Below, piece by piece: positions 1 through 64,000 of a DNA stretch of 64,000 nucleotides. The DNA lies in NCBI RefSeq assembly GCF_046119375.1, contig NW_027362831.1:6324001-6388000 (forward strand). Direction: 5' to 3'. The position numbers and the translations under genes are program-made. Source of the DNA: Phyllobates terribilis. Taxonomy: Eukaryota. Under the pieces are notes generated by a model that was not told where the DNA came from, did no database searches, and saw only the letters and a list, made by a program, of their open reading frames with translations. Within the stretch, counting starts at the first letter, position 1. Every line of letters starts with the position of its first letter.

Positions 1-785
1 GTTTGGGACCTGGTCCATCCCCTTTTAGATAAGGGGTACAACTTGTACGTAGATAACTTCTATACGAGTGTACCCCTGTTGAGGTGCCTGTCTGCCAAAA
101 AAAACGTGGCCTGTGGAACCATACACCGGAACCAAAGAGCGCTGCCCAAGACTCTTGTCACCCAAAAATTAAAGGCAGGTGAAATAAAGGCACTCTGTAA
201 TGCAGAAATGCAGCTTGTCAAATTTTGTGACAAAAAAGATGTCCTCATGCTGTCATCTATACATGCTGACAGAAGCATCCAGGTCTCTGTACGCAGGGCA
301 AGTTCTACTGTCTGGAAGCAAGTCTGCATACAGGACTACAACGAGTTCATGGGTGGTGTGGACCTTGCGGACCAGATGCTGCAGCCTTACAGTGCCATTC
401 ACAAGTCTCACGTATGGTATAAAAAAACTTGCCGTACACCTTATCCAAGTGGCCCTATACAATTCCTTTGTTCTATACCAGAAAACTGGGGAACCAAGGA
501 ACATATCTTGAGTTCCAGGAAAAAGTCATAAAACACTTAATATTTGGAGACCAAGGGAGGGTGGGGGTTGAATCATCTAGCGCGGCCAGCAGTTTTGTCC
601 CCGGGCAGCATTTTCCATCACAAGTGCCACCGACAGCCAAAAAAGGTCGACCCCAAAAGAGATGCAGGGTGTGTTATAAAGGTGGAGTTAGAAGGGAGAC
701 CATTTACCAGTGTGACACTTGTCCTGATAAGCCGGGCCTCTGCATTAGGGAATGTTTCCGTCCCTACCACACATCCCTAGAATAA
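1..785 (+). pseudogene. piggyBac (PGBD4-like) transposase C-terminal part with two +1 frameshifts
   Basis: YNEFMGGVDLADQM catalytic-region motif; WYKK/LAVHLIQVALYNSFVLY; C-terminal Cys-rich domain CRVC...CDTCPDKPGLCIRECFRPYH. The frame changes at A7 (421-427) and G4 (488-491). Confidence 0.9.
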
Positions 786-1779
786 GTGGATTTATTTTTT
801 TCATTTTTACCCTTGCGACCTGCTACCATTTTCTGTTTATTCTTTTTATTTCTTCGTCCATTAATAAATTGGAGTCCAAAAAAAAAACTAAATTTAAAAG
901 TTAATGTTCACTATACCCCTAGATGAATACTGTAAGAGGAATTTACTGAAATAGCATACATTTTATTTTTTTTCGCCAGATTGACTATGCCGTGCCATCT
1001 AAAGAAGTCATTATAAACCTTTCTACTGTTTGGCGTTATAGAAATGGCGGATTTTCATGGAGGATACCTAGTACACGAGCTGTTTCTGGTCAATAAAGAA
1101 TGGGCTTTCTTATTGTTTTATTTGGCTATTATAAAGCCCGTTATACCTGCAAAAACTGCCCTCATGTACTGTGGCATACTGTCTCTTTATGTATTCTGTA
1201 AAAGGATGGGTTGTTCTGCGCTCATGGCATTTCCTACCTTGCCGGGCAGGGACCTGCTATAGTGTGCCAGCGTCACTTGGCACATCCGTCCCTCATATAG
1301 GGATTGATTGCGCTATAGAGAAGTTGTACAACTAGTCCCTTTTTTCCCGAGAGTGGCAGTAGATCCGGATGTTCTTTTATCCTGTGAACATGCTCAGCTT
1401 TGCAACATTGTTACACTCCATTTTGAAACATGTTGCCTTTCATTTCAATGCAATTTTTTCCAGCACTAATGAAATAACTTGTGGTATGCTCTGTGAGCAA
1501 GGTATAGTCGTATTTACTGCCAAATGTGATGCTGGGGACATTGTACCCTATATATATGAATTTATGACCTAAAAAGACAGGGTGCTCCATCCCTTTTGGG
1601 TCCGGTCATTCAGTCAAACTTTGCTAATGGCGCTACGTTTGCGCACAAGAGGAATCTGAATTTTGGAGTCCACTTCCTCACCTCTCACTATTATGGATTG
1701 AAAATTTGTCCTAAATATTACGCTTTGTGAAAAAAAAGAATTTTTTTTTTTTTCACACTCATTTTGAAGTAAATCCTCT

Positions 1780-3000
1780 AACAAAACGTGGATTCAAAAT
1801 ACTCATTACACCCATAAATTAATTCATTAGGCGATGCAGTTTAGAAAATGGGGTCAATTGTGGCGTTTCTGCTGTTTTGGCATGTCACGAACTCTATTTC
1901 AGCCAAATCTGTGTTGTAAAATTCAAATAGTGCTTCTTCCGCTCCGAGCCCTGCCATTTGTCCAAACAGTGTTTTTTGACCACATGTGGAATATTGCCAC
2001 ACTCAGAAGAAAGTGGGTAACAAACTGAGTGGTCCATTTTTTCATGTTACCTCTTGCAAAAGGGAAAAAATTGGGGCTAACACAACAGTTTTGTGAAAAA
2101 ATTGAAATTTTCTATATGACGATCTAATGTTATCACATTGTGTAGTACCTGTGGGTTCAAAATCCTCACTATACCCCGGGATAAAATCTTCAATGGGTGT
2201 AGTTTTCAAAATGGTATCACTTGTGGGGAATTTCCACTATTTAGGCACATCAGGGGCTCTCCAAACATGACATGGCGTCCATTGCAAAAGTCGAATGGGG
2301 CTCTTTTCCTTCCGAGCCCCCAAACACTAGTTTTCCCCACATATGGGGTATCAGCGTATTCAGGAGAAATTGCACAACAAATGGTATGGTGCATTTTCTC
2401 TTTTTCCTATTCTGAAAATGCTAAATTTGGGCATAAAACAGAAGTTTTGTAGTAAAAATAAGATTTTTTATTTTTTTCGGCTCAACGTCATAAACTTCTG
2501 TGAAGCACCTGTGGGTTCAAGGTGCTCACCACATATCTTGATAAATTCCTTGAGGTGTCTAGTTTCCAAAATGGGGTCACTTGTAGGGGGTTTCCACTGT
2601 TTAGGCACATCAGGGGCTCTTGAAACGCAACATGGCGTCCGCTACCGACTCCAGCCAATTTTTTGTTGCAAAAGTCGAATGGTGATCCTTCCCTTCCGAG
2701 CTCTGTCGTGACCCCAAACACTAGTTTTCCACCACATATGGGATACCAGCGTATTCAAGAGTAATTGCACAACAAATTGCATGGTCTATTTTCTCATGTT
2801 AGATTTGTGAAAATGCAAAATTTTGGACAAAAGTAAAATTTTTGTGGAAAAAAATAAAATGTTTATTTTTTTTCCATTCACATTCTTGTGAAGCACCTGA
2901 AGGGCTAATAAACTTCATGAATGTTGTTTTAAGCACCTTGAGGGGTTCAGGTTTTAGAATGGTGTCACTTTTGGTATTTTCTGTCATATAGACCCCTCAA
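1780..3000. repeat. About 360-bp degenerate tandem repeat (about 3-4 units) in the piggyBac subterminal region
   Basis: gtgg(a/g)ttcaa recurs near 1790, 2150 and 2510. The blocks ccactgtttaggcacatcaggggctct and ccccacatatgggg recur at about 360-bp spacing. Confidence 0.7.
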
Positions 3001-3481
3001 AGTCGCTTCAAATGTGATGTGGTCCCTAAAAAAATGGTTTTGTAAATTTTGTTGGAAAAATGAAAAATCGCTGGTCAACTTTTAACCCTTATAGCTACCT
3101 AATAAAAAAAAATGTTGGTTCCAAAATTGTGCTGAAATAAAGTAGATATGTTAGACATGTGGGAAATGTTATTTATTAACTATTTTTTGTGAAATATCTC
3201 TCTGATTTAAAGGCATAGGAATTCAAAGTATGAAAATTGTGACATTTTAGAAATTTTCCATATTTTTTTTCACAAATAAACGCAAGTGATGTCAAAGAAA
3301 TTTTACCAATGTTGTGAAGTACAACATGTCACAAAAAAAAACAGTCTCAGAATCAGGGGGATCCGTTTGAAGCGTTCCAGAGTTATTACCTCATAAAGTG
3401 ACAATGGTCAGAATTGAAAAAAAATGGCCTGGTCACTAACCTACAAAGTGGCTCGGTCCTTAAGGGGTTAAACGGAGTATA

Positions 3482-3640
3482 ATTATTATTATAGCGCCAC
3501 TAATTCCTTGGCGCTTTACATGTGTAACAGGGTATACATAGCAAACAACGAGTACAATAATTTGAACAAAAATTAGTCACAGACTGGTACAGGAGGAGTG
3601 AGAACCCTGCCGACGAGGGCTCACAATCTACAAGGGATGA
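3482..3640 (-). mobile_element. 3' tail of an L2/CR1-type LINE or SINE
   Basis: The minus strand ends tgtaaagcgccaaggaattagtggcgctataataataat: a GCGCC/GGCGC stem-loop plus an (AAT)n tail. Extent is approximate. Confidence 0.5.
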
Positions 3641-3859
3641 GTACAGTAGGTGAGGGAATATTTGACACGTTCCCTAAAAATTTCTGGATTAGTACCGCAG
3701 TAATATCTGATGTATGACGACCACGGTTTTAGGTACTGGCCTTGTAGTATGGTATTGGTCAGCGACCAAGTGTGAATAGTTTGGAACAACACACAACTGC
3801 CAGACTTTAAATGGAGTATAAAGAACGCCTTGTAAACACCACAACACACAGCTCTACTT

Positions 3860-3988
3860 CATACACGCACGGCTCCGCTCTGTACACCTCGTACACGCAA
3901 GGCTCGGCTACGTACACCTCGTACACGTAAAGCTCTACTACGTACGCCTTGTACACGCTCGGCTCCGCTTCGTACCCCTTGTACATGC
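3860..3988. repeat. 30-bp minisatellite, left part of the array split by Gypsy element 1
   Basis: Units such as cggctccgctctgtacacctcgtacacg match the array at 9197-9920. Confidence 0.8.
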
Positions 3989-4512
3989 TGTGATGGATCA
4001 GCTATTGGGTAGGCGCAGGTTCACACAGGAATGCAGCCTGCAGGTTCAAAAACAAACTGGTGGTTTATTAAATGTCCATAAACCAACCAGGAAAACAAAA
4101 CATAACAGCCTTTTTCTGGCACAAAAAGGTATAACAGAACAAAACTCAAAATAACCAGTCCATATGCAGCACAACTTCAGCCGCTTAAATGTAGTGATTT
4201 TCTCAGCCTCCAGAAGACTCTGAGCAGCACATGCAAGGTCTGCTCACCTTGCACAACACACAGTACACTAAGACAGGCGCAGCTGTCTTAAATCAGGCCT
4301 TATAAGACCTGAACTGGAGGTAAGTGAGCAGCTGTTCCCCTCCCCCAGCTTTTTCAGCTGCTCGTAAAACCCGGGCCTTTAAGCCGGGCCCATTAACTCT
4401 CTCTCAGCACTATGTGTGCTGGAGCCTGCTTCTTCGGGTCCTACATCACCGAAGCTTGGTACTTCAGGGACACATACCTCCCGTCCACGACCTGTCCGGT
4501 AGCAACCTTACA
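3989..4512 (-). repeat. 3' LTR of Gypsy element 1
   Basis: Aligns with 8669-9196 and is visibly diverged from it. The polypurine tract gggcagaaggggggta (minus strand) abuts it at 4513-4528. Confidence 0.9.
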
Positions 4513-5995
4513 TACCCCCCTTCTGCCCAAAGCGGGGGCCTCGGCACCTTCTGCCACCATACAATAGACCCTTGACAGGGCATCAGCATTCCCATGTTGT
4601 TTCCCAGGCCTATGCTCTACCTGGAAACTAAAATCTTGTAGGGCTAGGAACCATCTAGTTACTCGGGCATTGTTCCCCTTCTTTTCTCGCATTCACTGCA
4701 GTGGAGCATGGTCCGACACTAACCTGAACCTTCTACCTAACAGGCAATATGTCAGAGTGTCCAACGCCCACTTGATGGCTAAACATTCTTTTTCCACTAT
4801 AGAGTAGTTCTTCTCGCATGTGGACAGTTTCCGACTGAGGTACATTAGAGGGTGTTCCTCTCTGTTAATGTCCTGGGACAAGACTGCTCCCAGCCCAACA
4901 TCCGATGCATCCATCTGGACCACAAACTCTTTGGAGAAGTTGGGCGCCACCAAGACTGGCTGTTTACAGAGGGCCAGTTTCAATTCCTGGAAGGCCACTT
5001 CAGCTTCCGTGGATCACTTGGCCATAGCTGACTTCGTCCCTTTCAGCAGATCCGTCTGCTATCAGGGCAAATTTAGGGACAAATCTTCGATAGTAGCCCA
5101 CGATGCCTAGAAATGCCCTGACCTGCATCTTCGAGAGGGGCTGTGGCCAGTTCAGGATTGCCACGACCTTATTTATTTGTGGTTTTATTTCCCCTCTACC
5201 AACCGCGTAGCCCTGATACTTTGCTTCCTCAATCTCCGTGGCACATTTCTTCAGGTTGATGGTAAAGCCCGCCTTCCTTAGGGCGTCAAGTATGGCTTGA
5301 ACTTTTCCAAGAATAGTTTCCCAGTCCTGGCTGAATATGATGATGTCATCTAGGTAGGCTGCTGCATACTTTTTGCAGGGTGCTAAGATCCAGTCCATGG
5401 CTCTCTGGAAGGTGGCCGGAGCTCCCTGCAACCCAAACGCCATCCTGACATATTGATAACATCCGTCTGGCATCGAGAAGGCCATCTTCTCCTTGGCCTC
5501 TTTGGACAGGGGAATTTGCCAATATCCTTTGGTGAGGTCCAGGGTGGTGATGTACCGAGCGGGTCCTAGCCTTTCAATAAGCTCATCTAACCTAGGCATT
5601 GTGTAGGCGTCAAACTTCAAGACCTTGTTCAGCTTCCTATAGTTGTTGCAAAACCGTGATTCTCCATCTGCGTTCGGCACTAAGACTATAGGACTGGACC
5701 AGCCACTCTTGGACTCCTCAATGACTCCCAGGTTCAGGATCCGTTTCACCTCTTTCGAGATCACCTCTCTGCAGGCCTCTGGGCTCCGATATGGTTTTAG
5801 GTTGACACGAACATGAGGCTCTGTGAGTACTTCATGCTCTATGACCCGAGTGAGTTCTGGCAACTCCGAAAACAGGTCTTTATTTCGCTGTAGCAACTCT
5901 TTGCACTGTTGCTTTTGGGCACTTGACAGTGACTCTGCCACCTTGACCTCTTTCACATCAGCGTGAGGCTCAGCCACTAAACACGAAGCTTCCAC
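4513..5995 (-). pseudogene. Gypsy element 1 reverse transcriptase and RNase H
   Basis: WSSPIVLV, LDLTKGYWQIP, FGLQGAPATFQR, YLDDIIIFS; RNase H motifs DASDVGLGAVL, YSIVEKECLAIKWA, SDHAPL. Confidence 0.92.
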
Positions 5996-6010
5996 GGGTT
6001 CCCTATCTCG

Positions 6011-7100
6011 CTATGGCTTAATCAATTTGACGTTGTACACCTGGTAGGGCTTCCTTCTCTCTGGCTGGTGGAGTTTATAGTTGACCTCACCAACCTTTTC
6101 AACTATTTCGTAGGGGCCCTGCCACTTCGCCAGGAATTTGCTCTCCACTGTAAGTACCAGTACCCGATCCCTAGGGTTGAAGTGTCTCACTCGTGCTGAT
6201 CTATTGTATGCCCTAGATTGCGCCTCTTGTACTTGGAGGAGGTGCTCTTTCACGATGGGCATCACCCTGGCAATTCTCTCTTGCATTTGGGCCACGTGTT
6301 TGATTACACTCCTGTAGGGTATAGACTCCGCCTCCCAGGTCTCCTTTGCCACATCCAGGAGTCCTTGGGGGGTGTCAGCCATCCAACAGTTCAAAAGGGG
6401 AGAATCCAGTACAGGACTGTGGTACCTCTCTGATTGAGAAGAGAAGGTACGGAAGTAGGCTGTCCAGTCTCGGCCGTCCTTCTCTATGACCTTCTTTAAC
6501 ATGGCCTTCAAGGTTTTGTTGAACCTTTCCACCAAGCCATCAGTCTGTGGATGGTAGACTGAGGTCCGTAGTTGTGTGATTTGCAGAGTTTTGCACTACT
6601 CTCTCATCACCTTTGACATAAATGGGGTCCATTGGTCAGTTAGGATCTCCTTAGGTAACCCCGTTCTAGAAAAAAAATGGACCAACTCCCGAGCTATACA
6701 CTTGGAGGAGGAGTTATGTAGCGGCACAGCCTTCGGATACCATGTTGCATAGTCGAGTACCACCAGGATATACTGATGGCATCTGGCAGACTTTACCAGG
6801 GGCCCCACCAGATCCATGGCTATGCGATCAAAGGGCACCTCAATGATAGGTGACGGCACCGGAGGCGTGTCACCAGGGAGGTCAGCTGGCAGGTGGGACA
6901 TGACCTACAATAATTTACAATTTCTCGATGACAACCGGGTCAATAGAACCTCTGGAGGATTCGTTCCTGTGTTTTTTCTACCCCCAGGCAACCACCTAAC
7001 ACATGTGCATGGGCCATGTCTAATACCTTACGACTGTATATTCCCGGCACCAGCAACTGCTCGACGAGCTCCCTTCTCACCTTGGTGACTCGGTATAGCA
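6011..7100 (-). pseudogene. Gypsy element 1 integrase, located upstream of RT
   Basis: Zinc-binding region AHAHVLGG...CRSCPTCQ, IAMDLVGPL, ILTDQWTPFMS, VERFNKTLK and GPY/F motif KWQGPYEI. Confidence 0.9.
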
Positions 7101-7287
7101 AGTCCCCATTGACGGCAAAGTATGGGTATCTGGTGTCACCCCCGGCTCTTGAGCAACAACGTTAAGCATAGACACATTATCAAATGTTCCTTTAAGAGTT
7201 AAATCCCTGAGTTGGGCAGTTCCAAAGTTTCCCTCGGACACCTCCAGGTCAGGGATGTTGGCGTCAGGGGATGCTACCCCATCCTCA

Positions 7288-8647
7288 TCACCCACAAACA
7301 CACATGGGAAACTCTTCGGTTACGGCCTGCGGCGAGGTTTCTTCAGGGGTGTTCTGGCTGTCATTTGAGCAACCAGGTGTCACCACTTTCCCCCACGTCC
7401 CAGAATAATGCACAGTCCCGTGCATCAGGTGCAACAAGTCTTTAACAACCCCCACTTCCTGAGCTGTGGTGCCACAGTCCGCGTTTACATCCACCCGGGC
7501 AACAGGACAATTTTTAGCGTCCCCATGGATACACCGGACACCCACCACCTTCCCAGGAACCAGCCAATGAGGGAGTTTGGCGCTTATCAGGGTTAGCAAA
7601 CTTCCTGAGTTTGAGTTCACTGAGCACGCGTGAGGGCTCTCGCCGTGTTGATGAACCGCGCTACAAGCAGGGTAGGCAAAGTAGGAGCAATGCTGACCAG
7701 GGGCATGACAACTCCAACAGAGGATGGATTGGGACTGATTCCCCAGCTGCGATTCATCTGCCTCTTGGACTTTGGATGAACGCCCAGTTAAGATTTAGTC
7801 CCCTTCTTTTGAGAGCCCCAGAAAGGTTACCTAACCACTGCTTGACCACCCAAGGAAACCTCTACCGCCCGGTATCTCTCTACTAGGCCCACCAGGAAGT
7901 CTGCATTTTGGGCATCTCCCTGGGCAACACAGGACTAAATCGGCTTTGGCAGAGAGTGGATAAACCGATCCATGACCACTCTCTCGACCATCTGGCTGGG
8001 GAACAAGTCTCTGGCTGCAGCCACTTCTGTCCCCAGGTGTAAAAGATTAAGCATTTGTGACCAAGGAGGTTTGTCCCTGTGGAAGTCCCAGAGGTGGACT
8101 CGTTGTACTCTGACTGCCAGGGTTATGCCCAGCCGCACCAGGATCTCAGCTTTAAACTTGCTATACTCCTTAGAGTCCTGCAGTGCCAGCTCAAAATACG
8201 CCTTCTGTGGTTCCCCGATCAGATATCGTGCAAGATCCTCCGCCCACTGCTCCGGTGGTAGTCTCTCACGGTCCGCCACCCTCTCAAACACGGCCAGGAA
8301 CGCCTCAACGTCATCCCCCGGAGTCAACTTTTGCAACACCCCTCTTACAGTTTTCCTCACCTGGGTCTCGTTGCTTTGGCCTGGAGGTGGTGCGGCTTCA
8401 CTGATATGGAGGGCCTCCGCCAGGAGCGTCATCTATTCCTACTGCTGTCGCTGCTGCATCTATTGCTGTTGAAGCTGGAACTGTTGTACTATCAATTTGT
8501 TGGTCTCCTGCTGAGCTTGCTGCTGATGCATATTCGCTTGCACCAGTTGCTTTATCAGCTCCTCCATGCTGTCGGACGAATCTTGCTGGCTGGTGGCCTT
8601 CACCCAGGACATTTTCCTGTAGCAGTCACACTGCCCCTTGGGATTTG
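7288..8647 (-). pseudogene. Gypsy element 1 gag (SCAN-like capsid) and protease
   Basis: LQKLTPGDDVEAFLAVFERVA...WAEDLARYLIGEPQKAY and MVERVVMDRF (SCAN-like gag); degenerate CCHC knuckle CWSCHAPGQH; protease C-terminal part CIHGDAKNCP. Confidence 0.8.
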
Positions 8648-8665
8648 TGCCCGCATTCTCCACCA
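8648..8665 (-). promoter_or_regulatory. Primer-binding site complementary to the tRNA-Ala(AGC) 3' end
   Basis: The plus strand reads TGCCCGCATTCTCCACCA, the 18-nt 3' end (with CCA) of vertebrate tRNA-Ala(AGC) as recalled, 3 nt inside the 5' LTR boundary. Confidence 0.8.
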
Positions 8666-8668
8666 ATT

Positions 8669-9196
8669 TGTGACAGATTAGCTCTCGGGTAGGCGCAGGT
8701 TCACACAGGAATGCAGTCCTCAGGTTCCAAAGCAAACTGGTGGTTTATTAAATGTCCATAAACCAACCAGGAAAACAAAACATAACAGCCTTTTTCTGGC
8801 ACAAAAGGTATAACAGAACAAAACTCAAAATAACCCGTCCATATGCCGCACGGCTTCAGCCGCTTAAATGCAGATGCCTTTCTCTGCCTCCAGCAGACTC
8901 TGAGCAGCACATGTAAGGTCTGCTCACCTTGCACAACACACAGCACACTGAGAGAGGCGCAACTGTCTTAAATCAGGCCTTCCAAGACCTGGACTGGAGG
9001 TAAGTGAGCAGCTGATCCCCCCCCACCCCCAGCTCTTTCAGCTGCTCGTAAAACCCGACCCCTTAATCTGGGTCCATTAACTCCATCTCCGCACTATGTG
9101 TGCTGGAGCCTGCTTCTCCGGGTCCTACATCACCGAAGGTTGGTACTTCAGGGACACATACCTCCCGTCCACGACCTGTCCGGCAGCAACCTTACA
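8669..9196 (-). repeat. 5' LTR of Gypsy element 1
   Basis: Direct repeat of 3989-4512 with TG...CA ends. Confidence 0.9.
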
Positions 9197-9920
9197 GCGC
9201 ACAGATATGCACACCTTGTACACACACGGCTCTGCTCAGTACACCTCGCACACACGCGGCTCCGCTCCGTACACCTCGTACACATGCGGCTCCGCTCCGT
9301 ACACCTCGTACACACGCGGCTCCGCTCTGTACACCTCGTACACACGCTGCTCCACTCCATACACCTTGTACGTGCGTGGCTCTGCTCTGTACACCTCGGA
9401 CGTGCGTGGCTCCGCTCCGTACACCTCGTACATGCGTGGTTCCGCTCCGTACACCTCGTACATGCGTGGCTCCGCTCCGTACACCTCTTACGTGCGCGGC
9501 TCCGCTCTGTACACACGCAGTTTCGCTCCGTACACCTCGTACACACGCGGCTCTGCTCCGTACACCTCGTACACACGCGACTCTGCTCCGTACACCTCGC
9601 ACACACGCGGCTCTGCTCCGTACACCTCGCACACACGCGACTCTGCTCCGTACACCTCGTACACACGCGGCTCTGCTCCGTACACCTCTTACGTGCGCGG
9701 CTCCGCTCTGTACACACGCAGTTTCGCTCCGTACACCTCGTACACACGCGGCTCTGCTCCGTACACCTCGTACACACGCGACTCTGCTCCGTACACCTCG
9801 TACACACGCGGCTCTGCTCCGTACACCTCGCACACACACCTCGTACACACGCGGCTCTGCTCCGTACACCTCGTACACACGTGGCTCTGCTCCGTACGCC
9901 TCGTACACACGCGGCTCTGC
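9197..9920. repeat. 30-bp minisatellite (about 24 units)
   Basis: Unit cacacgcggctctgctccgtacacctcgta, which translates as the artefactual 10-aa repeat YTRGSAPYTS. Confidence 0.95.
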
Positions 9921-10329
9921 TACATCCACACTGTAAACCCCTCCTGACCCCACACATAAACTTCAGCTCATCCAGCACCATGACAACCAGCACAGCAGAG
10001 TCCTGCATCCACTGAGGCCCCTGATCATGTGACCCCTGACTCCTCCCCTCCTGTGACCTCATCACAGCTCCTGTGCGCACAGAGCAGCCATATATGTGGT
10101 GGCGGCTCTGCAGGTGGAGGTATGTGGAGACCCCCTATTACTGGGCGCAGGGGGCATTAACCCCTTCAGCACGGAGACTCTTTTGGGGTCTTGTGTTGCC
10201 CCTTTATAAGAATCATAAGGTTTTTGTTCTGTTTCCTGTAATAGATACATACGACCCAACTATAGAGACAGGAAGGGAGGAAACGTATTGTTCTCATAGT
10301 ACAGGACCCCTTTACTGCCCCAAATTGTA

Positions 10330-11480
10330 ATGCCCCCATTTTGCCCCTTATGCAGGATGTATGATGGCCCCACAGTGTAATGTCCCCATTATGCCCCTTA
10401 TGCAGGATGTATGATGCCCCCCACACAGTATAATGCCCCCATTTTGTCCCTTATGCAGGATGTATGATGCCCCCCACACAGTATAATGCCCCCATTTTGT
10501 CCCTTATGCAGGATGTATGATGCCCCCCACAGTGTAATGCCCCCATTATGTCCCTTATGCAGGATGTATGATGCCCCCCACACAGTATAATGCCCCCATT
10601 ATGTCCCTTATGCAGTATGTATGATGCCCGCACACAGTGTAATGCCCCCATTATGTCCCTTATGCAGGATGTATGATGCCCCCCATACAGTGTATTGCCG
10701 CCATTATGCCCCTTATGCAGTATGTATGATGCCCCACACAGTGTAATGTCCCCGTTATGCACTTTATGCAGTATGTATGATGCCGCTCACAGTGTAATGC
10801 CCCTTATACAGTATGTATGATGCCCCACACAGTGTAATGTCCCCATTATGCCCCTTATGCAGGATGTATGATGCCCCACACAGTGTAGTGCCCCCCGTTA
10901 TGCCCCTTATGCAGTATGTATGATGCCCCACACAGTGTAATGACCCCGCTATGCCCCTTATACAGTATGTGTAATGCCCCCATTATGTCCCTTATGCAGT
11001 ATGTATGATGCCCCACACAGTGTAATGCCTCCATTATGCCCCGTATGCAGTATGTATGATGCCACACACAGTGTAATGCCCCATTATGCCCCTTATGCAG
11101 TATGTATGATACCCCACACAGTGTAATGCCCCCATTATGCCCCTTATGCAGTATGTATGATGCCCCACACAGTGCCATGCTCCTTATGCAAGATGTATGG
11201 TGCCCCTTATGCAGGATGTATGATGCCCTCCACACAGTGTAATGCCTCCATTATGCCCCTTATGCAGTATGTATGATGCCCCCACACAGTGCAATGCCTC
11301 CATTATGCCCCTTATGCAGGATGTATGATGCCCCCACACAGTGTAATGCCTCCATTATGCCCCTTATGCAGGCTGTATGATACCCCCACACAGTGTAATG
11401 CCCCTTATGCAGTATGTATGATGCCCCCCCATTATGCCCCTTATGCTGTATGGATGATGCCCCACACAGTATAATGTTCC
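10330..11480. repeat. About 50-bp variable minisatellite
   Basis: Unit resembling atgcccccattatgccccttatgcag(g/t)atgtatgatgccccacacagtgta. A possible piggyBac-type left end (TTAA|CCCCTT) sits at 10157-10166. Confidence 0.9.
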
Positions 11481-12101
11481 CACAGTACCGCCTGAGGTCC
11501 TGCAGTTGGAATAAGTCCTGAGGTTTTACAGTTGGATTAATCCCTCTGGAGTTGGTTTTCCCTCTGCCTGCTCCCCTCCATGTATACTCTCGAGCATGTA
11601 TACAGGCATGTAGGGGAGCAGGCCTTACTAGATATTGAGGCTTTGTACAGTAATATATCACATGAAGATGATATCAGAGGAGTAAGATGTTTATAGAAAT
11701 CGAGATCAATAGAGTGTAGCAGACATAATGACTTCATGGAGGATCTTCTAAAATTCACTCTTACTCATAACTTCTTTCTTTTTGACAGGAAGTACTTCCA
11801 ACAGCTCAGGGGTACTGCGATGGGGAGCCCCTGTACCCCCTCATTTGCTAATCTATTCCTGGGCTGGTGGGAGGAAACCAAAATGCTCAGGGATGATTAT
11901 AAGTGGTGGCATCCATATATTGGGGCATGATATAGATATATAGACAACATTTTTATCATCTGGTCAAGGACGAGTGAGCAATGTCTTGAATTTGTCAGGG
12001 AACTCAATATCCATAGAATGGACCTTATATTTATATCAGAGTTTAATTATTACTAGTTGCCTTTCCTTGATGTACCAATCAAGAAAGTACGGGATGGGAG
12101 C

Positions 12102-12458
12102 CGGGGCTGTGGAGTCGGTAAGCCAAACCTTTGACTCCTACTCCTAAATATCCATGACACCGTCTCCGACTTCACGACTCCGACTCCCTCATACATGGCT
12201 CATGTTTAAGTGATAAATTTACAATAGGACACATTTTTCTCAGCTAAAAGTCTAGACCCTTAGATCAGGAATAGGAAAGACATTTATAGGACATTTCATA
12301 ACTTTCCCAAATTCTTATGAAAAAATATTCCTCACAAACTGCATTGAACTATTGTACCCAATTTATTATATATTTTAGGCGTCTGTGTGGGTCCATTTTA
12401 TACTGACTCCAACTCCGACTTCAGCAAAATGGGCACCGACTCCGACTCCACAGCCCTG
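12102..12458. mobile_element. MITE with C(A/G)GGGCTGTGGAGTCGG terminal inverted repeats
   Basis: Left cggggctgtggagtcgg and right ccgactccacagccctg, with internal ccgactcc repeats. No convincing TSD. Confidence 0.65.
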
Positions 12459-12759
12459 GTTTGGACCCTAGGGACACTCATCTACCATAAACTATTAAAG
12501 TGGGATAGCCACCACCGCATCCTACCAAAAAAAAAAAAACAATATCCAAGGGCCAATGTTTACAGTTGAGAAGAAACTGCTCTAATGTCACAGATATTAA
12601 TATACAGGCAATAGACATAAACACCAGATTCAAGGAAAAAAGGTACCCACAGTACATTTTGGATTCCGCACGATTGTTTGCAGAAAAACAGGAGAGAGAG
12701 ACACTCCTACATACCTAACCAAGACACCAAGAAAAATATGGGATAACACAAGTAATAGG

Positions 12760-13852
12760 TGTAGCGCCGGCGTCCCTGCCCTCTGCTAGGCAGGGACGCT
12801 GTTCCCCTCACCTCTCTGCTCCGTGCCCGGCGTCCTCCTCCCGCTCTGCTGGCAGCGCGCGCTCCTTCCCGGCCACTGTGCTTAGGGCGCGCGCGCGCGC
12901 GCTCTCCCTCCCTCTTAAAGGGGCCGCGCGCGCCGTCCTAAGGAGTCCCCGGCCAATGGCCGGAGGACTTCACCATATATAAGGCACCTCCTCCAAAATG
13001 GAGGTGCCCGAGCAATGTTGTTGCACTGTTCACTACTCTGCTTCAGCCCTCAGGTCCCGTTGCCAGTTACCTGCCAGATACCTGCCAGATTCCTGCCAGC
13101 TTGCTGTCTTATTCCTGCCTGATATTCTGCTACCTGCCTGCTAGCCTGAAGTCCGACGGTCTGCCTTACTACTCCTGTCAGTCTGTCTAAGGACCAGCTT
13201 GCCCGCTCACCTGGGAGCGCACATCAACTACCTGCCTGCTTGCCTGAGGTCCGACGGTCTGCCTTCCAACTCTTGTCAGTCTGTCTATGGACCAGCTTGC
13301 CCGCTCACCTGGGAGCGCTCATCTGCTGCCTGTCTGCTAGCCTACCTGGAGGCTCTGCCGTCACGTGCTGTGACCACCCGCCTGTCCAGTGACTTCTTCC
13401 CGCTCACCTGGGAGCGCTCATCTGCCGCCTGTCTGTTGGTCTTCCTGGAGGCTCCGCCGTCACATGCTGTGACCACCCGTTTATCCAGGGACTCTCGCCT
13501 GCTCACCTGGGAGCTCACTTCTACCATCAGCCGCCACAGGTCGTACCAACCCTTTACCCAGAGACTGCCCCGGTCACTTGCCGTGACCATCTGCCCGTTC
13601 ACCCAGAGACTGCCCCGGTCACTTGCCGTGACCATCTGCCCGTTCACCCAGAGACTGCCCCGGTCACTTGCCGTGACCATCTGCCCGTTCATCCAGAGAC
13701 TGCCCCGGTCACTTGCCGTGACCTCCTGCCCGTTCTTCTAGAGACTGTCCCGGTCACCTGCTGTGACTGCCTGCCTGGTCGCCACCCGCTCCCTTACAAG
13801 GACCGCCCCCTTGTATAGTAGCTCAGAGGTTCCGCCTCCCAGACCCGTTACA
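12760..13852 (+). mobile_element. Solo LTR (1093 bp)
   Basis: TGTAG...TTACA ends, perfect 5-bp TSD ATAGG (12755-12759 and 13853-13857), GC-rich front half and TATATAA at 12976. Confidence 0.85.
13556..13770. repeat. 45-bp tandem repeat (4 units plus a partial) inside the solo LTR
   Basis: Unit acccagagactgccccggtcacttgccgtgaccatctgcccgttc; each unit contains a GGTCAC-N5-GTGACC palindrome. Confidence 0.9.
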
Positions 13853-14294
13853 ATAGGAACTTGTGACAATCAGAGTGACCATATCTTTACTATCCTCAGA
13901 AAACACTAGGATGTACTTGTGGCCGACCTGGACCTGAGGGTGCTGTGTGATCTACTCCCACAATAACTTTCAGAAAGGGTTGGTCAATTAGAGACCGTTT
14001 AGTGCATAGTTTCTAAAAAAAAACTGCACCCAAGTGGACATGGCTAGATAGAAGAATCTGTGGTTTATTTAGATGTGTAGAAAGTTGTACATGTAATTGG
14101 ATGAGACCATGTAAATCTTTCTTGAGTTCTTCTACAGGTGAAACCTTTTTCCAGAGGGATTATTCCAACTGTAAAACCTCAGGACTTGTATATGTGGCCA
14201 CATGCACCTACCTCCTAGATTATGTATGCACGACCAAGAGGCAGTCTAAGAGGAGTGTGTAGGGGGCATTTGGGTGAAATACGCCATGGTTGGG

Positions 14295-14871
14295 TGTCAC
14301 AGGTGTGTCAGAGGTGACAGACTGTCGCCCTGCAGGGGTTTGCAGGAGATCTCCACCTTTGGCAATGCAGACAGCTGCCTAGATGGGAGGCTTTGTTTAG
14401 GACCCAGATTCTACCTCCATTTAGTCTGGGTGTATATATACCTGGTGTGTCTATGTTGGCGTCGCTGGGTATACTCATTTCTACTTGGAACTTGGCTGAA
14501 GCAGCATCACGTCCTCTTTGGAGTCTTGAGGCCGTGTGCCCTGTTTGGAGTTTCTTCTAAAGCAAAGTTGTAATTCCCCTGTGTTGTCTTCCCCTTTTGT
14601 CTTTAGAGTGCTAGCGGGGGTTGACTAGTGCTCATCTCCTTCCACCCCCAGCTATAGCCTTATGCCAGGGATAGTTGGGCGAGGCATGTGATGGGTGACA
14701 GTTGCGGAGGCTGTATAGGGATGTTAGGGGGAGACAGGGTGATGCTAGTCCAGATTAGGAGGTCACCTCTTCCCCCTTTTCCCTAGTATCTGGGCTCCCT
14801 TTCCCTTTCTCCTCTGTGTTGCACTCACACCTAGCGTGACTCACTGTGTTGCCCTCACACCTGGCGTGACA
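14295..14871. mobile_element. Solo LTR (577 bp) inserted in the Penelope GIY-YIG region
   Basis: TGTCAC...GTGACA ends and a 5-bp TSD TTGGG/TCGGG (one CpG-type mismatch). The Penelope reading frame resumes after it (TPLVRHMNSAH). Confidence 0.8.
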
Positions 14872-16499
14872 TCGGGACACCCCATTAGTGAGACACATGA
14901 ACAGTGCACATTGAGGTGAAACAAGAGACATTTCCTTTTGCATCATTGAGGTGGTTAAACCCAATGTGAGAGGTGGTGATCTCAATAGATGTATCCTCAA
15001 AAAGGAAAGTGAGTGGATTTCCAGACTGGATTCACTAGGCCCTAAGGGACTGAATGAGCAAATTTCCTATGCCTGTTTTGTATGAATACAGACCCATTCT
15101 GGATTACATTTTAGGATTTTATACTCTACCCATTGCTACTCAGTTCCCTGTGAACGAGGTTCACATATTGTTTTACTTCATCAAGAGATCTGAGCTTCTA
15201 TATCAGAATTATTTCTTAACAGTTATATCACAAATTCTACTATTTAGTAACTAACAAGTGTGGTGTTCCATGTGTATCTCTAATTATGCAATAGGGGTCA
15301 AATATGACCATTTAGGAGTATACTGTGGGCCACCATCCCATATATTTTGTAGTGATAAAGTAGATCCACATGCCGATTGCATGATGGGAGGATGTGCAAT
15401 ACTTGTTTTTAGTCTCCCGTGATACTGATCTCAGAGAGAGGATTTATCTATTGGTGGAATGCAATCCAATACCATATGCGCTCCGGTGTGGAACACAGAC
15501 ATCTGGACATGCACATTTGTGGACAATGATCCTAGATGGAATGATAACTGCGGGCACGCGCAGCCACAGGTACGAGTGGCGCGGCGGCAATCAGTTTATC
15601 TGGTGTTTCAGCATAAAGCACATCACTTCCCGACATGCACACTAGGTGATGGACATTATCGAACCTATAGCTCATGAGAAGTAGTGTAGGCGCAGTATAT
15701 TATTGTAGACAGACTCTATTCTGTATATCCTGTGACAATTCACCTCTAGGAATGGGAATGAGCCTCCTAGTCTGGGAGGGGTTTTGCATGAAGTGGGATA
15801 TTTAAACATGGACACCTGGCTGTTAGGCACACTATGCTGAACATCATGAATTATCATCCCTCTATCAAACCTCCTAATGAACCTGTTGGGAAAATGCATT
15901 GAGGCGGATTATTGCAACATTCTGTGAGTGCCATACCCTTTCCTTTATACATATTGTAGGGGTTTTACTCACTGGGGCACAATGGGAGGAAAACAGGAGG
16001 CATGTTCCATTAAAATTTCATGTGGGTTTATTACTTCATAAACCCAGAAGCCAAACAGAAAACCAAATAGCCTTTAGATCAGGCAAACAAAGTAAATGTC
16101 CTTAGCAGGTCTCTGCTCAGCCAGGCCTGTGTGGCACACAAGCTGGGGTAGCGTCCAGTGTCCTGGTTTGGTCTGAAGACAAACATACACAGGAGGCCTT
16201 CTACCTCCAAACACACAGACCATGTGCCAAACAACAGCCTCCATTTTATAGGCTGTTAACCACACCCAGAGGTGAGGTGTGTGGAGAGCTGGACCTGCCC
16301 ATTCTCTCCTAGCTACCCGTAACCCGGCTCCCAGGTGCACCAAACGATCCTCTTAGTGCTTATGTGCCCTAGAGAAACACTCAGGGTTACATCACAGAGA
16401 CCAGCCATCTGTGACACATACCTCCCATCGACTACGAGACCATTAGCCACCTTACATACCCCCCCCTCCACCTAAAGCCGTGGGCTTGACACCTTTTAC

Positions 16500-18900
16500 T
16501 ACCAGACAGGGGATTCTCGAGAGATCATCGGCATTACCATGTAGCCTCTCTGCTCTATGTTCTACAGGGAAGTAGGAGTCCTGTAGGGCTAAAAACCCGA
16601 GGGTGACTCTGGCATTTTTTCACTTTTTTCCCTCATCCATCTGAGTGGAGCATAGTCGGATAATAATCTAAATTTTCGACCTAACAGTACGATAAGGTGT
16701 CCACCGCACACTTTATAGCCGAGCGTTCCTTCTCTATGACCGAATAATTTTTCTCGCAGGAGGACAGCTTTCTACTCAGGTAGAGGACAGGGTGCTCCTC
16801 CCCGTGTATCTCCTGGGAAAGGACTGCTGCTAACCCGACATCTGAGACATCTGTCTGCAGTATAAACTCTTTCTTGAAGTCCGGGGGAACCAGGACCAGT
16901 TGCCTACACAGTTTAATCTTTTGAAAGGACGTCTCCGCCTCTGCAGTCCACTTGGCCTTGGCTGATTTTGTCCCATTAAGGAGGTCAGTCAGGGGTGCGT
17001 CCAACATGGCGAAGTTTGAGATGAATTTCCTGTAGTATCCCACGATTCCCAGGAAAGCTCTGACTTGCTTTTTTGACACCAGTCTCAGCCAATTTTGGAT
17101 TGCTTCTACTTTAGTATTTTGGGGTTTTATCTCGCCTCTACCCACTACATATCCGAAGTACTTGGCTTCTTATTTCCCCATGCCACATTTCTTCGAGTTT
17201 ATTGAAAACCCCACCTTCCTCAGAGCATCAAACACAGCCTGAATCTTTTCCAGATGACTCTCCCAGTCTGGACTGAAGATAATAACATTGTCCAGGTATG
17301 TTGCGGCATATTTCTTATGGGATGCAAAGATGCAATCCATAGCTCTCTGGAATTTTGCAGGGGCCCCCTGCAGTCCAAGCGGCATCCGGGCATACTGGAA
17401 GCATCCGTCTAGCGTAGAAAACACAGTCCTCTCTTTGGCTACCTGTGCCATGAGGATCTTCCAATATCCCTTCGTCAGATCCAAGGTGGTTATGTGCCCT
17501 GCTTCCCCAAGCCTCTTGATCAGCTCAACCACGCATGGCATGGGATATGCATCAAATTTGGAGACCTCATTCAACTTCCAATAGTCGTTGCAGAATCTCC
17601 ACTCACCATTGGGATTTGGGACCAAGACGATCAAGCTCGACCAACTGCTCTTGGATTCTTCAATGACACTGAGCTTCAGCATACAAGCTACCTCTTTTGG
17701 ATATCAACTCTTGTCGGGCCTCAGGTATCAGATAGGGCTTCAAGTTCACCCGCACATGTGGCTCCGTCAGAACCTTGTGTTCTATGACCCTTGTGCAGCC
17801 CGACAATTCCGAGAAGAGATCCCTGTTCTTCTGCATCAACTCCCGACACTGCTGTTTCTTGGCCTTCGTTAGCGTTTCCGCTACTGCGACTCCTCCAACG
17901 TCACCTTCTAGCTTGCACAGCAAGCATGGAGCTTCCACAGCCTCTCTGTCTTGCCACGGCTTAATGAGGTTGATGTGGTATATCTGGTACGGCATACGTC
18001 GTCCCGGTTGATGAACCTTGTAGTTCACTTCACCCACTTTTTCCACCATCTTATACGGCCCTTGCCACTTGGCCAAGAACTTACTTTCCACCGTAGGAAT
18101 TAGCATGAGGACTCCAGTCTCCCGGATTGAATTCCCTCACTCTGGCTGACCGGTTGTAGACTCTGGCATGAGCTTCTTGTGCCTGGAGGAGATGTTCTTT
18201 TACGATGGGCATCACCTTCACAATCCTCTCCTGCATCAGAGCAACGTGCTCGATGACACTCCTGTGGGGCGTGAATTCGGCTTCCCAGATTTCCTTTGTG
18301 ACATCCAGAAGACCCCGCGAATGTCGGCCATACAGAAGTTCGAATGGCGAGAACCCTGTAGAGGCCTGTGAAACCTTTCGGTTGGAGAACAACAGATATG
18401 GTAGGAGACAGTCCCAGTCTCTACTGTCCCTTTTTATGTCCTTCCTCAGTATACTCTTCAGAGTCTTGTTAAACCTTTCGACTAGGCTATCTGTCTGAGG
18501 ATGGTATACTGAAGTCCTCAGTTGGGAGATTTGGAGGGTTTTGCATAACTCCCTCATCACCTTACTCATATAGGGAGTTCCCTGGTCGGTGAGTATCTCC
18601 CTTTGGTAAGCCTGTTGGGGAAAAAACTTGGACCAACTCACGGGATATATTCTTTGCGGAGGAGTTACTCAGTGGAATCACTTCAGGATAGCGTTTGGCA
18701 TAGTCCAGGATAACCAATATAAATTGATGCCCACGAGCAGATTCAACCTGGGGACTGACCAAGTCCATAGCAATTCTCTCGAACGGCACTTCAACAATGG
18801 GCAATGGCACGAGGGGACTTCAAAAGTGAGAGGTGGGGGCGGTTAACTGGCACGTAGTGCAAGACCTGCAATATTTAAATATTTCCCGGTGACATCCGGG
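16500..18900 (-). pseudogene. Gypsy element 2 integrase core, RT and RNase H
   Basis: IAMDLVSP, ILTDQGTPYMS, VERFNKTLK, KWQGPY, then WSSLIVLV, GAPAKFQR, QTDVSDVGL. Multiple frameshifts. Confidence 0.9.
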
Positions 18901-18915
18901 CCAATAGAACCTTTG

Positions 18916-20962
18916 AAAAAGTTAATGCCTTACCAACACCAGATGCAGCAAGCCTCCATGATAAAGGCGGGGCCAGCACATGTGCAAAATACTGATGCAG
19001 ACAGCCACTCACTAAAATACCAATTCATGGAGAGGGTGGCTGTCTAGTATTCTACATGCCCACCGATGGAGTCTGCATAGGGCTCCAGTCACACAGATAT
19101 GTGCGATGCACAGTTTCTGGCTTGCAGCTTGTTGATGACACCCATACTATTAGATCAGGCGGGCTGCCCAGCACTATATACGTGCACCCCCACAAGACAG
19201 ACGCCCCAATTCACCCAGCCAACATTAAAGAGGCCTGGCCGCATCCTGCAAAAAGAATGTGCAAAAAATATGAAAAATAGTGTAGAAGATAAATACACCA
19301 CGTGAGGTATTGGTCGATATTTTGGCCAAAATACACAAGCTCGCAACCCAAACGTCAAGGGTCCTCATACTTGCGAGTCCTAACACTAAACATTAAAAAT
19401 GGTGAACATTGGACATAATTTCAAAAAACATCACAGTAAGGCTGTGTGCCCACTATGCATTTTTTAAGCGTTTCCGCAGCGGCAATTCCGCTGCAGAAAC
19501 GCTTAAAAACGCTTGGTAGAAGGTCTGCCATGTTCCCCAATGATAATCCCATGTGCTGTGCACATGCTGCGGAAATTTCCGCCGCGGATTATCATTGCGG
19601 AAAAATCCGCAGCACTACCAATTATTTTGCGGAAGCGCGGCTTTTTCACCGCCATTGACTTGCATTGGAACGCATGGAATCCGCATCATTGCATCTGCAG
19701 ATTCGGAATCCATGCGTTTCAATGTGCGGATGGTACCTGGGTTTGGAGAACAGGAGACTCTCCTCCTGACCTGGGTACCATAGAACCTGTAAAAAAAAAG
19801 AATAAAATAAAAAATATACATTATACTTACCTTCTGATGGCCCCCGGTGTCCTTAGCGATGCGTCTCGGCTTGCTGGCAGCTCGCGATGGTCTGAAAAGG
19901 ACCTGCCATGACGTCAATTAGTCATGTGATGGGTCACGCGACCGCTGACGTTGGCAAGTCCTTTAGTCTACTGCGAGCTGCCCACAAGCCAGGACGCATC
20001 GGATAAAGACACCGGGGGCCATCAGAAGGTAAGTATATATTTATTTTTTATTTTTTACCATTCTTTCAGTCACCCTATATAAATCCATGCTGGTTGCATG
20101 GATTTATATAGTGTTACCAAGTTGTCAAGCACTTTCGAAGTGATGCTAAAATCGCTTGGAAAGCGCTTGACAACCCACATGCGGAAATGCATGTGAAGAA
20201 CGCTTAACTTCCGTACAATCCGCATGCATTTTTTCTGCCAGGGAGATGCAGAAACGCTCAAGAAAAAATCCAGAGCATTTCTGCATCGTGGGCACATAGC
20301 CTAAAAGATAATGCCTTACCAACACCAGGTCAGATTACCAATGCACTGCAGGATGCAGCAAGCCTCAATGATAAAGGCGGGGCCAGCACATGTGCAAAAT
20401 ACTGATGCAGACAGCCACTCACTAACCTACCATTTCATGGAGGGAGTGGCTGTGTAGTATTATACATGCACACCGATGGAGTCTGCATAGGGCGCCAGTC
20501 ACACAGATATGTGTGATGCACATTGTCTGGCTTGCAGCCTATTGATGACACCCATACTATTAGATCAGACGGGCTGCTAAGCACTATATACATGCAAGCC
20601 CACAAGACATATGCCCCAATTCACCCAGCCAACACTAAAGAGGCCTGGTGGGGTATTTATCTTATACACTATTTTTCATCTTTTTTGCACATTTTTTTGC
20701 ACTGTGCATCACACATATCTGTGTGACTGGCGCCCGCCCTATGCAGACTCCATCGGTGTGCATGTATAATACTACACAGCCACCCCCTCCATGAATTTGG
20801 TACGTTAGTGAGTGGCTGTCTGCTTCAGTATTTTGCACATGTGCTGGCCCTGCCTTTATCATGCAGGCTTGCTGCATCCTGCAGTGCATTGGCAATCTGA
20901 CCTGGTGTTGGTAAGGTATTATCTTTTATTGTGATGTTTTTTGAAATTATGTCCAATGTTCA
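18916..20962. mobile_element. Unclassified non-coding insertion: tandem ~520-545-bp units plus an inverted partial copy, with a 15-bp TSD
   Basis: CCAATAGAACCTTTG occurs at 18901-18915 and 20963-20977. Removing the insert and one copy restores integrase QRFYW-PGCHR. gccttaccaacacc occurs at 18927 and 20313 (+) and near 20905 (-). Confidence 0.8.
19440..20301. mobile_element. PIF/Harbinger-type MITE (862 bp)
   Basis: TIRs GGCTGTGTGCCCAC / GTGGGCACATAGCC and a TAA TSD (19437-19439, 20302-20304). Internal inverted blocks at about 19820-19860 and 19995-20040. Confidence 0.85.
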
Positions 20963-22713
20963 CCAATAGAACCTTTGCACGATCCTTTCCTGCGTTTTTC
21001 CACTCCCAGATGTCCCCCCCAAGACATGTGAATGGGCCATGTCCAACACCTTCCATCTAAAGGGGTCCAGCACTATTAACTGCTCCACACTCTCCTCCCT
21101 CACTTTCTTGACCCGGTACAACAACTCCTTACTCATCATAAAATGGGGAAACCTTGTGTCAGCCCCCGACTCCTGTGCAACCCCATTTATAATAGTGACA
21201 TTATTAAAGACTTCCTTCAGAGTTAGGTCCCTATGTTGGGCAGACCCAAAATTCTCACTGGTCATCCCTAACTCTGGAATGGCAGACTCAGTGGGCACTA
21301 CCTCCTCATCCCCCACAAGGACACAAAAAGGAAACCTGTCTGACTCTGGGTGTGGTGATACCTCATTAGGGTTAACTTTTTTCTTATCAGAGCCAGCGAA
21401 CCCAGAACCCTTCCCCTAAAGATCCCAAAACAAGCAAAAGTCCCAGCCTATAATAATAGGGTGCAACAAGTCCTGAATGATGCCGACCTCGTGGGACTCT
21501 GTACCGTGGGCCATTTCAATGTCCACTCTGGCCTGTAGTGTAGTCTTTAGCATCACCATGAATGCACTGAATGCCGACATTTTTCCCCGGGATAATTTGG
21601 AGAAGAAGGGTGGCCCTCATAAGAGTCACCAGGCTCCCGGAATCTAGCAGTGCCGGTATTTCCCATCTATTCACCTTCACGTGACATGCTTGTGACCCCT
21701 CGCTGGGTGGACAGTTCACACTGCAGGCCGGATAAGCATAATATGAACATAATATGTTGTCCTATGCTGCAGTCCATTGACTCAAGGGTCAGGGGACAAC
21801 GGGCGTCTATATGGCCTGGGCCGTGGCACCTCCAGCAAACAACATCATCTGTATGGAACTTGGGCACCACCTCCCTCGTCCATTTGGACCTTGGAAGTCC
21901 TACCACCTTTTGGGCCTCCACCCCCTGTTGGGAACTCCAGCATGTAGTGGGCTGCCTTCCCAAGGAACTTCAACCCCCTGGTATCTCTCGATCAGTCCGA
22001 CCAGTTCATCAGCATACCGGGGATCACCCTGGGCAACCCAAAGCTGTATGGGCCTCAGCAGGGAGTGCACAAACCGGTCCATCACCACCCACTCTACCAT
22101 CTGCGCAGGCATTGAGGACTCTGGCTGCAGCAGGTGCAGGTGCAGCAAGTCAAACATTTGGGACGGAGGTGGTTTGTTCTGGTGATACGAACCTACTGTG
22201 CCCTGATAAGCATTGTCAACCTCAAGGGTGCAAGAATCTCACTTTTTAGCTTGCCATACTCTTTGGCATCCTGCAAAGCTAAATTCTGGGGCTCTCCCAA
22301 GTCCAGTATGGCGACAGTACCTCTGCCCACTGTTCTTGTGGAGATTTCTCCCTCTCGGCCACCCTTTGAAACACCATCAGGAAGGTCTCCATGTCATCCC
22401 CTGGGGTCATTTTCTGAAAAGCCCGTCATACCGCCTTCCGGACATGGGAGTAATCAGTCGGACCTGGGGTTGGAGTGCTCGTCCTGCCCTGGATGTCGGT
22501 TGCTAGAAGCTGCATCTGCTGACGTTGTTCCTGCTAGTGCTGCTGGATCTGCTGTAACTACAGGCTGTTGGTCTCCTGTTGATGCTGCTGCGACTGGACT
22601 AGGTGTTTCAGCAGGTTTTCCATTTCGTCTGGCGATGCTTGCTGGCTTGCAACAGACTTCCCCCAGGGCATGCAGTCCATCCTGTAGCACTCACACGTCT
22701 CTGCTGGGAACGC
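20963..22713 (-). pseudogene. Gypsy element 2 gag (SCAN-like), protease and integrase N-terminus
   Basis: MVEWVVMDRFVHSLLRPIQLWV, CCHC knuckle, EIPALLDSGSLVTL, and AHSHVLGG...ERIVQRFYW. Confidence 0.85.
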
Positions 22714-25700
22714 TGCCCGCAAGTCTAACACCAATTGTAGAAGTTTTACTCACTTGGGTGTGACAGGAGGAAAACAGGAGGCATGTTCCTTTAAAAGTTC
22801 ATGTGGGTTTATTGCTTCATAATCCCAGAAGCCAAACAGAAAAGAAAATAGCCTTTAGATCAGGCAAACAAAGTAAATGTCCTTAGCAGGTCTCTGCTCA
22901 GCCAGGCCTGTGTGGCACACAAGCTGGGGTAGCGTCTAGTATCCTGGCTTGGTCTGAAGACAAACATACACAGGAGGCCTTCTCCCTCCAAACACACAGA
23001 CCATGTGCCAAACAGCAGCCTCCATTTTATAGGCTGTTAACCACACCCAGAGGTGAGGTATGTGGGTAGCTGGACTCGCCCATTCTCTCCTAGCTACCCG
23101 TAACCCGGCTCCCAGGTGCACCAAACGATCCTCTTAGTGCTTATGTGCCCGAGAAACACTCCGGGTTACATCAGAGACCAGCCATCTCTGTGACACATAC
23201 CTCCCATTGACTACACAACCATTAACCACATTAGAATACCTTGATACATATCTGGTTTGGTGCCTGTGAAAAAAACACAGAATTTGAGCTTGGTTTAAGT
23301 TGGTATCCATGCAGCACATAAATGCATGTTTACTATGGCCATAAATCAGAAAAAAAACCTATAAGAAGAAAAATGATCATAAACTCTGCTGTAAATAAAT
23401 AAATAAAAAGCAAAAGTGCATTTAAATAAAATAGGGTTCTTAGTAACACTGTTTTTGATCAAAAATAGCATGAAAGCTATCCAACCATGGTAAAATGAAC
23501 CCATTCGGGATAGTCCTACTCTGTTTAATATTAAAAACCTTACCATGTATCAAAGCCTCAAACTTCTGTGTGTGAATCAGACATGAGATCTAACGTGATA
23601 GAAGATTACAGTCCGGGGAAGACGGGAAACATTCATATAGACGGCCGGTGGAGATGTAGTCAGTGAAGAACTCTGGCTAAATATGTTTGTAGAGCCGTAG
23701 TAGAATATGAAGATGTCGTAGTCCTTCTCATGAAGTAGTTATTTCTCATGTCACGTATAATGAATATCTCCTGCAGTATTACTAATGCCGATTGTAGTGT
23801 CGGTAAATGAGACGAGAATTAGCTTTATGGAAGATGAGTCTTTGAGAAACGTTTTCAGCTACATACTCCAAGGAAGAAACTCTATTTAAGAGAATTTTCC
23901 TTATGGACCCATCAAAGATGGATATGAATAGAGACAAGATGGCAGAGAGGATATTAAACCTCACCCTAGAGATCCTCTTCCGTCTTACTGGAGAGGTGAG
24001 AGATTCTGATGACGTCACATTACATCATTCTTATCTATGGGAATAACAGATGGACAGAACTGGAGAGGTGAGGACTCTGGAAATGTCTGTAGTGAGATTT
24101 ATTAATGTGTCTCTCCATAACCAGGATTACACAGTACTGAAGAAGACCTCTAGTGAGCGCTGTCAGGACCCTATGTCTGAGGGATGGGGAAGACCCCTGT
24201 GCCCAATCACAGGACCTCCATCTCACCCCCTGATACATGAGGACATCAATGACCAGAAGATCCTAGAACTCACCTACAAGATGATTGAGCTGCTGACTGG
24301 AGAGGTGACACTGCTGGGAATGCTGGGACATTATACAGTAACGCTATGAAAGGATCGGGGGGGGGTGACTGTATCATTGTATGTGTCAGGTTCCTATAAG
24401 ATGTCAGGACGTCACTGTCTATTTCTCCATGGAGGAGTGGGAGTATTTAGAAGGACACAAAGATCTGTACAAGGACGTCATGATGGAGGTTCCCCAGCCC
24501 CTCACATCACCAGGTAATAGACAGGACTAAATACACACGGCCTATAATTATCTGTATGTAAGGAATGAATTCAGTCCCTGTATGTGTTTCCTCCAGATCT
24601 ATCCAGTAAGAGGACAACACCAGACAGATGTCCCCATCCTTTTCTTCCACAGGACTCTAAACAAGAAGATCCCAATGTTCCTCAGGATCATCAGGTAGAT
24701 GGAGAGAAGGTGTCATGAGATCTCCCCTATGATGTGTAGACGGCTGTGAAGGTCTTGTGTTCAGTCTTGTTTAATCCAGCAGTATTATATGGTTTATACT
24801 TGTGTAATGAGAACGGTGGAGATGGCAGGATTAGAGCTGATCATAGATGTGACTTCTCCATCTGTCTGTGACTTTTACAATATTTGTTTCAGGGAGAAGA
24901 TCTCACCCATATTAATACTATAGAGGCATATGTGAGGGGTGATGAGCGGTGTAAAGAGGAGATTCCTACAGATAACCACCCAGGTGAGTAGTGACCACTA
25001 AATGCAGAGAAGTCACAGATTCTTCTCAGTCACCGGCTGTGGCTGCTTTATCGATGGTATAGTCCGGCTGTATCACAATCGTGTGATCACCATTTTGCCT
25101 CTAGACCACAACATTCTCTTCCACCCAAAACTGTTCAAATGATTTTGGGCATTGAAACCCTTTACCATAGAACTTACAACCTGGAGGATCCACCTACTCC
25201 CTGTGCTTAGGAGATTTTACCTGCCCAGATCTGTAAACCACAAAGCCAGAAAATCACTTAAAAAAAATATTATGATGGGCCTGTAAGAGAAAGTGGAGGG
25301 TAATGATGGTGTTGGCTTCCTAGAACCCTGATATCTTGTTGGATGAATCTCCCTTCTCTCCCTTCTGTGCTGCTGAATGTGCTCATATGGTCTCTACAAG
25401 ACCAGGTCCAGTCTTTCTGGCCAAACTTTACTTTTATTATCTACAACATTAAATGTGCAGTGAGGCCAAGTGTGAATTTCTGTACAATAACAACAGAGTT
25501 TCCCTTTATCCTGACTTTTCAGTTTCTTTTAAAACCGACTAACTTCAAACCCTATTGTGATAAACTAAACAAAAAAAACATTACACCTGTGCCATGATAT
25601 ATCTCTAAGCTAAATTTAAGACACCTCAGCTCTGCAGTATTATAAAAAGTTCTCTTTGAACATCTAATATTTCTTCTTGAAACTCATCTGACAGAAAATA

Positions 25701-25894
25701 TTGGCCCTTATGATAGTTTAGATTCCCAAGAGCCACCGAGCCCCATACTCCAATTACCCCAGAGAGGTTTCACCACTAGTTACTCGTTTATTACTGATGG
25801 AGACTCTTGAGATTGGTTATTTCAGTAGATGTGTTATTGTCTATAGTCACAGTTTTTGACTACAGTGGTTAGTTCCCAAAATACTCTGATTTAA

Positions 25895-27350
25895 CCCCTT
25901 CCCGCAGACAGTTTTGTGTTCCTATCAGGTCTCATTTTTTTAAATCTGACATGTGTCACTTTATGTGGTGATAACTTTGGAATTCTTCACGAAGGATAAT
26001 GGGAAACAAATGGACCTTACAAATTATTTTCCACCTTTTCTTGAATCCGACAGTACCCCATATACGGTTGTATCCTACTATCTGGGCACATGGCAGGTTA
26101 AGAAGGGAAGGAGCGACATTTAGCTATTTGAATGCAGATTTTGCTGGGATAGTGTGCAGACACAATGTATTGGGGACACTGTTCGTTGTCACCTGGCAGC
26201 TCAAAAGATGGCTACCACAAACAGGCTTGGCGCTATCTACTCCATTTCCCAGATCCCAGGGTTTGCCTTGCTCATCATCCTTTAACCCCTCTACATGTAT
26301 TTGGACTTAGACAGAGACCATCTAAGCTTGGGCCACAGTGTTACCTAATGTTCTGTGGTGTGAGATGGCAAGAAGAATAGTCAGATAGCCGGGTCAGAAC
26401 ATGGAGGTCAGAGAAAAGCCGTTAGCTGAGCACAGAGGACTGAACTAGAGGAGAACAAGGCTGTATCTGGCAGCTTCCAGCAATGTGCTTCCAGCTTTAG
26501 TAGGGTGTGGTGCTTTCTAGTTGGCTGAAGCAAGGAGCAGATTACTCCAGCTGGACAGCACACACACCCATACTGCCAGACTGGATGGTACTACTGGTCC
26601 CAGGCACTCTAATCTTAGTGGCTGGACAGACCCTGCGCCGCCCAGAGCGTCTGGTTCTGATGTCTCCTCCATCACCAGCGCCGCCTGCAGGATGAATAAG
26701 GCAGCTCCTGGTGACAGAAGCAGACGTCGCAGGAGCAGATCCCAGAGGAGATGGGACCCACCATTTACAGAAGCCCTAATATGACATAATAACAGAAAAC
26801 CAGAGCAGTAGAAATCCCCATAAAGTGACTCCATTTTGGAAATTATAACCCTCAGTGAAATAATCTATAGGAGTAGTGACTATTTTAACTCCACAGTCAC
26901 TTTCTGGAAATTAGGACGCAGTGGATGTTGGAGGGTGAAAATGACAAATATATAATTTAATTACCCAACACATAGTGCCCAGATTGTGCTCCAGGAGACA
27001 CACAACATCAAGTGGGTTCTTCTCATTATAGTAATGTCAAATACATGGATGCTGAGTGTGGTTTGGGCGCACTGCAAGGCTCAGAAGTGAGGGGGAGATT
27101 AGACTTTGGGAGAGCGGATATTGCTGGATTGGTTTATGGAAGCCATGTTGCTTTTCAAAAGCCTTTGAGCCACTAATAATGTGGCAACCTCTGGTTTTCC
27201 ATTGACAGATGATGGACCTGAGTGGGGACTTGTTTTTTGTGAGATGAGTAGAAGTTTTTATTGATATTATTTTTGCCTACATAACATTGTTTGGTGGCTT
27301 TTTATTCCATATTTGGGAGGCAGAATGAACAATCAGTTGAACACTACTAT
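25895..27350 (+). mobile_element. Degenerate non-autonomous piggyBac-type element in ZNF intron 5 (copies start near 38207 and 49502)
   Basis: Begins TTAA|CCCCTTCC in all three units. Internal blocks (ccattttggaaa, ctcagaag, atgtgtcactttatgtgg) resemble the piggyBac tail at 1700-3460. No right TIR was found. Confidence 0.5.
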
Positions 27351-27416
27351 CCACTGGTTCATCCTATGAGGTTTTCTATTAGACTGTGAGCTGTTATTGT
27401 CTTGGTGAATAATGAT

Positions 27417-27855
27417 GGCTAACATAGGGCAAAATTAAAAAAAATCACAGAAAAAGATACAGCCTTACCAACACCAAATCATATAACAAATGCACTAGCA
27501 GGATGCCACAGACCCCCATGATAAAGGGGGGGGGGGGGCAGCGCAGGTGCAAAATACTTATGGAGCAATCACTCACAAACCTACCAATTCATGGAGGGTG
27601 TGGTTGCCTAGTATTAAAGATGCACACAGATGAAGCTTGCATAGGACACCAGTCACACAGGTAGGTGTGATGCACAGTGTCTGGCTTAGGATAGTGCTTA
27701 TGCCCATACTATTAGATCAGGAGGGCTGCCCAGCACTATATAAGTGCACCCCACATGGACATACACCCCAGTACACCCAACCAACACTAAAATGCTAATG
27801 CATTTGTTATCTGATTTGGTGTTGGTAAGGCTGATTTTTTTTCTGTGATATCTTT
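27417..27855. mobile_element. Second independent insertion of the unclassified family seen at 18916-20962, with a 17-bp TSD (copies 39790-40220 and 51083-51515)
   Basis: TCTTGGT(G/A)AATAATGAT flanks it at 27400-27416 and 27856-27872. Forward unit gccttaccaacacc...ccaacactaaa, then an inverted ~55-bp copy of its start. Confidence 0.75.
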
Positions 27856-28288
27856 TCTTGGTAAATAATGATACTTACTCTGTCGCCTCATTGGGGGACA
27901 CAGAATCTTGGGTGTTATGCTGCTGTCCACTAGGAGGCGACACTATGCATAATCTTGAAAAGATTAACCGTGGCTCTTCCTCTGCAGTATACACCCCTGA
28001 ACGGCATCAGCCTTCTCCAGTTTTTGCTTACTGTCGCATAGGAGGCACACCTAAAACCTTTACTCCGTTTTCACTGATGGGATTACAGATGAAGAAAAGT
28101 GGGTCTAGTGCTAGACTCCCGGCATGGCTCCTTCCTCGGCCCCTTGTTACAGGGTGCACAATTGAAGTCGAGATGGCTATTCCCCATGTCGCTCCTTCCC
28201 CAGCCCCTCGTGTGCTGGTTCGAAGTCGAGACCCCCCTCCTTCCCCAGTTCCTTTCGGTTTCTGGGTTGAGGTCGAGGCGAGGATATA

Positions 28289-29883
<1,595 letters not shown>

Positions 29884-32800
29884 TAGCCCCCTGATGGTGA
29901 CAGCCAACCTCCCTAATCCCCCCCTGGGGGTATTAGGTTGAAACGCCTCAGGTAGGGCCTGTACAAGCACCAAGGACCCCAGCCCTGCTGCAGGCTCCTG
30001 TCAGGACCGGGGGAGCGCATGCGGGCATGATACAACAGAGGCACGGGCCCTCTTGTGCCCTGTTTCTGCGGCAGCACCATTTCTATGGTGCCTCAGGGGG
30101 ACTCTTCACAGGTTCACAGGGCCCCCCCCCTTTCGCTTCTACCCCACCGCTACCCTGCCTTTAAATCTGGGAAGGTCCGGTTCAGATTCGGCCCCCTCCC
30201 GGACTTCCGCGCCGGCCTGGAGTCCCTTTTGGCATCAGGCACCTAATTTAGGCCGAAGCCGCCACCTCCTCTCCCCGGCCCGCCCCCTGGATGACAAATA
30301 TTACACTTTACAGTGTCATAGAGGGGGCGGATCGAGACTGAAAGGGCGCGATTTTACACAGTTCTGCCGCCCTTTCAGCTCTCCGCCCCCCTTCTTTCTT
30401 AACTTTACTCCGGCGGCCATTATCTGCTGCAGAATAAGGGACACAGCCAGTCTCTGCGGGGCACAGGACTGCGGATCTTCGGCGCTGGACCTAGCGGCAC
30501 ACTGGTGGGATAAGATCACAGCTGAAGTTCTTCCTTGGCTGTGAGTCCATTATTCCTTATAGGCTCCTCTGCATAGCCTCCCCTGTAGGGCCCTCTGCAT
30601 AGCCACCCCAGTGCACTATGCCGGGCTCAAGGTCCAAGAGAACCAGGCAGGACTGCTATTATGCACTCTGTACAGCCTGCAGCAATACTCTCCCCAGCGG
30701 CAGCATGTATCCGCACTGCCAGGACTGCATCCAGACTACTGTGCCAGAGCCCCAAGAAGCCCCTGTCAATGCTTCGGTGTCTAATGCCACGCCGGAATGG
30801 GTCACTCAGATGTCGCAATCTATGACACAGTCTATAGATAACCTAACTTCCTCATTGCTTCAGGCTTTGCAGAGTCATGCCTCGGCTATGAATGCTACCC
30901 AGCAAAGGGAAAGCTCGACTCAGGGACATGTCGACCCGGGCACATCCACGTCTAGGTCAGGACGCAAGCAGACCCACAGGTCACGTTCATCTGCGTCATC
31001 CCATAGCACACGGTCATCCCCTTCTAGGGAGACATACCTTAGTTCCAGATCATCTAGACCGTCCCCTCCCAGGGACAAACAATACAGTTCTCCGCAGCGA
31101 TCCCTGAACAGAGAAGGCCTTCACCCAGCTGGAGACGCCTTAGCGATACACAGGATTCGGAAGGCATCTGTGATTCCGGCTCAGACAACGAAACTGAAGG
31201 GTCCCTGATCCCAATTCCCCCTAGCAATACAGCACTAGTTGAGGACGTAAACTCGTCCATCCATCAGGTGCTGGACATTTCTGATCCGCCCCCGGAGGCA
31301 CCACAACACAAGAAGGAGTTCTGAAGCCGCCTAAGGTCTTCTTTGACCACCCAGAGTTTAAGTCGATCCTTAAAAAGCAGTTCTCACAGCCTGAGAAGAA
31401 GTTTACCAATCGCAAATATCTGGAAGCGCTATACCCCTTCCCACAGCAGACCACCAAGGAATGGACAGATCCACCCAAAGTGGATCCCCCAGTCTCTAGG
31501 CTAGCAGCACAGTCACTCCTTTCACTGCCAGATAGCTCAATCCTCAGGGGCGCAGCAGACCGGCAGGTAGAAAGCATGGCTCGTTCAATTTTCGAGGCCG
31601 CAGGGGCCTCCCTGGCTCCCGCGTTCGCTTCAGTTTGGGTTGCCAAGGCCATCCTGGCTTGGGCCCAAAATTTACAAGCTAGCCTCCAAGTATCTGCTCC
31701 TGAGCTGTCGGACCAAGCGGTTCAAATAGCAGTTGTAGCAGATTACATGCTTCATGCAGCTCTGGATTATGCAAGGGGTGCAGCAGGGATAGCATCAAAC
31801 GCCATCACGATTCGGCGTATCCTCTGGCTACGGGAATGGAAAGCAGACGCAGCCTCAAAGAAGTCCCTTACGCACCTCCCGTACCGCAGTGGTCAACTTT
31901 TTGGTGAACAGTTGGACACGATGATATCCAACGCCACCGGGGGTAAGAGTACCTCTCCTCCCCCAACTGAAACCCAAACGCACTTACAATAAGCATAACC
32001 AAACTCGATTCCGATCCTTTCGGAACTCTTCGGGCTGGTCCACCTCATGGCCAGCACAAAATAGCAACCACCTCCCACGCAGGGACAACTCGTGGCCGAC
32101 GCAAAAGTCGGACAAGACCTGGCAGTCAAAAGCAGGCCAGTCAAAGTCCAAAGGAGGAAAACCTCAGACCTTCGCCTCATCATGACTCACGGACTCCGGA
32201 AGACACCCCACCTGTAGGTGGCTGACTTTTGCTCTTTCATCAAGTATGGCTGCCTATTACAGAAGACAGGTGGGTCAGGGAACTAGTGTCTTCGGGATAC
32301 AAGATAGAATTCACTTCCAACCCACCAAACAGACTCTTTATTTCTGTTCCCCCAAAACCGCCACACAAGGCTCGTGCCTTCGACCAAGCGGTCTTCAAGC
32401 ATTAGTCATAGTACCGGTCCCCTCGGCCGAGCGCTTCCGAGGGTTCTACTTCAATTTATTCGTAGTCCCCAATAAAGGAGGCGGCGTACGGCCCATACTG
32501 GACCTAAAGCAGCTCAACAAATATGTACGGGTACATCACTTCCGCATGAAGTCCCTTTGGTCCATCATTGCGTCCATGGAAAAGGGAGAATTTCTCGCCT
32601 CCATAGACATACAAGACGCATACCTGCATATACCAATTGCGCCCGCCCATCAGAGATTTCTCAGGTTTGCAATCAACCAGGACCACTACCAGTTCGTGGC
32701 TCTCCCGTTCAGACTCGTCACGGCCCCCAGAGTGTTTACCAAAGTCATGGCAGCCACCATGGATGGCCTGCACTCCAGAGGCATAGTAGTCGTTCCATAC

Positions 32801-35527
32801 CTGGACAATCTCCTTATCAAGGCTCCCACCTTCAAGGACTGCGAGCTCAGCGTTTCAATCACAATCGACACTCTGAGTCGCCTGGGCTGGCTAGTCAACC
32901 TACAAAAGTCATCACCAACCCCGAGTCAGTCTCTGACCTTCCTGGGAATGCTATTCAACATTTTCAGGGGTCTAGCGCTCCTTCCCAAGGACAAGGCACT
33001 GCCACTCCGTCTAGGAGTTCACACCCTCCTCAGCAAACCCCCTTGATCTCTCCGGTTTGCCATGAGAGTCCTTGGCAGGATGGTGGCGGCAATAGAAGCG
33101 GTCCCATTTGCCCAGCTTCACCTCAGGCCTCTCCAACTAGCCATCCTCAAGTCATGGGAGAGGAACCCGTCGTCAACTAGGAGGTCCCTCCACTGGTGGC
33201 TCAACCCAACCTCACTAACAAAGGGGAAATCTTTTCTCACTGGTCAATGGAAGGTTCTGACCACCGACGCGAGCCTGACTGGTTGGGGTACACCTACACC
33301 ACAGAGCACAGGGCAAGTGGTCCCCAGCGGAAGCGACCATGCCCATCAACATCTTGGAAATTCGTGCCATCCTCCTGGCATTGAGAGCCTTCAATCACTT
33401 ACTGGCAGCCTCTCACATCAGAGTACAGTCGGACAATGGCATATGTGAATCACCAAGGGGGGACCCGCAGTGCCCAGGCGATGCGAGAAGTGACACATAT
33501 TCTCCACTGGGCGGAAGACACAGGTTCGGTTCTCTCTGCAGGCCACATTCCGGGTGTGGACAACTGGGAAGCAGACTTCCTCAGCCGGTAAGGAATGGAC
33601 TCGGGAGAGTGGTCTCTCCATCCCAAAGTTTTTTGACAGATCTGCCATCGCTGGGGGACTCCGGACGTGGACCTAATGGAATCCTACATCAATGCCAAGG
33701 TCTCCAACTTCATGGCCAGAACACACGACCCGCAGGCGCTAGGAGCGGACGCCCTGGTTCAGGACTGGACCCAGTTCCAGTTCCTGTACATTTTTCCACC
33801 TCTTCCCCTGATATCCAGAGTGGTGAGGAAGATCAAGCAAAAGGGAGTTCCTACCATCCTAATTACACCGGACTGGTCCAGACGTACATGGTACACCGAC
33901 ATCGTACAGCTCACAGCAGACATCCCCTGGCGTCTCCTCGACCACCCCGATCTTCTGTCACAAGGCCCATTCTACCACCAGAACTCAGGGGCCCTCAATT
34001 TGACAGCGTGGCCATTGAGACCTGGGTTCTAACCCAGTCAAGGTTCCCGCCGGACGTCATTGGAACCATGTTCAGGGCACTTAAGCCAACCTCTGCTAAG
34101 ATTTATTACTGTACCTGGAAAGCCTTCTTTACCTGGTGCAATCTCTCGTGGCCAGATCCCATTCCCTTATTCCCTCCCCAGGGTACTTGGGTTTCTCCAA
34201 TCGGGTCTGGAGGCCAGACTGTCCCTGGCCTCCCTTAAAAGCCCGGTGTCAGCTCTCTCAGTGCGTTTTCAGAGGTGCATCGCTAACAAGCCGCAAGTAA
34301 GGACATTTCTTCAGGGGGTTTCCCGATTGGTTCCCCCCTACAGATGACCACTAGAAACGTGGGACCTCAACCTGGTGCTGACAGCATTGCAGGAAACACC
34401 CTTTGAACCCCTTAGGGAAGTCCCACTCCGCCTTCTATCCCAGAAAGTGCTTTTCCTGGTGGCAATCACCTCGCTACGCAGGGTGTCTGAACTGACAGCA
34501 CTCTCCTGCAGACGGCCTCCCTGGCTTTTCACCAGGACAAGGTAGTCCTCCGTACGGTCCCATACTTCCTCCTGAAGGTTGTGTCCAACTTCCACCTCAA
34601 TGAGGAAATTTCACTGCCATCCTTCTGTCCGGTCCCTTTTCATAGAGTGGAGAAGGCTCTGCATACGCTTGACCTTGTCCGGGCATTGCGTATCTATGTG
34701 TCTAGAACTGTGCCTTTCTGGAAGTCTGATTCTCTTTTCCTTCTTCTGGAAGGCGGCAGCAAGGGTCTGCCAGCTTCCAAAGCTACCCTTGCCAGGTGGA
34801 TCAAATCCACCATACAAGAGGCCTACCGCCTCAAAACTTCTCCTCTTCCAGCAGGTATTATGGCACACGTGCGGTAGGGGCCTCCTGGGCCATTCGACAC
34901 CAGGCTTCTGCACAACAAGTGTGTATGGCCGCCACCTGGACTACCCAGTCCTCAGCAGACGCGAGCCTGGGCAGACGTGTTCTGCAGGCTGCGTCCGTCT
35001 ACACAATATTCGTCCATTGCTTCCCACCCAGGGACTGCTTTGGGACGTCCCAAGGTCCTGTGTCCCCCAATTAGAGGCTAAGAGAAAGAGATTTTACGGT
35101 GAGAACACAAAAATCTCCTTTTTACATAAAGTACATTTTTACGGAGAGTTTAAGTAAAAATATTCAACAATATAAATTTTAAGGATATGTTATTCATAAA
35201 TAATAATTGATTTTATTCTTGGCAGATGACTGTACCAGGAGTTCAGAGGAACAGCTGACAGCTTCAATTTTCAAACTGGATGATCTTGAGATCCCACAGG
35301 ATACAATTGAAGTGAATGCCATTACTCCAGATATCCCATCATCCCTTCACAGCAAAGATCTGTCATCTGATCATTTGAAACAGGTCCTGTCTTCTGATTC
35401 ATTACTGATTACTAAGGAAAATCAAAGTCACAAAATAAGCATTAAAAAACAAATTGCTCCTAAAGCAAAGAAGCCATTTTCATGTTCAGAATATGGAAAT
35501 AGTTTTTCCCTCAAAGTCTTTTCTTAA

Positions 35528-35689
<162 letters not shown>

Positions 35690-36217
35690 TAAGACATGAG
35701 ATCTAACTTAATAGAAGATTACAGACCAGGGAAGACTGGAAACATTCATATAGACGGCCGGTGGAGATGTAGTCAGTGATGAACTCTGGCTAAATATGTT
35801 TCAAGAGCCGCAGTAGAAGATGAAGATGTTGTCCTCATCATGAAGTAGTTATTTTTCATGTCACGTGTAATGAATATCCCCTGCAGTATTGCTAATGCCG
35901 ATTCCAGTGTCCGTAAATGAGACGAGAATTAGCTTTATGGAAGATGAGTCTTTGAGAAACGTGTTCAGCTACATACTCCAAGGAAGAAACTGCTTGCTGT
36001 ATGTTGCCTAAAATATATAGGTTTTATTACTAGATGTAAAGAAAACTAAATACTGTAAAATAATATATCTCCTCATGTGTTTCCCCTTATTATCTCCAGT
36101 AATTGTATTATTACACAGGATTTTTATGATGTTACATCGGCTCATCATCTTCTCATTCAGGTCTCTACAATATCAGATCCTCTCAGTGAAGATCTTCTAC
36201 TTAACAGAATTTTCCTT

Positions 36218-39200
36218 ATGGACCCATCAAAGATGGATATGGACAGAGACAAGATGGCGGAGAGGATATTACACCTCACCCTAGAAATCCTCTTCTGTCT
36301 TACTGGAGAGGTGAGAGATTCTGATGACGTCACATTACATCATTCTTATCTATGGGAATAACAGATGGACAGAACTGGAGAGGTGAGGACTCTGGAAATA
36401 TCTGTAGAGAGATTTATTTATATGTCTTTCCATAACCAGGATTACATATTAGTGAAGAAGACCTCTAGTGAGCGCTGTCAGGTCCATGTGTCTGAGGGAT
36501 GGGGAAGACCCCTGAGCCCAATCACAGGGCCTCCATCTCACCCCCTGATATATGATGACATCAATGACCAGAAGATCCTAGAACTCGCCTACAAGATGAT
36601 TGAGCTGCTGACTGGAGAGGTGACACTGCTGGGAATGCTGGGACATTATACAGTAACGCTATGAAAGGATCGGGGGGGGGTGACTGTATCATTGTATGTG
36701 TCAGGTTCCTATAAGATGTCAGGATGTTACTGTCTATTTCTCCATGGAGGAGTGGGAGTATTTAGAAGGACACAAAGATCTGTACAAAGACGTCATGATG
36801 GAGGTTCCCCAGCCCCTCACATCACCAGGTAATAGACAGGACTGAATACACACGGCCTATAATTATCTGTATGTAAAGAATGAATTCAGTCCCTGTATGT
36901 GTTTCCTCCAGATCTGTCCAGTAAGAGGACAACACCAGAGAGATGTCCCCATCCTCTTCTTCCACAGGACTGTAAACAAGAAGACCCCAATGTTCCTCAA
37001 GATCATCAGGTAGATGGAGAGAAGGTGTAATGAGATCTCCCCTATGATGTGTAGACGGCTGTGAGGGTCTTGTGTTCAGTCTTGTTTTATCCACCAGTAT
37101 TATATGTTTTATACTTGTGTAATGAGGACGGTGGAGATGGCAGGATTAGAACTGATCATAGATGTGACTTCTCCATCTGTCTGTGACTTTTACAATATTT
37201 GTTTCAGGGTGAAGATCTGACCCATATTAATACTATAGAGGCATATGTGAGGGGTGATGAGCGGTGTAAAGAGGAGATTCCTACATATGACTACCCAGGT
37301 GAGTAGTGACCACTAAATGCGGAGAAGTCACAGATTCTTCTCAGTCACCGGCTGTGGCTGCTTTATCGGTGGTGTAGCCCGGCCATACCACAATCGTATG
37401 ATCACCATTTTGCCTCTAGACCACAACATTCTCCTACACAAAACTGTTCAAATGATTTTGGGCATTTAAAACCCTTTTCCATAGAACTTACAATCTGGAG
37501 GAACCACCTACCCCCTGGGATTAGGAGACATTACCTTCCCAGATCTGTAAACCACAAAGCCAGACAATCACTTGAAGAAAAATGTTATGATGGGCCTGTA
37601 AGAGAAAGTGGAGGGTAATGATCTATTGGCGTCCTAGAACCCTGATATCTTATTGGATGAATCTACCTTCTCTCCCTTCTGTGCTGCTGAATGTGCTCAT
37701 ATGGTCCCTACAAGACCAGGTCCAGTCTTTCTGGCCAAACTTAAGACTTATGATCTACAACATTAAATGTGCAGTGAGGCCAAGTGTGAATTTCTGTAAA
37801 ATAACAGCAGAGTTTCCCTTTATCCTGACTTTTTAGTTTCTTATAAAATGGACTAACTTCAAACAGGATTGTGATAAACTAAACAAAAAAAACATTACAC
37901 CTGTGCCATGATATATCTTTAAGCTAAATTTAAGACACCTCATCTCTGCAGTATTATAAAAAGTTCTCTTTGAACGTCTAATATTTCTTCTTGAAACTCA
38001 TCTGACAGAAAATATTGTCCCTTATGATAGTTTAGATTGCCAAGAGCCACCGAGCCCCATACTCCAATTACCACAGAGAGGTTTCACCACTAGTTACTCG
38101 TTTATTACTGATGGAGACTGTTGAGTTTGATCATTTCAGTAGATGTGTTATTGTCTATAGTCAGTTTTTGACTATAGTAGTTAGTGCCCAAAATACTCTG
38201 ATTTAACCCCTTCCTGCAGCCAGTTTTGTGTTCCTATCTGGACCCATTTTTCAAATCTGACGTGTGTCACTTTATGTGGTGATAACTTTGGAATTCTTCA
38301 CAAAGGATAATAGGAAACAAATGGACCTTAAAAATAATATTCCAACTTCTCTTGAATCTGACAATACCCTATATACGGTTGTACACTACTGTCTGGGCAC
38401 ATGGCAGGTTAAGAAGGGAAGGAGTGACATTTAGCTATTTGAATGCAGATTTTGCTGGGATAGTGTGCAGACACAATGTATTAGGGAGACTGTTCGTTGT
38501 CACCTGGCAGCTCAAAAGATGGCTACCACAAACAGGCTTGGCACTATCTACTCCATTTTCCAGATCCCAGGGTTTGCCTTGCTCATCATCCTTTAACCCC
38601 TCTACATGTATTTGGACTTAGACAGAGACCCCTAAGCTTGGGCCACAGTGTTACCTAATGTCCTGTGGTGTCAGATGGCAAGAAGAATAGTCAAATAGCT
38701 GGGTTAGAACATGGAGGGCAGAGAAAATACAAAATCACACAAAAGTAATCAGTAAAATGGCCGAGGTCACAACAGGAAGCAAATACACAAGCCGGGAGCT
38801 GAGCACAGAGGACTGAACCAGAGGAGGACAAGGCTGTATCTGGCAGCTTCCAGCAATATGCTTCCAGCTTTAGTAGGGTGCGGTGCTTTCCAGTTGGCTG
38901 AGGAAGGGAGCAGATTGCTCCAGCTGGACAGCACACACACCCATACTGCCAGACTGGATGGTACTACTGGTCCCAGCAACCCTAATCTTAGTGGCTGCGA
39001 AGAGCCTGCGCCGCCCAGAACTTCTGGTTCTGATGTCTCCTCCATCACCAGTGCCGCCTGCAGGATGAATAAGACTCCTGGTGAGAGAAGCAGACGTCGC
39101 AGGAGCAGATCCCAGAGGAGATGGGACCCACCATTTGCAGAAGCCCTAATATGACAAAATGTCAGAAAACCAGAGCAGTAGAAATCCACATAAAGTGACT

Positions 39201-42200
39201 CCATTTTGGAAATTATAACCCTCAGTGAAATAATCTATAGAAGTAGTGACTATTTTGACTCCACAGGCACTTTCCGGAAATTAGCGCGCAGTGGATGTTG
39301 GAGAGTGAAAATTACAAATATATAATTTCATTACCCAACACATAGTGTCGAGATTGTGCTCCAGGAGACACACACCATCAATTAAGTGGGTTCTTCTCAC
39401 TATAGTAATGCCAAATACATGGAGGCTAAATGTGGTTTGGGCACACTGCAAGGCTCAGAAGTGAGGGGGAGATCTGACTTTGGGAGAGCGGATATTGCTG
39501 GATTGGTTTATGGAAGCCATGTTGCTTTTCAAAAGCCTTTGAGCCACTAATAATGTGGAAACCTCTGGTTTTCCACTGACAGATGATGGACCTGAGTGGG
39601 GACTTGTTTTTTGTGAGATGAGTAGAAGTTTTTATTGGTATTATTTCACCTATATAACATTGTTTGGTGGATTTTTATTCCATATTTAGGAGGCAGAATT
39701 AACAAACAGTTGAACACCACGATCCACTGGTTCATCCTATGAGGTTTTCTATTAGACTGTGAACTGTTATTGTCTTGGTGAATAATGACGGCTAACATAG
39801 GGCAAAATAAAAAAATTCACAGAAAAACATACAGCCTTACCAACACAAATCATATAAGAAATGCACTAGCAGGATGCCACAGACCCCCATGATAAAGGTG
39901 GGGGCAGCGCAGGTGCAAAATACTGATGGAGCAACCACTCACAAACCGAACAATTCATGGAGAGGATGGTTGCCTAGTATTAAAGATGCACACAGATGAA
40001 GCTTGCATAGGACGCCAGTCACACAGGTAAGTGTGATGCACAGTGTCTGGCTTAGGATAGTGATGATGCCCATACTATTAGATCAGGGCGGCTGTCCAGC
40101 ACTATATAAGTGCACCCCACATGCACAGACACCTCAGTACACCCAACCAACACGAAAATGCTAGTGCATTTGTTATCTGATTTGGTGTTGGTAAGGCTGA
40201 TTTTTTTCTGTGATATGTTTTCTTGGTAAATAATGATACTTACTCTGTTGCCTCATTGGGGGACACACAGGACCTTGGGTGTTATGCTGCTGTCCACTAG
40301 GAGGCGACACTATGCATAATCTGGAAAAGATTAACCGTGGCTCCTCCTCTGCAGTATACACCCCTGAACGGCATCAGCCTTCTCCAGTTTTTGCTTAGCG
40401 TCGCATAGGAGGCACACCTAAAACCTTTACTCTGTTTTCACTGATGGGATTACAGATGAAGAAAAGTGGGTCTAGTGCGAGACTCCCGGCATGGCTCCTT
40501 CCTCGGCCCCTTGTTACAGGGTGCACGGTTGAAGTCGAAATGGCTATTCCCCATATCGCTCCTTCCCCAGCCCCTCGTGTGCTGGTTCGAAGACGAGACC
40601 CCCCTCCTTCCCCAGTTCCTTTCGGTTTCTGGGTTGAGGTCGAGGCGAGGATATAGCCCCCTGATAGTGACAGCCCCTGGGGGTATTAGGTTGAAACGCC
40701 TCAGGTAGGGCCTGTACAGGTACCAAGGACCCCAGCTCTGCTGCGGGTTCCTGTCGGGGCCGGGGGAGCGCAGGCAGGCATGATACAACAGAGGCACAGG
40801 CCTTCCTGCGCCCTGTTTCTGCGGCAGCACAAGTTCTATGGTGCCTCAGGGGGACTCTTCACAGGTTCACAGGGCCCCACCCCCTTTCGCTTCTACCCCA
40901 CCGCTACCCTGCCTTTAAATCCGGGGAGGTCCGGTTCAGATCCGGCCCCCTCCCGGACTTCCGCGCCGGCCTGGAGTCCCTTTGGGCATCAGGCACCTAA
41001 TTTAGGCTGCGGCTTCGGCCTAGCCGAAGCCACCACCTCCTCTCCCCGGCCCGCCCCCCCGATGACAAATATTACACTTTACAGTGTCATAGAGGGGGCG
41101 GATCGAGACTGAAAGGGCGCGATTTTACACAGTTCTTTCAGCTCTCCGCCCCCCTTCTTTCTTAACTTTACTCCGGCGACCATTATCTGCTGCAGAATAA
41201 GGGACATAGCCAGTCTCTGGGGGGCACAGGACTGCGGATCTTCGGCGCTGGACCTAGGGGCACACTGGTGGGATAAGATCACAGCTGGAGTTCTTCCTCG
41301 GCTGTGAGTCCATTATTCCTTATAGGCTCCTCTGCATAGCCTCCCCTGTAGGGCCCTCTGCATAGCCACCCCAGTGCACTATGCCGGGCTCAAGGTCCAA
41401 GAGAACCAGGCAGGACTGCTATTATGCACTCTGTACAGCCTGCAGCAATACTCTCCCCAGCGGCAGCATGTATCCGCACTGCCAGGACTGCATCCAGGCT
41501 ACTGTGCCAGAGCCCCAAGAAGCCCCTGCCAATGCTTCGGTGTCTAATGCCATGCTGGAATGGGTCACTCAGATATCGCAATCTATGACACAGTCTATAG
41601 ATAACCTAACTTCCACATTGCTTCAGGCTCTGCAAAGTCATGCCTCGGCTATGAACGCTACCCAGCAAAGGGAAAGCTCGACTCAGGGACATGTTGACCC
41701 GGGCACATCCACGTCTAGGTCAGGACACAAGCGGACCCACAGGTCACGTTCATCTGCGTCATCCCATAGCACACGGTCATCCCCTTCTAGGGAGACATAC
41801 CATAGTTCCAGATCATCTAGACCGTCCCCTACCAGGGACATACAATACAGTTCTCCGCAGGGATCCCCGACCAGAGAAGGCCTCCACCCTGGTTCACCCA
41901 GCAGGAGACACCTTAGCGATACACAGGATTCGGAAGGCATCTGTGATTCCGACTCAGACAAGGAAACTGAAGGGTCCCTGATCCCAGTTCCCCCTAGCAA
42001 TACAGCGCTAGTTGAGGTATTAATCTCGTCCATCCATCAGGTGCTGGACATTTCTGATCCGCCCCCAGAGGCACCACAACAAGATTTTATTTGAAGGAGT
42101 TCTGAAGCCGCCTAAGGTCTTTTTTGACCACCCAGAGTTTGTCGATCCTTAAAAAGCAGTTCTCACAGCCTGAGAAGAAGTTTACCAATCGCAAATATCT

Positions 42201-45200
42201 GGAAGCGCGGTACCCCTTCCCACAGGAGACCACCAAGGAATGGACAGATCCACCCAAAGTGGATCCCCCAGTCTCTAGGCTAGCAGCACAGTCACTCCTT
42301 TCACTGCCAGATAGCTCAATCCTCAGGGACGCAGCAGACCGGCAGGTAGAACGCATGGCTCGTTAAATTTTCGAGGCCGCAGGGGCCTCCCTGGCTCCCG
42401 CGTTCGCTTCAGTTTGGGTTGCCAAGGCCATCCTGGCTTGGGCCCAAAATTTACAAGCTGGCCTCCCAGTATCTGTTCCTGAGCTGTCGGACCAAGCGGT
42501 TCAAATAGCAGTTGTAGCAGATTACATGCTTCATGCAGCTCTGGATTATGCAAGGGGTGCAGCGGGGATAGCATCAAACGCCATCACGATTCGGCGTATC
42601 CTCTGGCTGCGGTAATGGAAAGCAGACGCAGCCTCAAAGAAGTCCCTTACGCACCTCCTGTACCGCAGTGGTCGACTTTTTGGTGAACAGTTGGATACGA
42701 TGATATCCAACGCCACCGGGAGTAAGAGTACCTCTCCTCCCCCAACTGAAACCCAAACGCACTTACAATAAGCATAACCAAACTCGATTCCGATCCTTTC
42801 GGAACTCTTCGGGCTGGTCCGCCTCACGGCCAGCACAAAATAACAACCGCCTCCCACGCAGGTACAACTCGCGGCCGATGCAAAAGTCGGACAAGACCTG
42901 GCAGTCAAAAGCAGGCCAGTCAAAGTCCAAAGGAGGAAAACCTCAGACCTTCTCCTCATCATGACTCACGGACTCCAGAAGACACCTCACCTGTAGGTGG
43001 CTGACTTTTGCTCTCTCATCAAGTATGGCTGCCTATTACAGAAGACAGGTGGGTCAGGGAACTAGTGTCTTCGGGATACAAGATAGAATTCACTTCCAAC
43101 CCATCAAACAGACTCTTTATTTCTGTTCCCCCAAAACCGCCACACAAGGCTCGTGCCTTCCGCCAAGCGGTCTTCTCGCTTCTTCAAGCTGCAGTCATAG
43201 TACCGGTCCCCGCGGCCGAGCGCTTCCGAGGGTTCTACTCCAATTTATTCGTAGTCCCCAATAAAGGAGGCGGCATACGGCCCATACTGGACCTAAAGCA
43301 GCTCAACAAATATGTACGGGTACGTCACTTCCGCATGAAGTCCCTTCGGTCCATCATTGCGTCTATGGAAAAGGGAGAATTTCTCGCCTCCATAGACATA
43401 CAAGACGCATACCTGCATATACCAATTGCGCCCGCCCATCAGAGATTTCTCAGGCTCGCAATCGACCAGGACCACTACCAGTTCGTGGCTCTCCCGTTCG
43501 GACTCGCCACGGCTCCCAGAGTGTTTACCAAAGTCAAGGCAGCCACCATGGACGTCCTGCACTCCAGAGGCATAGTAGTCGTTCCATACCTGGACGATCT
43601 CCATATCAAGGCTCCCACCTTCAAGGACTGCGAGCTCAGTGTCTCAATCACAATCGACACTCTGAGTTGCCTGGGCTGGTTAGTCAACCTACAAAAGTCA
43701 TCACCAACCCCGAGTCAGTCTCTGACCTTCCTGGGAATGCTATTCAGTACCTTAAGGGGTCTAGTGCTCCTTTCCAAGGACAAGGCACTGCCTCTCTGTC
43801 TAGGAGTTCGCACCCTCCTCAGCAAACCCCCTTGATCTCTCCGGTTTGCCATGAGAGTCCTTGGCAGGATGGTGGCGGCAATAGAAGCGGTCCCATTTGC
43901 CCAGCTTCACCTCAGGCCTCCCCAACTAGCCATCCTCAAGTCATGGGACAGGAACCCTCTTTCTCTCGACAGGGAGTTCCAGCTGACGTCGTCAACCAGG
44001 AGGTCCCTCCACTGGTGGCTCAACCCAACCTCACTAACAAAGGGGAAATCCTTTCTCACTGGTCAATGGAAGGTTCTGACCACCGAAGCGAGCCTGACGG
44101 GTTGGGGTGCGGTACACCTACACCACAGAGCACAGGGCAAGTGGTCCCCAGCGGAAGCGACCATGCCCATCAACATCTTGTAAATTCGTGCCATCCTCCT
44201 GGCATTGAGAGCCTTCCATCACTTACTGGCAGCCTCTCACATCAGAATACAGTCGGACAATGCCACGGCTGTGGCATATGTGAATCACCAAGGGGGGACC
44301 CGCAGTGCCAAGGCGATGCGAGAAGTGACACACATTCTCCACTGGGCGGAAGACACAGGTTCGGCTCTCTCTGCGGTCCACATTCCGGGTGTGGACAACT
44401 GGGAAGCAGACTTCCTCAGCCGGCAAGGAATGGACTCAGGAGAGTGGTCTCTCCATCCCGAAGTTTTTTGACAGATCTGCCATCGCTGGGGGACTCCAGA
44501 CGTGGACCTAATGGCATCCCACTTCAATGCCAAGGTCTCCAACTTCATGGCCAGAACACACAATCCGCAGGCGCTAGGAGCGGACGCCCTGGTTCAGGAC
44601 TGGACCCAGTTCCAGTTCCTGTACATTTTTCCACCTCTTACCCTGATATCCAGAGTGGTGAGGAAGATCAAGCAAGAGGGAATTCCAACCATCCTAATCA
44701 CACCGGACTGGCCCAGACGTACATGGTACGCCGACATCATACAGCTCACAGCAGACGTCCCCTGGCGTCTCCCCGACCACCCCGATCTTCTGTCACAAGG
44801 CCCGTTCTACCACCAGAACTCAGAGGCCCTCAATTTGACGGCTTGGCCATTGAGACCTGGGTTCTAACCCAGTCAGGGTTCTCGCCGGAAGTCATTGGAA
44901 CCATGTTCAGGGCACAGAAGCCAACCTCTGCTAAGATTTATTACTGTACCTGGAAAGCCTTCTTTACCTGGTGCGAATCTCTCGTGGCCAAATCCCATTC
45001 CCTTATTCCCTCCCCAGGGTACTTGGGTTTCTCCAATCATGTCTGGAGGCCAGACTGTCCCTGGCCTCCCTTAAGAGCCAGGTGTCAGCTCTCTCAGTGC
45101 TTTCTCAGAGGTGCATCGCTAACAAGCCGCAAGTAAGGACATTTCTTCAGGGGGTTTCCCAATTGGTTCCCCCCTACAGACGACCACTAGAAACGTGGGA

Positions 45201-47025
45201 CCTCAACCTGGTGCTGACAGCATTGCAGGAAACACCTTTTGAACCCCTTAGGGAAGTCCCACTCCGCCTTCTATCCCAGAAAGTGGTTTTCCTGGTGGCA
45301 ATCACCTCGCTACGCAGGGTGTCTGAACTGAGAGCACTCTCCTGCAGACGGCCTCCCTGGCTTTTCACCAGGACAAGGTAGTCCTCCGTACGGTCCCATC
45401 CTTCCTCCCGAAGGTTGTATCCAACTTCCACCTCAATGAGAAAATTTCACTGCCATCCTTCTGTCCGGTCCCGGTTCATAGAGTGGAGAAGGCTCTGCAT
45501 ACGCTTGACCTTGTCAGGGCATTGCGTATCTATGTGTCTAGGACTGCGCCCTTCCGGAAGTCTGATTCTCTTTTCCTTCTTCTGGAAGGCGGCAGCAAGG
45601 GTCTGCCAGCTTCCAAAGCTACCCTTGCCAGGTGGATCAAATCCACCATACAAGAGACCTACCGCCTCAAAAATTTTCCTCTTCCAGCAGGTATTATGGC
45701 ACACGTGCGGTAGGGGCCTCCTGGGCCATTCGGCACCAGGCTTCGGCACAACAAGTGTGTAAGGCAGCCACCTGGACTAGCCTACACACGTTTACCAAAC
45801 ACTACAGGGTTCATACCCAGTCCTCAGCAGATGCGAGCCTGGGCAGATGTGTTCTGCAGGCGGCGCCCGTCTACACAATATTCGTCCATTGCTTCCCACC
45901 CAGGGACTGCTTTGGGACGTCCCAAGGTCCTGTGTCCCCCAATGAGGCGACAGAGTAAAGTAGATTTTTGTGTACTCACCGTAAAATCTCTTAGCCTCTA
46001 ATTGGGGGACACAGCTCCCACCCTGTTGTCCGTTCCGGGCCGTTGTTATGTTGAGTTCTCATATTGTTTTTCCCTTGAGCTCGTACATAGTTGCCTTCTT
46101 ATAGGCATGGTTATGTTATCCATGTTACGTTCCTCCTACTGCTTTTGCACAAACTGGAGAAGGCTGATGCCGTCCAGGGGTGTATGCTGCAGAGGAGGAG
46201 CCACGGTTAATCTTTTTCAGATTATGCATAGTGGACAGCACATAACACCCAAGGTCCTGTGTCCCCCAATTAGAGGCTAAGAGAAAGAGATTTTACGGTG
46301 AGTACACAAAAATCTCCTTTTTACATAAAGTACATTTTTACAGAGAGTTTAATTAGAAATGTTCAAAAATATAAAATTCAAGGATTTTTTTATTAAAAAG
46401 ATAATAATTGGTTTTATTCTTGGCAGATGACTGTACCAGGAGATCAGAGGGACAGCTGACATCTTTAATTTTTAAATCAGATGATCTTGAGATCACACAA
46501 GATACAATTGAAGTGAATGCCATTACTCCAGATATACCATCATCCCTTCACAGCAAAGATCTGTCATCTGATCATTTGAAACAGGTTCTGTCTTCTGATT
46601 CATTACCGACTACTAAGGAAAATCAAAGTCACAAAATAAGCATTAAAAACAAATTGCTCCTAAAGCAAAGAAGCCATTTTCATGTTCAGAATATGGAAAT
46701 AGTTTTTCCCTCGAAAAAGTTTTTTCTTAAATATCAAAGCATTCACACAGCAAAGAATAGATTTTTTTGTTTCAAGTGTGGGAAATTTTTTAACCAGAAA
46801 TCAAATCTTGTTAATCACCAGAGAATTCACACAGGGGAGAAGCCATTTTCTTGTTCAGAAAGTGGAAAATGTTTTACAGAGAAATCGAGTTTTATCAGAC
46901 ATCAGAGAACTCACACAGGGGAGAAGCCTTTTTCTTGCTCAGAATGTGGAAAATGTTTTAGCCGGAAAACAGATTTGGTTGAGCACCAGAGAACTCACAC
47001 AGGGGAGAAGCCTTTTTTCTGTTAA
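36218..47025 (+). CDS. FAX/KRAB-C2H2 zinc-finger gene, tandem copy 2 (open frame, about 394 aa, 2 intact + 1 degenerate finger)
   Basis: Exons 36218-36310, 36440-36619, 36705-36828, 36912-37009, 37208-37298 and 46427-47025 splice in frame without stops. The TAA stop is supplied by the duplication junction. Confidence 0.75.
40240..46320 (+). mobile_element. DIRS1-type retrotransposon, copy 2 (structurally complete, coding regions decayed)
   Basis: Left ITR 40240-40390, ICR about 45921-46013 complementary to both termini, right ITR 46151-46320. gag from 41381, RT 43008-43835 (YLDD), RH, MTase 44502-44867, YR about 44850-45958 (RRVSEL, KHY). Confidence 0.95.
44502..44867 (+). pseudogene. DIRS DNA N6-adenine-methyltransferase-like domain (copy at 33667-34032)
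   Basis: [10 protein letters not shown]...DALVQDW...LYIFPP...[19 protein letters not shown], located after RNase H as established for DIRS1 elements. Confidence 0.8.
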
Positions 47026-47529
47026 GACATGAGATGCCACTTGATAGAAGATTACAGTCCGGGGAAGACGGGAAACATTCATATAAACAACCGGTGGAGA
47101 TGTAGTCAGTAAAGAACTCTGGTTAAATATGTTTCAAGAGCCGCAGTAGAAGATAAAGATGTCGTCCTCCTCATGAAGTAGTTATTTCTCATGTCACGTG
47201 TATTGAATATCTCCTGCAGTGTCGGTAAATGAGACGAGAATTAGCTTTATGGAAGATGAGTCTATGAGAAACGTGTTCAGCTGCAGACTCCAAGGAAGAA
47301 ACTGCTTGTTGTCTGTGGCCTAAAATATATAGGTTTTATTACTAGATGTAAAGAAGAAAACTAAATACTGTAAAATAATAAATCTCCTCATATGTTTCCC
47401 CGTATTATCTCCAGTAATTGTATTATTACACAGGATTTTTATGATGTTACATCGGCTCATCATCTTCTCATTCAGGTCCCTACAATATCAGATCCTCTCA
47501 GTGAAGATCTATTAAAGAGAATTTTCCTT

Positions 47530-50500
47530 ATGGACCCATCAAAGATGGATATGGACAGAGACAAGATGGCAGAGAGGATATTACACCTCACCCTAGAGAT
47601 CCTCTTCCGTCTTACTGGAGAGGTGAGAGATTCTGATGATGTCACATTACATCATTATTATCTATGGAAATAACAGATGGACAGAACTGGAGAGGTGAGG
47701 ACTCTGGAAATGTCTGTAGTGAGATTTATTAATGTGTCTCTCCATAACCAGGATTACACAGTAGTGAAGAAGACCTCTAGTGAGCGCTGTCAGGACCCTG
47801 TGTCTGAGGGATGGGGAAGACCCCTGAGCCAAATCACGGGGCCTCCAAGACACCCCCTGATACATGAGGACATCAATGACCAGAAGATCCTAGAACTCAC
47901 CTACAAGATGATTGAGCTGCTGAATGGAGAGGTGACACTGCTGGGAATGCTGGGACATTATACAATAGCACTATGAAGGGATCGGGGGGATGACTGTATC
48001 ATTGTATGTGTCAGGTTCCTATAAGATGTCAGGATGTCGCTGTCTATTTCTCCATGGAGGAGTGGGAGTATTTAGAAGGACACAAAGATCTGTACAAGGA
48101 CGTCATGATGGAGGTTCCCCAGCCCCTCACATCATCAGGTAATAGACAGGACTGAATACACACTGCCTATAATTATCTGTATGTAAAGAATGAATTCAGT
48201 CCCTGTATGTGTTTCCTCCAGATCTATCCAGTAAGAGGACAACACCAGAGAGATGTCCCCCTCCTCTTCTTCCACAGGACTGTAAACAAGAAGATCCCAA
48301 TGTTCCTCAGGATCATCAGGTAGATGGAGAGAAGGTGTCATGAGATCTCCCCTATGATGTGTAGAAATCTGTGAAGGTCTTGTGTTCAGTCTTGTTTTAT
48401 CCACCAGTATTATATATTTTATACTTGTGTAATGAGTACGTTGGAGATGGCAGGATTAGAGCCGATCATAGATGGGACTTCTCATCTGTTTGTGACTTTT
48501 ACAATATTTGTTTCAGGGTGAAGATCTGACCCATATTAATACTACAGAGACATATGTGAGGGGTGATGAGCGGTGTAAAGAGGAGATTCCTACATATGAC
48601 CACCCAGGTGAGTAGTGACCACTAAATGCAGAGAAGTCACAGATTCTTCTCAGTCACCGGCTGTGGCTGCTTTATCAGTGGTGTAGTCTGGCCATATCAC
48701 AATCGTGTGATCACCATTTTGCCGCTAGATCACAACATTCTCCTCCACCCAAAACTGTTCAAATGATTTTGGGCATTTAAAACCCTTTTCCATAGAACTT
48801 ACAACCTGGAAGATCAACCTACCCCCTGGGATTAGGAGACGCTGACCGTTACCTGCCCAGATCTGTAAACCACAAAGCCAGAAAATCACTTGAAGAAAAA
48901 TATTATGATGAAAGTGGAGGGTAATGATGCTGTTGGCTTCCTAGATCCCTGATATCTTATTGGATGAATCTACCTTCTCTCCCTTCTGTGCTGCTGAATG
49001 TGCTCATATGGTTCCTACAAGACCAGGTCCAGTCTTTCTGGCCGAACGTCACTTTTATGATCGACAGCATTAAATGTGCAGTGAGGAACAAGTGTGAATT
49101 TCTGTACAATAACAGCAGAGTTTCCCTTTATCCTGACTTTTCAATTTCTTTTAAAATCGACTAACTTCAAACCAGATTGTGATAAACTATACAGAAAACA
49201 TTACACCTGTGCCATGATATATCTCTAAGCTAAATATAAGACACCTCAGCTCTGCATTATTATAAAAAGTTCTCTTTGAACATCTAATATTTCTTCTTGA
49301 AACTCATCTGACAGAAAATATTTTCCCTTACGATAGTTTAGATTCCCAAGAGCCCCTGAGCTCCATACTCTAATTACCCCAGAGAGGTTTCACCACTAGT
49401 TACTCACTACTTACTGATGGAGACTGTTGAGTTTGATCATTTCAGTAGATGTGTTATTGTCTATACTCACAGTTTTTGACTTCAGTAATCCTCTGCTTTA
49501 ACCCCTTCCTGCAGCCAGTTTTGTGTTCCTAATCAGACCCATTTTTGAAATCTGACGTGTGTCACTTTATATGGTGATAACTTTGGAATTCTTCACAAAG
49601 GATAATAGGAAACAAATGGACCTTACAAACTTCCAACTACTCTTGAATCCGACAATACTCTATATACGGTTGTACCCTACTGTCTGGGCACATGGCAGGT
49701 TAAGAAGGGAAGGAGCGACATTTAGCTATTTGAATGCAGATCTTGCTGGAATAGTTTGCAGACACAATGTATTGGGGGCACTGTTCGTTGTCACCTGGCA
49801 GCTCAAAAGATGGCCACCACAAACAGGCTTGGCGCTATCTACTCCATTTTCCAGATCCCAGGGTTTGCCTTGCTCATCATCCTTTAACCCCTCTACATGT
49901 ATTTGGACTTAGACAGAGACCCCTAAGCTTGGGCCACAGTGTTACCTAATGTTCTGTGGTGTGAGATGGAAAGAAGAATAGTCAGGTAGCCGGGTCAGAA
50001 CATGGAGGTCAGAGAAAATACAAAATCACACAAAAGTAGTCAGTAAACTGGCCGAGGTCACAACAGGACACAAATACACAAACCGGGAGCTGAGCACAGA
50101 GGACTGAACCAGAGGAGAACAAGGCTGTATCTGGCAGCTCCCAGCAATATGCTTCCAGCTTTAGTAGGGTGTGGTGCTCTCCAAATGGCTGAAGCAGGGA
50201 GCAGATTACTCCAGCTGGACAGCACACACACCCATACTGCCAGACTGGATGGTACTACTGGTCCCAGCAACCCTAATCTTAGTGGCTGGACAGAGCCTGC
50301 GCCGCCCAGAGCTTCTGGTTCTGACGTCTCCTCCATCACCAGCGCCACCTGCAGGATGAATAAGGCGGCTCCTGGTGAGAGAAGCAGACGTCGCAGGAGC
50401 AGATCCCAGAGGAGATGGGACACACCATTTTCAGAAGTCCTAATGTGACCATATTGCAGAAAACCAGAGCAGTAGAAATCCCCATAAAGTGACTCCATTT

Positions 50501-53330
50501 TGGAAATTTTAACCCTCAGTGAAATAATCTATAGGAGTAGTGACTATTTTGATTCCCCAGGCACTTTCCGGAAATTAGCACGCAGTGGATGTTGGAGAGT
50601 AAAATGACAAATATATAATTTTATTACCCAACACATAGTGCCCAGATTGTGCTCCAGGAGACACACACCATCAATTAAGTGGGTTCTTCTCACTATGGTA
50701 ATGCCAAATACTTGGATGCTAAATGTGGTTTGGGCGCACTGCAAGGCTCAGAAGTGAGGGGGAGATCTGACTTTGGGAGATCGGATATTGCTGGATTGGT
50801 TTATGGAAGCCATGTTGCTTTTCAAAAGCCCTTGAGCCACTAATAATGTGGAAACCTCTGGTTTTCCATTGACAGATGATGGACCTGAGTGGGGACTTGT
50901 TTTTTGTGAGATGAGTAGAAGTTTTTATTGATATTATTTCACCTACATAACATTGTTTGGTGGCTTTTTATTCCATATTTGGGAGGCAGAATGAACAAAC
51001 AGTTGGACACTACAATCCACTGGTTCATCCTATGAGGTTTTCTATTAGATTGTGAACTGTTATTGTCTTGGTGAATAATGATGGCTAACATAGGGCAAAA
51101 TTTAAAAAAAATCACAGAAAAAGATACAGCCTTACCAACACCAAATCATATAACAAATGCACTAGCTGGATGCCGCAGACCCCCATGATAAAGGTGGGGG
51201 CAGCGCAGGTGCAAAATACTGATGGAGCAACCATTCACAAACCTACCAATTCATGGAGGGGGTGGTTGCCTTGTATTAAAGATGCACACAGATGAAGCTT
51301 GCATAGGACGCCAGTCACACGGGTAGGTTTGATGCACAGTGTCTGGCTTAGGATAGTGATGATGCCCATACTATTACATCAGGAAGGCTGCCCAGCACTA
51401 TATAAGTGCACCCCACATGGACAGACACCCCAGTACACCCAACCAACACTAAAATGCTAATGCATTTGTTATCTGATTTTTTGTTGGTAAGGCTGATTTT
51501 TTCTGTGATATGTTTTCTTGGTAAATAATGATACTTACCAAGTACATTTTTACATAGAGTTTAATTAGGAATATTCAACAATATAAATTTTAAGGATATG
51601 TTATTCATAAATAATAATTGGTTTTATTCTTGGCAGATGACTGTACCAGGAGATCAGAGGGACAGATGACATCTTCAATTTTTAAATCAGATCATCTTGA
51701 GATCCCACAGGATACAATTGAAGTGAATGCCATTACTCCAGATATACCATCATCCCTTCACAGCAAAGATCTGTCATCTGATCCTTTGAAACAGGTCCTG
51801 TCTTCTGATTCATTACTGACTACTAAGGAAAATCAAAGTCACAAAATAAGCATTAAAGAACAAACTGCTCCTAAAGCAGAGAAGCCATTTTCATGTTCAG
51901 AATATGGAAATAGTTTTTCCCTCGAAAAGTCTTTTCTTAAACATCAAAACATTCGCACAGCAGAGAATAGATTTTTTTGTTTCAAGTGTGGGAAATTTTT
52001 TAACCAGAAATCAGATCTTCTTAATCACCAGCGAAGTCACACAGGGGAGAAGCCATTTTCTTGTTCAGAAAGTGGAAAATGTTTTACAGAGAAATCAAGT
52101 TTAATCAAATATCAGAGAACTCACACAGGGGAGAAGCCTTTTTCCTGTTCAGAATGTGGGAAGTGTTTTAACGATGAATCAAATTTTGTTAAGCACCAAA
52201 GAACTCACACAGGGGAGAAGCCTTTTTCCTGTTCAGAATGTGGAAAATGTTTTAGCCAGAAATCAGATTTGGTTAATCACCAGAGAACTCACACAGGGGA
52301 GATGCTTTTTTCCTGTTCAGAATGTGGAAAATGTTTTAGCCGGAAAATAGATTTGGTTGAGCACCAGAGAATTCACACAGGGGAGAAGCCTTTTTCCTGT
52401 TCAGAATGTGGGAAATGTTTTAGCCGGAAATGAGATGTTGTTATACACCAGAGAAATCACACAGGGGAGAAGCCTTTTTTCTGTTCAGAATGTGGAAAAT
52501 GTTTTAGCTGGAAATCAGCTTTTCTTAAGCACCAGAGAATTCAAACAGGGGAGAAACCTTTTTCCTGTTCAGAATGTGGGAAATGTTTTAGCCGGAAATC
52601 AGATTTGGTTAAGCACCAGAGAACTCACACAGGGGAGAAGCCTTTTTTCTGTTCAGAATGTGGAAAATGTTTTTGCTGGAAATCATCTTTTCTTAAGCAC
52701 CAGAGAATCCACACAGGGGAGAAGCCTTTTTCCTGTTCAGAATGTGGGAAATGTTTTAGCCGGAAATCAGATTTGGTTAAGCACCAGAGAATTCACACAG
52801 GGGAGATGCTTTTTTCCTGTTCAGAATGTGTAAAATGTTTTAGCCGGAAAATAGATTTGGTTGAGCACCAGAGAATTCACACAGGGGAGAAGCCTTTTTT
52901 CTGTTCAGAATGTGGAAAATGTTTTAGCCGGAAATCAGATTTGGTTAAGCACCAGAGAATTCACACAGGGGAGAAGCCTTTTTTCTGTTCAGAATGTGGA
53001 AAATGTTTTAGCTGGAAATCAGCTTTTCTTAAGCACCAGAGAATTCACACAGGGGAGAAGCCTTTTTCCTGTTCAGAATGTGGGAAATGTTTTAGCCGGA
53101 AATCAGATTTGGTTAAGCACCAGAGAATTCACACAGGGGAGAAGCCTTTTTTCTGTTCAGAATGTGGAAAATGTTTTAGCTGGAAATCAGCTTTTCTTAA
53201 GCACCAGAGAATTCACACAGGGGAGAAGCCTTTTTCCTGTTCAGAATGTGGGAAATGTTTTGTGAAGAAATCATCATTTCTTAGTCACCAGAGAACTCAC
53301 ACAGACGAGAAGCCATTTTCATGTTCTTAA
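47530..53330 (+). CDS. FAX/KRAB-C2H2 zinc-finger gene, tandem copy 3 (oocyte/gastrula zinc-finger-like), with an in-frame TGA at 52431-52433
   Basis: Exons 47530-47622, 47752-47931, 48015-48138, 48222-48319, 48517-48607 and 51637-53330. About 17 finger units with HTGEKPF linkers. About 460 aa to the premature stop, about 759 codons if the stop is corrected. Confidence 0.85.
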
Positions 53331-53430
53331 TGTGGGAAATGTTTTACACGGAAATCAACTCTTAAACTTCAGAGAAGTCACACTGAGGAGAAGCCTTTTT
53401 CATTTTTAACCAAAAATTGCATCTTCATAA

Positions 53431-53600
53431 AGGGGTTGTCCACTACTAGGACAACTCCTCATTCCTCATGTTTGGCCTTGTTAAAATAAATACACTCATA
53501 CGCACTTCCTGTTCTGGCGCTGTTCCATCGGTGTCACAAATCGCGTTTCCGTAAGGATGTTACATCACACAAGATTGTTACATCACACAATCCTGCTCCC
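53431..53600 (+). mobile_element. Possible Kolobok/T2-type MITE end
   Basis: (a)taa|AGGGGTTGTCC-actacta-GGACAACTCCT terminal hairpin. No right end was found. Confidence 0.4.
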
Positions 53601-56040
53601 CATCATGGCCTGGACATAGCACCAAGAGAACGCACACACTGAGAGTATTCTCTTCAGACCGTGTTCCTGGGGGAATTATAAGCAATTTACAGCCTCAAAC
53701 ATGACGTCCGATATGGAAAAGAAAGAAGAGATCAGAGGTTAATCTGAGGTCCTCCACCTCTGTCAGCATGTCTGGTATGCAGCGTTTCTTATGGAAGGTC
53801 TTATCTTCCTGCTCTGGAGCTATTACTGCCTCACCTCAGTGTGGAAAAAGAAGCAGTCTAAACCCTCATGATGCCAGACAGCTCCAGCCTGTAAGTCCTG
53901 CACCAACTTCTCTCAATGTAGGCCTCACAAGAAAACAGCTCCACAAATCTCCCTGTACTCTCACCAAAGCCCCCATGCTGAGCAATGCTTGCTTCACAGG
54001 GACATTTACCCCCCAGCCACAGGTTATTCTGATATGGGGAACAACATAACTTATTTGTATATCAGATTGCGTCTATCCCTACTAAAGAAGATATAGAGCA
54101 ATATATTCAGAGGCTGGAGACCACATACAATACTGAAATACGTCCCCTCACTTCTATCCTGTCACAGCTTACTGACAAGGTACAGAGATTAGAGGATAAT
54201 GTCATCCAAGTTAGAGGCCATCATAATGCTCAGAAACTAACACTGGATCTTCACAGCCAGCAAATAAACCATCTGTTTAATATGGTTGATGAGCAATAAA
54301 TTCACAATAATATCTGGATAAGGGGTGTACCTGAAAGCATCAATGCACAAGTGATTATGCCAACACTGCGATCATTATTCAATAATATTCTTGGTGATCC
54401 TATTGATAAGGAGGTGGAGATTTATAAGGCGCACCGTACAATAGGCAATCATGGCCCAGATCCTGAGAGTCCAAGGGACATTATCTGTCGCATACATTTT
54501 TTCAATGTAAAAGAGGCCATTGTGAGGAAAGCAGAGGAGTTGGATCCTGGTGATTTCAATGGAAAACGCATATAATTGCTCACATATCTATCCTGAATGA
54601 CACTTGCTAAAAGAAGGGTATTGAAACCACTACTTGATGCCATCCGGGAAAATGGCCTGATGTACTCCTGGGGGTACCCATTCCAGCTGTATATTTTCAA
54701 AGATCCAAGCAACATGAGACCTATTTGTGATGCCCTGGACATTCCATATATCTGACTGGCCACCTGCTCCACCATTGCCACAGAGAGTTCCAGCACGTCA
54801 CAGAAGGCGTTCAGTGGATCAGGAACTTGATGGTGATGCAGCCAGATGGGAAAGGAACCAGACAATCATATGAGCTCCTGAAATGAATCTTGTCTTCCCT
54901 GATGAGAGACAGTTTGCAGATGCTTACTTATTTCTTTAAGCATATAATTAGATATATCTAAATAGAGCATTAGGTGCCACTCTTCCACTATATAGAATGT
55001 CTAAGTTCATATAAGATCTTAGACCGGCATATAAGTTGAGTTCACATGATATTACTGTAATATCAGGCTGTATTACATTACTTGCTTTATATTCCATGGT
55101 TCCCCCTAATAGGAATCCTAGAACTGAAAGTTTGACTTACGCCTGTAGAGACAGCCCCCAGTTAGGGACTTGCATTGGGATCTGCTTGTTTCACAATTTC
55201 CTACTGTTTTGATATATTCATAATCTATACTTATTAAACACTGAGAGGTAGACGTTACTATCTACCGTCTATACTTCCTCTTTTCTCTTAATCTTTCTCT
55301 CTTCCATTCCTCCTTTTTTTCATATAATATGGCACAACTCAAACCTTGCGCATTGAATGTCAGAGGACTTAATGTTCCAGAGAAAGGAGCTCAAGTGTTT
55401 TATCGTAGGCATAAACAGCACGTACATTTTCTCTTTCTTCAGGAGTCACACTTTAGAGGCGATCATATACTGTACCTCAGTTTACTAATAGATATTATTC
55501 ATCTTGGCGTCCCAGAAAAATGCAGTTTTGAAGTCTATGGTGCTGAGTATAGGCCACCACAGATCACTGCTGCATACTATTGTAGAAACACTGTCTGACA
55601 CGGAGAGGAGGTACGTGTTTGTTAAGATCTCCATCTACTCCAAAATTTTGACTTTTGAAAACTTTTATCTCCCTAATTGTGACCAAATTAAGACATGTCG
55701 TCATTACTTAAACAAACTAAAATATTTTGCGGAGGACCTTATGATCTTGTAGGTGACTTTAATTTTGTCTTGGATCCTTCTTTAGACGCGTCCCGGGGCT
55801 GGAGTCACCAATCTAAAACACAAACAAAAGCTTTGCTAATTGTGCTTTGGTCTCAACCGGGCGATGTATGGAGAATACTACGGTACATCCAGACATAAAG
55901 GATTATACCTATTATACTCCTTTACACAATATGCATAGCCATATAGTCCTTTTCTTAATTAGCCGTCACTTGCCTACATGGCAACCTACATCTCAGGTAG
56001 GAACTGCTGTATGGTCAGATCATGCTCTTGTATATTGTAA

Positions 56041-58267
56041 CTAGCTATTGAACCCGTTCTATGCCCGGGTGGCGAGCATTTTTATTGGTATATAGTCTCC
56101 CATGCGGGTATGTGCTGCCCCCCTCCTGGTATTTCTGCTGCCCCCACCATCCTATCCCGGTATGCATGGCACCCCTCATCCCCATCCTAGTATGCATGGC
56201 ACCCCTCATCCCCATCCTGGTATGCATGACACCCCTCATTCCCAATCCTGTTATGCATAGCACCCCTCATTCCCAATCCTGTTATGCATAGCACCCCTCA
56301 CCCCCAATCCTGGTATGCATGGCACCCCTCATCCCCAATCCTGGTATGCATGGCACCTCTCATCCCCAATCTTGGTATGCATGGCACCTCTCATTCCAAA
56401 TCTGGTGTACATTGCACCCCTCATCCCAATCCTGATATGTATGGTACCAAATCCCTCATCCTGGTATGCATGGCACCACTCATCCCCCAATCCTGGTATG
56501 CATGGCACCCCATCACTCATCCTGGTATGAATGGTACCCCTCATCCCTATCCTGGTATGTATGGCACCCCTCATCCCCCAATCCTGGTATGTATGGCCTC
56601 CTCATCCCCCAATCCTGGTATGCATGGCACCCCTCATTCCAAATCTGGTATACATTGCACCCCTCATCCCAATCCTGGTATGTATGTTACCAAATCCCTC
56701 ATCCTGGTATGCATGGCACCACTCATCCCCCAATCCTGGTATGCATGTCACCCCATCCCTCTTCCTGGTATGCATGGCACCCCATCCCTCTTCCTGGTAT
56801 GCATGGTGCCCCTCATTCCTATCCTGGTATGCATGGTACCCCTCATCCCTATCCTGGTATGTATGGTACCACTCGTCCTGGTATGCATGGCACCCCATCC
56901 CTCATTCTGGTATACATGGCACCCCTCATCCCAATTATGGTATGTATGGCCTCCTCATCTCAGAAACCGGGTATGCATGGCACCAAATCGCTCATCCTGC
57001 TATGCAATGCATGCCTCATCCCCAATACTGGTATATATGGCACCCAATCCCCTATCCTAGTGCGTATGGCACCCCTCATCCCTATACTGGTATGCATGGT
57101 ACCCCTCATCCCTATCCTGGTATGCATGGTACCCCGCATTCCTATCCTGGTATGTAGGGTACCCCTCATCCCTATCCTGGTATGCATGACACCCCATCCC
57201 TCATCCTGGTATACATGGCACCCCTCATCCCAATTCTGGTATGTATGGCCTCCTCATCCCAGAAACCTGGTATGCATGGCACCCAATTCCTCATCCTGGT
57301 ATGCAGGGCACGCCTCATCCCCAATCATGGTATATATGGCTCCCTCATCCCTATCCTGGTATGCATGGCGCCCTATCCCCTATCCTGGTATGTATGACAC
57401 CCCTCATCCCCATACTGGTATGCATGGTACCCCTCATCCTTATTCTGGTATGCATGGTACCCTTCATCCTGGTATGCATGGTACCCCACATTTCTATCCT
57501 GGTATGCATGGTATCCCGCATTCCTATCCTGGTATGTAGGGTACCCCTCGTCCCTATCCTGGTATGCATGGTACCCCATCCCTATCCTGGTATGTATGGT
57601 ACCCCTCATCCCTATTCTGGTATGCATGGCACCCCTCACCCACCAATCCTTGTATGCATGGCACTCCTCATCCCTATACTGGTATGTATGGCACCCCTCA
57701 CCCCTCCAATCCTGGTATGCATGGTACCCCTCATCCCCCAATCCTGGTATGCTTGGTACCCCTCATCCCCCAATCCTGATATGTGTGGCCCCATCACCCC
57801 CCAATCCTGGTATGTATGCCACCCCTCATCCCTTTCACGCTGCACACATACAAAAAAATAAACACTTAATCTTACCTTTCTTCCCCGTGCTCCAGCGCTG
57901 AAGTGTTCTGTTCTGCTGGAGGCTGGGGAAGGAGTGCGGCTCCGGAGTACGCACATGCCCATACCGCGCTGTCCGGCGCCATTTTGCTGAAGACACACTG
58001 CAAATGTGTCTTCAGTAAAATGGCGTCGGATAGCGCTACGTGCATGTGCTGATTCCGACACCTTCACTCCTGCCCCAGTCTCCGGCGAAGAGAGGCGATG
58101 CGGCAATGCTCCTTCCAGTCAGGTAAGTATGGCGCCGGGAGATCGCAGTATGCGTTCAGTGTCTACGCATACGGTGATCTCTGGCGCCATACACACTCCT
58201 CTTACCTGTAACGGCACAGTCTATAAAGGCTTCAGACAGAGACATGCATCTCCCGTTATATTATAGA
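56041..58267 (-). mobile_element. Non-autonomous Helitron carrying a minisatellite (2227 bp)
   Basis: The minus strand starts TCTATAATATAACGG and ends with hairpin ACCCG-N9-CGGGT, 7 nt, then CTAG. It sits between host A (56040) and T (58268) with no TSD. Removing it restores L1 codons V-Y-C-N-L-T-M. Confidence 0.88.
56150..57830. repeat. About 30-33-bp minisatellite inside the Helitron
   Basis: Unit resembling tggtatgcatggcacccctcatccctatcc. It is the source of the spurious PHPYPGMHGT and ILVCMAPLIP ORFs. Confidence 0.95.
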
Positions 58268-58598
58268 TCTGACTATGCCGGACTCCACCAAGGCTTCAGA
58301 TGTTGGAACCTAAATGATAATCTGCTGAAAGACTCACTCTGTGTCTCAGACCTTCATGAGACTATAGACTCCTTCAAATATATGAGCATGATGAAACTGC
58401 CTTACCATTTAAATGGGAAGCACTCACATGCGTCCTCAGAGGGATAATAATAAAACATAGATAAAGGCTAAAAAAAGGAGAGAACAGCTAAAGTCTCCCA
58501 TTTGCTTGAGCGGATTGATCTACTTGACAAACAACATAAACGATGTGCTTCCCTCCAGGTATATGTAGACCTGCTTAACGCTAGAAGGGAGCTAAAGT

Positions 58599-59944
58599 AG
58601 TTTCATGGATGGGATAAATATTGTGGTATTTCAGGGCACCTACTTATGGAAGGAACCAAGTGGAAGCTTCCATTCTCGGTACTAGATATGGGGCTTCCTC
58701 GAGAAAATAACTTAAAATGTCGTACACTAAAGTTAATATATAAAGTGTGGGATAGGAGTAAAAATATTCTGGGGATTGGAAAGTACACAAATTATACTCC
58801 TTTATGGCACAACTATAACTTACCAGAGCTACAGAAACTAAAAAATGTTAGTGAGTGGGAGGATAGGGGTACTAGACTAAACGCCATACTGATTGATAGA
58901 CATCACCCAATAGATACCATTGCTAAAGCAGTGGATACAAAAGGTCTATTAACCTTTATTTATAGGCAGTTACTGGCCCTACATTTGGATAATATTGATA
59001 GTTAAGACAAAATGGGAGGAGGATGTGGGTCCATTATCTGAGGAGAAGGGGAAATACTGGATTTGACACCGACACTTTCATTGTCAGAGTCACAAAGATT
59101 GTCCCGAATTCTTCTCATTCATAGGGTATATAGATCCCCAAGTATTTTATTTAAAATTGAAATACAAACGGATTACACATGTCCTAGATGTGGTCAAAAT
59201 GACGCCCACCTGATGCATATGATGTGGGAATATTGGCGACTACTGGAAGGGTGTGATCGTTCTTGTACTATCTGTATTTGGGATACTACTTCAGTTGGAA
59301 CCTAAAATCTGTATCCTAGGACTCCTGGGAGAGGACGTAGACCCAGACTCCCATATGGCAGTAGCTAGCTCAAGAATATTATTCCAAGCCAGAAAGTTGT
59401 TGGCACTACATTGGATAGACAATTCTCCCCCAACGATAACAGAACTAAAATCCAGGATAAATAACACTCTATGCTTGGAAAGGGGATCTTATATTAAAGG
59501 AACGCTCTCAAGAAATTCATACAAATATGGGAGCAATGGTTAATTACCCCAGGTATTGCTTCAAAGAACCTTCTCAGAAATACTATACTGGATCGTTTGT
59601 CCATTTCCTTACAGTAAACCAGGAATTTATATCCTTATACCCAAGGTGTCAGCAAATAATTGTCTCCGTCCACACAATTGCCCCTTCTTAGATATATTCT
59701 TTTTCTTTTGATGTCTCAATAGGAAAAAAATAAGCAGTCAGGAAGTATTCAGATATTTATGCACAAATTACTGTTCCAAAACTTTGTACTATAGAGCGAT
59801 ATTGGGATTTATATCATTGTAAACCGGTTCTTGTATTGTTACTGGTTTTTCTTTTTCTTTTTTTTTGTCACAAAGTTTATTTAAAAAAAAGAAAATGTTG
59901 GTTTTTCTTTGTTTTGTAAAATAAAAATGATCTGATTGAAAAAA
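58599..59944 (+). mobile_element. 5'-truncated L1 3' end nested in the first L1 ORF2
   Basis: TPLWHN, CPRCGQNDAHLMHMMW and ARKLLALHW (ORF2 C-terminus); T-rich 3' UTR; AATAAA then an A-tail. Degenerate 16-bp TSD agaagggagctaaagt (58583-58598) / agaaaggagggaaggt (59945-59960). Confidence 0.7.
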
Positions 59945-61761
59945 AGAAAGGAGGGAAGGTCTTTACTAGATCAAACGTATACAAAATGACAAGATCACAT
60001 GTGAAGATACTCCTACGAAGTCGCAAATAAATGTGGTTGCTCATTGACAAGGTTACATCCACACGTGTAAAGGACATACGTATCCAAAATAAAAGGGGCA
60101 CCCGGGCCAGAAATTCATAACCCCATTGACATAGCGGAAGCATTTAGTTTCTTTTATAGTTCACTATATAATATTCATGGACAATACCACGACATGCCAC
60201 CTAATATTCTTGAAACTAAAAATGACAAATATATTATGGACACTGCCGTTCCTTCCTTACAGACCCCTGAGCAGGAGATACTAGACAAAGCTTTCACTGA
60301 ACAAGAGATAGGAGAGGCCAATAAATCATTCCCTATCGGGAAGAGCCTTGGGCCAGATGGATTTAGTAATAGATTTTATGAGATGTTTTCCCCCCAATTA
60401 TTACCATTTTTAGCCAAAGTGTTCGATAATATCTCAGAAGACTCCCCCTTTTGCCCCCCAATTACTTAAGGCTCATATAATGGTTTTATCAAAGTCTGGA
60501 AAAGGACCAAATACCTGCCCTAATATTCATCCAATATCATTAAATAATGTAGACGTCAAAATATTCTCTAAAGTGATTACAACAAGGCTCTCCCACTATC
60601 TACCCTCAATTGTCAGGAACGATCAGGTTGGCTTCATTAAGGGCAGAGAAGCTCGTGATAATAAAAATAAAACGTTAATTTCACATGCAAAAAACAGGGG
60701 CTCCCAATGTGCCTTGTTTCTGCCTACGCTAAAAAAGCGTTCGACACAGTGCATTGGACTTTCTTGAAGAGCACCCTACCACAAATTAGGTTGGACTCTT
60801 TCTTGTTATCTAAATTTCTATCCTTCTACACTGACCCTAAAGCGATAGGGTAAACGGCCTACTATCTGACACATTTTCTATTAAAAAGGGGACGAGACAA
60901 GGGTGTCCCTTATCACCTCTCCTATACACATTGGTGATGGAACATTTTGCGGTAGCATTACAAAAAAATCCAGATATTAGTGGAGTTACTATAGGCTCCC
61001 ATCACTATAAACTAGCTCTATACGCAGATGACTTGTTGCTCTATTTTCAAACCCAATGATCTCATTTCCCTCTATAATAAAGGAATTCGAATAACTCGGC
61101 CATGTAAGCAATTTTAAAGTCAACTACTCTAAAACAGAAGCCATGAACATAACTTTTAACCCTGAACTGACACAATAATTTCTAACTTCCCCTTTAAGTG
61201 TCAGAAAGACACAATTAAGTACCTGAGTATACAAATTCTGGGGAACTTGGATGATCTGTATCTTTTAAATTATATCCCCCATCCTTGAACAAATGGTTAA
61301 AAATCAAATGAATTATAACTTGAAACCCTAGTCCTAGTTTGGTTGTATTAGTCCGATCAAAATGGACATTTTACCAGATCTTCTTTATATATTTCAGACC
61401 GTTCCGGTCTGCGTTCCTCAGACCTTTTTCTCCCGTCTCAACAATTCTAACAGCAAGTTTGTATGGGGAACATCGAGGCCTAGGATACGTGTTACAATAT
61501 TGTGAAGAAACAGGAGGGAGGGTTAGGGAGCTACAACGCTGAATCCAAACAGAGTGAAGATAGTCCACTGAAGGGTGCCGGTCCCGCTGGTGAGCACAGA
61601 CATATGAAGAAAACGAAAAGGAGAAAATCAGCACTCCAACAGGTAAAATATGAGAAAAATGTATTGGATCATTTAAAAAAAAACAAAAAATGTAAAATTC
61701 TTACGCGTTTCTGGCGCTAGGGTTGCGCCCTTAGTTATAGCAGATGAGAAAAGGACAATGG

Positions 61762-61768
<7 letters not shown>

Positions 61769-61796
<28 letters not shown>
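61769..61796. repeat. (TA)n microsatellite
   Basis: A run of TA dinucleotides. Confidence 0.95.
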
Positions 61797-61798
<2 letters not shown>

Positions 61799-62625
61799 AG
61801 CACAATGGAGTCACATGACACGAAATGAGAAATCAATTAGACATGCAAAAGGTGTGAAGAAAATCCCGGACACAGTTCACATTGAAGGCAACGAGATCAA
61901 ATACAGACAAGGTGATCATTGCAAGCATCACACAACAAGCCAGAAATGCAAAACACCATGATGGTGAAAAATAAGATAGAATTAGACCTCATGCTCTTAT
62001 TGATGCATATCCGTATCCCCCTCTGTATATAAACTGTTTATTGCAGGACATTTGTGTGAAGACCACCGGTGTTAGCTGCCAGGGGATTATCCCATATAGG
62101 AACACAACACCGGGATTAAGTGTACAGGTGTGAGATCACAGGGTCCGAACATCGCAAATGCCATCAACTATAGCAACGGAAGGTGGGGGGATATACTGAT
62201 TATAGAGGGACAGGAACATGTATGCATGAGATGGATGATAGATTCAGTATAGAGCATCGCAATAACAATGTCCAATAAACAGATAAAAAGCATCAATGTC
62301 TAAATTGTGAATAGAAATATTGTTCTTATCGATCTGACACACGTAAAAATATAATATAAAATAATATGCACAATAACCAATATGGAGAAACTATAAACCT
62401 ATAACAATGAACATATAAAGGGGAAAAAAAATATGCAAATCAAAATTGATTATATAGTAGAAGATTTACAAGGAAATCCACCTGCATCTGATCTGGTGCA
62501 AAGTATAATATCCTGGCAAAGGATCATAGAGCCGCAGATATACCGAGCATTATCAGTCATATCAACGGGAGGCAAATAGATGCATCATTGTAAAACAGAC
62601 GAGAACAAGTACAGAACACTGGTGA

Positions 62626-62723
62626 GATTACTGTGGAGCATTGTAATGGCGAATCAGATTACTGTGGAGCATTGTAATGGCGAATCAGATTACTGTGGAG
62701 CATTGTAATGGCGAATCAGATTA
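62626..62723. repeat. 31-bp tandem repeat x3
   Basis: gattactgtggagcattgtaatggcgaatca repeated three times plus a partial unit. Confidence 0.95.
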
Positions 62724-63514
62724 GATGGAGCGTACAAATCCATGATATCCAAGTGCTGGATGTATAACAGATCAATGGCAATGGGAGACGTCTGCATAGA
62801 GTCTGATGGAGAACCTGATCATGAGGCTATAGATGGAGCAAGCATTTCTATCTGTATCAACGAAAAACAGGTAATTACATTATAATAAAACTGACAAAAA
62901 CAAATATCTGATGCAGAACTGAATCGTGAAGCTGTGGATGTAGCGGGAATTTCTATCAACGAAAAACAAATCATTGGATTATATTGCGAAAAAACTGACA
63001 AAAATAAATATATGAGAAATGGAAGATAAATAAGCTGCAGAACATTGCAATGGAAATACTCCGTCATTGCTGAAAAATCTATAAGATATTTGCATCATTT
63101 ATGTGCGTTCTGCGAAGATGAATCAGCGATGATAGCGCAATATACAGAAAGGCAAATAAGTACACCGGCAAATAATAACCAGAAAAACACAAAATAAATT
63201 CAGAAAACCTGGAATGTCACCATATAGATGTCTGCTGGGAATAAACCAGTATGAATTTCATCAATAGATGTAAAACAGGTCATTGCGGAAATTCATTACC
63301 CGAAGGGTATTTGGTATTTACACGTCAGATCCAGAAGGCTTCACGCATATTAAGGGGTTTCTGTCTGTTTCCACCCCTTACCGGATAATTAACTTTTTCA
63401 AGACCAAAGAAAGAACAATGTGTGAGATCATTATTCTGTATGGACACAATGTTTTGATGTCCCGGAGTATGTGCTATTAGAACTGTTGATATATGAAATC
63501 TGCTCCGGTGCTCT

Positions 63515-64000
63515 CTATGAATCCTACCAATTTGTATAAAACAATGCTGTCCACTATTCTGGAGGAAGGCATTTATTTGTCGGGGTTTAATAACAAAATT
63601 CAGCGCTGGCAGTTACCCGATTATCCCATTTTTCATGGGCTCCCCAAAACACAAAAGGGTATCTCTCCCCCCCCTTCGCCCTATTATCTAGGGTATGGGT
63701 TCATTGAATGAGAATTTAACCAATGGCTGGTGAACATTTGTATCCTCTGGTTATTCAAACACCAGGCCATGTGAAAGATACTACGTCTGTCCTGAGGGTT
63801 TTTGACAGGTTCGTGTGGCAGGAAGAATATAGGTTTGTCACCAGCAATGTTGTCAACCTGTATTCCTCCAGCCCTCACGCATTGGCCATCATTGCCGTTC
63901 AACACCATTTAAATAAATATAGTGGATATTCTGTGAATTTAAAAAGGTTCATTATAACATAAAATATTTGTTGTCCCACAACAATTTTATGTTTGATTCT
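63515..64000 (+). mobile_element. Penelope-like RT N-terminal part (runs off the window)
   Basis: NPTNLYK, PIFHGLPKT, RPII-like region, HVKDTTSVL, VTSNVVNLYSS. Frameshifted. Confidence 0.85.

Follow-up and report, generated by a model that had tools for sequence, protein, structure and literature searches.

What kind of element has interrupted the integrase region of a Gypsy-type relic in the analyzed window (64,000 nucleotides of the Phyllobates terribilis genome), and which machinery placed it there? An initial annotation described the insert as a non-coding, retrozyme-like element moved in trans by a Penelope-type reverse transcriptase (RT). We consider it fairly probable that the insert represents one old member of a family of protein-free retroelements with a unit of ∼540 bases, likely inserted by the RT and GIY-YIG endonuclease of a Penelope-like element (PLE), with an RNA predicted to be cut to unit length by a ribozyme of the hepatitis delta virus (HDV) type.

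Structure of the insert

The insert is 2,047 bp long (1,182 bp once a Harbinger-type MITE is subtracted). The host relic and the parts of the insert are as follows:

15953..23233, − strand: Gypsy-type LTR relic hosting the insert, split in the integrase region (LTRs 15953-16454 and 22734-23233, 92.5% alike)
18901..18915: target site duplication (TSD), left copy, 15 bp, from direct-repeat comparison of the junction zones
18916..19439, − strand: outer part of the long arm; a single unit, running from unit position m37 into the next unit as far as m39 and lacking 24 bp near 18942
19440..20301: later inserted MITE (862 bp, 14-bp TIRs, TAA duplicated at 19437-19439 and 20302-20304), which we take to be of the PIF/Harbinger superfamily by the TSD rule
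20302..20648, − strand: long arm, inner part; second unit, partial (m37-m383), 5′-truncated at the inversion junction
20649..20962, + strand: inverted short arm; m445-m392 joined to m260-m3, 3′ end toward the right flank
20910..20915, + strand: candidate splice-donor-like hexamer, also at 18929-18934 and 20315-20320 (− strand)
20943..20962, + strand: one-sided tail, m22-m3, at this end only, ending ∼25 nt upstream of the predicted ribozyme cut
20963..20977: TSD, right copy; its first 3 bases also fit the continuation of the element (microhomology)

The 15-bp repeat is exact and is the sole direct repeat of at least 8 bp between the two junction zones (18901-18915 and 20963-20977). The flanks of the insert match Integrase_H2C2 (E 2e-4) and rve (E 1.7e-5), both under the Pfam curated cut-offs; a paralogous Gypsy element (4469-7312) aligns across the insertion site, with the insert absent there. 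Comparison of the junctions and the domains in the flanks confirm the initial description of an insert that splits a Gypsy integrase relic between exact 15-bp direct repeats, and the size of ∼1.18 kb given for it without the MITE is borne out. Self-comparison of the insert again resolved three pieces: a full unit lacking 24 bp, a second unit that is partial and 92% alike, and an inverted partial unit (93%). The untailed 3′ end of the long arm faces the left flank and lies 14 nt inside the modal end of the family (m23).

All 30 of the top 30 matches in the genome were segmental duplicates of the same insertion event; beyond these, dispersed independent copies are present. One copy of a sister subfamily lies in the window itself, with segmental paralogues near 39790-40221 and 51083-51516:

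27417..27852: sister-subfamily copy, 80% alike, with inverted end; decayed ∼20-bp direct repeat at 27397-27416 and 27853-27872

A family of tandem and inverted units

Considering 69 unbiased loci, we saw that the family has an ORF-less unit of 542 bp. Its copies are arranged in partial tandems or inverted head to head, and their outer ends fall at two fixed sites. Unit periods were ∼505-550 bp, in non-coding head-to-tail arrays of up to 4.1 units. As had been stated for the insert, there is neither an ORF nor poly(A): the unit has no long ORF, its blastx comparison with 85 PLE proteins gave nothing below E 2, and no poly(A) or simple-repeat tail was found on family copies.

Copies were extracted with their flanks and tabulated for TSD, terminus and inversion; loci that were segmental copies of a shared insertion (33 of 79 in one set, plus L201) were left out. 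Outer 3′-type ends fell within a 63-nt zone (11.6% of the unit) in 66 of 97 cases, 5′-type ends in 4 of 41. Inversion was observed at 28 of the 69 loci, always head-to-head (the opposite-sense arrangement occurred at 0 of 69), with outward 3′ ends fixed, 5′ truncation variable and a junction that differed from copy to copy; the other 41 loci were non-inverted. The end modes were m23 and m520-m8 in subfamily A, s455-465 and s510-532 in subfamily C; the tail was ∼20-35 nt long in A and ∼60 nt in C.

TSDs of 11-19 bp flanked 14 of the 15 inverted copies with both ends intact. A TSD was present at 16 of 28 inverted versus 4 of 41 non-inverted loci (Fisher p 3e-5); in subfamily C it was also seen in 6 of 20 non-inverted copies. 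The TSD score was passed by 23 of 70 loci versus 1 of 200 chimeric controls. With four doubtful TSD calls excluded from the junction set, junction microhomology averaged 1.7 nt (35 ends), a weak excess over a rough chance estimate of 0.9.

The longest arm in A was 1,031 nt. A two-unit ceiling on templates, considered from the A arms, was overturned by multimers of the younger subfamily C: locus L430 carries 4.1 units, 97-98% alike, inside one 15-bp TSD, and is 95% identical to the subfamily consensus. At L422, another young copy of C, the arms are 99.7% alike.

A predicted HDV-like fold in the unit

Hammerheads were absent from the A and B consensuses in a core scan with one mismatch allowed; a similar scan found hammerheads in the PLEs of this genome. 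An Rfam search of the unit gave no ribozyme, only hairpin-type matches under gathering scores, and profiles of PLE hammerhead regions matched the four consensuses with E 0.9 or worse. As the type I hammerhead is absent, the family is not a retrozyme as defined. Of the label ‘retrozyme-like’ the tandem ORF-less architecture holds, while the defining hammerhead was not found and an HDV-like fold was seen instead:

19300..19377, − strand: predicted HDV-like ribozyme fold, double pseudoknot (P1 of 7 bp, P2, P3 of 3 bp, one-pair P1.1, P4 hairpin)

The cut is predicted between 19378 and 19377. The HDV-type nested order P1, P2, P3, P1.1, P4 is present and the pairing is kept; in the model, L3 has U, C and G at conserved places and J4/2 has a candidate catalytic C and the consensus A (HDV consensus positions were taken from PMC6326823). 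A descriptor, composed after the sequence had been seen, matched the window copy and none of 3,000 dinucleotide shuffles; in 0.91 Mb of control DNA it matched one family. Pairing was found in 96% of 749 cells versus 27-51% in slid registers. Identity between A and C was 87% in the fold and 61% elsewhere (76% in the best window outside the fold), the subfamily differences being mostly in J1/2, L3 length, the second J4/2 base and lower P4. Of 133 fold copies 106 were parsed (the 27 unparsed ones were left out); 104 of the 106 retained the candidate catalytic C, and the L3 pattern was present in the three commonest variants. The strict descriptor was passed by only 31 of the 133 individual copies, and the A consensus fails it. 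The unit RNA folded better than shuffles (z −3.9).

The fold departs from the published HDV descriptor in three respects: (i) C instead of G at position 1, with C1-G in 91 of 106 copies; (ii) a reversed P1.1 pair, G-C instead of C-G, with G-C in 96 of 106; (iii) a pyrimidine at J4/2 position 2 in ∼98 of 106, where a purine is expected. A descriptor requiring G1 and C-G P1.1 fails in all four consensuses. The consulted parts of the literature describe active natural exceptions for C1 and for the J4/2 sequence, as well as C1 and a one-pair P1.1 in active trypanosomatid ribozymes (PMC3774820, PMC4035085, PMC3185411, PMC6765202, PMC7936874); for a reversed P1.1 no precedent was found in the portion of the HDV-like ribozyme literature consulted.

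No compensatory change was found and covariation equaled that of shuffles, so that support for the fold comes entirely from conservation and geometry. Three copies with C at the L3 position of P1.1 had no matching change; a search for diverged folds gave 10 matches and 2 control matches, with no compensatory P1 changes; metagenome contigs gave 0 matches to the fold pattern. Descent of the fold from the hammerhead of one PLE group was also considered; the local alignment (p 0.007 at best, 32 tests) was lost with profiles and the idea is rejected for now. A conserved fold, predicted to act as a self-cutting RNA of the hepatitis delta type, is present in each unit of ∼540 bases.

In both subfamily A and subfamily C the splice-donor-like hexamer, a candidate on its motif, precedes the untailed end by ∼30 nt, and donor-like and acceptor-like motifs flank the unit junction in all four consensuses. 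The predicted intron skip had no match among the joints listed for contigs of four runs of one study (presumed RNA, a small share of words), and no spliced genomic copy was found among 10 same-orientation jumps. The same contigs contain diverged family fragments, which have no bearing on expression either way.

Relation to Penelope-like elements

A Penelope RT relic is indeed present in the window, as the initial annotation had reported:

11580..12760, + strand: PLE RT relic, broken

Its value as a pointer to a partner did not hold up: it has no DNA similarity to the unit and is therefore not evidence for a partner. Used as a query, the relic recovered further PLE families, none sharing unit sequence. 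A search for an autonomous partner with shared terminal sequence (108 PLE loci, three protein queries, few of the genome's families covered) gave no match better than E 0.05, and masked all-against-all comparisons showed no shared continuation beyond the copies. At locus L195 the PLE coding DNA that touches a copy is the target, as it resumes on the far side of the TSD.

The genome does contain intact PLE ORFs of 846-849 aa together with young copies of the family. Among its autonomous PLEs, taken as controls, 11 of 16 inverted structures carried both a TSD of 12-17 bp and, at a single end, a tail of ∼40-55 nt; of 2 structures in another PLE group, 1 had a tail together with a 16-bp TSD. Fixed outward 3′ ends, head-to-head inversion, a one-sided tail and TSDs of 11-19 bp all match the PLEs of this genome; mobilization of the family in trans by Penelope-type machinery, the central proposal of the initial annotation, is well supported. 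The PLE insertion signature in print has the same layout (parts of PMC8557442 and PMC3846280). Among A ends located no more than 30 nt from the predicted cut, 25 are upstream of it and 2 downstream; nearness of end and cut site is not a general rule, since hammerheads of the genome's autonomous PLEs are ∼100-930 nt from the ends.

Comparison with known systems

The comparisons below draw on parts of the publications cited. Endonuclease-positive PLEs (PMC8557442, PMC3846280) share with the frog family partial tandems, an inverted 5′-truncated copy, outward 3′ ends, a one-sided tail and TSDs mostly with inverted copies; unlike them, the frog unit has no ORF and no hammerhead. Tails are 30-40 nt in these PLEs versus ∼20-35 nt (A) and ∼60 nt (C) in the frog family, and TSDs are 8-10 bp in a rotifer PLE versus 11-19 bp, the latter equal to those of the frog genome's own PLEs. 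MRC1 and other non-autonomous Chlamys elements are similar in non-autonomy, multicopy head-to-tail form and PLE dependence, in a clade without canonical hammerheads; however, they resemble an autonomous family at the 3′ end, whereas no such partner was found for the frog unit, and the part of the source consulted does not mention an HDV-like fold in them (PMC8557442).

Animal non-LTR retrozymes (PMC7229834; 10.64898/2026.07.22.740005) resemble the family in their non-coding units, a few hundred bases long and arranged head to tail, in their long TSDs and in their occurrence in frogs; for them, too, PLE dependence, a ribozyme cut and circularization have all been proposed. A type I hammerhead in each unit is their defining feature, whereas the frog unit has an HDV-like fold and no hammerhead; also, unlike in retrozymes, similarity to a PLE pseudo-LTR was not found. 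The ribozymes of R2, RTE and L1Tc/NARTc have the same predicted double-pseudoknot topology (PMC3774820, PMC4035085, PMC3185411, PMC6765202, PMC7936874), and those of L1Tc type also start with C and may have a one-pair P1.1, like the frog fold. The LINE ribozyme frees the 5′ end of a linear RNA, while in the frog family, whose insertions bear PLE scars, each tandem unit has one copy of the fold.

Alternative explanations

The family could be a PLE-dependent non-autonomous element without a working ribozyme, similar to MRC1 of Chlamydomonas. In that case the conserved 78 nt would serve in protein binding or as a promoter element, or be a defunct ribozyme, and tandems would arise by template jumps or read-through. 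The end and TSD data fit this explanation equally well; covariation is absent, the fold has three departures from the HDV consensus, and PMC8557442 describes, for a clade without canonical hammerheads, non-autonomous partners of PLEs whose copies lie head to tail. Still, we judge it rather unlikely: five helices together with the L3 and J4/2 marker bases appear in the right order (0 of 3,000 shuffles), variation between subfamilies avoids helices and marker bases, and C1 and a one-pair P1.1 are known in active trypanosomatid ribozymes, going by the sources consulted. That a LINE (RTE, L1/Tx1 or similar) mobilized a short element, twin priming being the source of the inversions, we regard as quite improbable, even though the consulted literature reports HDV-like ribozymes from R2, RTE, L1Tc/NARTc and some SINEs, hammerheads from PLEs, and TSDs of ∼12 bp in L1Tc. 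Poly(A) or simple-repeat tails are absent, and the one-sided tail and the TSD range match the genome's PLEs. Moreover, in L1 twin priming the second priming site is variable, whereas both arms of the frog family begin at fixed sites, which argues against a LINE.

One could also suppose that the copies are remnants (solo pseudo-LTRs) left by truncation of an autonomous PLE with the repeat in its 3′ region, given that the PLE sampling took in only a few of the families in this genome (52,862 GIY-YIG candidates). This is very improbable: arms longer than one unit pass into the next unit, up to 4.1 units, the masked comparisons showed no shared continuation, and PLE coding DNA found at a copy was the target, as in L195. 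Although inverted copies resemble long TIRs, origin as a long-TIR DNA transposon, or from double-strand-break repair with filler DNA, has hardly any likelihood, as no fixed short TSD was seen, inversion is lacking at 41 of 69 loci, and there are units in tandem. A TIR transposon with a fixed short TSD and filler repair had been named initially as explanations that could displace the retroelement; both are already contradicted because TSD lengths (11-19 bp) and junctions vary.

Proposed mechanism

For a PLE-mobilized family with an HDV-like ribozyme, the cycle might run as follows. Tandem copies would be transcribed through and self-cleavage would release unit-length RNA, which a host ligase may circularize, by analogy with hammerhead retrozymes. 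The PLE endonuclease would nick the two target strands ∼15 bp apart, and each 3′ end would prime cDNA at its own fixed RNA site, one ∼14-25 nt upstream of the cut, the other ∼30 nt past the donor-like hexamer; two separate fixed sites would result in a one-sided tail. The RT would continue past the unit boundary to yield 1 to 4 units, although uncut tandem transcripts or template jumps could be an alternative source of multimers. Finally, the two cDNAs would be joined head to head, with gap filling producing the TSD. Between A and C the tail lengthens from ∼25 to ∼60 nt, yet the tailed end keeps its distance of ∼14-25 nt to the ribozyme and the untailed end its ∼30 nt to one landmark; with these distances constant, the two priming sites look independently placed.

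The family is likely an HDV-ribozyme counterpart of retrozymes. The full picture we put forward tentatively, as something that may or may not hold: a retrozyme-like circular-RNA retroelement in which an HDV-type ribozyme with reversed P1.1 replaces the hammerhead, copied round the circle by Penelope machinery from two separate priming sites and still young in P. terribilis.

Implications

The consulted literature divides self-cleaving ribozymes by host, with HDV-like ribozymes in LINEs and hammerheads in PLEs and retrozymes. No report of an HDV ribozyme in a PLE or retrozyme was found in the texts covered; the supplementary P1.1 figure of PMC4035085 and the Xenopus tables of 10.64898/2026.07.22.740005 may bear on the matter. 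An HDV-like fold in a tandem element with PLE scars would break this division and, if true, would join the ribozyme class of LINEs and deltaviruses to the PLE and retrozyme life cycle; tandem families considered ‘ribozyme-less’ may then conceal folds overlooked by standard descriptors. The end positions inform the unsolved mechanism of PLE insertion. Furthermore, the family would be a case, encoded in a vertebrate genome, of an HDV-type ribozyme carried by a small RNA that is probably circular; this bears on the source of ribozymes in deltavirus-like agents.

The insertion and its genomic copies

The 2,047-bp insert (18916-20962) is flanked by an exact 15-bp direct repeat (18901-18915 and 20963-20977), the only repeat of at least 8 bp spanning both junctions. 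Removal of an 862-bp MITE with its TAA duplication leaves 1,182 bp, and the unit, repeated head-to-tail, measures 542 bp; the initial annotation had given ~1.18 kb and ~520-545 bp. Its claims of the 15-bp repeat and of an interrupted Gypsy integrase are likewise borne out, as integrase sequence from a Gypsy relic lies on both sides and a Gypsy paralogue inside the window lacks the insert. The host LTRs are 92.5% identical and the units within the insert 92-93% identical to each other; judged from these identities, the insertion is old, roughly of the age of its Gypsy host.

In this 10.6-Gb genome, the region comprises clustered zinc-finger genes and has large internal duplications. The best 30 genome matches of the unit all had the same Gypsy flanks, and at 10 loci extended by 7-10 kb per side homology to the window continued beyond at least one LTR into adjacent DNA; these copies are therefore segmental duplicates, not transpositions. 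For the same reason the numbers of exact matches (466 for a terminal 34-mer, 675 for a mid-unit 20-mer) exceed the number of insertion events. Thus the genome search that had been proposed returned, at its top, duplicates of one event, but independent dispersed copies could be sampled too: an unbiased sample of 70 loci was drawn from the earlier entries of the mid-unit match list, and one was removed as a repeat event, leaving 69.

A Gypsy-plus-zinc-finger block (window 10318-29438, loci L061-L080) has many genomic copies at 92-100% identity, and on contig C12 pattern matches are spaced every 30-45 kb, or multiples thereof. A second insertion (L033, L040, L087, L089, L094-L096, L100, L200, L201) was likewise amplified together with flanking DNA; in some of its duplicates the inner arms are partly deleted and the same 15-bp TSD is retained. 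An element at 28287-29885, inside a duplicated block, has a 354-aa open frame and 47-bp inverted ends; from its motifs we take it to be Tc1/mariner-like. Two relics (29921-35095 and 40674-45968), 93% identical, with RT and tyrosine-recombinase-like frames, are presumably DIRS-like, again by motifs. In runs X1 and X2, aligned on locus L050, contigs of a diverged relative of the unit have depths of ~1,700-1,900, well above most others; that the runs are RNA is our guess.

Insertion scars and the Penelope-like control

Outer ends of one polarity fell inside a 63-nt zone in 66 of 97 cases (41 near unit position m23, 25 at m520-m8), against 4 of 41 for the opposite polarity. Inverted loci made up 28 of the 69, the fixed ends facing outward in all. 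Among inverted copies whose two ends are both intact, 14 of 15 had a TSD of 11-19 bp (median 15 in the unit-family sample), versus 4 of 41 non-inverted ones, under a scoring that 1 of 200 chimeric controls passes. L195, the one remaining, likewise shows a repeat, of 14 bp, if a small tail duplication is allowed; it interrupts a PLE ORF that continues past the repeat. An extra 20-35 nt is usually present at a single end. This layout is the one published for PLEs, in which units stand in partial tandem, one copy is inverted and 5'-truncated, and the tail is one-sided (PMC8557442 and PMC3846280).

As a control, a protein-query search of the same genome gave PLE families that are young and whose open frames span 803-854 aa; the one ORF examined matched RVT_1 and GIY-YIG, below curated cut-offs. 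Among their inverted structures 11 of 16 had a 12-17-bp TSD and a ~40-55-nt tail at one end; a second PLE group had a 16-bp TSD in one of two. The control PLEs contain hammerheads. No sequence common to them and the unit was found in the several PLE families sampled, and the PLE partner is therefore deduced from the insertion scar: very probably, PLE machinery mobilises the family in trans. The window's own PLE reverse transcriptase has frog proteins, for the most part dendrobatid, as its closest named relatives.

Several young PLE families (L260-L337, L290-L307) carry intact 803-854-aa ORFs as well as hammerheads, and their inverted arms reach 100% identity; they are probably still active. 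Behind the tail of a full-length PLE (L306 and L307), an ATG and a coding-looking stretch of ~700 nt begin ~60 nt past the element end and reach a long ORF, resembling an overlapping second upstream ORF.

A predicted HDV-like fold

A core scan found no hammerhead in the unit, and Rfam searches gave no ribozyme match. The unit does contain a candidate fold:

19377-19300, minus strand (with its 3' ends pointing outward): predicted HDV-like double pseudoknot

The descriptor, composed after the sequence had been inspected, matched the window copy; none of 3,000 shuffles passed it, and in 0.91 Mb of PLE loci it picked out one family. A core-pattern search brought in further subfamilies, C with a 538-bp unit and D with one of 505 bp; the window copy belongs to A.

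It is fairly likely, on the modelled structure, that the fold is an HDV-like ribozyme, active now or formerly; the main rival is a PLE parasite without a ribozyme. Bearing on the choice, A and C are 87% identical within the fold and 61% over the remainder, and in 30 aligned copies 96% of cells keep the pairing; covariation in these copies was not above shuffles, because the helices hardly vary. The descriptor was passed by 31 of 133 individual copies; the majority are decayed. We liken the loop to that of the CPEB3 ribozyme. Variation is mainly at J1/2, L3 length, the second J4/2 base and lower P4; in R2 ribozymes P4 and most of J4/2 are unconstrained (PMC3774820, in part). The unit fold departs from a published HDV descriptor (PMC6326823) in three places: position 1 is C, the P1.1 pair is reversed, and a pyrimidine follows the catalytic C. 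Active L1Tc-type ribozymes start with C and may form a one-pair P1.1; for the reversed pair we found no precedent in the accessible portions of the LINE HDV-like ribozyme literature searched.

A PLE 3' UTR (L300:3922-3990) and its inverted copy satisfy a relaxed HDV descriptor, which may be chance or a second fold.

Ends relative to the fold and template RNA

Subfamily A ends lay within 30 nt upstream of the predicted cut in 25 cases and within 30 nt downstream in 2. Among 50 subfamily C 3' ends, a sample drawn using fold probes and informative for the upstream side, not the downstream, 22 were 6-28 nt and 18 were 73-83 nt upstream. The untailed end lies ~30 nt beyond a donor-like hexamer in A and C alike; tail length thus tracks the spacer between both landmarks. 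In each of the four subfamilies, the unit junction and the fold lie between acceptor-like (unit s102-129, window ~19246-19275) and donor-like (s412-466, window 20910-20915) motifs, the D donor being GC-type; the pair recalls the intron over the pseudo-LTR boundary of Penelope and Chlamys-3 (PMC8557442, in part).

One young subfamily C copy, L430, has 4.1 units inside one 15-bp TSD, more alike mutually than to the consensus, which fits one template read round, but also an uncut tandem transcript. By analogy, we lean slightly towards a circular template RNA; circularisation would be a step borrowed from hammerhead retrozymes, whose RNAs are ligated by RtcB in vitro (PMC7229834, in part). Arms of another, L422, are 99.7% identical, and the family has therefore moved recently.

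Frog non-autonomous tandem elements dependent on PLEs are already known, with the hammerhead as defining feature (available text of Li, Clavereau and Pollet 2026, 10.64898/2026.07.22.740005). HDV-type ribozymes are reported from LINEs (PMC3774820, PMC4035085, PMC3185411, PMC6765202, PMC7936874, each in part); the literature searched, of incomplete coverage and without repeat databases, contained no report of one in a PLE or retrozyme. Of the proposed non-autonomous retrozyme-like element moved by a Penelope-type RT, the PLE-type scar stands, but the hammerhead is absent, so the retrozyme definition does not extend to it: the family behaves as a non-LTR retrozyme, yet by definition is not one.
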